From IMG/VR virus record IMGVR_UViG_3300032050_000084: a DNA stretch of 64,000 bases; one strand, given 5' to 3'. Positions 1-64,000 of the stretch are shown here, piece by piece. The notes under the pieces are model-generated. The model worked only from the letters and a program-made list of their open reading frames with translations, did not search any database and was not told the DNA's origin. Origin of the DNA: an uncultured virus (IMG/VR IMGVR_UViG_3300032050_000084). Lineage: Duplodnaviria; Heunggongvirae; Uroviricota; Caudoviricetes. A program made the position numbers and the translations under genes. The stretch's first letter is position 1; each line of letters begins with the position of its first letter.

Positions 1-98
1 GTAATGAGTTCGCTTGTAAAGGCGGAGGCTACATTCTCAATAACGAGAGTAGTAGAGCCAGCAACCATGTCACGAAGTAGTTCTATTTGAGATTTCAT
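1..98 (-). CDS. 5' part of a hypothetical protein running off the window (MKSQIELLRDMVAGSTLVIENVASAFTSELI...)
   Basis: ATG at 98-96 on the minus strand preceded by AGAAAGGA SD; frame open to the window edge. Confidence 0.6.
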   Translation of the reverse strand, partial: MKSQIELLRDMVAGSTTLVIENVASAFTSELI

Positions 99-393
99 CT
101 CAAATCCTTTCTGTCTTCACCTATACGAGGTGTATAGGCTAGTGAGCACCCCGACCAATGCTACAAATGCTGTCGAGGTGCTCCACGCAGTAGGGCTACC
201 TAACCTGAACTTTTGGCGTTTGCTGAACCGACCCCCTTAGAAATCGATTTGCCACCCCCCACCCTTAGCGCCCCAACTTCCCACCTTTCGGGCAGGTAAA
301 ACAAACTGCTACGACCTAAAACACAAGGCAGTGGCCGGATAACTCCAGGGTCTTAGCATTTCAGGCAGTAGCCGGGGGAGTATCATATTTTTC

Positions 394-864
394 ATGGCCA
401 GACGTAATATGAATACAGATTCAAGCTATTTTCGTCGTAGGCAAGAGGCGGAAGAGCAACAAGGCCAGAGAACTTTTAATATACAACAAGCTATCGCGGA
501 TCGCATGGGCGCCCCTACAAACCTGCTTGATCAGGGAAATGCAGGCTATAACCCATTTGGACCAGGGTATGAGGTAGTTGTTGCTCCTACGACTAATATG
601 AGCTTTCCTAGAGCCCGTGTAATGGGCTATAACAGGAGCACAGAGACCTTAGTAATCATCTTTAGGGATGGTAAGTGGATCATGTACTCAGAGCCCATCC
701 CAGTCGATATGTGGGAAGATCTACGAGTATCTGACTCCACAGGCAAATACTTGAAGTATTCCGGCATTGATGATATCCCCTGGGAAGATGTAACTAACCA
801 ACCTGGCATGCTCCCCCGCAAGCCAGCTGAGAATATGCAGTACGGTAGCGAAGAAGGTCGCTAG
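394..864 (+). CDS. KTSC-domain-like protein
   Basis: MGYNRSTETLVIIFRDG..Y..IP..W..L..SDSTGKYL matches the KTSC pattern; TATCAT 7 nt before ATG. Confidence 0.6.
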   Translation: MARRNMNTDSSYFRRRQEAEEQQGQRTFNIQQAIADRMGAPTNLLDQGNAGYNPFGPGYEVVVAPTTNMSFPRARVMGYNRSTETLVIIFRDGKWIMYSEPIPVDMWEDLRVSDSTGKYLKYSGIDDIPWEDVTNQPGMLPRKPAENMQYGSEEGR

Positions 865-938
865 CTCTGGTAGGATTGTCGTAGCCTGTAGGGTGTATTA
901 CACCACCCCGGGCCCCCGCGAAAGTCTGAAGGGCTTAA

Positions 939-1505
939 ATGACAACACTTGCTGCAATACAAGGTGACGGTTGGGCCGTAATAGGTTGCGATTCACGAGC
1001 ATCTGATGAAGGTGGTCGTTATATGGAATTAGCAAACTCTAAGATCATAGAGAACAATGGAACTTTAATTGCAGTATCTGGTGCATCCCGAGGTGGCAAC
1101 ATTGCGCAACTTGGTTGGAAAGCTCCCAAACCCCGATCTAGTGATAATTTAGATCACTTCATCACCCGCCGTTTTATTCCTTCAATGCGTAAAGCTTTTA
1201 TTGAGGCTGGCTATGATGGTAAAGAAGATGGCGACTCTGCTTGGCAAGACTCTAACTTGCTTATTGTTGTTCGTGGAGTGATATATCCGATATTTAACGA
1301 TTACTCTTGGGATCGAGAGGCCCGCCGCGTTTACTATGCTGGCAGTGGTGGGGATGTAGCTCTTGGGGCTATGGAGGCACTAAACTACTCAACTGTGAAA
1401 ACTCCTGAGGCTGCTGAGAAGATTTTAAAGAAATCTATTGAGATTGCCTGCAAACACGATATCTATTCTGGTGGAAAAATATATACATACATACAGATGG
1501 CCTGA
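939..1505 (+). CDS. Proteasome beta-subunit/HslV-like N-terminal Thr protease (Ntn hydrolase)
   Basis: M-TT start, GCDSR, SKI, GSGG and DIYSGG motifs typical of T1 peptidases. Confidence 0.8.
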   Translation: MTTLAAIQGDGWAVIGCDSRASDEGGRYMELANSKIIENNGTLIAVSGASRGGNIAQLGWKAPKPRSSDNLDHFITRRFIPSMRKAFIEAGYDGKEDGDSAWQDSNLLIVVRGVIYPIFNDYSWDREARRVYYAGSGGDVALGAMEALNYSTVKTPEAAEKILKKSIEIACKHDIYSGGKIYTYIQMA

Positions 1506-1567
1506 TATATGTCACCATATGTGGGTTCAAACCCGAACAATCACCTTGATCAAGTGAAGGAACTTTA

Positions 1568-2089
1568 ATGGCACTAGACACATCAGGCAACATCAAGGTT
1601 GACTTCGTGTGGGGTAACCTACCGATGCAACCTGATACTGAGCGTACCGGAGACGGAAACGCAACAGTAATCGTTGCAAACAATGCAACGCAGAATAAGC
1701 AATGGAGCGGCTACTCAAAGAAGGCAAGCCCTGCTCTTACAAAGACCGCTATCGATGTAACACTTAGCGGTGGATTAACATCTTCAGTTGGGAACAACCA
1801 CAGCGTTGCTCTAAACAACTGGAACGGTTATCCAGATTACACTCCAGAAGCCCCATACTTGGATACTACAGATCAGGCAGCGCTTCCAAACGTTGTTGGT
1901 CTTTCTGAATCCGCAGCTAACTCTGCACTTGTTGCAGCTGGCTTTGTTAAAGGCGCAGTTACTACAACTGCATCTGGAGCAACTGCAGAAAACGATGGAC
2001 TTGTCAAGACCCAGACACCAGCAGCTGCGACAGTTGCAAACCTTGGTGCGTCTGTTGCTCTTGTCAAATACGCTTACGTCGCACCGTAA
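1568..2089 (+). CDS. PASTA-domain protein
   Basis: C-terminal LPNVVGLSESAANSALVAAGF...GLVKTQTPAAATVANLGASVAL is a PASTA consensus. Confidence 0.75.
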   Translation: MALDTSGNIKVDFVWGNLPMQPDTERTGDGNATVIVANNATQNKQWSGYSKKASPALTKTAIDVTLSGGLTSSVGNNHSVALNNWNGYPDYTPEAPYLDTTDQAALPNVVGLSESAANSALVAAGFVKGAVTTTASGATAENDGLVKTQTPAAATVANLGASVALVKYAYVAP

Positions 2090-2162
2090 GCCACAACTTA
2101 ATAGCGCAGAGGCCGGCGGAGTTTATCTCCCCGGCCTTTGGCATTTGTGGGAGGATATCCCT

Positions 2163-2360
2163 ATGACAACGATTGAAGAAACTTCTGGGGTTTTGGTAGA
2201 GGTTGCTGCGGTAGAGCTTTGCGATGGATGTTCCGCTAGGGCTGGGGTTAGGGTTGATTTACCCTTTGGAACCCTATGGTTTTGCCTACACCATTACAAT
2301 AAGAACTCTAAAGCGCTTACAGATCGCGGCGGTATTGCTAAACTTCTGAGTACATTTTAA
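2163..2360 (+). CDS. Small Zn-binding protein, DUF7455-like (actinobacterial)
   Basis: GGAGG SD then ATG at 2163; CDGC...LWFCLHH motif; track ORF 1893 is overextended. Confidence 0.65.
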   Translation: MTTIEETSGVLVEVAAVELCDGCSARAGVRVDLPFGTLWFCLHHYNKNSKALTDRGGIAKLLSTF

Positions 2361-2376
2361 GAGCGGAGTTTTTACT

Positions 2377-3003
2377 ATGAAGAACACGGTTAACAATATG
2401 CCAGTAACCCCAAACTCCGGGGGTGGTGGTAGTCGAGGCGGTTGGCTTGGTAAACTATTTGGAATGGTCAACGCCCGCAGTTATGAAATGTTAGCACGAG
2501 ATAGATTTGCTTGGCAGCAAGGTCTTATTACCGAAGAGATGGGTAAACGAGATACCAATAGAGCTGCAGCTCAAGCCGCAGGTAAAGTCGTTGGTGAAAA
2601 AATGTCGCTAGCAAATAAAAGAAATGCTGCGTTTGCGTTTGAAAGAAAGCGCACATCTAAAAATAAAAAAACAGGTGAGTTTAACTATCCAGATCTTGTT
2701 GATTTTGGTCCTGCTGAAGATCCATTAAACGCTCGTTGGGGATCTCGTGCAGGTGAGCGAGCTGCATTGGCCCGTGCTGCTGGTGGAGCCGGAGGTGCAG
2801 CAACAAACCCTCCAACTGGTGTTACCCCACCTACAGTTAACAATACTCCAACAACCCCACCTAATCGCAATGCAGGACTAGACCCATTTAATGATGGCCC
2901 ATCTTTTAATGATCCAGCAAAAGCAGATCAACCTAATCTTCAAAACCCTGTAGCTAAAACACCAAAAGCTAAAAAACCAAAAGCACCTAAGGCGGGCGCA
3001 TAG
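2377..3003 (+). CDS. Hypothetical protein, Pro/Lys-rich C-terminus
   Basis: 208 aa ORF with GGAG SD; stop overlaps the next start. Confidence 0.65.
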   Translation: MKNTVNNMPVTPNSGGGGSRGGWLGKLFGMVNARSYEMLARDRFAWQQGLITEEMGKRDTNRAAAQAAGKVVGEKMSLANKRNAAFAFERKRTSKNKKTGEFNYPDLVDFGPAEDPLNARWGSRAGERAALARAAGGAGGAATNPPTGVTPPTVNNTPTTPPNRNAGLDPFNDGPSFNDPAKADQPNLQNPVAKTPKAKKPKAPKAGA

Positions 3004-5816
3004 TGGCAAAAAAGAAAAGAATAACTAAGAAGGCTGCAGCTACTGCACAAAAAAGAGTTGCAAAGAGTCTTAGTAATAAACCAAAAGTTGAGAAACCAGA
3101 AGTAGTAAGAGACAACACTGGTCTTGAAGCTAAACTTAACGATCCTAGACCTTTAGGTTACGGGAATACTTTAGTTCCACAAACTGAACGTGGAGAAACC
3201 GGTTTAGATCCTAGAGATGTAGCCGCCGATGCTGCAGATGTTGCAACCGTTAAAAAACTTGAAGCAGAACCACCTACAGTAAACCCAACCCTTACTGCAC
3301 TTGTACAGGGACGACGTAGACAACAAAAAGCTGCTGAAAGCTCTAGAGTAGTTCCTCTTGAAGAAGCTGTTGCTGGAGTTGAAGCACAAGCTAATCGAGG
3401 AGATTTTCCAGAACCTACCCCAGGTCAAGAACGCATTCAAGAAAGCCAACGTGGTGGAAATACGGGCACAGGCAATATTGATTACAGGTTTTTACCTGCA
3501 ACCCCACCAGAACAAAAGCCAGCAACTCCTGGTTTAATTGGAAAATTTACTGCACGTGCAGGGCGCGGAGCTAATCTACAAAACCCTCCCCTAGCTGTAA
3601 GTCAAGGAGAAGGTCAAACTAACGTAATTAACTCTACTGCACGTCGTCTTGCAAAAGGATCACTAATTGATAACGGTGTTGAGCCTACAGATGAGAATGT
3701 TACTTCAGAGTTAGTTAACAACACCTCGCACGAACAAAAAGCAAGAGTTATGGCTTACACAGGTCTTTCTCACGATGACATTCTTAATTACATGGGTAAA
3801 AATGAACGCGAAGGAAGAACCCGTTTGGGTACCCTTCACGAAACTGTTATGCAGTTCCACCGTTCTCGTCAAAAACATGACGTAACACGTGAGATGGGAC
3901 TTGTACGCAACAATGATGGCTCTTTCACAGCTACTCCAGATGCAGACAATCAATATTGGCAACATCCAACTGAAACCGTAAAAGTAAACGGATTAGATGT
4001 CAAAAAAACCTATCGAGTTTCTGACATGCACCCGGACATGGTAAAAGAATTAACGCATCCATCCGGATGGGGCGGACACAGTGGAAATGCAGACTTTGAA
4101 GGTGTAACCGGATCCGCTGCTTCTGGAACTGCTTCTCCAGTAATTAACCGTTTTGGTCACGTTAAGTCAGGCCCAAGAAATGCAGAAACTTGGAGATTCC
4201 AAGCTCCACCTCCGGGTTGGGGAGAAGATTCTTCTATTGAAGGTATTAAATCTGATCACATTACAATGCTTGGAAGTGGCATTACCCCAAACGTTATAAA
4301 TCTTGTAGAACGAGTTCGTCAAGGATATAAAGGCTCTGTTGATTTAGGTACTGCCGAAAAACCAAAGAGGTCTAGTGGCGAATTAACTATTAGTAAAGAA
4401 AACGATGATGAAATTGAAACTGAAGGCGATCGCAGCAGAAAACGTCGTTTATTCCGATCAGTAACACGAGGAGCCCCTAAAGAAGGTCCAGTAGGTGGCA
4501 TGTTCTATACCTCTCCAGAAGGTTTTAGAGTAGATGCTGAAGGTGTTGCTAAAAGAGGGCAGGCTCAAGGGGTTAATATTCCTTCTACAAGCGTGCCTGG
4601 TCCAGGATTTACTAACGAAACTGAATACGTAGAAGAAAAGTTTAAGAAGCCTAGAAAGAAAAAAGAAAAAGGCGCAATTGTTGGACTAAAGGGTGAAGGC
4701 ATACCTGCAGGCTTTGATGATGCCAATAACCCAGTACCACTACCTCCTCGTGCAGGACGTCGTGGCGGCACTACCGTAATCGTTGACCCAGAAACTGGAA
4801 AGCGATCACAAAGACGTGCTGTGCTAGTAAGACAAACAGGTTTACAAACTTCTATGAGGTCTGCTGCAGAATCTTCTGCAGAAGTGCTTGTTGGACAAAA
4901 TGAAGTTGCTGAAGAAATTTTAAAGGGAAATAGAAGTCAACAGTTTAGACAACTAGTTCAACCACCAGCACCTACTGGAAGAGCGTTTATGGGTCCACCA
5001 CCAAAACAAGAGGTTATTGACTTTGGAACTGCTAATCTTTCATTAGGTGAATCAAAGCGTACCGCACCAGACATAGTAAGACAAATAGTAGAGGGACCTG
5101 TTAGTAGAGTTCAATACAATATGGAGCAGGCAGCTACTGGTGGTACCGGATATTTTGAAAAATATGTTGGAAATTCTGATAAAAAAGAATTGGTTACAGA
5201 ACCAATTCCACAATCAACGAGTGCAACTATTAGGAATAGTGTTCAAGACCCAACGTATGGAAAAGTAACCTACATGCCGGAATTACCTGAGCGAGAAAAG
5301 GAAGAGAATAAAGTTCCTACTGGGGCTATCGGTCAAAAAGAGTTTAAGCAAATTACTGCTAGACAGCAAAGAGAAGACGAGGCAGACGCCGCTGTCAAAG
5401 CAGCTAGAGCAAAAGCTGATGAGTCAAGAGCTCCACTTCCTGGACAATACATGTTTAATTTCCAAGATCCTGCAAAACCTGGCGCTATGATTAGTCGTCA
5501 GTTACTTGGGGGAACTATTCGTCCTCTAACAGATGCAGAAGCCTCTGTTGAACAGAGCGGTTGGAATACCGTTCGTGGTATGAACCCACGAGGTATTAAA
5601 GATCGTCCTACTCAACAAACCCCACCTAGTTCTGGTACCGCACCTCAGGTTAATAAAGGTGAAAGACTGGTTCGTAGTGGAGATGTTGAAACTGGTCAAG
5701 AAGGTATTGCAGTTGTAGGTAGTGATAAAAAAACTGGAGACACCGCTGTACGACGACTTAAGGGGCCTAAAGAATCTGTTCGTAACGAAAGAAATGCTGG
5801 CAAGAAGAGAAGCTGA
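3003..5816 (+). CDS. Large hypothetical, probably disordered protein
   Basis: 937 aa ORF, charged/Pro/Gly-rich, no recognisable domain. Confidence 0.7.
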   Translation: MAKKKRITKKAAATAQKRVAKSLSNKPKVEKPEVVRDNTGLEAKLNDPRPLGYGNTLVPQTERGETGLDPRDVAADAADVATVKKLEAEPPTVNPTLTALVQGRRRQQKAAESSRVVPLEEAVAGVEAQANRGDFPEPTPGQERIQESQRGGNTGTGNIDYRFLPATPPEQKPATPGLIGKFTARAGRGANLQNPPLAVSQGEGQTNVINSTARRLAKGSLIDNGVEPTDENVTSELVNNTSHEQKARVMAYTGLSHDDILNYMGKNEREGRTRLGTLHETVMQFHRSRQKHDVTREMGLVRNNDGSFTATPDADNQYWQHPTETVKVNGLDVKKTYRVSDMHPDMVKELTHPSGWGGHSGNADFEGVTGSAASGTASPVINRFGHVKSGPRNAETWRFQAPPPGWGEDSSIEGIKSDHITMLGSGITPNVINLVERVRQGYKGSVDLGTAEKPKRSSGELTISKENDDEIETEGDRSRKRRLFRSVTRGAPKEGPVGGMFYTSPEGFRVDAEGVAKRGQAQGVNIPSTSVPGPGFTNETEYVEEKFKKPRKKKEKGAIVGLKGEGIPAGFDDANNPVPLPPRAGRRGGTTVIVDPETGKRSQRRAVLVRQTGLQTSMRSAAESSAEVLVGQNEVAEEILKGNRSQQFRQLVQPPAPTGRAFMGPPPKQEVIDFGTANLSLGESKRTAPDIVRQIVEGPVSRVQYNMEQAATGGTGYFEKYVGNSDKKELVTEPIPQSTSATIRNSVQDPTYGKVTYMPELPEREKEENKVPTGAIGQKEFKQITARQQREDEADAAVKAARAKADESRAPLPGQYMFNFQDPAKPGAMISRQLLGGTIRPLTDAEASVEQSGWNTVRGMNPRGIKDRPTQQTPPSSGTAPQVNKGERLVRSGDVETGQEGIAVVGSDKKTGDTAVRRLKGPKESVRNERNAGKKRS

Positions 5817-5995
5817 TGAGCAGAAAGTCAAGCTTTAAACAAAAAGCTTCGAAGCCCTCGGTTTTTAAGTCTTTACGGAATAATGCTAGGGAAGCCGCTG
5901 AATACATCAGCGGTATTCCTTATACCCCAAAATACGACAAAGATATTGAGGTTCGTACTCCAGGCCGAGGCATGAATGGCGAATCGAGCAATTAA
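5816..5995 (+). CDS. Small basic protein (59 aa, not in ORF track)
   Basis: TGATG and TAATG overlaps couple it to both neighbours; MSRKSSFKQKASKPSVFKSLR... Confidence 0.65.
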   Translation: MSRKSSFKQKASKPSVFKSLRNNAREAAEYISGIPYTPKYDKDIEVRTPGRGMNGESSN

Positions 5996-6297
5996 TGCCA
6001 CGTGGAAAAAGAAAACCTACTTATTACGGTACTAGAGCTTTACGGCAGGTAATTGTAGATAGAACTTCTAAAGAAGCTAGACCTTGGAACCATAAAGGTG
6101 TAGTAGACGCCTCTATTACTCATGGGGTTTCTTTTGGAAGTTACAAAGAAGTAGCTAGATTTGAAAATATGCTTGAAGGTCGTGGAGATCTGGAAGCAAA
6201 AGACAGACATACCTGCGGATCATGCGATAAACTCGTTGGGTTCGCAAAAAACCCGTCAGACAAATTCCTATGCACTTGTGGAGAAAACAATGGCTAA
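5995..6297 (+). CDS. Hypothetical protein with CxxC...CxC motif
   Basis: 100 aa ORF with coupled start. Confidence 0.6.
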   Translation: MPRGKRKPTYYGTRALRQVIVDRTSKEARPWNHKGVVDASITHGVSFGSYKEVARFENMLEGRGDLEAKDRHTCGSCDKLVGFAKNPSDKFLCTCGENNG

Positions 6298-6550
6298 AAC
6301 AGCAGCTTGGCAACGTAAAGAAGGTCAGAACCCAGAAGGAGGCCTAAATGCTAAAGGTCGTGCTTCTGCTAAAGCACAAGGACATAATTTAAAACCACCG
6401 GTATCAGCTAAGCAAGCAAAAAAGTCTAAAAAAGCAGCGGCACGCCGCAAATCTTTCTGTGCTCGTATGGGTGGTATGCCTGGTCCTATGAAAGATGCTA
6501 AAGGACGACCAACTCGTAAGGCATTGGCCTTACGTAAATGGGATTGCTAA
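6290..6550 (+). CDS. Small basic phage protein, DUF6321-like
   Basis: GGAG SD, ATG 6290; KNP.GGL..KGR...RRKSFCARM...ALRKWDC pattern. Confidence 0.7.
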   Translation: MAKTAAWQRKEGQNPEGGLNAKGRASAKAQGHNLKPPVSAKQAKKSKKAAARRKSFCARMGGMPGPMKDAKGRPTRKALALRKWDC

Positions 6551-6702
6551 TGTGCGAGCACGTCTATAAAGATATGGGTGCAGATATTTGCCCAAAGTGC
6601 GGAAAAGACACTCATCGCACAAACTGGGAATACCAGCATCAACTTCACAGAGATTGGATTGCAAGCGGTAAAGCGGAATTACAAGGATGGTGGTCAATAT
6701 GA
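6550..6702 (+). CDS. Small Zn-ribbon protein (50 aa, not in track)
   Basis: TAATG coupling; MCEHVY...CPKCG. Confidence 0.55.
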   Translation: MCEHVYKDMGADICPKCGKDTHRTNWEYQHQLHRDWIASGKAELQGWWSI

Positions 6703-6839
6703 GTTCTGGCAAGTACAAAACTAAGCATCCATTTAATAAAACTCAAATTAAAGATGGCTGGGTTGTGCGCTTACGTAAAAACGGCACTATAGCCGCTAAG
6801 CTTGAAAAATACCCTAGAGAGAAAAAACATGGCCACTAA
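6699..6839 (+). CDS. Small basic protein (46 aa, not in track)
   Basis: ATGA overlap with the upstream stop; fills the gap to the HNH gene. Confidence 0.55.
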   Translation: MSSGKYKTKHPFNKTQIKDGWVVRLRKNGTIAAKLEKYPREKKHGH

Positions 6840-7128
6840 GAAAAAAGTCGTAGCTAAGGGTAAAGAGTACGAAGGCTCTAAACAAAACGGTGGTCGCAAG
6901 ATTATCGTAGAGCACTACAAAGATTCAAAAGGTCATTGGCGTACTACTTCCCACAATGCTGCTCGCTACAAGTACCAAAAGAAACACGGCAAACTTTCTA
7001 GAGATACTGACGTAGATCACAAGAATAATAACCACGATGATGATCGTGATGGAAATTTAAGGCCGTTAAGACACGGCAAGAATACTGCTAAAGAGAATAA
7101 ACGTAGAGCAAGAAAAAAGGCCCGGTAA
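6829..7128 (+). CDS. HNH-endonuclease-like protein
   Basis: DVDHKNNNHDDDRDGNLRPLRHGKN motif. Confidence 0.65.
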   Translation: MATKKKVVAKGKEYEGSKQNGGRKIIVEHYKDSKGHWRTTSHNAARYKYQKKHGKLSRDTDVDHKNNNHDDDRDGNLRPLRHGKNTAKENKRRARKKAR

Positions 7129-7143
7129 CCCGGGCCCTTTTCT
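7112..7143. terminator. Bidirectional intrinsic terminator between convergent genes
   Basis: A-tract GGCCCGG-TAAC-CCGGGCC CTTTT. Confidence 0.7.
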
Positions 7144-7675
7144 ATTGTTGCGGGAATTTATCCAGCCATTGTTCAATTTTAGGTTCTGAAGAACTGCCAT
7201 CATAGGCGTTGGGACCATATCCCCAAGAACCCCAGTTAGTGCCTTTAGCCGTCATATAGAAGGCTGCTTTAGCGTTTTCTACTGGATCGAATAGCTCAGT
7301 ATTCTTTTTTATGCCGAATTTTTTTCTGCGGTCTTCTCCCAAAGAACCAAGCATATTAATCTGGAATATCCCATAAGAATCGTCTCCCGTAGAGATATTG
7401 TCATTGTGCGCCTTTGGTCGTCCATTAGACTCTTTTTTAGCTACGGCCCAAGCTATCTTAAGAGCTTTTCCCTCAAACCCAACTAAAGACAATACCTCAA
7501 CAAGCTCTTTGTCTGAGAGCTCTTTAGCGTTTCTGTATTTATCTAGTGGATCTACAGTAGTAGCTACTGTCACTGTAGCCCCATCTGTTTGGTTTGCTAA
7601 TGCTGCAGGTATACCTGCTAGCAGCAATGCTGCTATCCAAGGTGCTATATAGCGGTGTTTTTCATGTTTCTGCAC
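7142..7675 (-). CDS. Secreted lysozyme-like/lytic transglycosylase
   Basis: Signal-peptide-like N-terminus; AWAVAKKESNG, SYGIFQINM, LFDPVENAKAA, WGSW motifs; AGGAG SD before GTG. Confidence 0.8.
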   Translation of the reverse strand: MQKHEKHRYIAPWIAALLLAGIPAALANQTDGATVTVATTVDPLDKYRNAKELSDKELVEVLSLVGFEGKALKIAWAVAKKESNGRPKAHNDNISTGDDSYGIFQINMLGSLGEDRRKKFGIKKNTELFDPVENAKAAFYMTAKGTNWGSWGYGPNAYDGSSSEPKIEQWLDKFPQQ

Positions 7676-7679
7676 TCGT

Positions 7680-7850
7680 TCTCCTAGGCTAGAGAGCCAG
7701 TCCTAACTTCGTATACCTGTCACCTATACTAAGCAACTTGGCCTCTTTCTGCCAAGTTCGGTCTGCAACCCTTTTGTTACGGAGGTGCTGATGGCCAGAT
7801 TTCTCTGGCCATAGGGACTACCATACCAGTAAATACACACGTACTGTCAA
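7680..7850 (-). promoter_or_regulatory. Promoter plus multi-hairpin 5' leader of the lysozyme-like gene
   Basis: TTGACA (7850-7845), TG-n-TATGGT (7825-7820), then about 135 nt of consecutive hairpins ending at the SD. Confidence 0.5.
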
Positions 7851-7906
7851 CTGCAACCCGATATAATATTATTTATCGAATCGTTATAGAAAATGGACTA
7901 TGATTA

Positions 7907-8182
7907 ATGAGAATTGAACGTATTGCTACAAAACAGGGACATCCGGTTCCTGAAGCAGCTTCTTATGCTAAAGGACCTTTTCCTCAGGAACTATTTCAAA
8001 GACCTGAAGTTGTAGTAGATTATGAGCCCTATGATGGTGGAAGCGAAACAGCTGTAGGCGGAACCGTTCAAAATAATTTTACTCCGTTAAAATATTTTAA
8101 ATGCAGAGATTGTCAGGAAGTAATGACCGAACGGGAGACTCATGAGCACATCTGCCAGGTTGATAATGGCGAAACCGCGTAG
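7907..8182 (+). CDS. Hypothetical protein with CxxC...HxC motif
   Basis: 91 aa ORF. Confidence 0.6.
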   Translation: MRIERIATKQGHPVPEAASYAKGPFPQELFQRPEVVVDYEPYDGGSETAVGGTVQNNFTPLKYFKCRDCQEVMTERETHEHICQVDNGETA

Positions 8183-8474
8183 TATCAAATCTGTATACTG
8201 GCACCCGCTTATCTATCCTATAAAGCCGCCAGTATTGTGGGAACCTGCAGAAACACAGGAGATTGAAGAGCCGTATCGCTTTGGAAAGGGATATGCGGTA
8301 AGATTACCGCTTACTAGAGTTGCTTTAGTGGTTGGAAAGTGGCGATCACGTTTTAGTGAAAGTCAAGCACTAACTAATGCCATACGTGGCAGAATGATGA
8401 TGGAAGACGAGGTGGATTGGGATTATGTTCGGTTTGGGGGGCAAAAAGATCAAACAGGAACGTCAGAAGACTAG
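8166..8474 (+). CDS. Hypothetical protein
   Basis: ORF overlapping both neighbours; ATG 8166 preferred over 8142. Confidence 0.55.
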   Translation: MAKPRSIKSVYWHPLIYPIKPPVLWEPAETQEIEEPYRFGKGYAVRLPLTRVALVVGKWRSRFSESQALTNAIRGRMMMEDEVDWDYVRFGGQKDQTGTSED

Positions 8475-8673
8475 AGTAGAGAAAAGAGTCGACTCTTTAC
8501 CTACATCTGAACTTCTACAATGGGCAGAACAAGCTCTATACCCAATTGGAAGAAACTTATCATCTTGGCAAAAATCTAATGAAGAAGTTTATTTAGAAGA
8601 AGCCAGAATGAACGCTGAAGTGGTGTACACAATAGTAGAAACAATAGCAAAGAGACAAAATGCAAAATTTTGA
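8425..8673 (+). CDS. Hypothetical protein immediately upstream of terminase
   Basis: GAGGTGGA SD-like; stop overlaps terL start. Confidence 0.6.
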   Translation: MFGLGGKKIKQERQKTRVEKRVDSLPTSELLQWAEQALYPIGRNLSSWQKSNEEVYLEEARMNAEVVYTIVETIAKRQNAKF

Positions 8674-10246
8674 AGATGATGAGCGTTTTGAGGAGCTTGA
8701 AGAAGAGTTTGAAGACGAAGAAGATGGCGGCGATCTTCCTGAAGAAGAGGAAGAACTAGATGAGTTGTCTAGGGAGTTTGTAAACGCCCTAATAGAAAAA
8801 ATAATCCAATTTATGGAAATGTTGGTGGGACATACTTTACACCCATACCAAATGCCACTAGCTCGCAGGGTAATCGAATCTGTAATCATAAACGATGGTG
8901 AAGAAGTTACTGCCTTAGCAGCTCGTCAGTCAGGTAAATCAGAAACAATTGCAAATACGGTTGCAACCTTGATGGTTATTCTTCCTAGACTTGCAAAGAT
9001 GTACCCAGATCTACTTGGTAAGTTTGGTGATGGAATCTGGGTAGGTATGTTTGCTCCCATTCAATCCCAGGTTGAAACCCTTTATGGCCGCACTGTTTCT
9101 AGATTGACTAGTCCACGTGCACTAGAAGTTTTGGGGGACCCAGAAATTGATGACATACCTACAAAGACTCCAGGTATTGTTAAAAACATAAAGTTAAAGA
9201 ATTCTGGCTCCACCCTAATGATGATGACAGCAAACCCTCGTGCAAAGATTGAATCTAAATCTTTTCATCTAATTATTATTGATGAGTGCCAAGACGCAGA
9301 TGACTTTGTAGTATCTAAGTCTATTGCACCTATGGGTGCATACTACAACGCTACTTTAGTTAAGACTGGAACACCAACAACTAGTAAAAATAACTTTTAT
9401 AAAGCTATTCAGCTAAACAAACGTCGTCAAACTAGCCGATCTGCTAAGCAAAACCATTTTCAATGGGATTGGAAAGACGTAGCAAAGTTCAACGCCAACT
9501 ATGAAAAGTTCATTAAGAAAGAGATACTAAGAATCGGGGAGGACTCAGATGAGTTCCAGCTATCGTACAATTGCAAATGGCTTTTGGAAAGGGGCATGTT
9601 TGTTACCTCGTCTATTATGGACAACCTTGGTGACACGTCCCAAGAATTGGTTAAAAGCTGGCATCGTTCACCGGTGGTGGTCGGAATCGACCCCGCAAGA
9701 AAGATGGACTCTACAGTTGTTACTGTTGTCTGGGTCGATTGGGATAGGCCTGATGAATTTGGTTATTATGATCATCGTGTTCTTAATTGGTTAGAGCTAC
9801 AGGGTGACGACTGGGAAGAACAGTATTTTCAGATAGTAAACTTTTTAGAAAATTACGATGTATTGGCTATTGGCGTAGATGCCAACGGTGTTGGAGATGC
9901 AGTTGCACAGCGTATGAAGATCTTGATGCCTAGGGCTGAGGTTATATCTATTTCTTCTAGCGCTACCGAGCAGTCTAGGCGCTGGAAGCACCTACAGGCT
10001 TTAATTCAACGTCAAATGGTTTCTTGGCCGTCCCATGCAAAAACACGACGGTTGAGAATATGGAAGAAGTTTTACCAGCAAATGTCGGACGCTGAGGTGA
10101 AATATAAGGGGGCTAATTTCACGGTGGCAGCTCCTGATGAGGCCCATGCCCACGATGATTTTGTGGATTCTTTAGCCCTTGCATGCTCTTTAACACAGGA
10201 TATGGTTATGCCTACGGTAGAGGTTAGCTCTTCGCCGTTTTTTTAA
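8660..10246 (+). CDS. terL: Terminase large subunit
   Basis: Walker A AARQSGKS, Walker B LIIIDE, TGTP coupling motif, nuclease GIDPA and HDDFVDSLALA. Confidence 0.93.
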   Translation: MQNFEDDERFEELEEEFEDEEDGGDLPEEEEELDELSREFVNALIEKIIQFMEMLVGHTLHPYQMPLARRVIESVIINDGEEVTALAARQSGKSETIANTVATLMVILPRLAKMYPDLLGKFGDGIWVGMFAPIQSQVETLYGRTVSRLTSPRALEVLGDPEIDDIPTKTPGIVKNIKLKNSGSTLMMMTANPRAKIESKSFHLIIIDECQDADDFVVSKSIAPMGAYYNATLVKTGTPTTSKNNFYKAIQLNKRRQTSRSAKQNHFQWDWKDVAKFNANYEKFIKKEILRIGEDSDEFQLSYNCKWLLERGMFVTSSIMDNLGDTSQELVKSWHRSPVVVGIDPARKMDSTVVTVVWVDWDRPDEFGYYDHRVLNWLELQGDDWEEQYFQIVNFLENYDVLAIGVDANGVGDAVAQRMKILMPRAEVISISSSATEQSRRWKHLQALIQRQMVSWPSHAKTRRLRIWKKFYQQMSDAEVKYKGANFTVAAPDEAHAHDDFVDSLALACSLTQDMVMPTVEVSSSPFF

Positions 10247-10328
10247 AGGTTTAGATACCTAAATGACCTAAATAGGTCGATACTTTTACCTGAGGAACCT
10301 CAACTCAAAACCCTATAGGAGAAATAAT

Positions 10329-10736
10329 ATGGCAGTGAATAACATCGCACCAGCCCCTCAGTTCCCTGAGAAGGTTGGCGCAAATTATGAGCGCAAAATG
10401 TCTCCTGCAACTCCAGGAATGCGTGGTCCGCTACGCTTTGAAGAAGGTGTTGCAACAGACACGGATATCCCAAATGACTTTCAAGTAGGATTGGATCAAG
10501 GCTACGACGTACCAGCCGGACGTCCTAACCACAACATGAACGTTATGGAAAAATATCCTGAGGAGACAATGAAGCAACGTGCTCACGTCGGCTCAGCCGC
10601 ATGGGTAGAAGCTCCAGTATATGTCGCTGAATTTTCACAAGGCGGCTATGGAGATCATTCTCAGGTCGAAATTGAAGAAGCTATTCGTTCAGGTGCTCGC
10701 TATCAGCGTGTAAACCCTGCACAGGTAGCTGACTAA
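10329..10736 (+). CDS. Hypothetical protein between terminase and portal
   Basis: AGGAGA SD, 135 aa. Confidence 0.7.
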   Translation: MAVNNIAPAPQFPEKVGANYERKMSPATPGMRGPLRFEEGVATDTDIPNDFQVGLDQGYDVPAGRPNHNMNVMEKYPEETMKQRAHVGSAAWVEAPVYVAEFSQGGYGDHSQVEIEEAIRSGARYQRVNPAQVAD

Positions 10737-10821
10737 TACAGTAGACTACGGGTACCCCAGCCTCGTATTCCCTTCTCCGGGGCTGGGGCCCTACTAATAT
10801 TTAATAAATAAGGATGAGGTA

Positions 10822-12528
10822 ATGGCTGGCGGAATAGATTTTTCACCCCCGAGTTATAGAGCAGCATCCTCTGACTTAACAATCTCTATTTCTCCACTTG
10901 GATTAGTGGAGTTAGCAGACGAAGAATTTGAAGTTCACGGCCCACGTCTAAATCGCTACTCTCTTAATTGGGCAATGTATTTAGGTCATCACTGGTCATA
11001 TCGTCGTGAGATTGGCGAAGCTCAGATGGTGTATAACTATTACCGAGCATTTACAGATTACATTATTAATTTTACTTTTGGCAGAGGCGTGCAATTTAGA
11101 AGCCCAGCATCTACTGAGGCAATTATCCCCGACGTATTAAAACGTGTATGGGAAGTAGATAATGACAAGGCTTCTATCCTTTGGGAAATGGGACAACAAG
11201 GCGGAGTTTCTGGGGATTGCTTTGTTAAGGTAGCATATGAAGAAGCATATGTAGATCCTGTTGGTCGTCCTAATCCAGGCAAGGTTCGTATCCTTCCTTT
11301 AAACTCATCATTTTGTTTTCCAGAATTTCACCCACACGACCGTTCCCGCCTTATTCGTTTTAAATTGAAGTATCGTTTTTGGGGAACTTCAGCAGAGGGA
11401 ACACGTCAGGTATATACCTACACAGAAATTCTTACAGACGATCGTATTGAAGAATATATCAACGATGAGATGATTGATTCTCGTCCTAATCCTATTGGCG
11501 TAGTGCCTATCGTACATATTCCAAACGTACGTATTTCTGGATCCCCTTGGGGATTGGCAGATTGCCACGATATTATCGTTTTAAATAGAAACTACAATGA
11601 AGTAGCTACAGATATTGCGGATATCATTAACTACCACGCTGCGCCAGTTACGGTTATTACTGGTGCTAAAGCCTCCGCCTTAGAAAAGGGCCCTAAGAAG
11701 GTTTGGGGCGGCCTTCCTAAGGATGCACAGGTATTTAATCTAGAAGGTGGCGGACAGGGCTTAGCGGGAGGATTACAGTATCTAGAGACCGTTAAAAGAG
11801 CTATGCATGAAATGGTCGGTGTCCCAGAAACAGCTCTTGGTCAAGTTCAGCCGATTTCTAATACTTCTGGTGTTGCGCTTGCAATTCAATACCAGCCATT
11901 GATGAATCGCTATCACCAGAAGCTAATTCAATACGGCGAGGGTCTGCAAAAAATCAATAGCCTAGTTCTTAAAACTTTAGCGTTTAAAGAACCTGAAGTA
12001 TTTGTGTACAACCCTGTAGTAAACGGACCTATCAAAAACTATCAACTTCCTGTATTAGATCTTAATAGCCCAGTAACTTTTGAATCAACCGTTCATTTCC
12101 CACAACCATTGCCTTTAGATAAGCTCATTGTTTTGAGTGAAATTGCACAAAAGATGCAGATGGGACTTGAAAGTCGAGAAGGTGCTTTGCGTCAACTTGG
12201 TGAGGAATTCCCAGACGAAAAGCTAGAAGAAATTAGATCCGAACTTATTTCGGATGCAAAGGCAGATGGAGCTATCCAATTGGTGAAGAACCAGATTGCA
12301 GCTTCAATTGCCTCATTAACCGGCATACTTCCAGGGGGGGAGGCTCCTCCAGGAGCTACTCCAGGAGACGGAGTTGGACCTGGTCCATTCGGTCAACCGG
12401 GGGTCATAAGCCCTATGGAAGGCGCTGTGTTAGAAGAGCTTGCTCAGGTTCAAGCTGAATTAGTAACCGAAGCTTATGGCACTAAGATGCCGCAGCGTCG
12501 TACACCTGATTCAGATAAGCCAGAGTAG
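10822..12528 (+). CDS. Portal protein (SPP1 gp6-like)
   Basis: Position after terL; NPIGVVPIVHIPN, SGVALAIQYQPL motifs; 568 aa. Confidence 0.85.
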   Translation: MAGGIDFSPPSYRAASSDLTISISPLGLVELADEEFEVHGPRLNRYSLNWAMYLGHHWSYRREIGEAQMVYNYYRAFTDYIINFTFGRGVQFRSPASTEAIIPDVLKRVWEVDNDKASILWEMGQQGGVSGDCFVKVAYEEAYVDPVGRPNPGKVRILPLNSSFCFPEFHPHDRSRLIRFKLKYRFWGTSAEGTRQVYTYTEILTDDRIEEYINDEMIDSRPNPIGVVPIVHIPNVRISGSPWGLADCHDIIVLNRNYNEVATDIADIINYHAAPVTVITGAKASALEKGPKKVWGGLPKDAQVFNLEGGGQGLAGGLQYLETVKRAMHEMVGVPETALGQVQPISNTSGVALAIQYQPLMNRYHQKLIQYGEGLQKINSLVLKTLAFKEPEVFVYNPVVNGPIKNYQLPVLDLNSPVTFESTVHFPQPLPLDKLIVLSEIAQKMQMGLESREGALRQLGEEFPDEKLEEIRSELISDAKADGAIQLVKNQIAASIASLTGILPGGEAPPGATPGDGVGPGPFGQPGVISPMEGAVLEELAQVQAELVTEAYGTKMPQRRTPDSDKPE

Positions 12529-12637
12529 CTTTAGGCAGACAAACTATAAAAAATTTGCCAGCCTACTACCACCAATAAATCCGCAGGTCATCGTGGCACT
12601 AAATCGGACAACGACCTCCAAAACCTAAGGGACAATC

Positions 12638-13411
12638 ATGGCAGAAACAACGAATATCGTTGATGCCCCGGCAGTTCAAGAAGCATTCTTGGCTGACGTT
12701 CCAGCAGCAACGGAAAGTAAAGCAGAACCCGTAATTGATCAAGTTACGGAAAAAACATATACCGAAGTAGATTTGAAGAAGGTTCGTGAGCAGGAGAAAT
12801 CCAAGCTTTACCCTCAAATTGATTCGCTTAAAGAAGAGCTCACCTTGCTTAAGAAGGAACGAGAAGAGCGATTGGCAGAAGCAGAACGTGCAAAGGCTGA
12901 AGCAGAGGCTGAAGCAAAGCGCAAAGCTGAGTCAGAAATGGATGTACGCCAACTTCTTGAAGCTAAGGAAAAAGAGTGGGCGCAAAAGCTCGAAGAAGAA
13001 AAACTAGAGCGTGAACGCACATTTGCACTACTCCAACGAGAGCGTCAGTATGCAGAACTCACTGAGTATCGCAATCGCCGCCTCGAAGAAGAGCGGGACA
13101 ACATCATCCCAGAGCTCGTAGACCTAATCTCAGGAAATACTCCTGATGAGATTGAAAATAGTATTACAGGGTTGCGTGAAAGATCTTCACGGATTCTGGA
13201 ATCGGCGCAATCTGCTATGCAGACTGCACGCAAAGAAATGACTGGCAGCCGGGTAACCGCGCCGCCTACCGGACCGATGGACACTAATTTGGAGCAAAAT
13301 CAGTTAACGGCAGAACAAATCTCTGCCATGTCGGTTACCGAATACGCAAAACACAGATCTAAGCTTCTTGGAAAAGCAGCTAACGATCGAAATAAGGGAA
13401 TCTTCGGATAG
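12638..13411 (+). CDS. Capsid scaffolding protein
   Basis: Coiled-coil, Glu/Lys-rich, directly before the capsid gene. Confidence 0.75.
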   Translation: MAETTNIVDAPAVQEAFLADVPAATESKAEPVIDQVTEKTYTEVDLKKVREQEKSKLYPQIDSLKEELTLLKKEREERLAEAERAKAEAEAEAKRKAESEMDVRQLLEAKEKEWAQKLEEEKLERERTFALLQRERQYAELTEYRNRRLEEERDNIIPELVDLISGNTPDEIENSITGLRERSSRILESAQSAMQTARKEMTGSRVTAPPTGPMDTNLEQNQLTAEQISAMSVTEYAKHRSKLLGKAANDRNKGIFG

Positions 13412-13454
13412 TAAATCCCCAATAACAACTTAATAACTAAGGAGAAAACCGACT

Positions 13455-14531
13455 ATGGCATCAGCCGTAACAGGTACCGGCAATTTAGCTGCCGCACCTA
13501 CAGCGTACTCTGGCTCTAACAGCCAGCTAACGCAAGCAATCCAGACGATCTGGTCTAAGGAAATTCTTTTCCAGTCGATGCCAATCCTCCGCTTCGAACA
13601 GTTCGCTGTTAAGAAGACAGAGCTTGGCGTTGCACCTGGTCTCCAGATCAACTTTATGCGTTATAACAACCTTGGTTTTGCAGGAGCACTTGTTGAAGGT
13701 GTTCGTATGCAGACCAATGCATTGACAGCACAGCAGTTCTCAATCACAGTCGCAGAGCATGGCTATGCAATTGCTGTTTCTGAACTTCTACTCAATGCAT
13801 CATTCGATGACGTGATGGCTTCTGCTTCACGTCTTCTTGGCCGTAACATGGCCCTTTATCTCGATGGCCAGGCTCGTGACACCCTCATGGCAGCGTCTTC
13901 CGTTATTTACGGTTATGATCGTTCTGCTAACGTTGCTGTTAACGACTGGTATACAAACGGTACAGTAGGTACTTCACGTGCTTCTCTTACCGGTAACTTC
14001 AACCTTACAACCGCTGTTGTTAAGGACGCTGTCGAGACACTATCAACCAAGAACATTCCACGGCTTGGCGAGACCTACGTGGCATTCGTTCACCCACACC
14101 AGAGCCGTAAGCTTCGTGACCTCCCAGAGTTCATTGAGGTAACTAAGTACGCTGCTCCTGGTAACTTCATGCTCGGTGAAATCGGCCGTCTATATGACAC
14201 AGTATTCATTGAGACCACTCAGATTGAGAAGGTCACAAATGGTGCTGGTGCTGGTTACACTACCGACACTGCAGTAGCTGCAGGCTCAATTGTTTACCCA
14301 ACTGGTGGAGGTTATACATCTCCAGTAACAAAGACTGGTAACGGTAACAAGGATCGCTATACAGCTATCTTCATCGGTGACAATGCATTTGGTCACGCGA
14401 TCTCACTTCCAGTCGAACTCCGCGATGGCGGTATTCTTGACTTCGGCCGTGAGCACGCTCTTGCTTGGTATGCTATCTACGGTCTTGGTCTTATTACTGA
14501 CCAGTCTGTAGTCTTGGCAGAAACCAACTAA
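13455..14531 (+). CDS. Major capsid protein (N4-gp56-like)
   Basis: Strong SD and codon bias; YVAFVHPHQ..LR, GEIG, DFGR motifs; position. Confidence 0.88.
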   Translation: MASAVTGTGNLAAAPTAYSGSNSQLTQAIQTIWSKEILFQSMPILRFEQFAVKKTELGVAPGLQINFMRYNNLGFAGALVEGVRMQTNALTAQQFSITVAEHGYAIAVSELLLNASFDDVMASASRLLGRNMALYLDGQARDTLMAASSVIYGYDRSANVAVNDWYTNGTVGTSRASLTGNFNLTTAVVKDAVETLSTKNIPRLGETYVAFVHPHQSRKLRDLPEFIEVTKYAAPGNFMLGEIGRLYDTVFIETTQIEKVTNGAGAGYTTDTAVAAGSIVYPTGGGYTSPVTKTGNGNKDRYTAIFIGDNAFGHAISLPVELRDGGILDFGREHALAWYAIYGLGLITDQSVVLAETN

Positions 14532-14544
14532 TTTAAGCAACACA

Positions 14545-14572
14545 TGGGGGCGGGGAAACCCGCCCCCACTTA
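14545..14572 (+). terminator. GC-rich hairpin after the capsid gene
   Basis: TGGGGGCGGG-GAAA-CCCGCCCCCA; weak U-tract. Confidence 0.55.
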
Positions 14573-14595
14573 AAACCTATAGGAGAACAATAATC

Positions 14596-14964
14596 GTGGC
14601 AAAAGCAAAAGTAACTGACGTCACTGGACGTCAACGCGAAGAGCAACTAAAAGCTCACGCAGAAGAACTAGCACAACGTGCTAATGAGATGTCTATGGCA
14701 ACTGCTACCGCAGCAGCTCGTCTTGAGACTGAAGTGGTAGATGTAAGTAAAAACCCAGATACACCAACAGTAATTGATGAGATTGAATCTGTAGGAGTCA
14801 GCATGGCTGATGATACGCAGATCGTTCGTTTGGCAGAAGATCTAGAGCACGTAACTATCGGCGTAGGAAAGCACTATTCCTTTAAAGCTGGACAAAAGTA
14901 CAAAGTGCCTAAGCATGTGGCACAACACCTTCAAGAAAAGGGTTATTTGTACGAACGTCTCTAG
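14596..14964 (+). CDS. Hypothetical head-associated protein
   Basis: AGGAGA SD, GTG start, follows the capsid gene. Confidence 0.7.
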   Translation: MAKAKVTDVTGRQREEQLKAHAEELAQRANEMSMATATAAARLETEVVDVSKNPDTPTVIDEIESVGVSMADDTQIVRLAEDLEHVTIGVGKHYSFKAGQKYKVPKHVAQHLQEKGYLYERL

Positions 14965-15094
14965 TCTAATATAAGAGTGCCCACTCCGACGAAGACACGC
15001 CCTCCTAGTCGGAGTGGGTCTTTATTTACCCTGTATATTTTCGGTCTCTTTGAGATTATAGGTTGCCGGTTTTATTGGATAGATACGAGGACAA

Positions 15095-16171
15095 GTGGCG
15101 ACGTTATCAGGACTTAGTGATCGTCTACGGGTAGAGATAGGCGATATAAACAGGACCTTTGTCGAAGAATTTCGTGGAGACGGGGTTAACAAGCGTTTTC
15201 AGCTTACCGAAGCTCCAGTAAATGCTACTTCCCTATCTATCAAAGTAAATGGAGTTGAAGTATCAAACGCAGCTAGTGTTGAAGAAGTTATGGGTATGGT
15301 CACTTTAGGATCAATACCTCCAGTAGACGCATCCGTGATTATTTCCGGAATTGCACATAAATATTTTACAGATGCTGAAATTCAATATTATGTTAATACC
15401 GCGTTTGTAGAGCATTCAGCTCGTGCTACAGATAGCAGCGGTTCTAGAGTAACCATAGCTACTATGGCAGGTATTGATGAATATCCGGTGGTGCTTTTAG
15501 CGTCAACTATGGCTTTATATACCTTAGCCACTGACTCAGCATTTGATATTGATATTATTTCTCCGGATGGGGTTTCTATCCCTCGTTCAGAACGTTTTAG
15601 GCAGCTTTCAGACATTATTGCGCAACGCAAAGAACAATACCGTGAACTCTCTATGTTGCTTGGAACTGGTCTTTATAAAATCGACGTGTTTAATTTACGT
15701 CGTATTAGTCGTCGTACAAACCGTTACGTACCTATCTATCGTCCACAAGAAATAGATGACGGATCACTTCCACAACGTGTATATCTGGCTATGCCAGATT
15801 ACGGAGATATTACTCCTGCAAGCCCCGTAGTAAACAGAGATCTATCTCTTTACTCTGGAGATAACTTTAGTATTCAGCTTAAATTCTCTGTGGATCTTGC
15901 TGGTTACACTCCGCTTTCACAGATTCGTTTATTCCCAACTTATCCAAACAATCAAGTTGGGCCAATTATTCTTGCTACCTTTACCATCGTAAAAAGTGCT
16001 TCCATTGTCGGTGGTCCACTAGATACACTGACCCTATCCCTAACTAGCGCCCAAACAGATGCTCTTCCACGTACCGCATATTACGACATTCAATTGACAA
16101 ATAATTCAACTGGAGCTGTTAAAACCTATCTAGAAGGCAAAGTGTTTACTAAGCCTCAGATTTCGGAGTAA
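15095..16171 (+). CDS. Putative head-tail adaptor with extra beta domains
   Basis: [11 protein letters not shown]...YFTDAEI pattern of gp15/gp6-type adaptors; C-terminal YYDIQL...YLEGKV. Confidence 0.55.
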
Positions 16172-16173
16172 TC

Positions 16174-18378
16174 GTGACAGATCCAGAGATCATACAAATT
16201 ATTGAGCAAAGCCCTGAAATTGTAGTCTTTGGTCCTGATACAGCTGGTCCTGCAGGAGCTATGGGACCTACTGGTCCAACAGGACCGACAGGAGCAGCAT
16301 CAACTGTAACTGGACCTACTGGAGCAACTGGTGCAACTGGTCCTATGGGAGCTACTGGTGCAACAGGACCAACAGGTGCTGCAAGCACAGTTGTGGGTCC
16401 CACTGGTCCGCAAGGAGCTACTGGTCCTGCTGGTCCTAAAGGATCTACTGGTCCACAAGGACCTACTGGCCCAATTGGTGCAACAGGACCTGCCGGTGAA
16501 CAAGGAGTTACTGGCCCACAAGGTATTCAAGGACCTATGGGGGCAACTGGACCGACAGGTTCTAGAGGTGCAACAGGTCCAACCGGATCTCAAGGTATTC
16601 AAGGACCAACTGGTCCTGCCGGTACTGGAGTTACTATTCAGGGAACACTTCCCAATGAAAGTGAACTTCCAGAAGTTGGTTTGCCTGGAGATGCATATTT
16701 AATCGATGGTGATCTTTACGTTTGGGATAATGCAAATACCATCTGGGAAAATGTTGGAAATATTCAAGGACCTACTGGTCCACAAGGAGCAACGGGCGCA
16801 ACAGGTCCACAAGGTCTTCAAGGTTTTCAAGGTTTAGCTGGTGCAACTGGCGCACAAGGACCTACTGGACCTACAGGTGCACAAGGCGCAACTGGTCTTC
16901 CAGGACCAACAGGTCCTCAAGGTGAGCAGGGTCTAACTGGAGAGCTTGGACCAACTGGTCCACAAGGCGCAACTGGTCCTACGGGAGCACAAGGACCAAC
17001 AGGTGCCGCATCTAATGTTCCTGGACCTACAGGTCCTACTGGTGCTACGGGTGAAACAGGTTTACCTGGTGTACAGGGTATTCAAGGACTTCAAGGTGAA
17101 CAAGGTATTCAAGGAGAAACCGGTCCTACTGGCCCACAAGGTTTACAAGGTGAGGTCGGACCTACTGGACCTACCGGTGCAACTGGTCAAGGCTTAAATG
17201 TTTTAGGTGCATTAAACAACTCTGGTGAATTACCTGCATCAGGTAGTCCAGGAGATGCGTACATTATCTCTGGAGATTTATATGTTTGGAGTAGCAACTC
17301 TTCTTCTTGGGTAAACGTAGGAAGAATTGAAGGGGCTACTGGTCCAACAGGAGCGCAAGGTGATATAGGACCTACTGGACCACAAGGTGAAACTGGACTT
17401 ATTGGTCCTACTGGACCACAAGGTGAGCAAGGTTTAGCAGGTCTTGAAGGTGATCAAGGTCCACAAGGTGAAGTCGGACCAACTGGTCCACAAGGTGCGG
17501 CTGGACCTACCGGACCTACTGGTCCAATGCCATTTAACTATGTTGGTGCGTATGACAATGGTGCTGATTATTACCCTGGCATGGTTGTTTCATATTCAGG
17601 ATTTTTATGGATTCGTATTGGTGAAGCAAACCCAGGCTATCCACCATATGAAGGAAGTCCTTATTGGTCACTATTTTTAGGCGCAACAGGTGCACAAGGT
17701 GAGACTGGTGCAACCGGTCCGCAAGGAGATGCAGGTCCAACAGGACCAACCGGTCTAACTGGAGATATTGGACCTACTGGTCCACAGGGAGATCTTGGAC
17801 CTACGGGACCTCAAGGTGAAGTTGGACCAACTGGACCAACAGGACCTGAAGGTAAGTCTTTTGTAGTAAGAGGGACTTTAAGTTTAATAGCAGATCTTCC
17901 TACTACAGGGAATATTTTAGGAGACGCCTATGTAGTACAAGAAGATGGTGGACATCTTTGGGTATGGGATGGAACAGAGTTTGATGACATAGGACAAGTA
18001 GTGGGGCCAACAGGTCCTACAGGTCCAACTGGTCCAGAAGGTGTTTCAGGTCCTACCGGACCAACAGGTAAGTTTGCATATACTTCAGAAACACCGCCTG
18101 TTGGTGCAGCAAATGGAGATGCTTGGTTTAACCCTACAGATGGTTCTGCGTATATCTGGTATGATAATTATTGGATTGAGGTTGGTGCGGCTCCTCTAGG
18201 ACCTACCGGACCTACAGGACCTGCGGGTCCTATTCAAGACATTATTCCAGTTATTGTTTCTGCCTTTGACCATGCGAATCATCAAGGCCTTACAGTAACC
18301 TATGATGAAGCATCAGAAGAAGTACGCATCATTTCCGATGTTGCGTTTATTGAAGCAGTAGCCTTAGCGGCTTTGTGA
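16174..18378 (+). CDS. Collagen-like fibre protein
   Basis: Long Gly-X-Y (GPT/GAT/GPQ) tracts interrupted by three copies of an LP..G..GDAY...G.L.VW module. Confidence 0.85.
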
Positions 18379-18388
18379 GGAGACAATA

Positions 18389-19102
18389 GTGCCGATTAAT
18401 CCCGACTTCTCTGCTCTAGAAGCCATTATTACAGCAAAAGTAGAGTCCGTAGCTACTAACATTGATAATAAAGACCTTCTAATTCAGATGAAGGCTCTTG
18501 AAGCTGCAGTAGCAAACCTAGCATTGACTAGGGTTATTGCCGAGGGTACTTACCAACAAGGTCAGGTAACTAACAGTGCAACCTCAGCCATTACAACTTT
18601 AAATGCTGGTGTAACAACCGCCCAAACAAACTTAAACAACATCGTATCTACAGCAACAACAAACTTAAACACCGCAGCAACAAATGCAATCGATGACTTT
18701 AATGATGTAGCGACCCCCGTCATTGCAACTATCAATGAACTGCTTGCTGATCTAGGAGAAACCAATACACAAGATATTATCGATCTTGTTACCGCTTCTT
18801 TAGGTCAAATCACTACCGCAGCTAATAACGCCACCTCTACCATAACTCAAGCTCAGTCTGATGCAGTAACTGTCATCTCAACTACTGGAACCTCCGCTAT
18901 TGGCAATATTACTGATACCAGAGACACAGCCTTGACAGCCCTAACTACCCAGCAGACATCCTCAATTTCGGCTATTAATACCGCAAGAGATGCTGCAGTA
19001 GCCGCTGTTAGCGCCTCTGGAGACGTAACCAACCAGATCAATTTCTTAAGAAACGACCGTTGGCTTGGCCTAAACATATTTGGGCCAAGTTCAGGAAGTT
19101 AA
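18389..19102 (+). CDS. Ala/Thr-rich helical virion protein (hypothetical)
   Basis: GAGGAG SD; 237 aa in the fibre region. Confidence 0.65.
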   Translation: MPINPDFSALEAIITAKVESVATNIDNKDLLIQMKALEAAVANLALTRVIAEGTYQQGQVTNSATSAITTLNAGVTTAQTNLNNIVSTATTNLNTAATNAIDDFNDVATPVIATINELLADLGETNTQDIIDLVTASLGQITTAANNATSTITQAQSDAVTVISTTGTSAIGNITDTRDTALTALTTQQTSSISAINTARDAAVAAVSASGDVTNQINFLRNDRWLGLNIFGPSSGS

Positions 19103-19167
19103 GGATTTAAAATGAAGAATTCTACCTATACTAGCTTACTGGGTACCGCCCTCGAAGGAGATAACTA

Positions 19168-20544
19168 ATGCCATCCTACTCAGCGCTTAATACGCAAATA
19201 GATGCAGTAAAGTCCGAAATTACTGCTTCTCTTGCTGCAAGCACCTATACTGCTCAAGACTTGGTATATATTGCCAAGACGCTTGAGACACTTGGCAATC
19301 TACTTGGCATTAACGACCTAGTAGCTGCCTCAGCCGATGCTCAAGATGCTTTGAATGATCAACTTGAAGCAATTTTAGACGGAACTGCTCCAGCTAACGT
19401 AGGTAAGTTGTACGTTGGTGCAGAAGCGCAAAGCTTTGAAACTTCAGCCGGTCTTCAAGATCCAGCAATTATTGCAAGTATTGATACTCCAGACTATGCA
19501 CAGATTGCTTTCCAAAATAAGGGTGGAGCAGCAAACTCATCTACAGACTTTATTGCCTACGCTAACAACGGAACTGATGACTCCGGATACATCGACATGG
19601 GTATTACGTCTGGAGCATTTGCAGACCCAGACTTTACTATTACTGGGCCAAACGACGGTTACATATTCTTCGAAGCTCCAAGAGTTTTAACATCGACTGT
19701 TAACGGAAAATCTTTAACAAATAACGTAGCAACCCTTACTACTCCAACCGCACACGGATTCCGTGTTGGTATGCCTGTAGTTATTACTGGTGTAGATGGT
19801 ATTTTTAACGGAACCTACACAATTGCATCTATTCCAACAACAACTAGTTTTACTTATGCTAAAACAAATGGTGACGTAACCTTCTTAGGAGTATCACCTG
19901 CAGGTAATGCAGTGGCCGGTACAACTGGTAAGGGTAACCTTGTATTTGCTACTTCAGATAACGGTACTGAAAATAAGATTATATTTGCTGCTGGCGGTCT
20001 TGCGTCTGACAATACACAGATGGTTATTATTCCAGATCAAACAGTACATGTTGAGATTGCAACACAATCGACATCTACAACCACCGGAGCTCTTGTAGTA
20101 GCTGGTGGTATGGGCGTTACCGGTGACGTAAATATTGGCGGTGACGTAAATATTACGGGTACTATCTCCTTTACTGGTGGTGGCACAACTGTTGAAACTG
20201 AAAATATTTCTATCGTTGCTCCTATGATCTTTACCGCACAGGACAACCCATCAAATCTTCTTGATTTTGCTTTTGTTGGTGAATACAATGTTGGTGGATC
20301 AGACAAGTGGACAGCATTCTCAAAGGATGCGGACACAGGAGTTTGGTCACTAGTATCAAATATCACAACAAAGCCAAGCACAACAATTAACTACTCTCAA
20401 GCTGGACTTGTCTATGACAAGCTTAAGCTAGATCAAATAGTGCTTGTCTCTGCTCCAACTGCAAATGATAATGCAACAACAAAACTATACGTAGATACAC
20501 AACGTGCTCAAAATGAGCTCGCACAAGTTATGGGGATTTTCTAA
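19168..20544 (+). CDS. Putative tail/head fibre protein
   Basis: T.TAHGF.VG..V.I.G beta module, STTTGALVVAGGMG and ATTKLYVD fibre motifs. Confidence 0.65.
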   Translation: MPSYSALNTQIDAVKSEITASLAASTYTAQDLVYIAKTLETLGNLLGINDLVAASADAQDALNDQLEAILDGTAPANVGKLYVGAEAQSFETSAGLQDPAIIASIDTPDYAQIAFQNKGGAANSSTDFIAYANNGTDDSGYIDMGITSGAFADPDFTITGPNDGYIFFEAPRVLTSTVNGKSLTNNVATLTTPTAHGFRVGMPVVITGVDGIFNGTYTIASIPTTTSFTYAKTNGDVTFLGVSPAGNAVAGTTGKGNLVFATSDNGTENKIIFAAGGLASDNTQMVIIPDQTVHVEIATQSTSTTTGALVVAGGMGVTGDVNIGGDVNITGTISFTGGGTTVETENISIVAPMIFTAQDNPSNLLDFAFVGEYNVGGSDKWTAFSKDADTGVWSLVSNITTKPSTTINYSQAGLVYDKLKLDQIVLVSAPTANDNATTKLYVDTQRAQNELAQVMGIF

Positions 20545-20588
20545 CCCACCGGGTAAGAACTAATAGTTACTTAGGAGGTAACAAATAA

Positions 20589-20891
20589 ATGGCAAATACA
20601 GTAAAGAAGCTGTTCCGAGGAAGCGTAGCTACCTCAGCAGCTGACGTATACACAGTTCCTGCAGCAACAACTGCTGTAGTAACTAACATTGTGCTAACTA
20701 ATACAACAGCTAACGTATTAACTGGTACAGTAAAGCTAGCAACACATGAAGTGCTATCCGCAGTAACAGTACCTGCAAATGGTATTTTTGCTCTAGACCT
20801 TAAGCAAGTTCTAGATGCATCAGAAACTATAAATGCTGATGGATCAGCTGCTGGTTTGAAGCTTCACATCTCAGGGATGGAGATTAACTAA
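20589..20891 (+). CDS. Small virion structural protein (paralogue of 28767..29108)
   Basis: YTVPA.TTAVVTNI...N motif and SG.EI ending shared with the paralogue. Confidence 0.65.
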   Translation: MANTVKKLFRGSVATSAADVYTVPAATTAVVTNIVLTNTTANVLTGTVKLATHEVLSAVTVPANGIFALDLKQVLDASETINADGSAAGLKLHISGMEIN

Positions 20892-20893
20892 TC

Positions 20894-23740
20894 ATGGGTG
20901 CACTAGTATATCCTTCAACTTCTGGTCAAGGCGTAGGTGCGTTAACCTATAGCTTTGCTGCTGTTCCTGGAGCCGAATACAACACTACAGAGCTTAATGC
21001 TAGTAGTATTTATGAATTTCGTGCTCAAGAAGAGCCAATTACAGTTGCCATTTATGCGGTAGGAAACTTAACTACTCCTATTGAAACAATTTCTCTTGTA
21101 AAAGGAAAAGCGTTTACACACAATGGAACTATTGCTCGTATCCGTATTCTAACTGCAACTTCTGGTGGAAACACCGCAGGTACTGGTTCTACTCTTTTAA
21201 TTATTAAGTACAGCTCATCTATTCCAGCCCGTACGGGATCTTCTATTGACGGTCTTGGCGAAGTATACGCACATACCGAAAAGTCAACTGACTGGTTTGC
21301 TTACGAAGGTTATGGTATGAATACCTCCCGTAACCCAATGACAGCTCGTCTTGATGGAACTGCAAATACTGCTGCATGGGTGTGCTGGACATATGATTCT
21401 ACAGGAACTGGTGTATATCGCTTCCGTAACACCCCATCTGCAGGTCAAGGTATTGGAACCTCTTCAACAACCTTCTCAGGTATTGCTGGAAACTTCTTCT
21501 ACAAGGCGCTTAATAACACAACTAATACTTGGACTCGTCTTGCAGATATTCCACTTCCCCCACAGTCTACTGAAAATGCAACTACATTTGTTGAGCAACG
21601 TCTTCGTCGTGCAGTAATGTGGGACACAGGAGCAGATATTATTGTTTGGTTCCGATGCAACGACAACCGTACACAGACAATCAACTCAGTTGTTTATACC
21701 TCTGTTGATACCTATCTTTACACATACACAAAAGCCACAGATACTTGGACTTTTATTGGCGCATGGAACCTAGGCGCTACAGGTTACAACTCATATGTTG
21801 ATGGTCCACAGATGTCCTTTACTCACACCATTTCTGGTGTTCGTTATTGGTACAACTGGCAGCAGGAGCGTTCAGGTAACGGCTTTGTTAGGTATAACCT
21901 TTCCAACGGTGTACGAGACACAATCCAAACAGCTACCGATACTTGGCACGAAGGTTCTTATGTAAACAATTACTTCCTTGCTAGCCCAACTCAGGGTATT
22001 GGTAACACTGATGGCGGTACAACTGACTATCAGATTTATGATCCAACTAACAACGTGTGGGCAAAAGTAACGCCCCCATCTCGTACAAACGAGGCATCTA
22101 CTTGGTTCCGTGGCGGTCAAATTTTCCGCTATAGCAACACAGCGTTTGGTGTTATTGGTCGTCGTACCTATACAACTAACGCTACCGCCCCATCCAACAC
22201 AGATCGTTATTGGGGTCGTCGTCTCTATATCTATGACACAGCTACTCAATCTCTTGATCGTTGGCTTGATAAATCAGAAGATATGGGTGACTTCTACCCA
22301 CTAGCAATGCGTCCAGGAAACGATACTTATGGCTCAACCTTTATTTGGCAGCCAGCGGACTCCTCTTGGAATGGTCGTTTCTGGCGCTTCCGCAATAACT
22401 ATGGTGGTTCTGCGTTAACTCGTTATAACCACGATTATGTTGATACTCAAAAGCCTAAAAAAGTTGAGTACATTGGTAACTATCGTCCACGTGGCGAAAT
22501 GGCTGTAGGTTTAAATACAGTTTTTGCTTTCGGCTATCACAGAAACCCATTTGCTGCTCCGGTAACTTACGCAGGCTATAGCGACTGGAACGTCGATTCT
22601 GAAGTAATTGGTGGAAACAGCACGGGAGATACCGTAAGCACATCAACTCGTACAAGACATTCATTTGAGACTTGGGGTGGTGAGATGATTACTACTGCTG
22701 GTGAAGTTTATCCAGTGTTCCAAGAAATCACCATTAATCAAGCTATTTATGACCCTCAGATGCGACGCTACTACGTAACTGGTCTTATGCCATCTCGTCT
22801 TGGAGTTCTATGGAATGATGGTAACTATAACTTTGCTACCTACAACCGTAACCCATGGCGTGCAGTATCGGGAATTCTTGAAGAAGATACTGGAAGATTC
22901 TGGTACCAGGATCAAGGATTTACCGGTGATCAGGGCGGTGATTCACACGACCCAACTATGTGGGATCGTGCCGGACAAACTTCTGGTTTGCAGGATCCAG
23001 GTGAACTAGCTATTTATGCAGCTGGCAGAGCTTACAAACCAGGCGTACACTTCATGCGTCCATACGATGCTAACCAGTACGAGGTATATAACATCTGGAA
23101 TCAGTTTAACCGTCAATACGGTCGTAACTATCGCTGGACAAACTATACTTGGTATAGTTCCTCATACCAAGGTGCTGGTCAAGTCCCACAAGGATATACG
23201 CTAGGGCATGATGCTATCGATAACCGTTATGTACAGGTAGTAAAGTTTGGATCTGGTCGCTTAAACGCCATCAGTATTCCAGAAGGAACTATTTTCTGGG
23301 ATGGACGTACTCTAGTTCAGTATAGCCGTGAACAAGGTGTTTCACCATTTACTGCTACTCAAACTGGATGGCGCCGTCTACACACGACGTCTAGCCCATA
23401 CTGGACCGGTGACACCACCATGCTTCGTGCTCCTCACGTATGGTATGACGGTCGGTATGCAATCTGTGAAAAACCAGATGGAACGGGATATTACGTATTT
23501 GATATGGATAATCTTGCGTCAGAACCAAAAATTATCTCATCTCACATTCCTATGAACTCTCGTTCTACACCCTCATATGTAGGAGCATCGTCTGGAACAA
23601 TAGGAAACAACTGGTCTAACTTCTCCTACAACAAGGCTTGCCTTGGTGGAGTAGAAATTATTGCCGGTGGTTCTGAAGCAGATGGTGTACGTACTTGGAG
23701 AAATACCGCATACTTTTTAGTGAGAGCGAAGGAAGTGTAA
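20894..23740 (+). CDS. Large aromatic-rich beta-propeller-like protein (possible receptor-binding)
   Basis: 948 aa; Kelch-like YDPTNNVW, TNTWTRLADIP, ATDTWT repeats. Confidence 0.55.
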   Translation: MGALVYPSTSGQGVGALTYSFAAVPGAEYNTTELNASSIYEFRAQEEPITVAIYAVGNLTTPIETISLVKGKAFTHNGTIARIRILTATSGGNTAGTGSTLLIIKYSSSIPARTGSSIDGLGEVYAHTEKSTDWFAYEGYGMNTSRNPMTARLDGTANTAAWVCWTYDSTGTGVYRFRNTPSAGQGIGTSSTTFSGIAGNFFYKALNNTTNTWTRLADIPLPPQSTENATTFVEQRLRRAVMWDTGADIIVWFRCNDNRTQTINSVVYTSVDTYLYTYTKATDTWTFIGAWNLGATGYNSYVDGPQMSFTHTISGVRYWYNWQQERSGNGFVRYNLSNGVRDTIQTATDTWHEGSYVNNYFLASPTQGIGNTDGGTTDYQIYDPTNNVWAKVTPPSRTNEASTWFRGGQIFRYSNTAFGVIGRRTYTTNATAPSNTDRYWGRRLYIYDTATQSLDRWLDKSEDMGDFYPLAMRPGNDTYGSTFIWQPADSSWNGRFWRFRNNYGGSALTRYNHDYVDTQKPKKVEYIGNYRPRGEMAVGLNTVFAFGYHRNPFAAPVTYAGYSDWNVDSEVIGGNSTGDTVSTSTRTRHSFETWGGEMITTAGEVYPVFQEITINQAIYDPQMRRYYVTGLMPSRLGVLWNDGNYNFATYNRNPWRAVSGILEEDTGRFWYQDQGFTGDQGGDSHDPTMWDRAGQTSGLQDPGELAIYAAGRAYKPGVHFMRPYDANQYEVYNIWNQFNRQYGRNYRWTNYTWYSSSYQGAGQVPQGYTLGHDAIDNRYVQVVKFGSGRLNAISIPEGTIFWDGRTLVQYSREQGVSPFTATQTGWRRLHTTSSPYWTGDTTMLRAPHVWYDGRYAICEKPDGTGYYVFDMDNLASEPKIISSHIPMNSRSTPSYVGASSGTIGNNWSNFSYNKACLGGVEIIAGGSEADGVRTWRNTAYFLVRAKEV

Positions 23741-23743
23741 TAA

Positions 23744-24028
23744 ATGGCTAAAACTATTGACGTTACAAATAAAGTTGTAACTATTAAAACAGAAGAAGGT
23801 GGAGTTTATTTAACTCAAACCTTTGATCCAAGAGAAGAAGGGTTCACACCCTTTGAATCTAACGCAGATGCTCAAGCCTGGGCAGAAGCTTGGGTAGCAG
23901 CTGATGAGGCCGAACTAGTAGCCCGCGCTGAAGAAGAGGCAGCTAAAAAAGCTGCTTTTGAAGCGGATCAGGCTAAGCTTCTTGAAGAAGCAACTGCAGA
24001 GGTGCCTTCAGATCAGCTGGAGTCTTAA
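23744..24028 (+). CDS. Hypothetical protein
   Basis: 94 aa with AAGGAAG SD. Confidence 0.65.
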   Translation: MAKTIDVTNKVVTIKTEEGGVYLTQTFDPREEGFTPFESNADAQAWAEAWVAADEAELVARAEEEAAKKAAFEADQAKLLEEATAEVPSDQLES

Positions 24029-24042
24029 AAAGTACTGATAGG

Positions 24043-24076
24043 ATAGGCGGGTCTATATGACCCGCCTATTTTATTT
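24043..24076 (+). terminator. Intrinsic terminator
   Basis: ATAGGCGGGTC-TATAT-GACCCGCCTAT followed by TTTATTT. Confidence 0.8.
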
Positions 24077-24086
24077 GGAGCGCTAA

Positions 24087-24758
24087 ATGAAGAAAGTACT
24101 GATTGCTACAAGTTCTCCCACACCATTTTCCTCTATTTTTTATGCAAAAGCTTTAGCGGAAACTTATGCTAAGGGTATAGAAAACTCCATAGAGTTTGAA
24201 TTTTTTTGGTCACCAAATGCCGAAGTGTATAGAAATGAAGCGGTAGAGTATCTATTTGAGAATAAATTTGATACATTAGTTCTTATAGAGCCCCATATTC
24301 AATGGGTTGCGGATCATCTAATATCTATGATTAAAAATGACTCTCTTGTAGAAGCCGTACCTACTAAAAATTTTTATTCGCCAAACGATGAATATAACGT
24401 AGTTTTAAACCCAATTAATGTAGATTCAGAAATAACCGCTAAGTTTATAGATTTTGATTTTGCTAAAATTGAAAAAGAAGTATTTACTCGTATAAAAGAC
24501 TTTGTATTGACCGTTAATTTTCAAGATAATGATAAAACTTTAAATCAAACCACCATGTATTGGTATGCAACTTCTGGTGAATATGGTCCAAAATCACAAG
24601 ATATAAACTTTTGTGAGGCTCTTGATAAAGCAGAGATACCTATAGTGGTACCAGTAGACCCATCTATTTGGGAACATATGTGGTCTCCGTATAAAACGCA
24701 TTTAGGCAAACAATTAGTTCGTAATTTTGTAGAAAAAGGGTTTCAAGAAGTTGAGTAG
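24087..24758 (+). CDS. Divergent GT-A fold glycosyltransferase-like protein
   Basis: KKVLIAT, RN.AV..F....FD.L..I and SQDINFC echo phage GT2 proteins; DxD degenerate (IEPH). Confidence 0.5.
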   Translation: MKKVLIATSSPTPFSSIFYAKALAETYAKGIENSIEFEFFWSPNAEVYRNEAVEYLFENKFDTLVLIEPHIQWVADHLISMIKNDSLVEAVPTKNFYSPNDEYNVVLNPINVDSEITAKFIDFDFAKIEKEVFTRIKDFVLTVNFQDNDKTLNQTTMYWYATSGEYGPKSQDINFCEALDKAEIPIVVPVDPSIWEHMWSPYKTHLGKQLVRNFVEKGFQEVE

Positions 24759-25284
24759 ATTTTATAGTGAGGCAGGACAAGACCTATTTGCCTTAACCAT
24801 TTCTGACTTTAAAGAAAACGGTACCTATTTAGAGGTGGGTGCTGGACATTCTAGGACTATGTCTAATACGTTTCTTTTAGAAAAAGATTACGGCTGGAAA
24901 GGCCTATCCATAGAGAAGTATGAAAAACGAGTGTATGAATTTAACTCTAATCGATCTAATGAGTGCATAAAGGCGGACGCCCTTACGCTTAACTATCAAG
25001 AGTTATTAGATAGTAAAGGGTTTCCTAAGGAAATAGATTACCTATCTTTGGATATAGAGCCGGCTCCTCAAACCTTACAGGCCTTAAAAATGCTGTTAGC
25101 TACCGACTACATATTTAAGGCAGTTACTTTTGAGCACGATCTATACGTTATGAAAGCAAATGATGCGGTTAAAAAAGAGTCTCACGCATTATTTTTAAGT
25201 GCTGGATACTCTCTCTATAAAGAGAACGTGTGTATAAATAACAACCCAAAAAGAGTCTTTGAGGACTGGTGGGTTTACATTTAG
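24751..25284 (+). CDS. FkbM-family SAM-dependent methyltransferase
   Basis: SEAGQD, GTYLEVGAG, SNTFLLE...WKG, IDYLSLDIE, FEHD, EDWW motifs. Confidence 0.8.
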   Translation: MSRFYSEAGQDLFALTISDFKENGTYLEVGAGHSRTMSNTFLLEKDYGWKGLSIEKYEKRVYEFNSNRSNECIKADALTLNYQELLDSKGFPKEIDYLSLDIEPAPQTLQALKMLLATDYIFKAVTFEHDLYVMKANDAVKKESHALFLSAGYSLYKENVCINNNPKRVFEDWWVYI

Positions 25285-25323
25285 GCTAAAAAAACTGTCT
25301 AAATAACCCTATACTGTCTTACT

Positions 25324-25689
25324 ATGGCCATAGATTTTCCAGACTCCCCCGTTCTTGATCAACAGTTCACTGTTGGTGAGACGACCTGGTATTGGAACGG
25401 CTCTGTTTGGCGCCTTCTTATTTCAGAAGGTGTTCAAGGAGATTTAGGACCTACAGGACCAGTCGGGCCGACAGGACCAACAGGACCTGGTATAACTGGT
25501 CCTACAGGACCGACAGGACCTGGAGTAACAGGACCTACAGGACCGACAGGGCCTGTATCAACTCAGCCTGGACCTACGGGAGCTACAGGACCTACAGGTC
25601 CAGAAAATGACAACGTAGATGGTGGAGCACCAAATAGCGTTTATGGCGGCGGTATTACTCTTAACGGCGGAAATGTACTAGGAGTTTAA
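25324..25689 (+). CDS. Short collagen-like virion protein
   Basis: MAIDFP.SP...W.WNGSVW N-terminus, GPT repeats, VDGG. Confidence 0.75.
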
Positions 25690-27582
25690 ATGGCAGTAAA
25701 GATTCAGTTTAGACGAGGCACTGCCTCCGAGTGGAACCTCAATAACCCAATTCTTTCACAAGGTGAAGCTGGTTGGGAAACTGATACCGGTCGCTTTAAA
25801 GTTGGTAATGGTTTAACTCCTTGGAACTCTCTTGCATATTCTTCAGGTGTTACAGGACCTACGGGATCAACACCAACAGTTTCTGTTGGTACAACAACTA
25901 CTCTTAATCCTGGATCAAATGCAACAGTAGCAAACAGTGGAACTTCTACCGCTGCAGTTTTAAATTTTGGTATTCCTATTGGTGCAACTGGACCACAAGG
26001 TGCACTTGGTCCTACAGGACCTACAGGACCTACTGGTGCGCAGGGTATAACTGGACCAACAGGTGCAGCCTCACAAGTTACTGGTCCTACAGGCCCAACT
26101 GGTCCAACAGGAGCACAAGGTGTTACCGGCCCTACTGGCGCTGATTCACAAGTTACGGGACCAACAGGTCCTACTGGACCGCAAGGAGCTCAGGGCGTTC
26201 CTATAACTCTTAAAGGAAGTGTTGCAACTGTTGCCGCACTACCATCTACAGGTAACGTACTAAATGACGCTTATATAGTTGATGAGAACGGAGATATATA
26301 CGTCTGGGACGGCTCACAGTGGTATAGCGCAGGACAGATTGTAGGAGCAACTGGCCCAACTGGTCCACAAGGAATTCAAGGTGTTACTGGACCTCAAGGA
26401 GATCTAGGGCCTACTGGACCTTCAGGGGTAATTTCAGTAACTGGTCCTATTACAAATACTGGAACAGCAATAGCTGCAGTATTAGGTCTTGACCAAAGCT
26501 TAATTGAAACAGAAAATATTACTTGGGAAGTTTACAACACCGAAGAAGATCTACCAAGCGCAACCCTTAAACACGGCATGTTTGCACATGTTCACGGCAC
26601 TGGGTATTCATATTATGCCCATGCTGGTTCTTGGGTTAAACTAGCTAAAGATTCTGACCCTAGGTTTATAGATACTCGTACTCCTACAGACGGAACAGTC
26701 ACAACTGCAAAAATTGTGGATGCAAATGTAACTAATGTTAAGCTTGAAAATAGCAGCCTTACTATTGGGTCTACTCTTGTTTCTCTTGGAGGAACAGCAA
26801 GTACTGTTGCTGGTCTTACGCTTACTTCGCCAACAATTAGCACTATCAGCAATACCGGAACCCTTACCCTACCAACTAGTACAACTACACTGTTAGGTAC
26901 GCACCAGTACACGGCAAAGGGAGATCTTCTTGCTGGAACTGCAGCTGGAACAGTGGGTATTTTATCTGCTGGAACAAATGGGTATGCTCTTACGACTAAC
27001 TCCTCAACTGCAACAGGGTTAGAATGGCTTAGCGTTGTTCCCGCTTCTTATGCCGTTTCCAACCTAAACCAGTCTGCGTCTGCTGTAGACGTATACCCTA
27101 GAATAGGAAACTCAAGCGCTGCCCTAACAAACGGCACCACATACCTATCGTTTTTCACACCGCTGTCAAACATAACAATTTCATCATTAACTGTAGTGTC
27201 TGCTAATACCGGCGCTTCCGGAACTACTCTTGCTCGTTTGGGGCTTTATACGTTTGATGGTACTACAGCTACTTTGGTAGCCAGAACTGCGTCTGACGTA
27301 ACATTGTTTGGAACTACAAATACTTTGTATAACCGGTCTTTTGACATCGTTGGTGGGTATCCCGCAAACTACACATTGCAGGCTGGACAAAGATACGCTT
27401 TAGGTATTATTTGGGTTGGGTCTACTTCCCCCACCGTCTACACTGCCTATAACTCTGTGCCCGGAATTATTAGCTCCTTATCCCCAAGAATTTCTGGAAC
27501 CGTGCCTCTTCAATCAGATTTACCACTTACATCCAATTCACTTAGCGCTACAACCGTAGCACCGTGGGGACGACTATCATGA
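25690..27582 (+). CDS. Tail fibre with Mtd_N/hyaluronidase-N-like anchor and collagen repeats
   Basis: [11 protein letters not shown]...[21 protein letters not shown]-terminus; GPT tracts. Confidence 0.8.
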
Positions 27583-27692
27583 CAACTAGAGTAAGCTTAG
27601 GCATTGACCCAGAAACAGGGGCTGAAAAATTTGAAGTCAGAGATGATAACGATAAGGTTATCGGATACGATTTGGTTTTTCCAGAAGAATAA
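27579..27692 (+). CDS. 37 aa protein coupled to the fibre gene (not in track)
   Basis: ATGA overlap, [44 protein letters not shown]. Confidence 0.5.
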
Positions 27693-27709
27693 TATGACTG
27701 CGAGGGCGT

Positions 27710-28813
27710 ATGAAAATAGCCGTATATACAATAGCTTTAAACGAAGAGCACTTTGTAAAGAGGTGGTATGAATCCGCAAAAGAAGCAGATTATCTCCTTA
27801 TTGCTGATACTGGCTCTAGCGATGGCACCGTTGATCTTGGTCGGTCTCTTGGCATAAGCGTAATTCCTATCTCCATAAAACCTTGGAGATTTGATGATGC
27901 TAGAAACGCTTCGCTTTCATTAATTCCAGACGATATAGATTTCTGCATAGCCTTAGACATGGATGAAGTGTTGGTGTCCGGTTGGCGTAAATACTTGGAC
28001 AACATTTCAAAAGAAACAACCCGCCCTAGATATAAATATACTTGGAGTTGGAATCCGGATGGGTCGCCAGGATTAGAATACGGTGGAGATAAAATTCACG
28101 CTAGACATGGATATCGTTGGAAACATCCTGTACACGAAGTGTTGACTGCAGACCGCATAGACGAAGTACAGACTTGGATAGGATTAGAAATTCAGCACTA
28201 TCCGGATAATGAAAAACCCAGATCACAATATTTTCCACTATTAGCTCAATCAGTAAAAGAAGACCCATATGACGATAGAAATGCTTTTTATTATGCTAGA
28301 GAGTTATTTTTCTATGGACAATTTGAAGAGGCTATCGCTGAGTTTAAAAGGCACCTAAGTCTTCCAAAAGCAGTGTGGAGACCAGAACGTGCGGCATCTA
28401 TGCGCTATATTGCAAAAATGTCAGAAAACTCTGATGAGCGAGAGCAGTGGTTGCTTAAAGCCCATAATGAAGATCCCGGAAGACGGGAAGCGTTAGTAGA
28501 GCTAGCGCAGTATTACTATGAGAGAAGTATGTGGACGGCCTGCTATCAAGCAGCAACTAAGGCCATAGATATTGAGGCTAAGCCTTTGGACTATCTATGT
28601 GAAGAATTTGCCTGGGGATCGGCCCCCTGGGACTATGCAGCCATCTCCTATTACAACCTAGGAGATTTTGATAAAGCCGTTAAATATGGAGCTAAGGCCG
28701 TAGAATTGAACCCAAATGACCAACGCCTTACAGCTAATCTAGCGTTTTATTCGAAGGAGCAATCCCTTGGCAACAACATACAAGATCCTAGGGCAAGTAG
28801 CCCCGGCAGCTAA
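27710..28813 (+). CDS. GT2 glycosyltransferase with C-terminal TPR repeats
   Basis: IALNEE, IADTGSSDGT, FDDARN, LDMDE, VHE motifs; TPR-like helices. Confidence 0.88.
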   Translation: MKIAVYTIALNEEHFVKRWYESAKEADYLLIADTGSSDGTVDLGRSLGISVIPISIKPWRFDDARNASLSLIPDDIDFCIALDMDEVLVSGWRKYLDNISKETTRPRYKYTWSWNPDGSPGLEYGGDKIHARHGYRWKHPVHEVLTADRIDEVQTWIGLEIQHYPDNEKPRSQYFPLLAQSVKEDPYDDRNAFYYARELFFYGQFEEAIAEFKRHLSLPKAVWRPERAASMRYIAKMSENSDEREQWLLKAHNEDPGRREALVELAQYYYERSMWTACYQAATKAIDIEAKPLDYLCEEFAWGSAPWDYAAISYYNLGDFDKAVKYGAKAVELNPNDQRLTANLAFYSKEQSLGNNIQDPRASSPGS

Positions 28814-29108
28814 CGTATCTGGAGGTAGTCAGCTATACGCAGTACCTTCAACCGCAGGTAGTGCGGCTGTCGTATCCACCATCGTAATCTGCAACCGAGG
28901 TACGTCTGCTGCAACCTACCGCATCGCTATTCGTGAGGATAACGCTGCCTTAGATAATAAGCAGTATCTTGCTTATGACACCTCTGTACCAGCTAACACT
29001 ACAACCACGTTTACTCTGGGAGTTACACTATCTGCTTCAGATACCATTACTGTAGTAGCTTCTACAGCTAACTTAACATTCCAGGCATTCGGTTCTGAGG
29101 TAGCGTAA
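28767..29108 (+). CDS. Small virion structural protein
   Basis: AAGGAG SD + TTG; YKILGQ.AP, LYAVP..VVSTIVICN, FGSEV. Confidence 0.7.
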   Translation: MATTYKILGQVAPAANVSGGSQLYAVPSTAGSAAVVSTIVICNRGTSAATYRIAIREDNAALDNKQYLAYDTSVPANTTTTFTLGVTLSASDTITVVASTANLTFQAFGSEVA

Positions 29109-29110
29109 CC

Positions 29111-29683
29111 ATGGCTATTCAGAATAATGGTCAACCCCAGACAGGAATCGTATTTACTGACGATAAGCCGGGTCGTAGAGTATTTATAGGACCAAACACT
29201 CCCTCGGGAATTGTTGAAGGCGACATCTGGTTAGATGCTGATGCTTTTAATAATGCTGGAAAAAACTTTATTTCCGGAGTATCCCTATTAGGTTCTTCTG
29301 CAAACGTTTCAATATCTTTTACTGCATATAAAGATGTGTATGTAGTTTTTAGAAACTTGGCAGTATCTTCTAACGGAAATATAACCTTTACTCTAAATGG
29401 AAATACCACAGACTATGCCCCTACAGCCTCGTCTTTATTCTCTTTAGCAAACGTAAAAACCGGCATCACTACAAACCATTTTGAATTAGAAATCCCAGAC
29501 GTGGTAACTACAGATTTATTTCGTTGGGCATCTTTGACGGGGGTGTACACAAACGCTTCTGATGTAGTTACCGTAGTAGATTCTACATCAGCATTTAAAA
29601 ATACTGCTGCACTTACTACTTTAACCTTAACAGCCTCTAGCGGAACTTTAAGTGGTACCGCATTAGTCTATGGAGTAAATTAA
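29111..29683 (+). CDS. Hypothetical virion/fibre protein
   Basis: EGDIWLD motif; beta-rich; ends LVYGVN. Confidence 0.6.
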   Translation: MAIQNNGQPQTGIVFTDDKPGRRVFIGPNTPSGIVEGDIWLDADAFNNAGKNFISGVSLLGSSANVSISFTAYKDVYVVFRNLAVSSNGNITFTLNGNTTDYAPTASSLFSLANVKTGITTNHFELEIPDVVTTDLFRWASLTGVYTNASDVVTVVDSTSAFKNTAALTTLTLTASSGTLSGTALVYGVN

Positions 29684-29919
29684 TGGCAATTAGAAGATAT
29701 AACGCAAATACCGGACAGTGGGAACAATTTGGTAGTCCACAACTAAACCCAGCTAGCTTAGGAATTACTCCGGCATCAATTGGCGCAGTTGCTGTAAATA
29801 ACGGAACAGTTACTACAGCTAATCCTGGACAAGCTGCTGTTAGAAATACATTCGTCTCTACTAACGCCCCATCATCTGGGCAAGGTAACGACGGAGATCT
29901 CTGGGTGCAGTATATCTAA
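29683..29919 (+). CDS. Small fibre-associated protein
   Basis: Coupled start; STNAPSSGQGNDGDLWVQY motif. Confidence 0.65.
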   Translation: MAIRRYNANTGQWEQFGSPQLNPASLGITPASIGAVAVNNGTVTTANPGQAAVRNTFVSTNAPSSGQGNDGDLWVQYI

Positions 29920-31985
29920 TGCCAGGTCAAGCGAAGGTTGGCGGTACTTGGAGGACGGCGTCTCGTCTTTCAGTTAAAATAAGCGGTCAATGGAAAACCG
30001 TTACTGCTGCCTACGTTAAAGTTAATGGTCAATGGCGTCAATGGTTTGCTTCTAGAATAGAGGACACCTTTAGCAGAGCGTCTTCCGTATCATCTTTGGG
30101 AACGGCTGAAAGTGGACAAACATGGTTGTCTTTTGGTGGTGGTGTTTGGAAAGTAAATGGGTCTCAACAAGCATCATGTGATGAAAGCCCCAGCAGCAAT
30201 GCATTAACCGTAGCAGATTTATATAGCTCTAGTTTTGACGCTAGGGTAAGTACTAGCGGCGGTGTCGGGTTAGCTTTTTGGGTAACAGACTCTAATAATT
30301 GGTGGGCAGCAGTACCTAGATACTCGTTGTCTGATGGCGTATACCTATCATCTATTGATGTTATTAGAAATGTGTCGGGAACAAGATCAACGGTATATAC
30401 CGCGGTAATAAATTATAGTAGTTCTGCCTACACGTCTATAAATAGCATTTCTGTAAAATCTTTAGACGGAACGTTAAGGATAATCGCTTATTCTGATCTT
30501 TTAGCAACTACTCAATTATCAGTGCCGCTAATAGTCACTCCCCCATCTCCTGTTCAAGGTACTTATATTGGGTTAATTAAAACTTTAAGTTCTGATCAAC
30601 AGGGTAGCACTGCAGACAATATTTACATAACGTCTCCCGCAACTACCGAAGCGACTTCATCTTTTTATCAAGTCGGTACATTTCTCAATGAGTTGTATTG
30701 CAGCGGAGTAAATAGACGTCAACGTCTTGGGTACCTTCGATATAGTTCTGCAGGAGTTACTAATAATGAATTTATATTAGACAAATTAGTAGAATCTAAC
30801 TCGGTGGTATGCGGATATGTAGCTCCACCACCACCTCCGCCACCACCGCCTCCACCTCCACCGCCACCTCCTCCTCCGCCACCAGGGCCAGGAGGATGTA
30901 CTATCACTTCGTACTCAGCATGGTCATACAGCGGTATTACTTGGAGCGGTAACTGCGTTAACAACACTGAATCCGGTACAGCTACTACTAGGACTAGAAC
31001 TGATAACTGTAACAATAGTTATACTGAAACTGGTAGTTTTGCTACTGCTCGTACTTGTACTGTTCAATGTGGATCTTGTGAAACCTATACGTTTACACAA
31101 CCTACATGTAACGGGGAAGATTCCTACGTAGGAAACTACACCGGTTATAGAAGACTCTGTGATGGGGTCTATACTACTGATGGTTGTCCTGCAGCTACCC
31201 TTACGAGCTATGGTAATTGTATTGCTGTAAACGTTTCTGGTTGCGGGGGTAGTGGCGGCTCTGGAAGCAGCTGCCCTACATTAACTTGTGGCACTCAATA
31301 TGGAAGTACTCAAGGACCTGTAGGTAGCGGAAGCTGCCCTGATGGATCTTGCCCGGGATGCACTAACTATCAAACTTATTGGCCTAAGTGTTCGGATGGA
31401 ACTACAAACTATGGTAGCCCATACTATGTTGGTCTTGGTTGTAGCACTCCACCGCCACCACCTCCGCCACCACCACCCCCTCCACCTGCTCCCTGTGGGT
31501 GTAACGATTGCGGTTGCTGCGGTTTGTGTGATGAAATACCTTCAGGAACTGTATACCGAGCTGAGTGTTGCGGTAATGCCTTGCGTATAGCAAACTATAA
31601 TTGTTGTGGAAGCATATCTGGATACTCTTACGTATGTCAGGATAGTTGTACGCCACCTCCACCACCGCCTCCACCGCCACCGCCACCTCCACCTCCACCA
31701 CCTCCACCTCCACCACCTCCACCAGCGGATCCATGTAGTAATGTGAGCTGTCCGACTTGCTATGAGTGTTTCTTAGGATTTTGTGAGTTTGTTGGCTGTC
31801 CGTCAACACCTCCGCCTCCACCACCTCCGCCTCCGCCTCCACCACCACCTCCACCTCCAGGTTGTGTACCTAACCAAGGAGATATCTGTGAAGTCTACGG
31901 TTATGGCCCTGGCGGAGAGTGCGCTAGACTGGGTACCGTAAGCTGTGCAGGTAACTGTACTAACTTGGGAGGCATCGTTTGCTAA
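29919..31985 (+). CDS. Fibre-like protein with four polyproline runs and Cys-rich modules
   Basis: N-terminal KVGGTW/VKISGQW/VKVNGQW repeats; Pro runs of 20, 13, 24 and 17 residues. Confidence 0.8.
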   Translation: MPGQAKVGGTWRTASRLSVKISGQWKTVTAAYVKVNGQWRQWFASRIEDTFSRASSVSSLGTAESGQTWLSFGGGVWKVNGSQQASCDESPSSNALTVADLYSSSFDARVSTSGGVGLAFWVTDSNNWWAAVPRYSLSDGVYLSSIDVIRNVSGTRSTVYTAVINYSSSAYTSINSISVKSLDGTLRIIAYSDLLATTQLSVPLIVTPPSPVQGTYIGLIKTLSSDQQGSTADNIYITSPATTEATSSFYQVGTFLNELYCSGVNRRQRLGYLRYSSAGVTNNEFILDKLVESNSVVCGYVAPPPPPPPPPPPPPPPPPPPPGPGGCTITSYSAWSYSGITWSGNCVNNTESGTATTRTRTDNCNNSYTETGSFATARTCTVQCGSCETYTFTQPTCNGEDSYVGNYTGYRRLCDGVYTTDGCPAATLTSYGNCIAVNVSGCGGSGGSGSSCPTLTCGTQYGSTQGPVGSGSCPDGSCPGCTNYQTYWPKCSDGTTNYGSPYYVGLGCSTPPPPPPPPPPPPPAPCGCNDCGCCGLCDEIPSGTVYRAECCGNALRIANYNCCGSISGYSYVCQDSCTPPPPPPPPPPPPPPPPPPPPPPPPADPCSNVSCPTCYECFLGFCEFVGCPSTPPPPPPPPPPPPPPPPPGCVPNQGDICEVYGYGPGGECARLGTVSCAGNCTNLGGIVC

Positions 31986-32425
31986 CAAAACGATTTGCAT
32001 TTGTTGTTGAAGGCGATGTGTTCTTAACTATGGACCTACCTGATCAACCCAGCGATATTAGTACAAGAAGTTGGGACAGATGGATTGCGGCATTTAGCTC
32101 TGATCCATCAGTCATAAATATCGACCGTTACCCTAACGTGGACAAAACGTACACATATAAGGATGGAATTTTTTATTCTGACTCTGAAATGCTATATCCG
32201 GCTACAGAAGTTGAGAGCGTTTCAGAAGGTATCTGTAGGGTAGCTGTGGTTGTTGATGAGGATGTAGTAGGAACAATTACCTATGTTAAAGAGGATATGG
32301 ATCCAGAAGATTTTTATAGGATTCAGGCTGGTTTATCCTCTGATGCCCATGTATTTCCCTGCTCCCAAGAAGTTTCTATTGGTTGGGTGCATGACGGAAC
32401 CGCCTTTTTACCCCACACCAATTAA
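31979..32425 (+). CDS. Hypothetical protein with duplicated module (fibre-assembly-like)
   Basis: GGAGG SD + TTG; FAFVVEGDV...SSDP and VAVVVDEDV...SSDA...GWVHDG repeats. Confidence 0.6.
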   Translation: MLTKRFAFVVEGDVFLTMDLPDQPSDISTRSWDRWIAAFSSDPSVINIDRYPNVDKTYTYKDGIFYSDSEMLYPATEVESVSEGICRVAVVVDEDVVGTITYVKEDMDPEDFYRIQAGLSSDAHVFPCSQEVSIGWVHDGTAFLPHTN

Positions 32426-32443
32426 GTAGGGTACACTATACGC

Positions 32444-32704
32444 ATGTCTGCATGGAAAGAATATAAGCAAAAACTCCAAGATATGAAAGAAGCTCAAGGA
32501 GAAACTAGACCTTGGCAACTTTTAAATAAGGATAATTACACTACCGACGCTATAGCTGAGCTTAGGTTTAACATTTGTAGGGGCTGCGAATTTCTTACAA
32601 AATCTACAAACCAGTGTAAAAAATGCGGTTGTTTAATGCACCTAAAAACTAAATTAAAACTTGCGGAATGTCCCGTAGGAAAATGGTCTAAAACGGAAGA
32701 TTAA
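32444..32704 (+). CDS. Small Cys-rich protein, DUF6171-like
   Basis: RFNICRGC...QCKKCGC.M..K.....CP.GKW; TACACT 6 nt before ATG. Confidence 0.7.
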   Translation: MSAWKEYKQKLQDMKEAQGETRPWQLLNKDNYTTDAIAELRFNICRGCEFLTKSTNQCKKCGCLMHLKTKLKLAECPVGKWSKTED

Positions 32705-32714
32705 GAGGGCTAAA

Positions 32715-33275
32715 ATGTTTAATCCAAAAGTAGTATCAAATTTTTTATCTAAAGAAGATTGCGAATACGTAGTAACCACCGTATCTAAAGTAGATACTTG
32801 GGAGGGTGCGGGCAATGATTTTTGGTCTAATAGGGCTTTAGGACTTCCCAACCTTAGAAAAAACATAGACCCTAAAGTTGCAGATATTGTTGCCGAAGCC
32901 ACCATAAAAGTTAAAAACGCTATTATGTTTGAGTACGGCCTAGACAAAGAAGTTTACGCAGATCTTACTCAAATTATTCGTTGGTTTCCCGGAATGGAGC
33001 AACCCCCTCACGCAGACGACATGACTAATACAGAACATAGAGGTTTTGAGCATAGGGTATTTGGAGCGATAATTTATTTAAACGATAACTATTCTGGGGG
33101 TCATACGTACTACCCGGAGCATAATTTTGAGGTTATACCAAAAGCTGGAAACTTAGCTATACATCCTGGTGATCCTGAACATCTTCATGGCGTAACTAAA
33201 ATAGAAGATAGCACTAGGTACACGATTGCTTCTTTTTGGACTTTTGATAAATCTAAAGAGTATGCGTTGTACTAA
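32715..33275 (+). CDS. 2OG-Fe(II) oxygenase, prolyl-4-hydroxylase-like
   Basis: HAD, IIYLNDNYSGG, PKAG, HGV...RYT facial triad and 2OG-binding Arg. Confidence 0.88.
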   Translation: MFNPKVVSNFLSKEDCEYVVTTVSKVDTWEGAGNDFWSNRALGLPNLRKNIDPKVADIVAEATIKVKNAIMFEYGLDKEVYADLTQIIRWFPGMEQPPHADDMTNTEHRGFEHRVFGAIIYLNDNYSGGHTYYPEHNFEVIPKAGNLAIHPGDPEHLHGVTKIEDSTRYTIASFWTFDKSKEYALY

Positions 33276-34168
33276 TGCATGAAAAAATACTTATTTCTGT
33301 CCCTTCATATAGAGAAATAGAATTAGAACACACTGTTCGTTCTTTTTATGAAGACGCTAAGTATAAAGATCGTATCTTATTCTCTGTAGTATCTCAAGAC
33401 TACGAGCATCCAGATCTTTCATTTATACCTACTTTAAATTTAAGATATCTAAAAGTAAATCCAAAAGAAACTTACGGCGTAACTTGGGCGCGATCTTTAT
33501 CAACCGCCATGTTTAGCGATTACGATTATGTTCTTCAGATAGACGCACACATGTTTTCTGTAAAAAATTGGGATGTCGACATAATAAATGTATATAAAAA
33601 AGCAAAAGAAAAATTCAATTCCCCAGTAGTTTTGAGCGCATACCCCGCGATGTATAGACTATATTCCAATGGAAACAGAGAAACAGGACCGGTTTTACGT
33701 ATGTCCCACGCCGTATTAGAAGGTGCCCAGTTTAGAAATTGGCCTAGTCATAAAGAAGCCGAAGACTTAACAGAACACCACTATATACATGGAGCTTGCG
33801 TTTTTTCTGAAAAAGAGTTTTTGTTAAAAGTGCCTCAAGACCCAGAATTAGATTTTTTTTGTGATGAGATGTGTTTAAGTATTAGGGCTTTTTATCACGG
33901 CTACCCAATAGTTTTTTTTAATAACCCGGTATTTTTTCATTTTTACTCGCAAGATAGAATAGCTATACAAAGTAACGTAAAGCCGTGGAATGATGGCCAC
34001 CCCAAATTAGACATGTTAAATGATACCTCTAGGGGAAACAAATTTATACGCGGAGAGCTTGAAGGTTTTTATGGTGTCCCTAAAAAAACTATAGATGAGT
34101 TTTGTAAATTAACCGGGTATATAGTTCCTTTAAACATAAGCAAAATAGGGGTGCCAACTCATGATTAA
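33275..34168 (+). CDS. GT60/Gnt1-like (hydroxyproline) GlcNAc transferase
   Basis: ILISVPSYRE..L..T...AK, G..WAR, YVLQIDAH.F...WD, VLSAYP motifs of the Skp1 GlcNAc-transferase family. Confidence 0.78.
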   Translation: MHEKILISVPSYREIELEHTVRSFYEDAKYKDRILFSVVSQDYEHPDLSFIPTLNLRYLKVNPKETYGVTWARSLSTAMFSDYDYVLQIDAHMFSVKNWDVDIINVYKKAKEKFNSPVVLSAYPAMYRLYSNGNRETGPVLRMSHAVLEGAQFRNWPSHKEAEDLTEHHYIHGACVFSEKEFLLKVPQDPELDFFCDEMCLSIRAFYHGYPIVFFNNPVFFHFYSQDRIAIQSNVKPWNDGHPKLDMLNDTSRGNKFIRGELEGFYGVPKKTIDEFCKLTGYIVPLNISKIGVPTHD

Positions 34169-34895
34169 TAAAGACACTTTTGTTCCAAAACAAACGTTAG
34201 TTGTCGTACCACAACCAGGGATAGACAAAAAGGATATTGATAAGCTTTTAATACCTCTGACAGAAATTAAAAAAAGAGATTGGTTTACTTCTCACTTTTA
34301 CTATTGCCTTCCGCTGTCTATAGGAAATGTTTATGGGTTTATAGTAAGAGCTGAACGAGACGTAACTGTTCATTGGAATGGGGACGACTCTATACATGGC
34401 CTTATAATAAATCAAAAACATGAAGACGCTAGATGTCAACGATTTGATGGTCATTTTGGTTCTGGAATATTAACAATTCAAAACTTATGGCATTATCGAA
34501 CTCCGCCAGGAATAAATTTAATGACTATAACCCCACCTAATTTTCCTCAACACGGGCTTATGCATATGACTGGGGTAATAGAGACTGATAATCTTAGTCG
34601 TGATTTTACCTTTAATTTAAAAGTCACCAAACCTAATATCTATGTGACTATAAAGGCAGGAGATCCTATTGGAGCTTTTATACCAATACCTAGATATTTT
34701 GCAGATCGTTTTACCATCAAATATGCAGACGAACTGTTTACCCCTGAAGAGATTGAGTTAGAGTACAAAGCCGGGACCGAATTAGCTAGGCAACGGCAAC
34801 AAGAGGACATGCTAAAGCCCCACTCAGCCGGAAGAAAATATTTTAGGGGTAGGGATGCCTGGGATAACCCTTTTATTGATCATCAAAAGAAGTAG
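34161..34895 (+). CDS. DUF6065-like protein
   Basis: RDWF...YCLPL..GN.YG, HFGSGILT, RTPPG, PPN, GVIETD, FTFN.K motifs. Confidence 0.7.
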   Translation: MINKDTFVPKQTLVVVPQPGIDKKDIDKLLIPLTEIKKRDWFTSHFYYCLPLSIGNVYGFIVRAERDVTVHWNGDDSIHGLIINQKHEDARCQRFDGHFGSGILTIQNLWHYRTPPGINLMTITPPNFPQHGLMHMTGVIETDNLSRDFTFNLKVTKPNIYVTIKAGDPIGAFIPIPRYFADRFTIKYADELFTPEEIELEYKAGTELARQRQQEDMLKPHSAGRKYFRGRDAWDNPFIDHQKK

Positions 34896-34942
34896 GTTTT
34901 GTAAACCCTATAGGTTAGGTCTTTTAGGGATATACTCTCTAT

Positions 34943-35560
34943 ATGCGTGGAGAACGAGTCGAAGGTTCCAGATTTACGATCAATCATGAACGTGGATCGA
35001 TTATTAAGGGCACCACAAAAGAAATAGTACGTACCGTAGGCTATGACTTAGAGTGGTGGCTTTATGACCCTGTTGCTACTGTTGTTGACCCCATATACGA
35101 CGTTGGAGCTAATACTGGGGGACGTCGTTGGGTTGGCCCATACCACATTCCCGTTATTAACGCTACCTTGACACAAGGCAGTACGGTGCCTAGTGACCGT
35201 GGTTTCTACAACACCGACGTTTTAAATATAACAATAAATATGGATATAGCAGAAGGCAGCTCGCTATCAACTAGTGAGACGTTGCTTATCCCAGAATTAA
35301 GAGCCCTACCTACAAACCCAGATGCTTTTTTAAGAGATCGCGTTGTATTTAAGAACCAGGTATTTAGCCCTAGACAGGTACTACCTAAGGGGATTATTAC
35401 TAATGACTACACCTTATTTTCTGTAGTCTGCTACCAGGTAAACGCTGAAGAGCTTATTAATGACCCACAGTTTGCAGAGTACGCGACCTACACTCCATTT
35501 GGTCCTAGAGATAGATACTCATTCTATGAGGATCCTGAAGGAACTGTGCCAGGTATTTAA
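34943..35560 (+). CDS. Putative head-closure/neck protein
   Basis: Position before tail genes; DPIYD...RGFY..D.L..DRVVF.N.VF. Confidence 0.5.
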   Translation: MRGERVEGSRFTINHERGSIIKGTTKEIVRTVGYDLEWWLYDPVATVVDPIYDVGANTGGRRWVGPYHIPVINATLTQGSTVPSDRGFYNTDVLNITINMDIAEGSSLSTSETLLIPELRALPTNPDAFLRDRVVFKNQVFSPRQVLPKGIITNDYTLFSVVCYQVNAEELINDPQFAEYATYTPFGPRDRYSFYEDPEGTVPGI

Positions 35561-35697
35561 TGCCCTTTAAATCCGAAGCTCAGCGTAAATGGATGTATGC
35601 TAATGACCCTAAAATGGCTGAAAAGTGGGGGGGTGAAACCCCTAAGGGTAAGAAGCTCCCTAAGAAAGTGAAGAAAAAAAGTGGCAAAAAGCGATAA
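35560..35697 (+). CDS. Small basic protein (45 aa, not in track)
   Basis: TAATG coupling; MPFKSEAQRKWMYAN.P.MA..W...TPKGKKLP. Confidence 0.7.
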   Translation: MPFKSEAQRKWMYANDPKMAEKWGGETPKGKKLPKKVKKKSGKKR

Positions 35698-35851
35698 GCC
35701 TGTTTGGGATAAAAAAGATCCTACTCCGGGTAAATCAAAGAAACTTAGCAAGAAGCAAAAGGCTTCTGCTAGGGCTAGGGCTCGGGCAGCAGGCCGTCCC
35801 TATCCTAACCTCGTAGACAATATGGCTGCTGCCAGAAAGAAGAAAAAATAA
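35681..35851 (+). CDS. Small basic protein (56 aa, not in track)
   Basis: GTG start; ...KASARARARAAGRPYPNLVDNMAAARKKKK; stop overlaps the next ATG. Confidence 0.65.
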   Translation: MAKSDKPVWDKKDPTPGKSKKLSKKQKASARARARAAGRPYPNLVDNMAAARKKKK

Positions 35852-35922
35852 TGTGCGCTGGATGTGGATGCAAAAAAGGTAAGTGCAAAACCAAAGCTTG
35901 CAAGTGCAAGTGCTGTAAGTAG
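35851..35922 (+). CDS. 23 aa Cys/Lys-rich metallothionein-like peptide (not in track)
   Basis: MCAGCGCKKGKCKTKACKCKCCK; TAATG coupling. Confidence 0.55.
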   Translation: MCAGCGCKKGKCKTKACKCKCCK

Positions 35923-35928
35923 GCCGAC

Positions 35929-36060
35929 ATGTGTGCAACTTGCGGATGTATGCGCCCCAAAGATAAGCACGGCGAGAAGACTCTAACCGCTGCCAACAAG
36001 AAGTATGCTAGTACTAAGAAGAAGGCTGCCAGTAAAAAGGCTGCCAAGAAAGGGAAATAA
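35929..36060 (+). CDS. Small basic protein with MCATCGC N-terminus (43 aa, not in track)
   Basis: Open frame; stop overlaps the next ATG. Confidence 0.6.
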   Translation: MCATCGCMRPKDKHGEKTLTAANKKYASTKKKAASKKAAKKGK

Positions 36061-36203
36061 TGGCGCTAAAAGGTGGACAGAAAAAACTCGATGCCAACAA
36101 GAACAATAAGGTTGACAGCGGTGACTTTGCTATTCTCCGTAAAAAGGGTAGCTCTAAAGCACAAGGTAAAAAGCAAGCCATGCCTCGTAAGAAAGGCATG
36201 TAA
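36060..36203 (+). CDS. Small basic protein with an EF-hand-like loop (47 aa, not in track)
   Basis: LDANKNNKVDSGDFAIL; TAATG coupling on both sides. Confidence 0.65.
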   Translation: MALKGGQKKLDANKNNKVDSGDFAILRKKGSSKAQGKKQAMPRKKGM

Positions 36204-36490
36204 TGTCTAGAAAGCGGCTTCCCTATAACAAGAAAAATGACAAAAAGCAGGACGCCAAAACTACTAAAGGAATGTCCAAAGAAGAAAAAGAAGAGTTTGA
36301 AAAATTGGACACAGCCCATGGGAAGCGTAATAAGCCTGAGAGTCAAACCGCAGACCGTAAGATCGATGAGCGTCTAAAAAAGAAGGCTGAAAAGAAAGTC
36401 GAAAAACGCCATGAAGCCAAGGAAGGCAAAAAGGGCGAGCGCGAAGAAGAGAAGCGGGAACATAAGAAAAAGAAGCACAAAAAGAAGTAA
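36203..36490 (+). CDS. Highly charged small protein
   Basis: 95 aa Lys/Glu-rich, coupled start. Confidence 0.65.
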   Translation: MSRKRLPYNKKNDKKQDAKTTKGMSKEEKEEFEKLDTAHGKRNKPESQTADRKIDERLKKKAEKKVEKRHEAKEGKKGEREEEKREHKKKKHKKK

Positions 36491-36496
36491 CCAGTT

Positions 36497-36523
36497 AGGC
36501 CCCGAAAGGGGCCTTTCTTGTTT
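36497..36523 (+). terminator. Intrinsic terminator
   Basis: AGGCCCC-GAAA-GGGGCCT TTCTTGTTT. Confidence 0.8.
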
Positions 36524-36595
36524 ATCCTTATCTATGACGCCGGGGAAACCCGGAACCCTGCTATACCCTGCACGCCTCATGATGGAGGATTTGAG

Positions 36596-36769
36596 ATGAT
36601 TAATCTTGCACGAAAATTGATGCAAGCCGAGACAGACGCTGATAAACAAGAGTTTGTCCGAGGATTAGTTGGCGCTACTCCTGAAAAGGGGAAGAAGGCC
36701 GCAGTGGTGGGATTCGTAGCAGGATACCTACTCTCCTCGAAACTCGGTAAAAGTGACAAGCGTAAGTAA
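36596..36769 (+). CDS. Small protein with a hydrophobic C-terminal segment
   Basis: GGAGG SD before ATG 36596. Confidence 0.6.
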   Translation: MINLARKLMQAETDADKQEFVRGLVGATPEKGKKAAVVGFVAGYLLSSKLGKSDKRK

Positions 36770-37076
36770 CTTCATCTCGAAGCATATTCAACAGGGTCAG
36801 CAGAAAGCAGCTAAGAAACTTACTGCACAGCTACGCCGTAAAGCCTACCAATCTGGTTGGCCATCTGGCGCTTCTAGACATCTAACGGTTGTCCCTTCTG
36901 ATCTAAGCTACAAAGTTACCTATCCAGCAAAGCATGCCCAAACTGTAGAGGATGCTGAATACGGTACTGAGCATTCTCAACCTAATCCAGTAGTTCGTAA
37001 TTTTTTGACTGGAGTAAAAGATACAGAGATGACTGCATACTTTGATAGAGTATTAAAGAAGGGTGGGCTGTTCTAA
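36753..37076 (+). CDS. Putative tail completion/neck protein (HK97 gp10-like)
   Basis: AEYGT....P.P..R.F motif; position. Confidence 0.55.
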   Translation: MTSVSNFISKHIQQGQQKAAKKLTAQLRRKAYQSGWPSGASRHLTVVPSDLSYKVTYPAKHAQTVEDAEYGTEHSQPNPVVRNFLTGVKDTEMTAYFDRVLKKGGLF

Positions 37077-37690
37077 TGCCATTTATTTTAAATGAGGACC
37101 AGGCGCTAAAGGCAGCCCTGTCTGGAATCACGGTATCTGACTCAGGTAACTCAGCACGTCCAGTAGGCGTATGGTTTGGGCAGCCTGATCCAGAAATTAG
37201 ATTTCAATCCTATCCGTATATCACTATAGATTTAATAAATGTAACTATTGACTCTGAAAGAGAAATGCGTGGCGAGTGGTACTTCACTCCCGGAGAACAT
37301 AAATATAGTCCTGAAGGAACTGTGGACGGGCAAGAATATAGGTCAAGTCTTCCTATTCCCGTATATCTAGATTATCAAATTACTACATATGCTCGTCAAC
37401 CAAGACATGACCGGCAGATTATATACGAGTTAACTAAACCAACTCGTATCCCATTTAGATTTGGCGGCCTAGTAATCCCAGAAGATCGAAGCATTCGTCG
37501 TCTGGATCTTATCGGGTTTGCCAAAAGAGACACGACTGAACAAGACAAGCGCTTGTTTAGAAATGTTTACACTGTCCGAATTAGCTCTGAGCTCTTCCAG
37601 AAAGAGTTTGCAGATGTCTATAAGGTCACTCAAAATCCAAATATCGATATCCAATACACGGCCACTCCATTCGAAACAATAACGCTATAA
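37076..37690 (+). CDS. Putative tail terminator/sheath-stabilising protein
   Basis: YPYITIDL, PIPVYLDYQIT; directly upstream of the sheath gene. Confidence 0.6.
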   Translation: MPFILNEDQALKAALSGITVSDSGNSARPVGVWFGQPDPEIRFQSYPYITIDLINVTIDSEREMRGEWYFTPGEHKYSPEGTVDGQEYRSSLPIPVYLDYQITTYARQPRHDRQIIYELTKPTRIPFRFGGLVIPEDRSIRRLDLIGFAKRDTTEQDKRLFRNVYTVRISSELFQKEFADVYKVTQNPNIDIQYTATPFETITL

Positions 37691-37737
37691 CATGGAAACT
37701 CGAGACAATATAAACCTAAACTCAAGGAGAAATACAT

Positions 37738-39270
37738 ATGGCTACATACAGTAGACCAGGTGTCTTTATCAACGAGGTACCGCTTCCAGAATCGGTAGCT
37801 CTTGGAGATGTAGGAACAGCGGCTGGTGCATTTGTTGGTCCCCTAGAAAAGGGACCTGCAACAGCTCCAGTATTGCTTAACTCCTGGACATCATTCACCA
37901 AAATTTTTGGTGCTTTAAATGACACTTACCCAGTAACTTGGGCAGCATATAACTTCTTTGCTAATGGTGGTCGTCAGCTCTACGTAAAGCGTATTACTGG
38001 CACCGGTGCAGCAAAGGCTAGCGTAATCTTAACAGACCGGGCTTCAGGGGGTCTTAACACACTCGCTGTAGAAGCTGAAAACGCAGGTGCATGGGGTAAT
38101 AACATTGCCGTTGAAGTAACAGACGCAGGAGTAGATGATAGATTTAATCTTGTTGTATCTGTAAGCGGCGTTGTTGTAGAACAGTTTACCGATCTAAGTT
38201 TGGTAGATAATGATCCAAGATTTGTAGAGTCAGTAGTTAATTCTGGCTCTGTATATGTACGGGTTAATGATCTAAACTCAGCATCTGTTGCTCCAGATAA
38301 TATGCCAGAAGCTGATGGCTTAAAAGCCCTCAGTGGAGGTGCAAATGGATCTGCCCCAACAAGAGTTAATTACTCAGATGGATTGGCAACTTTTGATGCC
38401 ATTCAAAACCCACTCGTCTTTAACATTCCTAACGCAGCGTACATTTACTTGCCAACAGGAAGTAACGATGATCGTACCCTCTCCCTTAACGTACAGGGAG
38501 ATCTTGTTAATTACTGCGAACTACGCGGAGACGCTTTTGCAGTAGTTGATATTCCACAGGCTCAAACAAGAGCACAGGCCGCTACTTATGTGACTGATCT
38601 AATTGCTGCAGCACCAGATTCAGATGGTGGAGTTGCAGCCGCTTACTGGCCATGGACCTTAATTCCAGATAGCCTCCGTGCTGCTGGTGGCGCAACCCGC
38701 CTACAGGCTCCTGGTGCAGCTATGGTTGGTCAGTACCTTGCTACTGATGCTTCTCGTGGTGTCTTTAAGACTCCAGCAGGCCTAACCAATTCTTTAGCAA
38801 ACGTAGTTGCTACAGAGCGTTTGCTAACTAACGCAGAACTCGATGCGTTAAACAATAGCACTAAACCTATCAACGCAATCCGCCAGGTTCCTGGTGCAGG
38901 AATTGTGTCAATGGGTGGACGTACACTTCGCAATACTTCAAATGAACGCTACATCAACGTAAAGCGTTCTTTGATTTATATCAAGAAAGAACTAGAGAAC
39001 AGAAGCCAGTTTGCTTTGTTTGAGAATAACGATCCAAATCTTTGGAGACGTCTCAATACTACGCTGAGTGGTTTCCTTCTTAACTTCTGGCAATCAGGTG
39101 GTTTACGAGGAGCTACTGCGGCACAGGCATTCTTTGTGCGTGTAGACTCTTCAACAACCTCCTTTACTGATATCCAAAATGGAATAGTTAATATCGAAAT
39201 TGGAGTTGCGTTGCAATATCCAGCTGAGTTTATCGTTATTAAGCTAAGCCAACTAACCGGAAATGCATAG
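37738..39270 (+). CDS. Tail sheath protein
   Basis: YSRPGVFINE, FFANGG, YWPW, RGVFKTPAG, RYINVKR, PAEFIVI motifs. Confidence 0.95.
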   Translation: MATYSRPGVFINEVPLPESVALGDVGTAAGAFVGPLEKGPATAPVLLNSWTSFTKIFGALNDTYPVTWAAYNFFANGGRQLYVKRITGTGAAKASVILTDRASGGLNTLAVEAENAGAWGNNIAVEVTDAGVDDRFNLVVSVSGVVVEQFTDLSLVDNDPRFVESVVNSGSVYVRVNDLNSASVAPDNMPEADGLKALSGGANGSAPTRVNYSDGLATFDAIQNPLVFNIPNAAYIYLPTGSNDDRTLSLNVQGDLVNYCELRGDAFAVVDIPQAQTRAQAATYVTDLIAAAPDSDGGVAAAYWPWTLIPDSLRAAGGATRLQAPGAAMVGQYLATDASRGVFKTPAGLTNSLANVVATERLLTNAELDALNNSTKPINAIRQVPGAGIVSMGGRTLRNTSNERYINVKRSLIYIKKELENRSQFALFENNDPNLWRRLNTTLSGFLLNFWQSGGLRGATAAQAFFVRVDSSTTSFTDIQNGIVNIEIGVALQYPAEFIVIKLSQLTGNA

Positions 39271-39280
39271 GAGATAACTC

Positions 39281-39907
39281 ATGTCAAATCCACAAAATAC
39301 ACTGAGTCAAATTGCTACAGATCAATTTCGCAATTTTCGATTCTTGGTATCTTTTGATCCAGTAGGTACGGTAGACACTGGTTGGGGAGATAAGTTCGGA
39401 AAGATGGGTTTTGTTTCTGTTTCCGGATTAACTGTCTCTACTGAAAGCATCGCTTACCGCGAAGGTGGATTCAATACCAACTTCCATCAGTTACCAGGTC
39501 AAAGCTCATTTACTCCAATTACTCTTTCTAAAGGCATCACCTTTGGACAGAAGGAGCATGCCCTATGGATGAAGCGACTATTCGCTATCTCCACGGGAAC
39601 TGCTCAGAGTGGGGTAGGAGCTGAGTTCCGCTGCGACATAGATATTCAAGTACTAAGTCATCCAAATCCAAAAGCACTAACCGGAAGCGATGACACATCA
39701 AATGGAAGTCAGTATGACACTGACCTTCACACCTCTATGAGATTTAAGGTGTACAATGCTTGGATTACCAACATTGGATACAGCAATCTTGATGCGGGTG
39801 GCAATACCCTCATGGTAGAAGAAATGACTCTAGTCCATGAAGGTTTTGATGTTTCATTTGCTACTGGATTGACTACAGCAGGATCAGCAGCAAAACTAAG
39901 TCTCTAA
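39281..39907 (+). CDS. Tail tube protein (T4 gp19-like)
   Basis: FRFLV, GF..VSGL, YREGG, ITLSKG, VYNAW, LDA, EEMTLVHEG. Confidence 0.92.
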   Translation: MSNPQNTLSQIATDQFRNFRFLVSFDPVGTVDTGWGDKFGKMGFVSVSGLTVSTESIAYREGGFNTNFHQLPGQSSFTPITLSKGITFGQKEHALWMKRLFAISTGTAQSGVGAEFRCDIDIQVLSHPNPKALTGSDDTSNGSQYDTDLHTSMRFKVYNAWITNIGYSNLDAGGNTLMVEEMTLVHEGFDVSFATGLTTAGSAAKLSL

Positions 39908-39926
39908 ATTAGATAAGGAAAACTAA

Positions 39927-40745
39927 ATGACTACTGATACGACAACCATAAGCGCGGTAGATAATCCCGCTTTGGTAAATCAACTAACCGAAAAAGCACT
40001 TAAGTCTGTGCCTCAGGAGGCGGTTCGAGAGGAATCTCCAATCAAACCGCCTTCTGATCCACAAGTAACTTTGTTAGCGGGGTTACAAGTTCCGTTTGGT
40101 GAATTTATTTCAACAGCTGAGGTAAGAGAACTTACAGGAGCGGACGAGGAAGCTATCGCAAGAATCTCAGATATATCAAAAGGTTTAATGACAATACTAG
40201 AACGTGCTGTTGTTAAGCTAAATGATTCGCCAGTAGACAGGGATCTTTTAGATACTATGTTGGCTGGAGACAGAGAACTTCTGTTGTTAGAGATTAGAAA
40301 ACTTACTTTTGGATCAGAAGTAGCTATAGAAGGCCAAATCTGTTCTAAGTGTGAAGATACAAAAAGCATTACAATTGATTTAGATAAAGATGTGCCGATG
40401 AAGAAGTTAGAAAACGATCCAGTATTTACAGTAAAATGTAAAATTGGGGACGTTAAAGTAAAGCTTCCAAACGGTGTAGTACAAAAGCAACTAGTAACAG
40501 CAACAAATAAAACAGCTCCAGAATTGGACTCCATAGTATTAAAGAGCTGTGTTCTAGAGATCAACGGCAATCCCATCTTAGATTCAAGTACTGTCCTTAA
40601 GATGAGCGTCTCAGATCGTAGAGCAATCCTAAACGCTATATCAGAACGCAACCCCGGCCCACAACTTCAACAAATCAAGAAAGAATGTCCAACTTGCGGT
40701 CAGGAGGTATCGCTTCCGCTAACTTTAGCGGACTTGTTTCAGTAA
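39927..40745 (+). CDS. Tail assembly chaperone / baseplate hub assembly protein
   Basis: VRELTGADEE, GDRELLLLEIRK.TFG, two CxxC; between tube and tape measure. Confidence 0.75.
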   Translation: MTTDTTTISAVDNPALVNQLTEKALKSVPQEAVREESPIKPPSDPQVTLLAGLQVPFGEFISTAEVRELTGADEEAIARISDISKGLMTILERAVVKLNDSPVDRDLLDTMLAGDRELLLLEIRKLTFGSEVAIEGQICSKCEDTKSITIDLDKDVPMKKLENDPVFTVKCKIGDVKVKLPNGVVQKQLVTATNKTAPELDSIVLKSCVLEINGNPILDSSTVLKMSVSDRRAILNAISERNPGPQLQQIKKECPTCGQEVSLPLTLADLFQ

Positions 40746-40908
40746 AGAGCTTAGCTACGAAAATTTAATTATTTCATTAGATTACCTAGCACAGTTTTAT
40801 CCTGGGTGGTCTTTGACAGAGTTAAAAGGGCTTAGCTTGCGAGAACGTATGATCTGGTTGGACAGAGCAATTAGTAGACCTAGGGGTGGAAGCATTGGCA
40901 AGTTATGA
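40738..40908 (+). CDS. Startless +1-frame extension of the tail chaperone (gpGT-like)
   Basis: Open frame ...YPGWSLTELKGLSLRERMIWL... with no good start; overlaps TTT CAG TAA. Confidence 0.6.
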   Translation, partial: FSKELSYENLIISLDYLAQFYPGWSLTELKGLSLRERMIWLDRAISRPRGGSIGKL

Positions 40909-43900
40909 AAACTTGATGCCTGCTGGCGACGATAATATCGTTGGCGGGATGACTTCTGGTGTCGATAAACTATTTACAAAGATGGACAAAGGCCAAAAGC
41001 AAATGCTTAAGGTCTTTAAAGAAGTTGAAAAAGTTACCGAGAAGATAAAGAAAAATATGGAAGCCGCCAATGGCGGTAAATCATCCTCGGGAATGTCTAG
41101 CTCTTTGGGTGCTATGCCCACGTTTGGAGCTTCACGGGCAGCAACTATTGCAGGTAGGGTAGGGCTAGGAACTGCAGCTGTAGGCGCTATTGGTATGGGC
41201 ATGATGCCAAACACAAGCGCTGCTGTTACACAACGTTTAGGTGCAGATGCTGTAGCAGGTATTAGTGGTCTTAATTCTCGTCAAGTAATATTAAGATCTA
41301 ACAATGCGGTAGGTGGCGGAGCAACTAGCGCTATGGGTCCAACCATGGCGGCCATGTCCCTTATGTACAGTGGTGGCTATACAGCTAATAGCGGCACCTT
41401 TAGAAATGTTATGCCACAAGTTGGTGGCTTAAGTGCATTAACTGGCGGCACCAACGAACAGATGGCGCAAGGATTAGCCGGCATAAATGCTATGCGGTTC
41501 CTTCGCATAGGTGTTCAAGCTCGTGATACTAAAGGAAACTTACGACCACCTAATGCAATTATTAACGACACGTATAGATTTTTATACGGTGGGCGAAAAG
41601 TAACTCCAGAACAAGCCGCTTTAGTTCTTAATCCAGGATCTAAAGGCTATGCAACTATTCAAGCTATTGCTGGTGGAGATCAAAACCTTGCTGGAATTAT
41701 CCAAATGGGAATCATTGCTCGTGCAAAGAAAGACAGCCCTCTAAAAAAAGAAGACCTTAAAGGGTCAAACCGAGCACTAGATCTTTTGGGTGTTGGTCAA
41801 GAAAGCCCTATGCGAACTAACTTCCGCTACAACACTAGCGAAGCTCGTAAGCTACAGGCTACAGAAAAAGGTTTAGTAGGCGGATACAACGTAGCTATGA
41901 GAACAACAGCTGCGGTTAACGATGGTTTTAGCAAGCTAGCAGAAGAGGCTGCAGGCGTTGCAAATGCATTGGGAACACTACGTGGCGTACTCCAAACATT
42001 ACCTGCAGCAGGAAATACCGGAGCTACTCTAACTGGTGTAGCCGGTACTGCAGCAAGTGTAGGAATGAATATGTACATGCTTTCTAAGATGCGTGGACTT
42101 TATGCAGCGGGAACTGCCGGTGCTGCAGCAGCTACGGGAGGCGTTACTGCTGGTGGTGCAGCTGCAGCAGCAGGAGCTACCGGTGCAGCAGGATACTTAG
42201 CAAAAGCAAAAGGTTTATTTAAGGGCGGATTTAAAAGTCCTTTTGTAAAAGGATTAGGAAGAGCTGGACTTGCACTTGGCGTATATCAAGGCATGGAGTT
42301 TTTACAAAAGAGGATGCAGGTGGGTCCTGGCTGGCTTCGTGCTGGCGGTAACTTTATGTTTGATTTAGGCCAGGGTGCGTTAACTGGTTTAGCTGCTGGC
42401 GGTATACCTGGAGCAGTTGCAGGAACTGTGGCTGGTGGAGTGGGATCAATAGCAAATCCTTACGGACAAGGTGGCGACTGCACTCACGGAAATGTTGGGC
42501 CACATAAGTGTGGTGTTGGTGGAGACAACAGCACAAGTATGCAGAATATGCCTGCCGGATCTATGTCTGCTCCACAAAAAGGATTTACAACAGGTAAGGG
42601 TCCGGGCAATCAAGACACTAAAGGTCAAATATTTGGTATGCCTGTCCCGGCAGGTACTAGAGTTACTTCTCATTACGGTCCTCGAGATAACTCAAAGAAC
42701 CCACAAATTTCTGCATACCACAGGGGTATTGACTACGGTGTACAAGTAGGTACTCCAATTGTTGCAGCAGCTAACGGTACGGTTACACATGCCGGAACAC
42801 ATAGGCAATACGGATACTACATAATTCTAAATCACGGAAAAAAGAGCACTCTTTACGGACACTTAAGCCAAATTTTAGTAAAGGTTGGGCAGCAAGTAAA
42901 CAAAGGCGATGTAATCGCAAAGTCTGGTGGTAAGAGGGGTGCCCCTGGAGCAGGTACTTCTACAGGTCCTCACCTTCACTTTGAGCTTAGAGATCCTGGC
43001 GGAGTTGGAGCACAAGGGCGAGTAAACCCTAAGAGTTTCTTTGGTAAATTAGTAAGTAGTGTTAAGAGCGCTGTAAGCAACATCTTTGGTGCTGTAAAGG
43101 GATTTCTAGGAATAGGTAAAGAAAAAGAAGACATTAAAAGCAAAACTATTCGTAACTCTGGAGAGGGGCTGCGTTTTGAAGGAACGCTGTCTAACCTAAG
43201 CAGCGTGCCATTAAGTGAGTCTTTAAGCAGCTCTATGATGTCTGGAGCCCCAGTAAACTTTGCTGATTTCCAAAGAGAGTTTCCAGCAGATGATATTGAA
43301 CAAGGCATAAGATTTGGAAAATCTGGTGGGAAACATTTCTTAAACAACACCATAGATAAAGTGTCTGGTGACAGTGGGTCCATGGTTGGGGGAAGTAGAA
43401 AAGGACTAATTCAGTTCTTACACAATATTGGTTTTAGAGGAAAAGCTTTAGATACTGCGTTTGCTGTTGCATTGGCAGAATCTGGTGGTAATTCTGGAAC
43501 TATCAATAAGCGTAGTAAGGATTATGGCCTATTCCAGATCAATATGGATGGCAAAAACTATGACGATAGAATAAAGAAAGAGTGGAACTATCACGGTACC
43601 AAGTTTAAATTAAAAGGGCTTGGTGATCTTTTAAATCCCACAACTAATGCCAAAGTTGCATATCACATGACGAACAAAGGAAGAAACTGGATTAGGTGGG
43701 TATCCCACAATACAGGTGACTATACCAAGTTCTTAGATGATGCAGTTATGGCTAGAGAACAAGCAGGTATAGGTGGAGACAACCCTGCAACTGCTGGCAT
43801 GGCTATGGAAACTACAGGTGCAGCGGGATACAGAAGATCTGGATCTATATCTGGATCAGTGACTAGTAATCAAACAATAAACGTAAAGGTAGACTTACAG

Positions 43901-44005
43901 CTTAAGGTAGATAAGTTAGGTAGTGCAGAGATTACCAGAGTTGCTTCTAGCTTAAAGAAGGCTATCAATGATGAGTTTAAGGTGAATGGACTGGGAGTTA
44001 ACTAA
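40886..44005 (+). CDS. Tape-measure-like protein with M23 peptidase and lysozyme-like domains
   Basis: Gly/Ala-rich helical N-half; HRGID, YGHL, TGPHLHFE; AVALAESGG...YGLFQIN; true start may be TTG 40895. Confidence 0.85.
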   Translation: MEALASYENLMPAGDDNIVGGMTSGVDKLFTKMDKGQKQMLKVFKEVEKVTEKIKKNMEAANGGKSSSGMSSSLGAMPTFGASRAATIAGRVGLGTAAVGAIGMGMMPNTSAAVTQRLGADAVAGISGLNSRQVILRSNNAVGGGATSAMGPTMAAMSLMYSGGYTANSGTFRNVMPQVGGLSALTGGTNEQMAQGLAGINAMRFLRIGVQARDTKGNLRPPNAIINDTYRFLYGGRKVTPEQAALVLNPGSKGYATIQAIAGGDQNLAGIIQMGIIARAKKDSPLKKEDLKGSNRALDLLGVGQESPMRTNFRYNTSEARKLQATEKGLVGGYNVAMRTTAAVNDGFSKLAEEAAGVANALGTLRGVLQTLPAAGNTGATLTGVAGTAASVGMNMYMLSKMRGLYAAGTAGAAAATGGVTAGGAAAAAGATGAAGYLAKAKGLFKGGFKSPFVKGLGRAGLALGVYQGMEFLQKRMQVGPGWLRAGGNFMFDLGQGALTGLAAGGIPGAVAGTVAGGVGSIANPYGQGGDCTHGNVGPHKCGVGGDNSTSMQNMPAGSMSAPQKGFTTGKGPGNQDTKGQIFGMPVPAGTRVTSHYGPRDNSKNPQISAYHRGIDYGVQVGTPIVAAANGTVTHAGTHRQYGYYIILNHGKKSTLYGHLSQILVKVGQQVNKGDVIAKSGGKRGAPGAGTSTGPHLHFELRDPGGVGAQGRVNPKSFFGKLVSSVKSAVSNIFGAVKGFLGIGKEKEDIKSKTIRNSGEGLRFEGTLSNLSSVPLSESLSSSMMSGAPVNFADFQREFPADDIEQGIRFGKSGGKHFLNNTIDKVSGDSGSMVGGSRKGLIQFLHNIGFRGKALDTAFAVALAESGGNSGTINKRSKDYGLFQINMDGKNYDDRIKKEWNYHGTKFKLKGLGDLLNPTTNAKVAYHMTNKGRNWIRWVSHNTGDYTKFLDDAVMAREQAGIGGDNPATAGMAMETTGAAGYRRSGSISGSVTSNQTINVKVDLQLKVDKLGSAEITRVASSLKKAINDEFKVNGLGVN

Positions 44006-45858
44006 TGGCTTGGACATATAAGAACCTTTCTTCCGTACAGGATGCAAACTCTGTATATCAAGCTGGGTATCCAGCATACTTTTGGACCGTAGATTGCTAT
44101 GAGGCTGGGGGTCAAACTGCCGTTGCAGTCCCAGTCAACACAGATAATAAAAGCGTGTACAAAGGCAATACTATTTACTATGTAGTGAGGGTTTGGAAAC
44201 AAAACGCTTTTCAACTTAATCCCACAAGTCCTGCAACCCCTTTAACCAGAGACGATGATCTAGAGGTATATGTTTTAGACTCTTATAGGAATGCCCAAGC
44301 AGCAAACTTTGAAATTAGCGAAGTTGAGTGGAGAAAGCACGAAAAATTATTTAAAAGAAAAACTGTTGGTGATTTCCCTTACTACACTGACCCAGGCTAC
44401 AGCGTAAGCAGCAGTGGTGTAACTACAGACGCAGAAACAACAAAAAGACTTTTTGTATTTACCGTAAGAGCGAAAAAATCAAATGTGTTTCTTCAACCAG
44501 ATATTTATGTAAAACTAAAGAAAAATGGAAATGAAAACAATTCAAACGAAGATAGAGAAGTTCTTCCCCACAGTAGTACATATGTTACTGGCATAAGTTT
44601 TACTAACGCTATATCCAAAACCACATCTATACCAAAAATTGTAAAACAAGAGGCGTACCAGGAAGAACTAATTGCATTAGATAGGTGCTCTACCCCCAAT
44701 CGATGGGCTGCTGTAATTAAAGAATTGGATATCAAACCAAACGCTGTAAATTGGTCTTTACGATATTACCCCCTAGATGCTGACAATATGAGCCCCGCAG
44801 TATTAAAACAAAATGTGCAAACTATTTATATTGGCTATGACAGTAGGGTGGGAGTGCCTGGACCCGACGGGGTAGACCACGGAAGAGTGGCAAGAACAAG
44901 ATTAACTGAAATTAGGAACAACACCTGTAAAGAAGCTGAAGATGGTGGACCTTCAGAAGAACCTGATTTTGATAGGGGAAGACCAGAAGATTTTAAAGAC
45001 TACTCTAGGACTAATCCCCCCAACCATTTTTACACTAGAAGTCCGTCCCACTGGGCAAAAATAAAAGATCAATACCTAAAAGATACTAAAACAACTCGTA
45101 GAGCAAGTTTTGTTGTTCCAGGTAAAAAGGATCTTTTATATGAAGAGACTTCAGAAAAAGGTGTCTTAGGAATGCTCTTTCAAGATACGCAAACAGCTAA
45201 AGCATTAAATGCGGATACAAAAAAACCTTGGGGATTTAGGTTTATATACAACCCTACCTACGTCTCTTATGGTACTCAAATGGATACCTCTATTGACTGG
45301 ATATTGGCAACACACGATCCAGCCAACTATATTGGTGGAAGCTTTAGCGTGAGTGTTCAGCTATACCTAAACCGAGTAGTAGACATGACTGAGCTTGCTC
45401 CATTAAAGGGTAAGAATCAACCCTACTCAAAAAACTATCCTAGAGGGTTAACTGCGCAAGAAGTTGAAGGAATTCTACATAGAGGCACCGAGTATGATCT
45501 AGAGTTTTTATATAGAGTAGTAAACGGCGATCCAAAAGAAAGCTCTGGAACTTTACTAAGCTATAGCGAGGGTGGTTCAAAACCTAAAACTGCTGACTTT
45601 GGTTATATAACTGGAACTCCGGTATGGTTAAAAATCCACCCTAATATGAGGTACAAGGTATCGCTTGCGTCTTTAAACGTAAACCACGTTATATTTAGCG
45701 AACAAATGATCCCTATGTTTTCTATTGTAGACCTTCAGTTTATTAGGTACCCAGTTATTAGCGATACAGACGAGAAAGTACAACAAGCCTGGTCTGATAA
45801 GAAGAAGAAGGTACGCACTGCTAACGTTGAAAAAGAAGGTGAGCAGCCAAGTCAATGA
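44005..45858 (+). CDS. Tube-initiator/baseplate protein with long N-terminal extension
   Basis: GFRFIYNP..V and Y.V.L.SL.V.H..F...M.P....V.L.F motifs; position. Confidence 0.55.
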   Translation: MAWTYKNLSSVQDANSVYQAGYPAYFWTVDCYEAGGQTAVAVPVNTDNKSVYKGNTIYYVVRVWKQNAFQLNPTSPATPLTRDDDLEVYVLDSYRNAQAANFEISEVEWRKHEKLFKRKTVGDFPYYTDPGYSVSSSGVTTDAETTKRLFVFTVRAKKSNVFLQPDIYVKLKKNGNENNSNEDREVLPHSSTYVTGISFTNAISKTTSIPKIVKQEAYQEELIALDRCSTPNRWAAVIKELDIKPNAVNWSLRYYPLDADNMSPAVLKQNVQTIYIGYDSRVGVPGPDGVDHGRVARTRLTEIRNNTCKEAEDGGPSEEPDFDRGRPEDFKDYSRTNPPNHFYTRSPSHWAKIKDQYLKDTKTTRRASFVVPGKKDLLYEETSEKGVLGMLFQDTQTAKALNADTKKPWGFRFIYNPTYVSYGTQMDTSIDWILATHDPANYIGGSFSVSVQLYLNRVVDMTELAPLKGKNQPYSKNYPRGLTAQEVEGILHRGTEYDLEFLYRVVNGDPKESSGTLLSYSEGGSKPKTADFGYITGTPVWLKIHPNMRYKVSLASLNVNHVIFSEQMIPMFSIVDLQFIRYPVISDTDEKVQQAWSDKKKKVRTANVEKEGEQPSQ

Positions 45859-46145
45859 GTAACATAACGCGTCGTTCTAGATACTTTACTGGGCCTTTAG
45901 CTCAGCTTGAAAATAAATCTACAGGCAACTATGACATTGCTGTTTACAGAGAGTTTGAAGAGCTAGGTAACATTAGTTTCTTTGATTACACCTGGGTGTT
46001 TGGAGATAGCCTAGGAGCCTTAGCCGATAAGCATCTGCTTAACTCGGTGCTGTGGTGGAAGATACTGGAGATAAACCCGACAATAACAGACCCGTTTGAT
46101 ATTGAGCCAGGAACCGTTATTAGGATCCCGTATGTCAATAGATAA
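45855..46145 (+). CDS. LysM-like baseplate protein (gpX-like)
   Basis: GDSL..LA...L....WW.I...NP.I.DP..I.PG..IRIP. Confidence 0.8.
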   Translation: MSNITRRSRYFTGPLAQLENKSTGNYDIAVYREFEELGNISFFDYTWVFGDSLGALADKHLLNSVLWWKILEINPTITDPFDIEPGTVIRIPYVNR

Positions 46146-46983
46146 CCTATCCACGGCTTCAGAGGTCTTTCAATTTGAGTCCTCGGCTTCTCCTTGGCTT
46201 TCAGATTTCTCTGTAAAATTTCCAAAGACTCCAGAGCTTGACCTAATACTTATAAGCGCAGATCTTTATCAAGAACAAGAAGCACACGATATCTTAGTTC
46301 TTACCTTTAAAGGTAAGTCTGAAGCCGATAACATCAGCATTGTATCTTCTGATCCAGTAGAGTTTAAATATGATAGCGCAGGAACAAACTCTACATTCCA
46401 AGGATACGTCTATCAAATAAACCCGGTGTCAACAGTAAAAGCACACGTTACTGAGATATGGTGCGTATCTGCATCAGCAGTGCTAAAAGACAGTGATCAA
46501 GTTGTATTTAAAAAAGTAACGGCTGATCAGGTGATAACAAAAATTGCTAAGAAAAGGGGCATGACCGCCGTAACTCAACGGCATCCCCGCCTACGAGAAT
46601 CTATTGTCCAAGCTGGACAAACCGATTGGCAAATAATGAGACGCCTTGCAAAGCAAACCGGTTTTGCTTTAAGAACAGAAAACACCACCGTATTTTTTGT
46701 ATCTAAAGATAAAATTTATCAGGATAAAAAAGCTAAAGCTCCATACTTTAGATACGTAGATGGATTAACAAAAGAAGAACGACAAGTTGGTACTTGCTTT
46801 AGATTTACTCCAAATCTTTCTGACGATTCATTAGAAACCGGAGTACGTGTAGATCGAGTAATGACCGGCACTAATGCCTCTTCCGGAGGAATCATATCTA
46901 CTAGCCACGCTACAAAAGATTATGCTGGAAAAGAAAGTTTAGGAAAAGTAGTACCAAGCAAGGAGTACTTTGATGCCATCTAA
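46132..46983 (+). CDS. Baseplate hub protein, N-terminal part (gpD/VgrG-like)
   Basis: TFQGYV, TADQV..KIAK..G, QAGQTDWQ..RRLAK..G. Confidence 0.7.
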   Translation: MSIDNLSTASEVFQFESSASPWLSDFSVKFPKTPELDLILISADLYQEQEAHDILVLTFKGKSEADNISIVSSDPVEFKYDSAGTNSTFQGYVYQINPVSTVKAHVTEIWCVSASAVLKDSDQVVFKKVTADQVITKIAKKRGMTAVTQRHPRLRESIVQAGQTDWQIMRRLAKQTGFALRTENTTVFFVSKDKIYQDKKAKAPYFRYVDGLTKEERQVGTCFRFTPNLSDDSLETGVRVDRVMTGTNASSGGIISTSHATKDYAGKESLGKVVPSKEYFDAI

Positions 46984-47590
46984 ATCTACAAAGTATTCTA
47001 AGGTTAGTTCTAGTAGTAAACCAAAAGCAAAATACAAAAAACATCACGTGCACGAAGTTACTACAAGCTTAACAGAAGCAAAAGCAATTGCCAATGATTT
47101 GGCAGAAACTAAACGATATGCGTATAGAGCTACAGCTACGCTAGTTGGTAACGCTGGAATACGTCCTTACGACCCAATTTATATTGATGGCCTACCAAAC
47201 GGAATGTCTGGATACTGGACAGTTCTAAAAGTTGTTCATAGATTTGGAAGAATACCTGCTAACTACATGCTTGAAGTAGAGTTAGGTACCGACGTGCTTG
47301 GAGAAGAAAACCCTAAAGCTTACAAATCTGTAGAAACTAGGGATGTTAATTCGGAATTAGCTGGACAAAATATTGTTCCAGCAGAGTCCGTATTAGTTGA
47401 TTACGCTTTTTCTGTAAATGATACTGAGTTATATAAGCCACCTATTGAATCAGTAAATATAAAGCCACGAGATACGGCGGTAACCCCAGCAGTAAACTCT
47501 CCGGATTTATACCAAGACTCTATACCAGACTTTTCTGCGGTAAAGAGAAGCACATCTTGGCAAGCTACTAAAGCAAGCAGGGTGCTATGA
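46970..47590 (+). CDS. Baseplate hub protein, C-terminal part
   Basis: AAGGAG SD; A.ATLVGN..IRP...IYIDGL....SGYW.V..V.H. Confidence 0.65.
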   Translation: MMPSKSTKYSKVSSSSKPKAKYKKHHVHEVTTSLTEAKAIANDLAETKRYAYRATATLVGNAGIRPYDPIYIDGLPNGMSGYWTVLKVVHRFGRIPANYMLEVELGTDVLGEENPKAYKSVETRDVNSELAGQNIVPAESVLVDYAFSVNDTELYKPPIESVNIKPRDTAVTPAVNSPDLYQDSIPDFSAVKRSTSWQATKASRVL

Positions 47591-48381
47591 ACGGGAGAGA
47601 AATTAATGACCTTAACTATATGCAAGATCCTTTAGGAAGAGTCAGATTTTTTGGAGTGTACTCAGGTAGAGTTGTGGACGTAACTGATCCCCTTAAAAAG
47701 GGTCGCATAAAGGTTCAAGTTCCTCAAGTAACTGGAACTGAAAGCTCTGGTTGGCTTGACCAAGTAACAGGAAAAATTGCGGATGTAAATATGCCGTATG
47801 GAACTTTTACGTCTTCGTCTACCCAGACTATTACAACTTCTATAGCAGCAATTACTGGTTGGACAAAACAGAATGCTAATAAAATTACTGTGAATGGAAC
47901 ACAGATTGTCATACCTGAAACAGGAACTTATTTAATAAACTCCTTAGCTACTTTTACAAAAAACTCTTTGGGTCAAAGCAACATATCTTTATCTTTAAGA
48001 AAAAACGGGATTGCCGTAGCCAATACCACTCAAACAGTAACAGCTTTAGGATGGATCAGCGAACACACTATAACGGCGTATACTCATGTAGCCCCATCTG
48101 GTGGGGGTACAGTTACCGGTAACCATACAGATATGGTAATCAACCATAATGGAACTGCTCCAATACACCAGGTATCTCTTGCCTATACCCTGGAACTAAA
48201 AGCAAAAGATTATCTAGAGGTGGGGTGCCAAGGATCTTCTGCGGGGGCGGCTCTATCGGGCAGTGCTATTACTTCAGTAAATTTTGTAGGAAAGTTTGTA
48301 CCTAAAATTGGATCAAATGTGTGGGTTATGTTTGAGGGTGGAGATCCCGAATTTCCCGTATGGATAGGAGCTAAAGCATGA
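47587..48381 (+). CDS. Baseplate spike gp5/gpV OB-fold protein with an inserted beta domain
   Basis: GVYSGRVV...DPLKKGRIKVQVP ... VP.IG..VWVMFEGGDP.FPVWIG. Confidence 0.8.
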   Translation: MNGREINDLNYMQDPLGRVRFFGVYSGRVVDVTDPLKKGRIKVQVPQVTGTESSGWLDQVTGKIADVNMPYGTFTSSSTQTITTSIAAITGWTKQNANKITVNGTQIVIPETGTYLINSLATFTKNSLGQSNISLSLRKNGIAVANTTQTVTALGWISEHTITAYTHVAPSGGGTVTGNHTDMVINHNGTAPIHQVSLAYTLELKAKDYLEVGCQGSSAGAALSGSAITSVNFVGKFVPKIGSNVWVMFEGGDPEFPVWIGAKA

Positions 48382-48773
48382 GAGCAATAAATTACCCGTT
48401 TACCCTAGACCTTTTTGGAAAACTAGAGGCGGTAACCACCGAGTCTAAAATTTATATGGATAGGATGCTGACACTACTATCCACCCCCAAAGGTCAACGA
48501 CCATGGAATCCGGACTACGGCACAGACATAGCTAGCGCTTTGTTTGAAAACGATAATGACTTTTATACGGCTGCTAAGGTAGCCATTACCGAGGCTATGG
48601 ATCGGTGGCTTCCAGAACTTCGTATTACTAGCCTAGTCCTAGATGAAATTAGTTCTGAAGGCTATGCGAATATAACCATCGTAGCGGCACTTCCAAACGA
48701 TAGACTTACCTCTGTTACCATAAGTAGCGCAGTATTTGGCGCTAATGGACTCATAGAAAGCGCGGCTCAGTAA
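48378..48773 (+). CDS. Baseplate wedge protein (gp25/gpW-like)
   Basis: LLSTPKGQR...PDYG.....LFE...I..A..RWLP. Confidence 0.88.
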   Translation: MRAINYPFTLDLFGKLEAVTTESKIYMDRMLTLLSTPKGQRPWNPDYGTDIASALFENDNDFYTAAKVAITEAMDRWLPELRITSLVLDEISSEGYANITIVAALPNDRLTSVTISSAVFGANGLIESAAQ

Positions 48774-50305
48774 TGCAAATAGATTACACCTCTAGAGACT
48801 ATGAGGCTTTGCGTGCTGATTTAGTTCGTTTAATAAACCAACGAACTAACTTTAACTGGGATGCTGAGGATGAGTCAGATTTTGGGGCAGTCCTTCTTGA
48901 CGCCTTTGCTTATATGGGCGACATCATGTCTTATTACCTAGACCGAGTAGCAAACGAAACTGGGGTTGATACGGCAGTAAAGACGGAGACCCTCCTTAAA
49001 TTTGCAGAACTTTACGGCTATAAACCCTCAGGACCTACCCCCGCAGAACTATTAGTTACTTTTTTAAATAATGGAGATGTTAACGTAACCCTACCTGCTG
49101 GTACTCAAGTAATGGCCCCACTAACTACAGGTAACTATAGCGAAGTGTATTTTGAAACAGTTGAGGCAATAATTGCGTTGCAACCTGGACAAAGCATCTC
49201 AGTATTAACACGAGAAGGAAAAACAGTTAACACAGATCGTCCAGATTTAATTAGCCCAACTACATATAAGCCCCTTCCTGTAAGCGTAGGAACATCCGAT
49301 GGATCCTCCGCTCAGGAGTTTGATCTATTTGACACCGGAATTGTAGACAATAGCTTAGTTGTGTACGTAGGACAAGGAACCGCTTTTACGCCGTGGACAT
49401 ACGTAGAGTCTCTTGCAGATTCTAGTCCACGAGATTTGGTGTTTACTACAAGGTTAAATGCAGACGGTACTACCACGGTAATATTTGGAGATGGCGTCAA
49501 TGGATTAATTCCTCAGGCAAACCAATTAATCAGTGCACTTTATAAAGTAAGCATCGGCATAGCTGGAAATATATTTGCTGATAAGATAGAAGAAGTTACC
49601 TTTATTCCTGGCAATGGAGATCCTGAAGTTCTTTCTTTAATTGGAGTAAGTAACGGATCTGCCGCTGTCGGTGGAGCAGATGCTGATTCTGGGCCACAGC
49701 TTAGAAAAAAAATTAAGGGCGCAATTATATCTAAAAAACGAGCAATTACTTTAGCTGACTTTGAGTACCTAGCAAATACAGTGGCGCAGGTAGGTCGTAC
49801 AAAAGCTATTGGTGCGGTATATACAAACATCACCCTATATATGCAACCACAAGACGACGGAACTGTTACTCCAGGTATTGTGAACTCTGTTGCTACAAAT
49901 TCATGGACAGAAATAAAAAATAGAGTAGAAAACTACTTAGACGATAAAATTCCTGTGGGAACTACAGTAACCGTACAGGCCCCAACATATGTTCCCGTAT
50001 ACTTAACCTTAGCAGTAACAATAAGCAATTCCTATAAACAATCCGCTGTAAAGCTGAACATATCAAAAGCTCTTTTAAATGCTGGAGGTCTGTTCTCCTA
50101 TGAGAATAGTGAATTTGGTAAAACAATAACTATGTCTTCTGTAATCTCTACCGTGGCCCTAATTCCAGGTGTAGAAGACGTAACCTTGGTCAAGTTCAAT
50201 ACAACTAACGCGGCATCTGTCGGTACAATCTCATTAAGTGCAGGACAACTTGGATACCTTCTGCCTACTAACCTTGTATTCAACCTAACCGGTGGAATAG
50301 CCTAG
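48773..50305 (+). CDS. Baseplate J/gp6-like wedge protein
   Basis: IDYTSRDY, AYMGD..SYYLD, FGDGVNG..P, AVGGAD, RAITL.DFE, IPGV. Confidence 0.9.
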   Translation: MQIDYTSRDYEALRADLVRLINQRTNFNWDAEDESDFGAVLLDAFAYMGDIMSYYLDRVANETGVDTAVKTETLLKFAELYGYKPSGPTPAELLVTFLNNGDVNVTLPAGTQVMAPLTTGNYSEVYFETVEAIIALQPGQSISVLTREGKTVNTDRPDLISPTTYKPLPVSVGTSDGSSAQEFDLFDTGIVDNSLVVYVGQGTAFTPWTYVESLADSSPRDLVFTTRLNADGTTTVIFGDGVNGLIPQANQLISALYKVSIGIAGNIFADKIEEVTFIPGNGDPEVLSLIGVSNGSAAVGGADADSGPQLRKKIKGAIISKKRAITLADFEYLANTVAQVGRTKAIGAVYTNITLYMQPQDDGTVTPGIVNSVATNSWTEIKNRVENYLDDKIPVGTTVTVQAPTYVPVYLTLAVTISNSYKQSAVKLNISKALLNAGGLFSYENSEFGKTITMSSVISTVALIPGVEDVTLVKFNTTNAASVGTISLSAGQLGYLLPTNLVFNLTGGIA

Positions 50306-50318
50306 AAAAGGAAAAATA

Positions 50319-50861
50319 ATGCCAGCCTCATTTCCCACGTCGGTAAGAAGCTTTACTACAAAAGTAGATCTTCAAGATACCATTCTTGCTGATCACATTA
50401 ACTCGCTACAAGATGAAGTACGTGCCATTGAAATTGCTCTTAATGGAACAGTTGATGCTACTAATGGTTTATTAACTTCAAACTATACAGGAACGTTTGC
50501 CTCTACATCTTCTTGGAATTCTTTGGATGAGCGCATATCAAATATTGAACGTGGCTTGGTAAATGGCGTTCCTACTTCCCCATATTTGCTTAAGGCTGGG
50601 GATAACATGACTGTAGCTAACGTTGTTGCGTTAACTTTAAAAAATAGCTCAGCCACGGTAACAAGCAACTTATTTGAAGCATATAACTCTACCAATACTC
50701 TTGGGTTTAATCTAAACGGAAATGCTCAACCTAAGGTTGGAACAGCAAATGTTTTATACGTGGGTAGCTCTGAATACAACACGTTAAACACTACCGCTAA
50801 CGAAGCATATGCAACAGCCCAAGCAGTTAGGTTTGACCCTTTCCTTCTAGCCGGAATGTAA
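50319..50861 (+). CDS. Baseplate-associated fibre/hypothetical protein
   Basis: A.HINSLQDEV.AIE motif; position. Confidence 0.6.
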   Translation: MPASFPTSVRSFTTKVDLQDTILADHINSLQDEVRAIEIALNGTVDATNGLLTSNYTGTFASTSSWNSLDERISNIERGLVNGVPTSPYLLKAGDNMTVANVVALTLKNSSATVTSNLFEAYNSTNTLGFNLNGNAQPKVGTANVLYVGSSEYNTLNTTANEAYATAQAVRFDPFLLAGM

Positions 50862-50865
50862 CTAA

Positions 50866-53508
50866 ATGGGTCGTTATTCGTTTGTTGTATACGGACAGGC
50901 TGGACTTAAATATGGCCAGATAGAAAACAATCGTGCGTACTATAACGGAAATCTTAGGGCTATTCCACTTACGTATGGTGCAGTTTATCTATATTGGAGC
51001 TCTGTATTAACAGACCCAGAAAAAGAATTAAGTCCGGGAGTAGCTGCAACAGTTACGCACTGGAGAATAAACAGAAATTTTAGCGGTGCGGCTGATGATC
51101 CTTATGATGGGACAATTGTCGATAGTGGAACCATTTCAAATTATAGGACTACCGCTATAGATGGACCTTTGGATGGAGGAAGACAGGTAACCTATTCTCT
51201 TTGGATATTCGACGGCGATGATTGGATTAACTGCGGAAACACCTCAACTGTAATTGTAGATGAGTCAGTAACCCCTACTTTAGTAAAAATAGAAAAGTGG
51301 TTGCCAGCTGCCTGGCTAAATATAGAAGGAGACGAAATAGGTGAGCCTGATGACACCTATTTAAATGACGTTCTTTCTGGGTATGCTTTTGCGTACGATA
51401 AGTTAAGAACCGAAGCTAAGGTACTAGAGTTATCAATGGACTATAAGTACACCCCCGTTGAACTATTACAATCTAAAATAGAAGAACGTGGGTTTAGTTA
51501 TGAACCTGTTTTGGGAGACATTTACCACAGAAGCGTGTACCGAGTTAGTGAAAAAGTAAATGCAACTAAAGGAAGCACACAGTCTATACAGTCTTATGTA
51601 ACCGCTCTTACTCACTGGGTTCCAGAAATAGAAGTTGGTAAAAATCTTCTTTTAAATTATAATGATTCTTCTTTTGAAGAGTCAATTGGAAATTGGGTAA
51701 CCTCTGTAGGTAATTTTGCGCAGGTAAAGTACTCTGATTCTTTTGCCACAGTTGGTATAGCTATAGGTCCACCTAGCCCAGAACTGTTTTACAATCCTGG
51801 GTTTAATCCTAGATCTATAGGGTTTGGTTGGATTCATGGACACAACACTTCTCCAGTTCTTAATTTACCTTCAACCTCTGCAGATAAAGTTTTATACGGG
51901 GTGCCTGTAAAACCTGCAACTAGATATAGATTTACTGGTTGGTTAAGAATAAAAGACTCTAGTAAAACCGGATCAGTTGCTGCAAAGATCAATTGGTATG
52001 ACAGAGCAGGTACTTTGATATCTTCAACAGCAAATAATACAGCGCTAACTGGTACAACTACTTGGCAAGAATTTGCATCAAAATCGGACTCTGGAGTAAA
52101 TGGCCAACTGTCACCGGATAACGCGGCGTATGCATCTATAGCCCTTACCTTTACAAATAACAACAATCAAGTTGAATACTTTATAGACATGTTGCAGCTT
52201 GCAGTTGCTGATGGAACCACTACGTTTGAAGATGCAAGAAAAGTTCTTATATACGCAGCTGGAGATAAAACTAATCTTATTCACAACCCGTCTTTTGAAA
52301 ATAATACAAATTTTTGGACACCGCACGACGGCACTTTGACTAGGGTAACCACGCCAGCTTACGCAATCCATAGGGGTTCTTATGCTGCACAGTTTGTTGC
52401 TTCAACTACAGATAGGGCTGGAATAGTAAGTGATTGGATGCCGGTAAGAGCCGGACAAGCATATACATTTACTGCTTATGTTAGTGCTCAGTCCTCAAAA
52501 GAAATTACAGCTCGTCTTGAATTTTCTTCATTACAGTCTGCTGAAGATCAGTCTCAAATTCTTTCTGATGAGGACGGGGACTATTACCCTACAGGCTCTT
52601 ATTACGTAGAGGCTATAGAAGAAGAAGTATCAACTTCTGCTACTAGAGTACAGGTAACTGCTATAGCCCCTACCTATGTAATAGACGCGGGAGCGCCGTC
52701 AGCAAAAGTTTCTTTATTTTTAACTAATCCAGAAGTTGGAGATATTTTTTATGTAGACGGAGTACAACTAGAACGTAGTGGAGTAGAGTCTACATACTTT
52801 GATGGAGATGGCGCAAATATTCCGGCTGATCCTATCAATGAAGAAGTTATAGAAACAAGCGATTGTAAGTGGGAAAATGACTCCACATCCTCTGGTCGTA
52901 GTTATCGCTGGACTAATTATGCAGCTAAAGCTGCAAGATTAGTAGACACTATTAGTTTAGTTCTTCCTTATGCTGCAAGCTGGGAACTAAGACCAGGATT
53001 ACCCACCCCTAAATTTCCAGAATTAACACCATCAATTTTACAGTCTCCTTCTTTTGAATCCTCTACTGATGGGTGGAATACTGATTCCTCACTTTTAACT
53101 AGAGCAGTATTTAGAGGAACGCTATTTGACGAGTACTCCACAAATGGAGTTGCTTTTGGAAAAGTTACGTCTACTGCGGCAACTACTTTTGGAATACATA
53201 GTGACATAGAACTAATAGATACCCTTTCGGGGTATTACGCATCTGTAGCCATTAAACCTGAAAACGCGGATGCTTTTGGAAACTACACATTAAAAGCTAG
53301 GTTTTATGATGAGTCAAATGTTGTTTTACAAACTAAAGTTAAAACAGTACGTATACAGGCACTAAATCGTTGGGCGTATATTTCCGTGTACGCTCCAAAA
53401 GCTGAAATTTATGGGGCGTCTAAAGCTGACATTAAAATTGAATGTACTCCAGATCTTCCTGCCCCAGGTATAGTATTCGACGTGGATAGGGTAATATTCC
53501 GTCAATAG
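50866..53508 (+). CDS. Baseplate wedge/tail protein with CBM-like repeats
   Basis: KGS motif; three NLL.N.SFE....W carbohydrate-binding-module-like repeats. Confidence 0.65.
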   Translation: MGRYSFVVYGQAGLKYGQIENNRAYYNGNLRAIPLTYGAVYLYWSSVLTDPEKELSPGVAATVTHWRINRNFSGAADDPYDGTIVDSGTISNYRTTAIDGPLDGGRQVTYSLWIFDGDDWINCGNTSTVIVDESVTPTLVKIEKWLPAAWLNIEGDEIGEPDDTYLNDVLSGYAFAYDKLRTEAKVLELSMDYKYTPVELLQSKIEERGFSYEPVLGDIYHRSVYRVSEKVNATKGSTQSIQSYVTALTHWVPEIEVGKNLLLNYNDSSFEESIGNWVTSVGNFAQVKYSDSFATVGIAIGPPSPELFYNPGFNPRSIGFGWIHGHNTSPVLNLPSTSADKVLYGVPVKPATRYRFTGWLRIKDSSKTGSVAAKINWYDRAGTLISSTANNTALTGTTTWQEFASKSDSGVNGQLSPDNAAYASIALTFTNNNNQVEYFIDMLQLAVADGTTTFEDARKVLIYAAGDKTNLIHNPSFENNTNFWTPHDGTLTRVTTPAYAIHRGSYAAQFVASTTDRAGIVSDWMPVRAGQAYTFTAYVSAQSSKEITARLEFSSLQSAEDQSQILSDEDGDYYPTGSYYVEAIEEEVSTSATRVQVTAIAPTYVIDAGAPSAKVSLFLTNPEVGDIFYVDGVQLERSGVESTYFDGDGANIPADPINEEVIETSDCKWENDSTSSGRSYRWTNYAAKAARLVDTISLVLPYAASWELRPGLPTPKFPELTPSILQSPSFESSTDGWNTDSSLLTRAVFRGTLFDEYSTNGVAFGKVTSTAATTFGIHSDIELIDTLSGYYASVAIKPENADAFGNYTLKARFYDESNVVLQTKVKTVRIQALNRWAYISVYAPKAEIYGASKADIKIECTPDLPAPGIVFDVDRVIFRQ

Positions 53509-53516
53509 GAGGCGCC

Positions 53517-53777
53517 ATGGAAACAGTCTTTATAGCCGCTTTGGCTTCTGCCTGTTTGCTGTCTGCCATAGAAGGTTTAATACGTCCAATAGGCAAATGG
53601 CGCGGTCTAGTGGCTCTTATAGCCTCTATAGGAGCAGCCCTAGTCCTGGATACTAAGATCCTTTATTTGCCCGTCTATGGGCTTGCAGCGGCCTTTTTAG
53701 CCCTAGTCTTTACCCTCTTGGTAGACGAGTGGAGCGCCCCAGCCCCCAAGTTGCCACCAAGGGTCCCACCACGCTAG
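53517..53777 (+). CDS. Small membrane protein (possible holin)
   Basis: AGGAGG SD; about three hydrophobic segments in 86 aa. Confidence 0.55.
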   Translation: METVFIAALASACLLSAIEGLIRPIGKWRGLVALIASIGAALVLDTKILYLPVYGLAAAFLALVFTLLVDEWSAPAPKLPPRVPPR

Positions 53778-53800
53778 AGTCCTCCTTTGAAGGAGGGCTT

Positions 53801-54748
53801 ATGAAATCACCCGCATCAGATCCGCGGTTATCAAAACGAGCCGTGGGATTTTTTTATTTCTATTTAGAAATCGGTAGAGTCATATCTGCTGAGGAAGCTG
53901 TGGATCGCCCGGATGTTAATGAGGGACGAGACGCAATACGTAGCGCTATGAAAGAACTTGAATTAGCTGGTTATATCAAAATGGAACAGCATCGAGTAAA
54001 AGGTCAATTCCGCACCTATTGGAAGTTTGCTGAAGAAGACCTTAATATGCCTTATGTAAAGAAAACCAGTGACGGGTTTTCCGTCAGCGGTTTTTCAGGC
54101 AGTCTATACATTAATAGTGGGACAGTCGCTAGTACTAATACTAGCGATAAGTCACTTAGCTTAAAGAGAGATAAAGTACTACGTACTTTATCTCTAGGTC
54201 CTGACGGACGGGAAGGAGAAGATATGGGTTGGCCTTTTGAAGAAGAAGATTCAACATCGCCAAAGAAGAAAGTCGCCAAGGAGATGGACGCAACACCAGG
54301 CGCCGTAGGAAAAATTGAAGACCGTCAAGCACGACTAAACGCAAAGTACAAGCGCACAAAGTTTGAGGCAGTCCCTAAACACATGCGCCGTAACGAACGT
54401 GTTGAAGAGGACTGGGATGTTAACGACATCATCGCAGAGTTTTATGACTTGCTTCGTGAAAATGTTCCCGGAGTTCCCGGGCAGATTAATCGTGATCATC
54501 TACGCAACTGGATGTTACGCATGTTTGGAGAAGGATCTACAAATGTGGGAATGCTAAAAGCAGTTCGCATGTTCTTTAAAGATCCACGATTAATTCGTGA
54601 TGCTGGAATCGGTGAGCCATTGTGGCGTCGGTTTGTGGCATACTACGGAACTGTTCATGGAATTGTGCACCGCGATCAGCAACCTGAGGGCGATGCAGAA
54701 GCTATGAAACAACATCAGGAAAAGATGTTGAAACTACTGGAGGGGTAA
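53801..54748 (+). CDS. Putative replication initiator (HTH N-terminus)
   Basis: DPRLS..A.G...EGRDAIRSAMKELELAGYI; upstream of a DnaC-like loader; SD at 53791. Confidence 0.65.
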   Translation: MKSPASDPRLSKRAVGFFYFYLEIGRVISAEEAVDRPDVNEGRDAIRSAMKELELAGYIKMEQHRVKGQFRTYWKFAEEDLNMPYVKKTSDGFSVSGFSGSLYINSGTVASTNTSDKSLSLKRDKVLRTLSLGPDGREGEDMGWPFEEEDSTSPKKKVAKEMDATPGAVGKIEDRQARLNAKYKRTKFEAVPKHMRRNERVEEDWDVNDIIAEFYDLLRENVPGVPGQINRDHLRNWMLRMFGEGSTNVGMLKAVRMFFKDPRLIRDAGIGEPLWRRFVAYYGTVHGIVHRDQQPEGDAEAMKQHQEKMLKLLEG

Positions 54749-55425
54749 TGTATTCACTAGAGGGCTTACCAGGAAGTAAGAGAGCACAAATTAATAATGC
54801 TAACTTTCCTGCAAAAACTATTGGCATGCGTTTAGAGGATTTAGATCATTTACCAAATCAAATTCCAATGTGGCTTGGTTTAGTAAAGAAACAACTTGTA
54901 GTTCGTTCGTTTGGGGAAAAGACTTGTGGTCTTGGGTTGCTACTCCAGGGCAGCCCGGGCCACGGTAAAACAACGATGGCATCTGCTGTAGCACAGGAGC
55001 TCATACTGACAGCAGAGTCTTCTGTCTGGGGAAACTCAACTAGCTTTGTAAGAAGACCAGTTATGTTTCTTGATTACCCAAAGCTATTAAGATTACAAAA
55101 AATGAGTTGGTCTGAAGATGACGACTCTATTGAATTGCTTATCAAAGGCTTATATGGAGAGGCGGGCAAAGAAAACGATGTTTGTCTGCTCATACTAGAT
55201 GACTTAGGAAAAGAATATAGGACCGCTTCAGGGTGGGCAGAAAATACTTTTGATGCTTTACTTAGGGCACGGTTTAACGCCGGTTTGCCAACGATAGTCA
55301 CAACCAACTATTCTTTGGATAAGTGGGATGACATGTATGGTGAGTCGATGGGAAGTTTTGGCCACGAAGCTTTTGTTCCTATTGACGTAGTATCAGAGAA
55401 GGGAGATAGAAGACGATGGGCTTGA
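54748..55425 (+). CDS. DnaC/IstB-like ATPase (helicase loader)
   Basis: GLLLQGSPGHGKT, LLILDDLGKE, R.NAGLPTIVTTN. Confidence 0.88.
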   Translation: MYSLEGLPGSKRAQINNANFPAKTIGMRLEDLDHLPNQIPMWLGLVKKQLVVRSFGEKTCGLGLLLQGSPGHGKTTMASAVAQELILTAESSVWGNSTSFVRRPVMFLDYPKLLRLQKMSWSEDDDSIELLIKGLYGEAGKENDVCLLILDDLGKEYRTASGWAENTFDALLRARFNAGLPTIVTTNYSLDKWDDMYGESMGSFGHEAFVPIDVVSEKGDRRRWA

Positions 55426-55712
55426 AAATGAATGACTGGCAAGTGTTACAGATCTTTCTGTCAGAGACGGGCGTGCACGAAGTAGAACTAAACTCTGACG
55501 GTAAGACTTTACGCTGTAATTGTCCTGGTTCTGAGAGAAGAGCTCAATGCAAACATATGCGGTTTGTTAGAGTTAAGATGAACAGGAATGGTGGAATTTA
55601 TCCTTGCGATCTTTCTACTCGTGCGTCTAAGCTAGACGCTATTGCCGCAAGTCAAGATCCAAAAGTATTTAGACAACTTCTAATTGATTACGGAAAAATT
55701 GAGGTAGTCTAA
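55416..55712 (+). CDS. SWIM zinc-finger protein
   Basis: CNCP......CKH. Confidence 0.7.
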   Translation: MGLKMNDWQVLQIFLSETGVHEVELNSDGKTLRCNCPGSERRAQCKHMRFVRVKMNRNGGIYPCDLSTRASKLDAIAASQDPKVFRQLLIDYGKIEVV

Positions 55713-55713
55713 C

Positions 55714-56121
55714 TTGAAGGGGGGCGATATCTCTAACGGGATTCCTTTGAGAGTAGTGGTAACTTTAGATTGCATTATTGATCGAAAGCCCACTTTCAAA
55801 CGGGTCCTAGGTGTCCCTGTAGTAGGGGAAGAAGTTTCTTACAATAGACAGGCGCTGTCTTTATTCTGGCGCTTTGCTGACAAATATGGTTATTCCATGG
55901 AGCTTGTAGGCTTTGACATGTCTACCAAAGAAATGCAGCAAGTCCAGGAAGATTTAGACAATTTGGGTACTAACCCTTTTAACTATTATCTTAGATATAA
56001 CGTAGTAGCCGATCTTGTGGCTGAGCTGCCTTACCGCCCTGAACTTGTCGGAGTTGTGGATATACCATCTCGTGCTCTACGATATGGCAGCAAGTTTATA
56101 GACCTGGGGGGGAAGATCTAA
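55714..56121 (+). CDS. Hypothetical protein (HAD-like?)
   Basis: GAGGT SD + TTG; 135 aa; coupled to dnaB. Confidence 0.6.
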   Translation: MKGGDISNGIPLRVVVTLDCIIDRKPTFKRVLGVPVVGEEVSYNRQALSLFWRFADKYGYSMELVGFDMSTKEMQQVQEDLDNLGTNPFNYYLRYNVVADLVAELPYRPELVGVVDIPSRALRYGSKFIDLGGKI

Positions 56122-57362
56122 TGGCAGCTGATAATGAACTTCGTCTTCTGTCTAGAGCAATTAGAACACGGGATATATCTCCACTTCTTGAGGCTGGTGT
56201 AAAAGGTGACTGGTTCTTTGTAGAAGACAATAGATCAGTATGGAATTTCGTAGTAAATCATTGGACTAAATATCAAGAAGTTCCTACAGCTGTGACTGTA
56301 AAAGATAACTTTCCTACATATAACTTACTTGCTGTAGATGATTCACTGGATTATTTATTAGATCAATTAATTGAATATCGTAAACGTCAAAAAACTATTG
56401 ATGTAGTACAGGCTGCAGCAGAAGCAATTCAAGGCGGAGATCATGATGCAGCTATCGCTGCTATGAGTGTTGGCGTTGCCAAGATTGCAGACGAAGGCAT
56501 AAAAGATTCTGGTGATATCGATCTTACGGACAATGCATCACAGCGTTTTGATGAGTATCTATCTATCAAGACTAGACCAAACGGTTTGCTTGGTATGGCT
56601 ACCGGGTTTCCTACAATCGACAAGGCTACTGCCGGATTACAGCCAGGCCAGTTAGTAACAATTATTGCTCCACCAAAGACAGGTAAGTCTGTCCTTGCAA
56701 TGCAAATTGCAGTTAACGTCCACGAAGATGGTTTCGTACCCATGTTCCAATCATTTGAGATGACTAACATTGAGCAACAACATCGTCACGACGCAATGCG
56801 TGCCAAGATTGCACATTCTCGCTTGATTCGTGGATCCTTAAATCAACAAGAAGAAGCTCGATATAGAGCAGCACTTTCAAAGATGGAAAGTATGCACAAC
56901 TTCTATCTAACTGACGCAGTACCTTCAATGACGGTTACGGGTCTTGCTGCCAAGATTGATAAGCTTCGTCCCAATATAGTATTTGTAGACGGTGTTTACC
57001 TTATGTTAGATGAAATCACGGGGGAGATTAACACACCTCAATCTATTACAAATGTCACCCGTAACTTAAAGAAATTAGCAATGTCCAAAGAACTTCCAAT
57101 GGTTATCTCTACCCAGGTTCTTCTTTGGAAGATGAAGAAGCGCCAAGTTTCGGCGGACGCCATTGGATATTCATCTTCGTTCTACCAGGACTCAGATGTA
57201 ATCCTTGGTCTACAAAAGCAAGATGAGAATGACGATACATCTAGAGAGTTAAAAATTGTTGCAAGTCGCAACTGCGGGCCAGCATCCACTGACCTGTTAT
57301 GGGATTGGGAAGAAGGGAAGTTTGAAGAGTATGGATCTCTATTTGGAAACACATCCATTTAA
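56121..57362 (+). CDS. dnaB: Replicative DnaB-like helicase
   Basis: TGF..ID..T.GLQPGQL, APPKTGKS, SFEM, VFVDG.YLM, QDSD. Confidence 0.92.
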   Translation: MAADNELRLLSRAIRTRDISPLLEAGVKGDWFFVEDNRSVWNFVVNHWTKYQEVPTAVTVKDNFPTYNLLAVDDSLDYLLDQLIEYRKRQKTIDVVQAAAEAIQGGDHDAAIAAMSVGVAKIADEGIKDSGDIDLTDNASQRFDEYLSIKTRPNGLLGMATGFPTIDKATAGLQPGQLVTIIAPPKTGKSVLAMQIAVNVHEDGFVPMFQSFEMTNIEQQHRHDAMRAKIAHSRLIRGSLNQQEEARYRAALSKMESMHNFYLTDAVPSMTVTGLAAKIDKLRPNIVFVDGVYLMLDEITGEINTPQSITNVTRNLKKLAMSKELPMVISTQVLLWKMKKRQVSADAIGYSSSFYQDSDVILGLQKQDENDDTSRELKIVASRNCGPASTDLLWDWEEGKFEEYGSLFGNTSI

Positions 57363-57588
57363 CGGCAAACAAAGCTGTAAAGACGCAGACCCTGAACTAT
57401 TTTTTCCAGATGACGAGGGGATGTACGCAGACTTAGATAAAGCTAAGAGCATCTGCAAAGACTGTCCGCTCACCCTTGATTGCCTTGCATACGCAGTACG
57501 CCACCCAGAGTTAGAAGGTGTGTGGGGTGGCACAACATCTAAGGATCGCAAATACCTACGTCGAAGGAGGGTACGTGTCACCACTTGA
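57331..57588 (+). CDS. whiB: WhiB-family Fe-S transcription factor
   Basis: C...DPELFFP...AK.IC..CP....CL..A......GVWGGT...R. Confidence 0.92.
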   Translation: MDLYLETHPFNGKQSCKDADPELFFPDDEGMYADLDKAKSICKDCPLTLDCLAYAVRHPELEGVWGGTTSKDRKYLRRRRVRVTT

Positions 57589-57760
57589 TTTAAGAGATAA
57601 AGACAACCCTATACACGTATGTATTTGCGGATCAACTTTATGGAACCTAAAAGTCATGTTCGATGACTATGAGATATCGTTCTACTTCTTAGAAATGGAG
57701 TGTGCGGAGTGCGGAGCATTAGCTACAGCGCCTACGCCAATTGATCGTGTGGAGATTTAA
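57575..57760 (+). CDS. Small Zn-binding protein
   Basis: AAGGAGG SD + GTG; HVCICGS...ECAECG...APTP.D. Confidence 0.65.
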   Translation: MSPLDLRDKDNPIHVCICGSTLWNLKVMFDDYEISFYFLEMECAECGALATAPTPIDRVEI

Positions 57761-57977
57761 ATATCTGTTTAAGCGAGCAATAAGCTTTGTAGAGTTCAAC
57801 ACAGGTCTGTGGAGAATTAGAAACTATATCTACACGGTTAAGTGTAAGCGTGGTAATCACGGGTTAGTAGCAGGAGTTCTACTTACAGACGATTACTTGT
57901 CTCCAGTAGATCATTATTACTGCATGCATTGCCATAAAGAGTGGAGCGTTGAAGAGTGGGAAGGCCGTAATGTATAG
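57741..57977 (+). CDS. Hypothetical protein
   Basis: C...H...CxxC; overlaps both neighbours; start uncertain. Confidence 0.5.
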   Translation: MIVWRFKYLFKRAISFVEFNTGLWRIRNYIYTVKCKRGNHGLVAGVLLTDDYLSPVDHYYCMHCHKEWSVEEWEGRNV

Positions 57978-58947
57978 AGAAGGGGATGTAGAACAAGCCC
58001 TACTTCGTTTAGGGTTAGACCACAAAGCTCAGCATCGTGATGAACTTACTGGCTGGTGCCCTATGCACTTGGAACGTACCGGCAGAGAAGACTTCAATCC
58101 ATCCTGGTCTATTAATGTTGAGACCGGTGTCCACCACTGCTTTTCCTGTGGATACAAAGGAACATTACTAACTTTGGTGGCGGAAATACTTGATCTTAAA
58201 ACTGAGTGGGGACGCTTAGATTTTGATGCTGCTAAAGACTGGCTAAGAGCATCTATCCAAGTAGATCTAGATTTACTTATTAAGCATGTAGAGCAGATGC
58301 GTGAGTCATACGTATCTCTTCCTAGACCTGTAGAGATGAGCGAAGCTCGTTTAGCGGTATTTAATAGCGCTCCTGAATGGGCTTTGGCTGCCCGCAAACT
58401 AACAGCCACTGCCTGCTATAACTTTGGTGTTTTGTGGAATGATAAACAGGAGTCCTGGATTACCCCCATACGTGACCCTAAAACTAACAAGCTTATGGGT
58501 TGGCAAGAAAAGGGTCAGAACTCCAGGCTATTTAGAAACCGTCCTGCCGGCGTACAAAAATCAAAGACTTTATTTGGTCTTGACGTTTGGATGGGCGGAA
58601 CTATGATTGTAGTTGAGTCTCCTTTAGACGCCGTATATCTCTCTTCATTGAGAATTGGATCTGGTGTTTCAACTTTTGGAGCTTCTGTAAGCTCAGAACA
58701 GATCGATCTTATGCGACAGGCGGACAAGTTAATCCTTGCATTTGATAATCCCAAAGTAGATCCGGCTGGTGAGAAAGCATCCCTCGATATGTTTACTAGA
58801 ATACGGTCATTAGGAATGGAGTGTTCCTTTTTTGCTTACGGTGATAGCGGCAAGAAAGATATAGGGGATATGGCTTTAGAAGAAGTTCAAAATGGCATTA
58901 ATAATGCCAAACATTTCGTATTCGGGGTAGAGGCCATATACGCATGA
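57970..58947 (+). CDS. dnaG: DNA primase (CHC2 zinc finger + Toprim)
   Basis: CPMH...PSWSIN...HCFSCG.KG; VVES.LD, AFDN, KDIGD. Confidence 0.88.
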   Translation: MYREGDVEQALLRLGLDHKAQHRDELTGWCPMHLERTGREDFNPSWSINVETGVHHCFSCGYKGTLLTLVAEILDLKTEWGRLDFDAAKDWLRASIQVDLDLLIKHVEQMRESYVSLPRPVEMSEARLAVFNSAPEWALAARKLTATACYNFGVLWNDKQESWITPIRDPKTNKLMGWQEKGQNSRLFRNRPAGVQKSKTLFGLDVWMGGTMIVVESPLDAVYLSSLRIGSGVSTFGASVSSEQIDLMRQADKLILAFDNPKVDPAGEKASLDMFTRIRSLGMECSFFAYGDSGKKDIGDMALEEVQNGINNAKHFVFGVEAIYA

Positions 58948-60506
58948 CATTTACAGGCACGTTACTCCCGTTTCAACCAGAAGCCGTTGAAGCTATGACT
59001 CGGCGGGGAAAGATGCTGGTTGCTTATGACTTAGGGCTGGGAAAGACAGTCCTTACAATTGCTGCGCTAGAACAGCTAATGGATAGCGGTTCCGTACGTG
59101 AGCCAGGAATTATAATCTGTCTTTCCAGCCTTAAATATCAATGGGCAGAACAGATAAGGAAGTTTACCGATGGATCTTCAAACCCTTTGGTCATTGATGG
59201 AACGCCAAAGCAAAGAGCAGAGCAGTATGCGGAAGCCATCGACTGGGGTCATTCGTTGGTGGATTACGTCATTCTTAACTACGAGCAAGTTGTTAACGAC
59301 TGGGAGTATGTACGACAACTCCCTACAGGATTCATTGTCTGTGACGAAGCAACCGCAATTAAAAGCTTTAGATCAAAACGATCTAAATACATAAAGAAAT
59401 TAAGTAGCGATTATAAGTTTGCCCTTACAGGTACCCCAGTAGAAAATGGAAAGCCTGAAGAGCTGTATAGCATAATGCAGTTTGTAGACAAAAGTGTTCT
59501 AGGTCGTTTTGATTTATTTGACCAAACATTTATTGTTAGAAATAGGTTTGGTGGCGTAGAGAGATACAGAAATCTTCCCGTACTTAACAAAACTCTTATG
59601 GAAGCTTGCGTACGTAAACGTCAAAGCGATCCTGATGTAGCCCCCTTCTTGCCAGAAACTATTAATGCCGAACCTATCCTTGTAGCTTTTGATTCAGCCG
59701 GTAAGAAGCTATATCAGTCTATAGTTTATGAACTATTAAATGATTTAGAAGAGGCTTTAGACTCCTACGGTGCATCATTTGATATTTTTGCACACTATGG
59801 TCAGGGAGAAAACTTTGATGGTGCCGACGCTATGCGTGGTAAAATTATGTCTAAACTTACTGCACTTAGAATGCTTTGCGACCACCCAGATCTACTTAGA
59901 AAGTCTGCCAAATCCTCTGCGTATGCTGAAGAGCTAAAGAACAGCGGTCGTCTAGATTCAGTGACTAAGTCGCCAAAATTATCTGCTTTAAAAGAATACG
60001 TTAATAACTTTTTATCAGAGTACGAAGGCAACAAAGTTGTTATTTTTACCAGCTATGTGCACATGGTAAATTTAATACGCGATGAGTTTATAATGGATTG
60101 GGCTAGTGCACCGTATACAGGAGAAATGAATGCTAAACAAAAAGAAGAAGCAAAAGTTAAGTTTCAAACAGATCCTGAAGTTAGGATCCTTGTCAGCTCT
60201 GATGCTGGGGGTTATGGTGTGGATCTACCTCAAGCTAATCTTCTTATTAACTACGATCTTCCGTGGAATGCCGGACTCGCACTTCAACGTAATGGACGAA
60301 TCCGAAGAGCATCCAGCGAATGGGGATCTATAGTCATACAGGATTTACTAATGGAGGGGTCGGTAGAAGAACGACAGCATGCAATGCTAGATCAAAAATT
60401 AGCAGTAGCTGGCGCTGTTGTAGATGGAGAGGGTATAGATTCACAGGGCGGAATTAAGTTGACTGTGGGTTCACTTAGGGGGTTCTTACAAAATGTTTCC
60501 CTGTAA
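58944..60506 (+). CDS. SNF2-family helicase
   Basis: DLGLGKT, DEAT, LTGTP.EN, G.DL..AN..INYDLPWN, QR.GRI.R. Confidence 0.9.
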   Translation: MTFTGTLLPFQPEAVEAMTRRGKMLVAYDLGLGKTVLTIAALEQLMDSGSVREPGIIICLSSLKYQWAEQIRKFTDGSSNPLVIDGTPKQRAEQYAEAIDWGHSLVDYVILNYEQVVNDWEYVRQLPTGFIVCDEATAIKSFRSKRSKYIKKLSSDYKFALTGTPVENGKPEELYSIMQFVDKSVLGRFDLFDQTFIVRNRFGGVERYRNLPVLNKTLMEACVRKRQSDPDVAPFLPETINAEPILVAFDSAGKKLYQSIVYELLNDLEEALDSYGASFDIFAHYGQGENFDGADAMRGKIMSKLTALRMLCDHPDLLRKSAKSSAYAEELKNSGRLDSVTKSPKLSALKEYVNNFLSEYEGNKVVIFTSYVHMVNLIRDEFIMDWASAPYTGEMNAKQKEEAKVKFQTDPEVRILVSSDAGGYGVDLPQANLLINYDLPWNAGLALQRNGRIRRASSEWGSIVIQDLLMEGSVEERQHAMLDQKLAVAGAVVDGEGIDSQGGIKLTVGSLRGFLQNVSL

Positions 60507-60515
60507 CATATTACT

Positions 60516-60659
60516 ATGCCTAATTCGCCTAAGACTCCGACGCGTACTATACGTGTCTCTAATGAGCTTTGGGCTGCTGTAAAAGAAAAAGCAGCTATTG
60601 AGGGAACGACCGTAACTCAGGTTATTATCGAAGCCCTCAAAAAATACATAGCGGAATAA
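60516..60659 (+). CDS. Ribbon-helix-helix DNA-binding protein (47 aa, not in track)
   Basis: TPTRTIRVSNELWAAVKEKAAIEGTTVTQVIIEALKKY; TAACAT 6 nt before ATG. Confidence 0.75.
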   Translation: MPNSPKTPTRTIRVSNELWAAVKEKAAIEGTTVTQVIIEALKKYIAE

Positions 60660-60735
60660 TCTTTACGCTATAATTGTTACACACCTAGACCCGCCGAACG
60701 GGGGTCTTTAACTAGTCTCGTCTAAGGAGAGAACT

Positions 60736-61227
60736 ATGTACCCAACCCCAAATGGAAAAGACTGGCGCCCAAAAGATTGGGAAACGCCAAGATCAAAACT
60801 ACCGGCATCTATGCCACCAACCCTCTCAACCCTTTTCCCCAACATTAATCGTTGGGCAATTGGCTTTGATCCCCTGTTTGAAACTTTAAAGGAGATCAGT
60901 AAAGAGGTAAAAACCACTACCTATCCTCCCTATAACCTTTATAAACAGGGGGAAACCTACACTCTAGAGTTAGCTGTGGCAGGCTTCACAAAAGAAGATT
61001 TGCAACTTACCGTAAAAGAGAATATTCTTACGGTGTCTGGAGAAAAAACCTCTGAGCCAGAAGCTGCGGTTTACCGCGGAATCGCAGCCAGAGATTTTGA
61101 ACAGGACTTTGTATTACAAGAGTATGTCAAAATTAAAAGCGCTGAGCTTAAAGATGGTATGCTTCGTATTACATTGGAACAGGAATTGCCAGAGGATAAG
61201 AAAGCAAAATCTATCCAAATTAAATAG
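60736..61227 (+). CDS. Small heat-shock protein (Hsp20/IbpA-like)
   Basis: IGFD, YPPYN, ELAVAGF, YRGIA.R.F...F.L, A.LKDGML.I.L. Confidence 0.92.
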   Translation: MYPTPNGKDWRPKDWETPRSKLPASMPPTLSTLFPNINRWAIGFDPLFETLKEISKEVKTTTYPPYNLYKQGETYTLELAVAGFTKEDLQLTVKENILTVSGEKTSEPEAAVYRGIAARDFEQDFVLQEYVKIKSAELKDGMLRITLEQELPEDKKAKSIQIK

Positions 61228-61244
61228 CCAAACAAGGAGGGCAC

Positions 61245-61682
61245 ATGGCAACAGTAGAAAAACCATCACGTGACGTATCCCCCAAAGGTTTACTAGGAAC
61301 GGTAAAACAATACGTAAATCTAAAGCGTCGGATTGATGATCTGACTAAAGAGCAGAGCGTACTTAAAACGGAGCTTTCAGATCTTGTAGACAAACAAGGT
61401 GAGACAGACGATAAGGGACACGTTTGGCTTCCTCTTCCAGAAGAAGTAGATGGCGTTGTATCTCTTAAGCGGGAACGCAGAGTTTCACAAAGTCTTGATA
61501 TGGATGCAGCAATTCTAATTCTTACTCAAAAAGGATTAGCAGATCGCTGTATCAAGCCTATCCCAACAGTTGCTGAGGATGAGGTTATGGCTGCACTCTA
61601 TGAGGGAAAACTCACAGAGGAAGATGTGGACGCTATGTTTCCAAAGAAAATTACGTGGGCGTTTATTACAAGTAAATCATGA
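61245..61682 (+). CDS. Hypothetical protein
   Basis: AAGGAGG SD; 145 aa with coiled-coil N-terminus. Confidence 0.7.
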   Translation: MATVEKPSRDVSPKGLLGTVKQYVNLKRRIDDLTKEQSVLKTELSDLVDKQGETDDKGHVWLPLPEEVDGVVSLKRERRVSQSLDMDAAILILTQKGLADRCIKPIPTVAEDEVMAALYEGKLTEEDVDAMFPKKITWAFITSKS

Positions 61683-62149
61683 GCGACGAAGTAGACAAAC
61701 TGTTTAGTGACCTGGACGATTACTATCCGGGATCAAAACGTAAGCGTCGGGAACCAAACCCTAACGCTAAACCTGTAAAACAGCTGTCTACTGCCTGGGA
61801 TTCAGAGCCCCAACTGAAGACTCTTCCTAACGGAAAGAGTATAGAATTGTTCAGTGCCGGGGCTCTGTCCCTGGCGCTAAACAGACCGCTGGTTACGCTT
61901 AGGTTGTGGGAACGTAAGGGGTACATACCTCGTGCACCCTATAGACTTAAGTCAGTGATTGTAGATGGTGTAAAGAAGCCAGGATGGCGGATGTACAGCA
62001 GAGCAATTATTGAAACCACCATTGAAAGCTTTCAATCTAGAGAGCTCTTAGGAGCCCCTCGGGTTGATTGGAATCGATATCCAGATCTATCAATTGAGTT
62101 GATGGAAAAATGGAGTAAGATTCACTCTCAAGAAACAGCCGTTTCTTGA
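61679..62149 (+). CDS. MerR-type HTH DNA-binding protein
   Basis: FSAG.L..AL.R...TLR.WE.KG.IP...R.Y. Confidence 0.7.
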   Translation: MSDEVDKLFSDLDDYYPGSKRKRREPNPNAKPVKQLSTAWDSEPQLKTLPNGKSIELFSAGALSLALNRPLVTLRLWERKGYIPRAPYRLKSVIVDGVKKPGWRMYSRAIIETTIESFQSRELLGAPRVDWNRYPDLSIELMEKWSKIHSQETAVS

Positions 62150-62200
62150 ATTTGACCTATGACCAATGATCCTATGATCCTATGAAAGGAGTACCCCAGA

Positions 62201-62911
62201 ATGGGTATTCGAATTGAAAAGACAGAAACACCTAACTTAGACAGTTATGTTGACGCACAACCTCACACACCTTCAGCATCTGAGCTGGAGGAAATTTTTA
62301 CCCAAGAAGATGAAAACGATACAACTAATCGCTCTTCTTCAATCCAAAGTGGTTGGGCTGCTGCAAAGAAAGCAGTAGCTAAATCTAATCAGAAGTACGC
62401 TACTGATTTTAGATTTGAAGAAGACGTTAAGCTAATCAAATTTATTTCTGGAGAGCCAATGACTTTTATGCAGCATTGGGTAAATCGTCAAGGAAAAAAA
62501 TCATTCATTAGTATTGGAGAAGGAGATCCATTAATCGCAGTAGGAAGCGTACCTTCACAGAAGTTTGCTTTTACTGTTCTAAATCTATCTGAAGAAGAAC
62601 CACAACTTCAGTTGATGATTGTTGGCGTTCGTCTATGTGGACAACTTGAGAAGTTGCACATGGATAAAAAGACTGGACCACTTGACCGCTCAGATCTTTA
62701 CTGGGCAGTGAGCAAGTCTGGTACTGGAACCAAGACCGCGTACTCTATTACTCCTGTTAAAGAGCGCGATCTTGCTGATGACTGGGACATCGACCCTGTC
62801 GCAGCTGCAGAGCTAATTAAACCCCTCAAGCCACTTGGCCCGGATGCCCTCTACATCCCGAGTAAGTCCGAGTTGGAAGAGGTAGCTCGAGAACTAGCTG
62901 GACAGGCATAA
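62201..62911 (+). CDS. Putative single-stranded DNA-binding protein (gp32-like)
   Basis: QHW, K.GTGT.T.Y.I.P motif; directly upstream of the DNA polymerase. Confidence 0.55.
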   Translation: MGIRIEKTETPNLDSYVDAQPHTPSASELEEIFTQEDENDTTNRSSSIQSGWAAAKKAVAKSNQKYATDFRFEEDVKLIKFISGEPMTFMQHWVNRQGKKSFISIGEGDPLIAVGSVPSQKFAFTVLNLSEEEPQLQLMIVGVRLCGQLEKLHMDKKTGPLDRSDLYWAVSKSGTGTKTAYSITPVKERDLADDWDIDPVAAAELIKPLKPLGPDALYIPSKSELEEVARELAGQA

Positions 62912-62990
62912 CCAATCATCGTTGTTAGGAGCCGGGTTTTGTTTAACCTCCTTTCTCTTCCCCGGCTCCTAACACTTAAACAGGAGACCC

Positions 62991-64000
62991 ATGAATATTA
63001 TTACGACCACTAAACAGTTACAAGAATTAGTTTCAGCCTATGAACAAGTAGATGCTTTTGCATTTGACGTCGAGAGCATGGGCGATCACAGAGGAGATCC
63101 ACGACAAAACGTTGTTGTATGGATATCTTTAGCAACACATGACAGAGTAGATGTCATACCTATGGGACATCCCAACGGAGATTTTTTGCGTGTTGAATAT
63201 CCACTACTGCCTTCCGCACACGCACGAGTGCTTAAAGGACTAGAGCTTCGTCCTATCGATTACAGTAAAGATGAACGTAAGGCTAAGCGCATCTTTAGTG
63301 AGCCACCCAAGCAATTAACTCCAGCTGAAGTCTTTTCAGCATTGAAACCATTATTTTTAAGTGACAAGATTAAAGTCGGTCATAACTTAAAGTTTGATCT
63401 ACAAAGCATTACAAAGTATTTGGGGCAGTTACCTGCACAGCCTTACGCTTGTACCCTTAATGCAGCGTTTATATTAGATAACCAAGTTCGCAACAGTTTA
63501 GGTCTTGACGATTGCCTTGAGCGTGAGTTTAAATACAATATGGTTAAGGGAGTCGGAGCTCACGTAGAGTCTCACAGCTTTGATGAGGTTGCTAAATACT
63601 CAGCCTTGGATGCCGAGTGGACCTGGAAGCTTTACTTAAACTACTCAGATCGTTTAAAAATTGATGGATTACAAGGTATTTTTGCTTTAGAGATGGACGT
63701 ACTAGAGGTTATTTGCAACATGGAGCTGCGGGGAGCAGACATCGATGTTAGTGAGCTTTCTTCTCTTAAGATTAACTTAGAAGAGCAGCTAGAACAAACT
63801 AAGGCAGATATATATAAAAATGCCGGCAAAGCTTTTAATATCAACAGTGTTCCAGAAAAACAAAAGCTTTTGTATTCTCCCAAAACAGTTGGGGGACGAG
63901 GACTAAAGCCAAAGGTATTAACTCCGGCAGGACAGAAGAGAATCGATCAGGGTCTTACACCAACAGTTGCCGACTACTCAGTTGCTGAGCCGGCTCTACA
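62991..64000 (+). CDS. polA: Family A DNA polymerase, N-terminal part (truncated by the window; not in track)
   Basis: CAGGAG SD; ExoI FAFDVES, ExoII GHNLKFD, ExoIII YSALDA, then EM......MELRG..ID and FNINS. Confidence 0.88.
   Translation, partial: MNIITTTKQLQELVSAYEQVDAFAFDVESMGDHRGDPRQNVVVWISLATHDRVDVIPMGHPNGDFLRVEYPLLPSAHARVLKGLELRPIDYSKDERKAKRIFSEPPKQLTPAEVFSALKPLFLSDKIKVGHNLKFDLQSITKYLGQLPAQPYACTLNAAFILDNQVRNSLGLDDCLEREFKYNMVKGVGAHVESHSFDEVAKYSALDAEWTWKLYLNYSDRLKIDGLQGIFALEMDVLEVICNMELRGADIDVSELSSLKINLEEQLEQTKADIYKNAGKAFNINSVPEKQKLLYSPKTVGGRGLKPKVLTPAGQKRIDQGLTPTVADYSVAEPAL

Follow-up and report, generated by a model that had tools for sequence, protein, structure and literature searches.

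Among known enzymes of the glycosyltransferase families GT60 and GT61, some are directed at Ser/Thr: GT60 includes the Thr-directed GlcNAc transferase of trypanosomes, and GT61 includes the Ser/Thr-directed EOGT. The PT linkers of bacterial cellulases are O-glycosylated, and the combined logic of an oxygenase plus a glycosyltransferase is established for DNA. With regard to viruses, one paper gives service to collagen-like proteins as the likely role of prolyl 4-hydroxylases (P4H), though it calls their use "cryptic" (PMC9301287), and another describes a cyanomyovirus virion preparation that held an Ofd1-like prolyl dihydroxylase, judged to be non-structural (PMC12801897). In the literature we found no published description of a phage cassette such as the one considered here.

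The window, i.e. the whole stretch of 64,000 nucleotides that was analysed, belongs to the 104-kb virus record of an uncultured freshwater phage. Its interval 29919-34895 encodes a 688-aa protein with polyproline runs, followed by a small conserved ORF and by a cassette of four tightly packed genes (Table 1), which sits in the late structural module, 20 kb away from the replication genes. The pair of P4H and PF11397 genes occurs nowhere else in the record. On balance, we lean towards a two-step reading, in which enzymes of this cassette hydroxylate the proline-rich spacers of a structural protein and afterwards add sugar to them.

The sequence-only reading had placed the Pro-rich gene and the four cassette genes at coordinates that were reproduced here, and had described the oxygenase and the glycosyltransferase as coupled by TAATG, which is indeed the overlap of the P4H stop and the GT start. 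All four of its family guesses (DUF6171, P4H, GT60-like, DUF6065) score above the Pfam cut-offs, and the AT-richness it had noticed is borne out by a GC content of 0.36-0.39 at 32-35 kb versus about 0.43 for the window. It had also proposed a -10 element in front of the cassette and another just behind it. The hexamers TACACT (32432) and TATACT (34931) are present, but their status as promoters is unsupported: a sigma-70-type scan found no promoter on the plus strand at either position, and overall it found 6 sites, fewer than the mean of 15 in shuffled sequences. Since gaps of at most 18 nt, or overlaps, run throughout the genes at 28767-34895, a private promoter of the cassette is likewise unsupported. 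A possible transcription or regulatory boundary is the occurrence of AACCCTATAGG within the 47-nt gap that follows the cassette; this motif is exact at 10309 and 34904, with one mismatch at 14573 and two at 25305, and each occurrence sits a short way upstream of a plus-strand gene.

Table 1. Features of the proline-rich gene, the cassette and the collagen-like genes of the window.
Feature	Coordinates	Strand	Size	Basis or remark
Modular Cys-rich structural-module protein	29919..31985	+	688 aa	ORF translation; proposed substrate
Polyproline run 1	30825..30884	+	20 P	mixed CCA/CCT/CCG codons
Polyproline run 2	31449..31487	+	13 P	mixed CCA/CCT/CCG codons
Polyproline run 3	31653..31724	+	24 P	mixed CCA/CCT/CCG codons
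Polyproline run 4	31809..31859	+	17 P	mixed CCA/CCT/CCG codons; length polymorphic
Small conserved ORF	31979..32425	+	148 aa	between Pro-rich gene and DUF6171; start codon uncertain
DUF6171 small Cys-rich protein	32444..32704	+	86 aa	PF19668, 32.4 bits (cut-off 27)
P4H-type 2OG/Fe(II) oxygenase	32715..33275	+	186 aa	PF13640 (2OG-FeII_Oxy_3), 35.4 bits (cut-off 27)
PF11397 (GlcNAc / GT60-like) glycosyltransferase	33275..34168	+	297 aa	PF11397, 98.5 bits (cut-off 21), E 7e-28
DUF6065 protein	34161..34895	+	244 aa	PF19541, 127.8 bits (cut-off 26.6)
Exact copy of motif AACCCTATAGG	34904..34914	+		within 47-nt gap 3' of cassette
Collagen-like gene	16174-18378			
Collagen-like gene	25324-25689			
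Collagen-like gene	25690-27582			

The 688-aa protein starts with an N-terminal domain (about 300 aa), after which come Cys-rich modules spaced by the four polyproline runs, which begin at residues 303, 511, 579 and 631 and together hold the 74 prolines that had been counted before; overall, the protein contains 98 P and 45 C. Thr precedes three of the four runs. PHROG matches are confined to the N-terminal part, and all are of unknown function. The gene has collagen-like fibre genes to one side and the tail sheath to the other, and its place in the structural module suggests a location on the virion. The protein is kept in four related loci (L003, L007, L008 and L010), in which run lengths differ in frame; among near-identical genomes, run 4 measures either 17 or 11 prolines. 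RNA-library contigs from 4 sequencing runs (4 studies) cover the Pro-rich gene; two contigs carry a 3-nt deletion at 31839, in polyproline run 4, and one contig (31851-33479) links the 3' end of the Pro-rich gene with part of the GT60 gene. This coverage lends weak support to a reading of the locus as substrate plus enzymes.

The assignment of the oxygenase as prolyl-hydroxylase-like finds agreement in both sequence and fold. Prolyl hydroxylases rank first when it is compared with PDB sequences, and the catalytic residues H99-x-D101...H158 as well as R168 are invariant across 31 oxygenase sequences. The AF2 model (pLDDT 92.1) matches P3H1 (Foldseek E 4e-11, TMq 0.77) and PBCV-1 vCPH (TM 0.69/0.71), and the top Foldseek matches listed further include B. 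anthracis P4H, PHD2, Chlamydomonas P4H and C-P4H-II. The glycosyltransferase is the sole PF11397 match of the 104-kb record. It resembles PF11397/GT60 enzymes and matches no GT2 family at E <= 0.01, and the motifs read from its translation (SYRE, GVTWAR, QIDAH...WD, LSAYP) are all found, D90 and H92 of the QIDAH (DxH) motif being invariant in our sequence set A1. Both enzyme types also occur within single polypeptides: 14 of the 41 large PF11397 proteins scanned bear a fused PF13640/PF13661 (P4H-type oxygenase) domain, and the window P4H directly matches such fused domains (P0025, E 1.5e-12; P0032, 9e-11). At least two fusions are bacterial; examples are a 645-aa GT60+oxygenase fusion of a Cyanobium MAG (L172), a Rickettsiales MAG protein with 4 GT60 domains plus PF13640 and PF13661 oxygenase matches (L182), and a fused protein from an Alphaproteobacteria MAG (P0024). 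A quick tree places the cassette GT60s in at least 2 separate clades. These fusions, together with the recruitment of GT60 to the cassette on at least two separate occasions, suggest that both enzymes share one pathway.

For a census of related phages, 79 P4H-centred viral loci were dereplicated to 37 lineages, 27 of which have at least 3 kb of upstream sequence. A Pro-rich ORF, defined as one on the same strand, at most 4.5 kb upstream, with P >= 12% or a P run >= 6, is present in 22 of these 27 lineages and absent in 5; runs of at least 6 occur in 12 of the 22, the longest with 49 P. No such ORF was found downstream in the P4H loci themselves (0/20) or near the GT60 genes of another phage group (0/44 and 0/47), which gives Fisher p <= 1e-8 with lineages counted as independent. 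The strong association of the P4H cassette with Pro-rich genes that had been anticipated is thus observed, yet part of it may reflect inherited gene order, because the 37 lineages come from a single phage group, with P4H identities of 52-100%. The Pro-rich ORFs split into 10 BLAST groups with differing N-terminal domains; common to them are spacers of the types (VTPP)n, (IIATPPP)n, (TTPPP)n, (VVPP)n or Pn and small C-terminal Cys knots. The conserved core is the Pro-rich ORF plus DUF6171, P4H and DUF6065, and the outer flanks vary (orf205 in just 3/37 lineages).

The sequence-only reading had regarded P4H, GT60 and polyproline gene as one system. The association of the P4H with Pro-rich genes is borne out, whereas GT60 does not belong to the fixed content of the cassette: GT60 is found in only 11 of the 37 lineages. 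A further 14 have a GT61-like gene instead, no lineage has both, and 12 have neither, the chance of zero overlap being 0.0016. The glycosyltransferase, which occupies three different positions among lineages, is accessory and interchangeable, and the P4H is constant. With 12/37 lineages lacking both families, glycosylation is therefore not obligatory. Other inserts in this slot are UDP-glucose dehydrogenase, NAD epimerase/dehydratase, radical SAM/SPASM, cupins and extra PF13640 genes. In the other phage group, where GT60 genes are common, an ORF with a P run >= 6 is found in 0/71 loci and a P4H-HMM match in only 3/71. Bacterial GT60 loci show a P-run ORF in just 2/28, and the one inspected is a spurious alternative frame.

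DUF6171, the conserved first cassette gene, is present in 36/37 related lineages. Its product carries the motif CxxC...CxxCxC...CP, matches phrog_13558 (E 2.7e-15) and has nearest Atlas clusters that are 96-100% viral; our guess is a metal or redox helper of the oxygenase. The 148-aa ORF, which has no match in Pfam, PHROG or NCBIfam, has homologues in the equivalent position in L091, L118, L124 and L156, and from this position one might guess a fibre chaperone or assembly factor. The DUF6065 model (AF2, pLDDT 81.7) shows a dUTPase-like beta fold with a C-terminal helix (Foldseek E 6e-4 for a dUTPase/dCTP-deaminase-like fold). VIA-align gives Z 10.4 to EIAV dUTPase, and each of the 14 matches with Z >= 8 is a dUTPase or a viral protein related to dUTPases; a homo-oligomer is predicted (trimer ipSAE 0.48 vs 0.01 for the best control). 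A uridine-nucleotide-handling helper would be a guess, and this fold falls outside what hydroxylation and glycosylation explain. Close homologues number 803 for DUF6065 and 396 for P4H, with just 9 for the GT60.

We propose that the polyproline spacers of the 688-aa substrate keep its Cys-rich modules apart and that, inside infected cells, the oxygenase would hydroxylate spacer prolines with O2, 2-oxoglutarate and Fe(II). The PF11397/GT60 enzyme would next attach a sugar to the new hydroxyl, GlcNAc from UDP-GlcNAc by analogy with its family, and DUF6171 and DUF6065, constant companions of the oxygenase, may act as helpers. On the virion, the product would be a glycosylated polyproline-II rod, stiff and resistant to proteases. 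Substrate, both reactions, sugar, acceptor atom and virion location are thus what we infer from the locus.

A rather unlikely but live alternative is that the two enzymes act in parallel and not in sequence, the oxygenase on the Pro-rich protein and the glycosyltransferase on Thr/Ser (mucin-like or "PT-linker"-like) or on another protein. Thr O-glycosylation has to be considered because the spacers of most relatives are Thr-rich (10-31% Thr, e.g. (VTPP)n, (TTPPP)n or (IIATPPP)n); the Thr before three window runs, the optional and interchangeable glycosyltransferase beside a constant P4H, and the GT60 genes of the other phage group, which function without a P4H nearby, fit as well. However, the glycosyltransferase is retained in the window, L125 and L153, whose spacers are nearly free of Ser/Thr (3%, 0% and 1% Thr), so that a spacer sugar there would need hydroxyproline, and the fusions and repeated recruitments described above suggest one pathway. 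Stretches of 13-49 consecutive prolines are hard to translate, as is known from work on EF-P, and it has a low probability in our view that the cassette is aimed at host proteins such as those of the translation machinery (by hydroxylating prolines of EF-Tu or of the ribosomal protein uS12, or by modifying EF-P), either aiding ribosomes in making the adjoining polyproline protein or retuning the host. Such a role would account for the co-location equally well, and it is in line with a bacterial P4H modifying EF-Tu (5v7y) among the structural neighbours of the oxygenase, a fused relative labelled at source as Tpa1-like Rps23 prolyl dihydroxylase/peroxiredoxin, and the non-structural cyanomyovirus enzyme. 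Many relatives, however, have PP pairs only, for example in (VTPP)n, and these pairs call for little such help; the varied glycosyltransferase families and sugar-nucleotide enzymes resemble surface glycan diversification; the cassette is part of the late structural module; and EarP, the known EF-P glycosyltransferase, is of a different family and fold.

That the hydroxylase serves collagen-like fibres as collagen P4Hs do, with an incidental polyproline neighbour, seems more improbable still. The window encodes three collagen-like proteins, the best fold match of the oxygenase is a collagen prolyl 3-hydroxylase, several related loci have collagen-like matches at most 7 kb from the cassette, and a collagen role is what the source cited above favours; but Pro is at X in 97 and at Y in just 3 of the 187 Gly-X-Y triplets, so X-Pro-Gly, the collagen P4H target, is almost absent. 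The neighbour conserved across lineages is moreover a non-collagen Pro-rich ORF (22/27), and the collagen-fibre query matched only a minority of related loci, most of those tabulated showing no match. We regard as very improbable the formation of a hydroxylated, glycosylated base, similar to base J or glucosyl-hmC, by the oxygenase, the glycosyltransferase and the dUTPase-like protein. The DUF6065 fold would fit, as would the best PHROG match of the oxygenase (phrog_2297, E 9e-20, filed under "DNA endonuclease"), yet the oxygenase belongs to PF13640, its listed fold matches are all protein hydroxylases and none is TET/JBP or AlkB, PF11397 enzymes are known as protein glycosyltransferases only, the replication genes are distant, and the conserved neighbour is the Pro-rich gene. 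Phage fibre-gene ends often serve as insertion sites, and an AT-rich mobile insert (a moron or "auxiliary metabolic genes") without functional link, at a permissive site past a fast-evolving fibre gene, would agree with the lower GC content and the highly variable slot. This appears just as improbable, since DUF6171, P4H and DUF6065 stay beside Pro-rich ORFs whose N-terminal architectures are unrelated, even as the outer flanks change, and Pro-rich ORFs are absent from other variable islands used as controls.

Sequential hydroxylation and glycosylation of the spacers would yield a phage rod that may be likened to a hydroxyproline-rich glycoprotein of plants or algae. The recurrence of the layout in many related phages suggests that such plant-like hydroxyproline glycoprotein rods may be built by these phages.

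The window is contained in G001, a virus record of 104,454 bp (100% complete according to CheckV), with 100% of the window's sampled words common to both. By Pfam and PHROG annotation, the surrounding + strand genes form a structural module of the myovirus type, in which the Pro-rich gene and the cassette of four genes are placed between fibre genes and sheath (see table). The sequence-only reading had proposed that a polyproline fibre, a prolyl hydroxylase and a Gnt1/GT60-like enzyme form a system for O-glycosylation of hydroxyproline (Hyp), and all ORFs that it named were found at the same positions. Comparison of the DNA of this region with GenBank phages yielded no match, and NCBIfam displayed no hit above cut-off for 8 ORFs, the best being 18.8 bits to the FlmC oxygenase model (cut-off 240).

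Features of the window (positions in nt), and two fusion proteins on the contig loci L172 and L182
Feature	Position	Strand	Remark
Terminase	8660	+	structural module
Portal	10822	+	structural module
Major head protein	13455	+	structural module
Collagen-like fibre proteins	16174-18378, 25324-25689, 25690-27582	+	structural module
Pro-rich protein	29919-31985	+	688 aa, Cys-rich; proposed substrate
orf148	31979-32425		small ORF
DUF6171	32444-32704	+	cassette
P4H-type oxygenase	32715-33275	+	cassette
GT60-like glycosyltransferase	33275-34168	+	cassette
DUF6065	34161-34895	+	cassette
Tail sheath	37738	+	structural module
Tube	39281	+	structural module
Tape measure	40886-44005	+	structural module
Baseplate	46096-53508	+	structural module
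Fusion protein, L172	6755-8692		645 aa; GT60+oxygenase; Cyanobium MAG
Fusion protein, L182	5105-10915		1936 aa; four GT60 + PF13640 and PF13661 matches; Rickettsiales MAG

The Pro-rich protein contains four pure Pro runs of 20, 13, 24 and 17 residues (74 taken together), out of a total of 98 Pro, and 45 Cys. The runs are coded by a mixture of CCA, CCT and CCG, and their lengths in near-identical genomes are 20/13/24/17, 20/13/24/11 and 14+7/13/24/11, with all differences in frame. Mixed codons and in-frame length differences argue for selection on the protein and not on a DNA repeat. RNA-library contigs from two runs carry a 3-nt deletion at position 31839 (Pro run 4), in agreement with the in-frame run-length polymorphism of near-identical viral contigs. 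The N-terminal 300 aa point weakly to a ConA-like/3-keto-disaccharide-hydrolase fold in the Atlas, where the clusters matched are otherwise viral hypothetical proteins only. The ORF of 148 aa directly after the Pro-rich gene belongs to no family.

Genes from position 28767 onward are contiguous. Within the cassette, a 10-nt gap is followed by a 1-nt overlap (TAATG) and then by an 8-nt overlap. GC content of the cassette is 0.36-0.39 versus about 0.43 for the window, in line with the AT-richness remarked on earlier; of the two -10 elements proposed at its ends, the hexamers are present, but there is no sigma-70-like + strand site at either. An exact copy of the 11-mer AACCCTATAGG at 34904 fills part of the gap that follows the cassette, and the motif recurs ahead of other genes; the real boundary may be marked by this site. 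The motif precedes four + strand genes at a short distance (without mismatch at 10309 and 34904, with 1 mismatch at 14573 and with 2 mismatches at 25305), and the copies at two of these four sites overlap the ribosome-binding site; with up to 2 mismatches there are 32 matches, where 18.9 would be expected and the highest count in a shuffle is 29. The Pro-rich gene is covered by RNA-library contigs that come from four runs in four studies, with DNA carry-over being possible. One such contig (31851-33479) crosses orf148, DUF6171 and P4H and reaches the GT60-like gene, such contigs being no proof of a single transcript. The bins 33606-34339, comprising most of the GT60-like gene and the start of DUF6065, have no contig cover in the four RNA-library runs, which carries no meaning as absence.

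Several other features of the window are recorded here in their own right. Downstream of the cassette, the stretch 35560-36750 has a strong AT skew (0.32), and all its ORFs (35681-35851, 36203-36490) are short and extremely rich in Lys; RNA-library contigs cover 35127-36487. A gap of about 1.8 kb precedes the ORF at 8142, and 6550-8140 is devoid of + strand ORFs of at least 100 aa. The tape-measure-like protein contains a peptidase/endolysin-like domain at residues ~575-730, with several PHROG matches (E down to 7e-25). Thr dominates position Y in the three collagen-like proteins, which resemble bacterial GPT collagen-like proteins and not animal collagen. Directly after the last of them, a fibre full of Gly-Pro-Thr triplets, follows a second glycosyltransferase (27710-28813, + strand) with an N-terminal GT2-like domain and TPR repeats, matching phrog_13126 'beta-1,4-glycosyltransferase' (E 4e-118) and, below cut-off, the P4H peptide-substrate-binding TPR model PF23558 (22.7 bits). 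This enzyme and the preceding fibre may constitute a separate fibre-glycosylation pair.

The oxygenase had been guessed to be P4H-like, and it matches PF13640 (2OG-FeII_Oxy_3) with 35.4 bits at a cut-off of 27 (36.6 bits in a six-frame genome search). The iron triad H99, D101 and H158, together with the basic R168 for the 2OG C5 carboxylate, is invariant in 31 sequences. Its AlphaFold model (pLDDT 92.1) is a double-stranded beta-helix that Foldseek places nearest to known prolyl hydroxylases: the best match by E-value is human collagen prolyl 3-hydroxylase P3H1 (E 4e-11, TMq 0.77), followed in E-value order by B. anthracis P4H, the PBCV-1 prolyl hydroxylase, and PHD2, Chlamydomonas P4H and C-P4H-II, with lysyl hydroxylase LH3 at rank 44. 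Sequence matches in the PDB are prolyl hydroxylases, too. By profile, residues and modelled fold, the enzyme appears to be of the peptidyl-prolyl hydroxylase type, with Pro hydroxylation itself being predicted; its link to a Pro substrate is the association with Pro-rich ORFs.

Assignment of the glycosyltransferase (GT) to a GT60-like family and not to GT2 proved correct. PF11397 ('GlcNAc') is the sole family matched at E <= 0.01 (98.5 bits, cut-off 21, E 7e-28), aligning GT residues 55-251 with profile positions 98-294 of 352, and this GT is its only match in the entire 104,454-bp record. Gnt1 uses a DxH motif; D90 and H92 in the QIDAH motif of the window GT are invariant in 10 sequences, corresponding to the metal-binding DxD/DxH motif of GT-A type. 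Searches of the PDB by sequence and profile gave nothing usable and no solved relative, and tblastn on GenBank phages matched in 4 jumbo phages only (23-25.5% identity). While close homologues make up 9 clusters only, a profile built on them finds 5585 clusters at 50% identity, and the PF11397-type family is therefore large.

The guesses for the two remaining genes hold in Pfam, with 32.4 bits for DUF6171 and 127.8 bits for DUF6065. The DUF6065 model (pLDDT 81.7) displays a dUTPase-like fold: VIA-align superimposes it on EIAV dUTPase with Z 10.4 (rmsd 3.0, 111 residues aligned), each of the 14 chains with Z >= 8 is a dUTPase or a viral protein related to dUTPases, and Foldseek gives an E-value of 6e-4. 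The PDB sequence search with DUF6065 returned no dUTPase and nothing usable. A three-copy model reaches ipSAE 0.48 versus 0.01 for the best control (contact agreement between runs at least 66%, partner pLDDT at least 69), an ipSAE mark that, in calibration, 20 of 30 solved homomers and 1 of 23 monomers attained; this pass may be owed to resemblance to solved dUTPase trimers. As modelled, DUF6065 would have the trimeric beta jelly-roll fold of the dUTPase superfamily. Neither DUF6065 nor DUF6171 is mentioned in the literature searched.

Close homologues of P4H and DUF6065 form 396 and 803 clusters, respectively, versus the 9 of the GT. Scanning of viral contigs with a P4H alignment gave 146 stretches, of which 80 loci were kept, and 79 loci collapse to 37 lineages at 90% P4H identity. 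The common gene order is Pro-rich ORF, small ORF, DUF6171, 0-4 variable genes, P4H and DUF6065. An ORF was counted as Pro-rich if it lies on the same strand within 4.5 kb upstream of P4H and has a Pro content of 12% or more, or a Pro run of 6 or more. Upstream sequence of 3 kb or more is available for 27 lineages, and 22 of them have such an ORF, 12 of these 22 with a run of 6 or more; the longest run in any lineage comprises 49 consecutive prolines. The same test found 0/20 downstream of P4H, and 0/44 and 0/47 around island-type GT60 genes, i.e. those of another phage group (Fisher p <= 1e-8, lineages being taken as independent, which they are not fully). Of the co-occurrence of P4H, GT60 and poly-Pro genes over phage genomes, put forward as a check of the original idea, the part that concerns P4H and Pro-rich genes is borne out in these related phages. 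The Pro-rich ORFs themselves are mosaic, with differing N-terminal domains (10 BLAST groups), spacers of the type (VTPP)n, (TTPPP)n, (IIATPPP)n, (VVPP)n or Pn, and small Cys-rich knots at the C-terminal end. Outer flanks vary, and orf205, the gene after the window cassette, is present in 3/37 lineages.

Pfam families in the variable slots (43 ORFs from 12 loci) are Glyco_transf_61, radical SAM/SPASM, cupins, extra PF13640, UDP-glucose dehydrogenase and NAD epimerase/dehydratase; PF11397 and PF04577 are the only GT families found among the cassette ORFs scanned. GT60 does occur as partner of P4H, as the sequence-only reading held, in 11 of the 37 lineages, but it is not obligatory: 14 contain a GT61-like enzyme instead (called by an HMM from six GT61-like ORFs), 12 contain neither and none contains both, the chance of no overlap being 0.0016. 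Moreover, GT60 is found at three positions: ahead of P4H, in the arrangement of the window between P4H and DUF6065, or behind DUF6065. Cassette GT60s fall into at least 2 separate clades in a quick, midpoint-rooted tree that has SH-aLRT support only and three long branches. Since slot, position and clades of GT60 vary, the core consists of substrate, DUF6171, P4H and DUF6065, and the glycosyltransferase is, by these comparisons, an interchangeable accessory recruited more than once. The gene directly after DUF6171 codes for a radical SAM/SPASM enzyme in some relatives of the cassette (locus L093, 3504-4358; locus L153, 3465-4328). Together with the Cys-rich knots, this may suggest RiPP-like cross-linking of the fibre tip.

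Viral contigs provided 150 stretches with a GT60 relative, of which 80 were kept; at 60% identity these form 5 groups. The largest, with 68 loci, consists of multi-GT islands of a different phage type with WhiB, GT1/GT4, GT25 and methyltransferases. In the WhiB/Pyr_excise phages among the loci L012-L082 (e.g. L023, L059, L068), the island also holds Gb3_synth-like, RXYLT1-like and JmjC genes and several methyltransferases, and L059 has two GT60 copies. These distant loci, which were searched for cassette genes by single-sequence phmmer and whose island includes Pyr_excise, serve as a control set and not as cassette relatives. Across 71 GT60-centred loci outside the cassette lineages of the window, no ORF with a Pro run of at least 6 was found, and a P4H-HMM match was found in 3. 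By itself, GT60 hence implies no link to proline hydroxylation. A link of DUF6065 to GT60 independent of P4H was considered and dropped, as an HMM finds a DUF6065-like ORF in 5 of the 71 island loci, adjacent in 1.

On the other side of the family, the top matches of the profile are long proteins that carry PF11397 two to four times in tandem. Among 41 scanned large PF11397 proteins, 14 have a fused PF13640/PF13661 oxygenase domain and 9 have AhpC/TSA. The window oxygenase matches fused domains of such proteins directly (P0025, E 1.5e-12; P0032, 9e-11; P0023, 5e-7; P0010, 3e-5), and one fused-type protein is named from an Alphaproteobacteria MAG. The large proteins P0010-P0038, several of which are bacterial, reach 2461 aa and combine as many as four PF11397 domains in tandem with AhpC/TSA and with P4H-type oxygenase domains, of which there are one or two. 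Judged by domain architecture, such fusions tie the GT60 and oxygenase families together independently of phage. Queries with the window proteins found neither DUF6171 nor DUF6065 in the fusion proteins, and a P-run ORF neighbours bacterial GT60 genes in 2 of 28 loci only; the one at L172 was rejected as an alternative frame of a high-GC gene.

Taken together, the observation is confirmed and its interpretation is partly supported, if considerably broadened. The simplest account of these sequence data would be that the Pro-rich protein next to the cassette is tailored by it, spacer prolines being hydroxylated and then glycosylated. The sugar may be placed on Hyp or on Thr: the spacers of most lineages contain 10-31% Thr, but those of the window, L125 and L153 contain only 3%, 0% and 1%, and all three loci keep a GT. 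The enzymes could also target the translation machinery, helping to make polyproline rather than modifying the Pro-rich protein. Modification of DNA by the cassette fits only the dUTPase-like fold of DUF6065. The collagen-like fibres were rejected as main target: with Pro at X in 97 and at Y in 3 of 187 Gly-X-Y triplets, they are poor targets because Pro sits at X and not at Y.

It is possible, though somewhat doubtful, that freshwater phages of a large group build glycoproteins rich in hydroxyproline, in which virion-fibre rods of polyproline-II (PPII) type would be hydroxylated by P4H and O-glycosylated at Hyp by interchangeable GT60/GT61 enzymes, with O2-dependent, serotype-like variation of the surface and with DUF6171 and DUF6065 as new obligatory helpers of a P4H in the bacterial cytoplasm. 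O-glycosylation of hydroxyproline is regarded as a eukaryotic trait of plants, algae and protist Skp1; a phage cassette of substrate plus enzymes would put it in the prokaryotic virosphere. The PhyA/Gnt1 pair of protists would then be placed in a much older prokaryote/phage toolkit (compare the bacterial GT60-oxygenase fusions), and the presence of P4HA and sugar-nucleotide genes among the commonest so-called AMGs of aquatic viromes would be explained. In a Baltic water virome study, P4HA is among the most widespread viral 'AMGs' (62% of stations), and its use 'remains cryptic' (PMC9301287); the proposed system would give viral P4H a concrete role. An Ofd1-like prolyl dihydroxylase was found in a cyanomyovirus virion preparation (PMC12801897). 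In the titles and abstracts searched, no phage system was described in which a prolyl hydroxylase is coupled to glycosylation. That GTs are interchangeable in the slot suggests that phage fibres diversify through their glycans, a matter of relevance to host range and to the evasion of proteases or defences. The recurring bacterial fusions of GT60 and oxygenase point to an unstudied bacterial pathway of protein modification, and DUF6171 and DUF6065 gain a context.

The case would belong to a known kind of system, in which protein glycosylation is coupled to hydroxylation, though host and virus are an unexpected setting for it. In the Skp1 PhyA-Gnt1 pathway of Dictyostelium and Toxoplasma, a cytoplasmic P4H-type oxygenase is likewise paired with a PF11397/GT60 GT, and O2-dependent hydroxylation is followed by addition of a sugar to the hydroxyl, a sequence of steps that is predicted here. 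In contrast to that pathway, the window is without Skp1/SCF and without counterparts for the later sugars of the Skp1 glycan, and the proposed target is repetitive with tens of sites and not a single proline. The scanned window ORFs include no match to a Skp1 family, and the phage is one of a prokaryote; the region resembles the Skp1 pathway in its working and is not a member of it. The vCPH of PBCV-1 is a small virus-encoded P4H, too (window model to 5c5t: TM 0.69/0.71), and reportedly hydroxylates proline-rich repeats of viral proteins as well as poly-L-proline. Its host, however, is a eukaryotic alga, identity to the window enzyme is ~15-16%, and we know of no adjacent GT60, DUF6171 or DUF6065. 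A 2OG hydroxylase coupled or fused to a GT is also found in Mimivirus L230, a collagen lysyl hydroxylase/glucosyltransferase that hydroxylates and then glycosylates a repetitive structural protein, and in animal LH3, itself among the fold matches of the window oxygenase. In these proteins, the target is Lys in collagen and not Pro, GT domains differ and the host is eukaryotic.

Fusions of PF11397, AhpC/TSA and PF13640 combine both enzyme families in one chain, with oxygenase domains similar to that of the window; unlike the cassette, they carry as many as four GT domains in tandem. Mycobacteriophages share the location of GT genes next to structural genes: as Freeman et al. are said to have described in 2023, phage-encoded GTs adjoin structural genes and decorate virion proteins, reportedly with other GT families, on Ser/Thr-rich C-terminal extensions of capsid or tail-tube proteins, and with neither hydroxylase nor polyproline. 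In plant and algal hydroxyproline-rich glycoproteins (HRGPs) such as extensins and the Chlamydomonas mastigoneme, long Pro-rich PPII segments are hydroxylated and O-glycosylated, forming stiff rods (PMC11015965). Phage spacers (Pn, VTPP, TTPPP) resemble HRGPs in composition. They differ from the extensin type, in which Ser-(Hyp)3-5 is expected, with pure Pn in the window and VTPP, TTPPP or IIATPPP in its relatives. HRGP systems of plants employ P4Hs of the secretory pathway, and their arabinosyl or galactosyl transferases belong to other GT families, whereas the GT of the phage cassettes is GT60 or GT61-like and all steps would take place in the bacterial cytoplasm.
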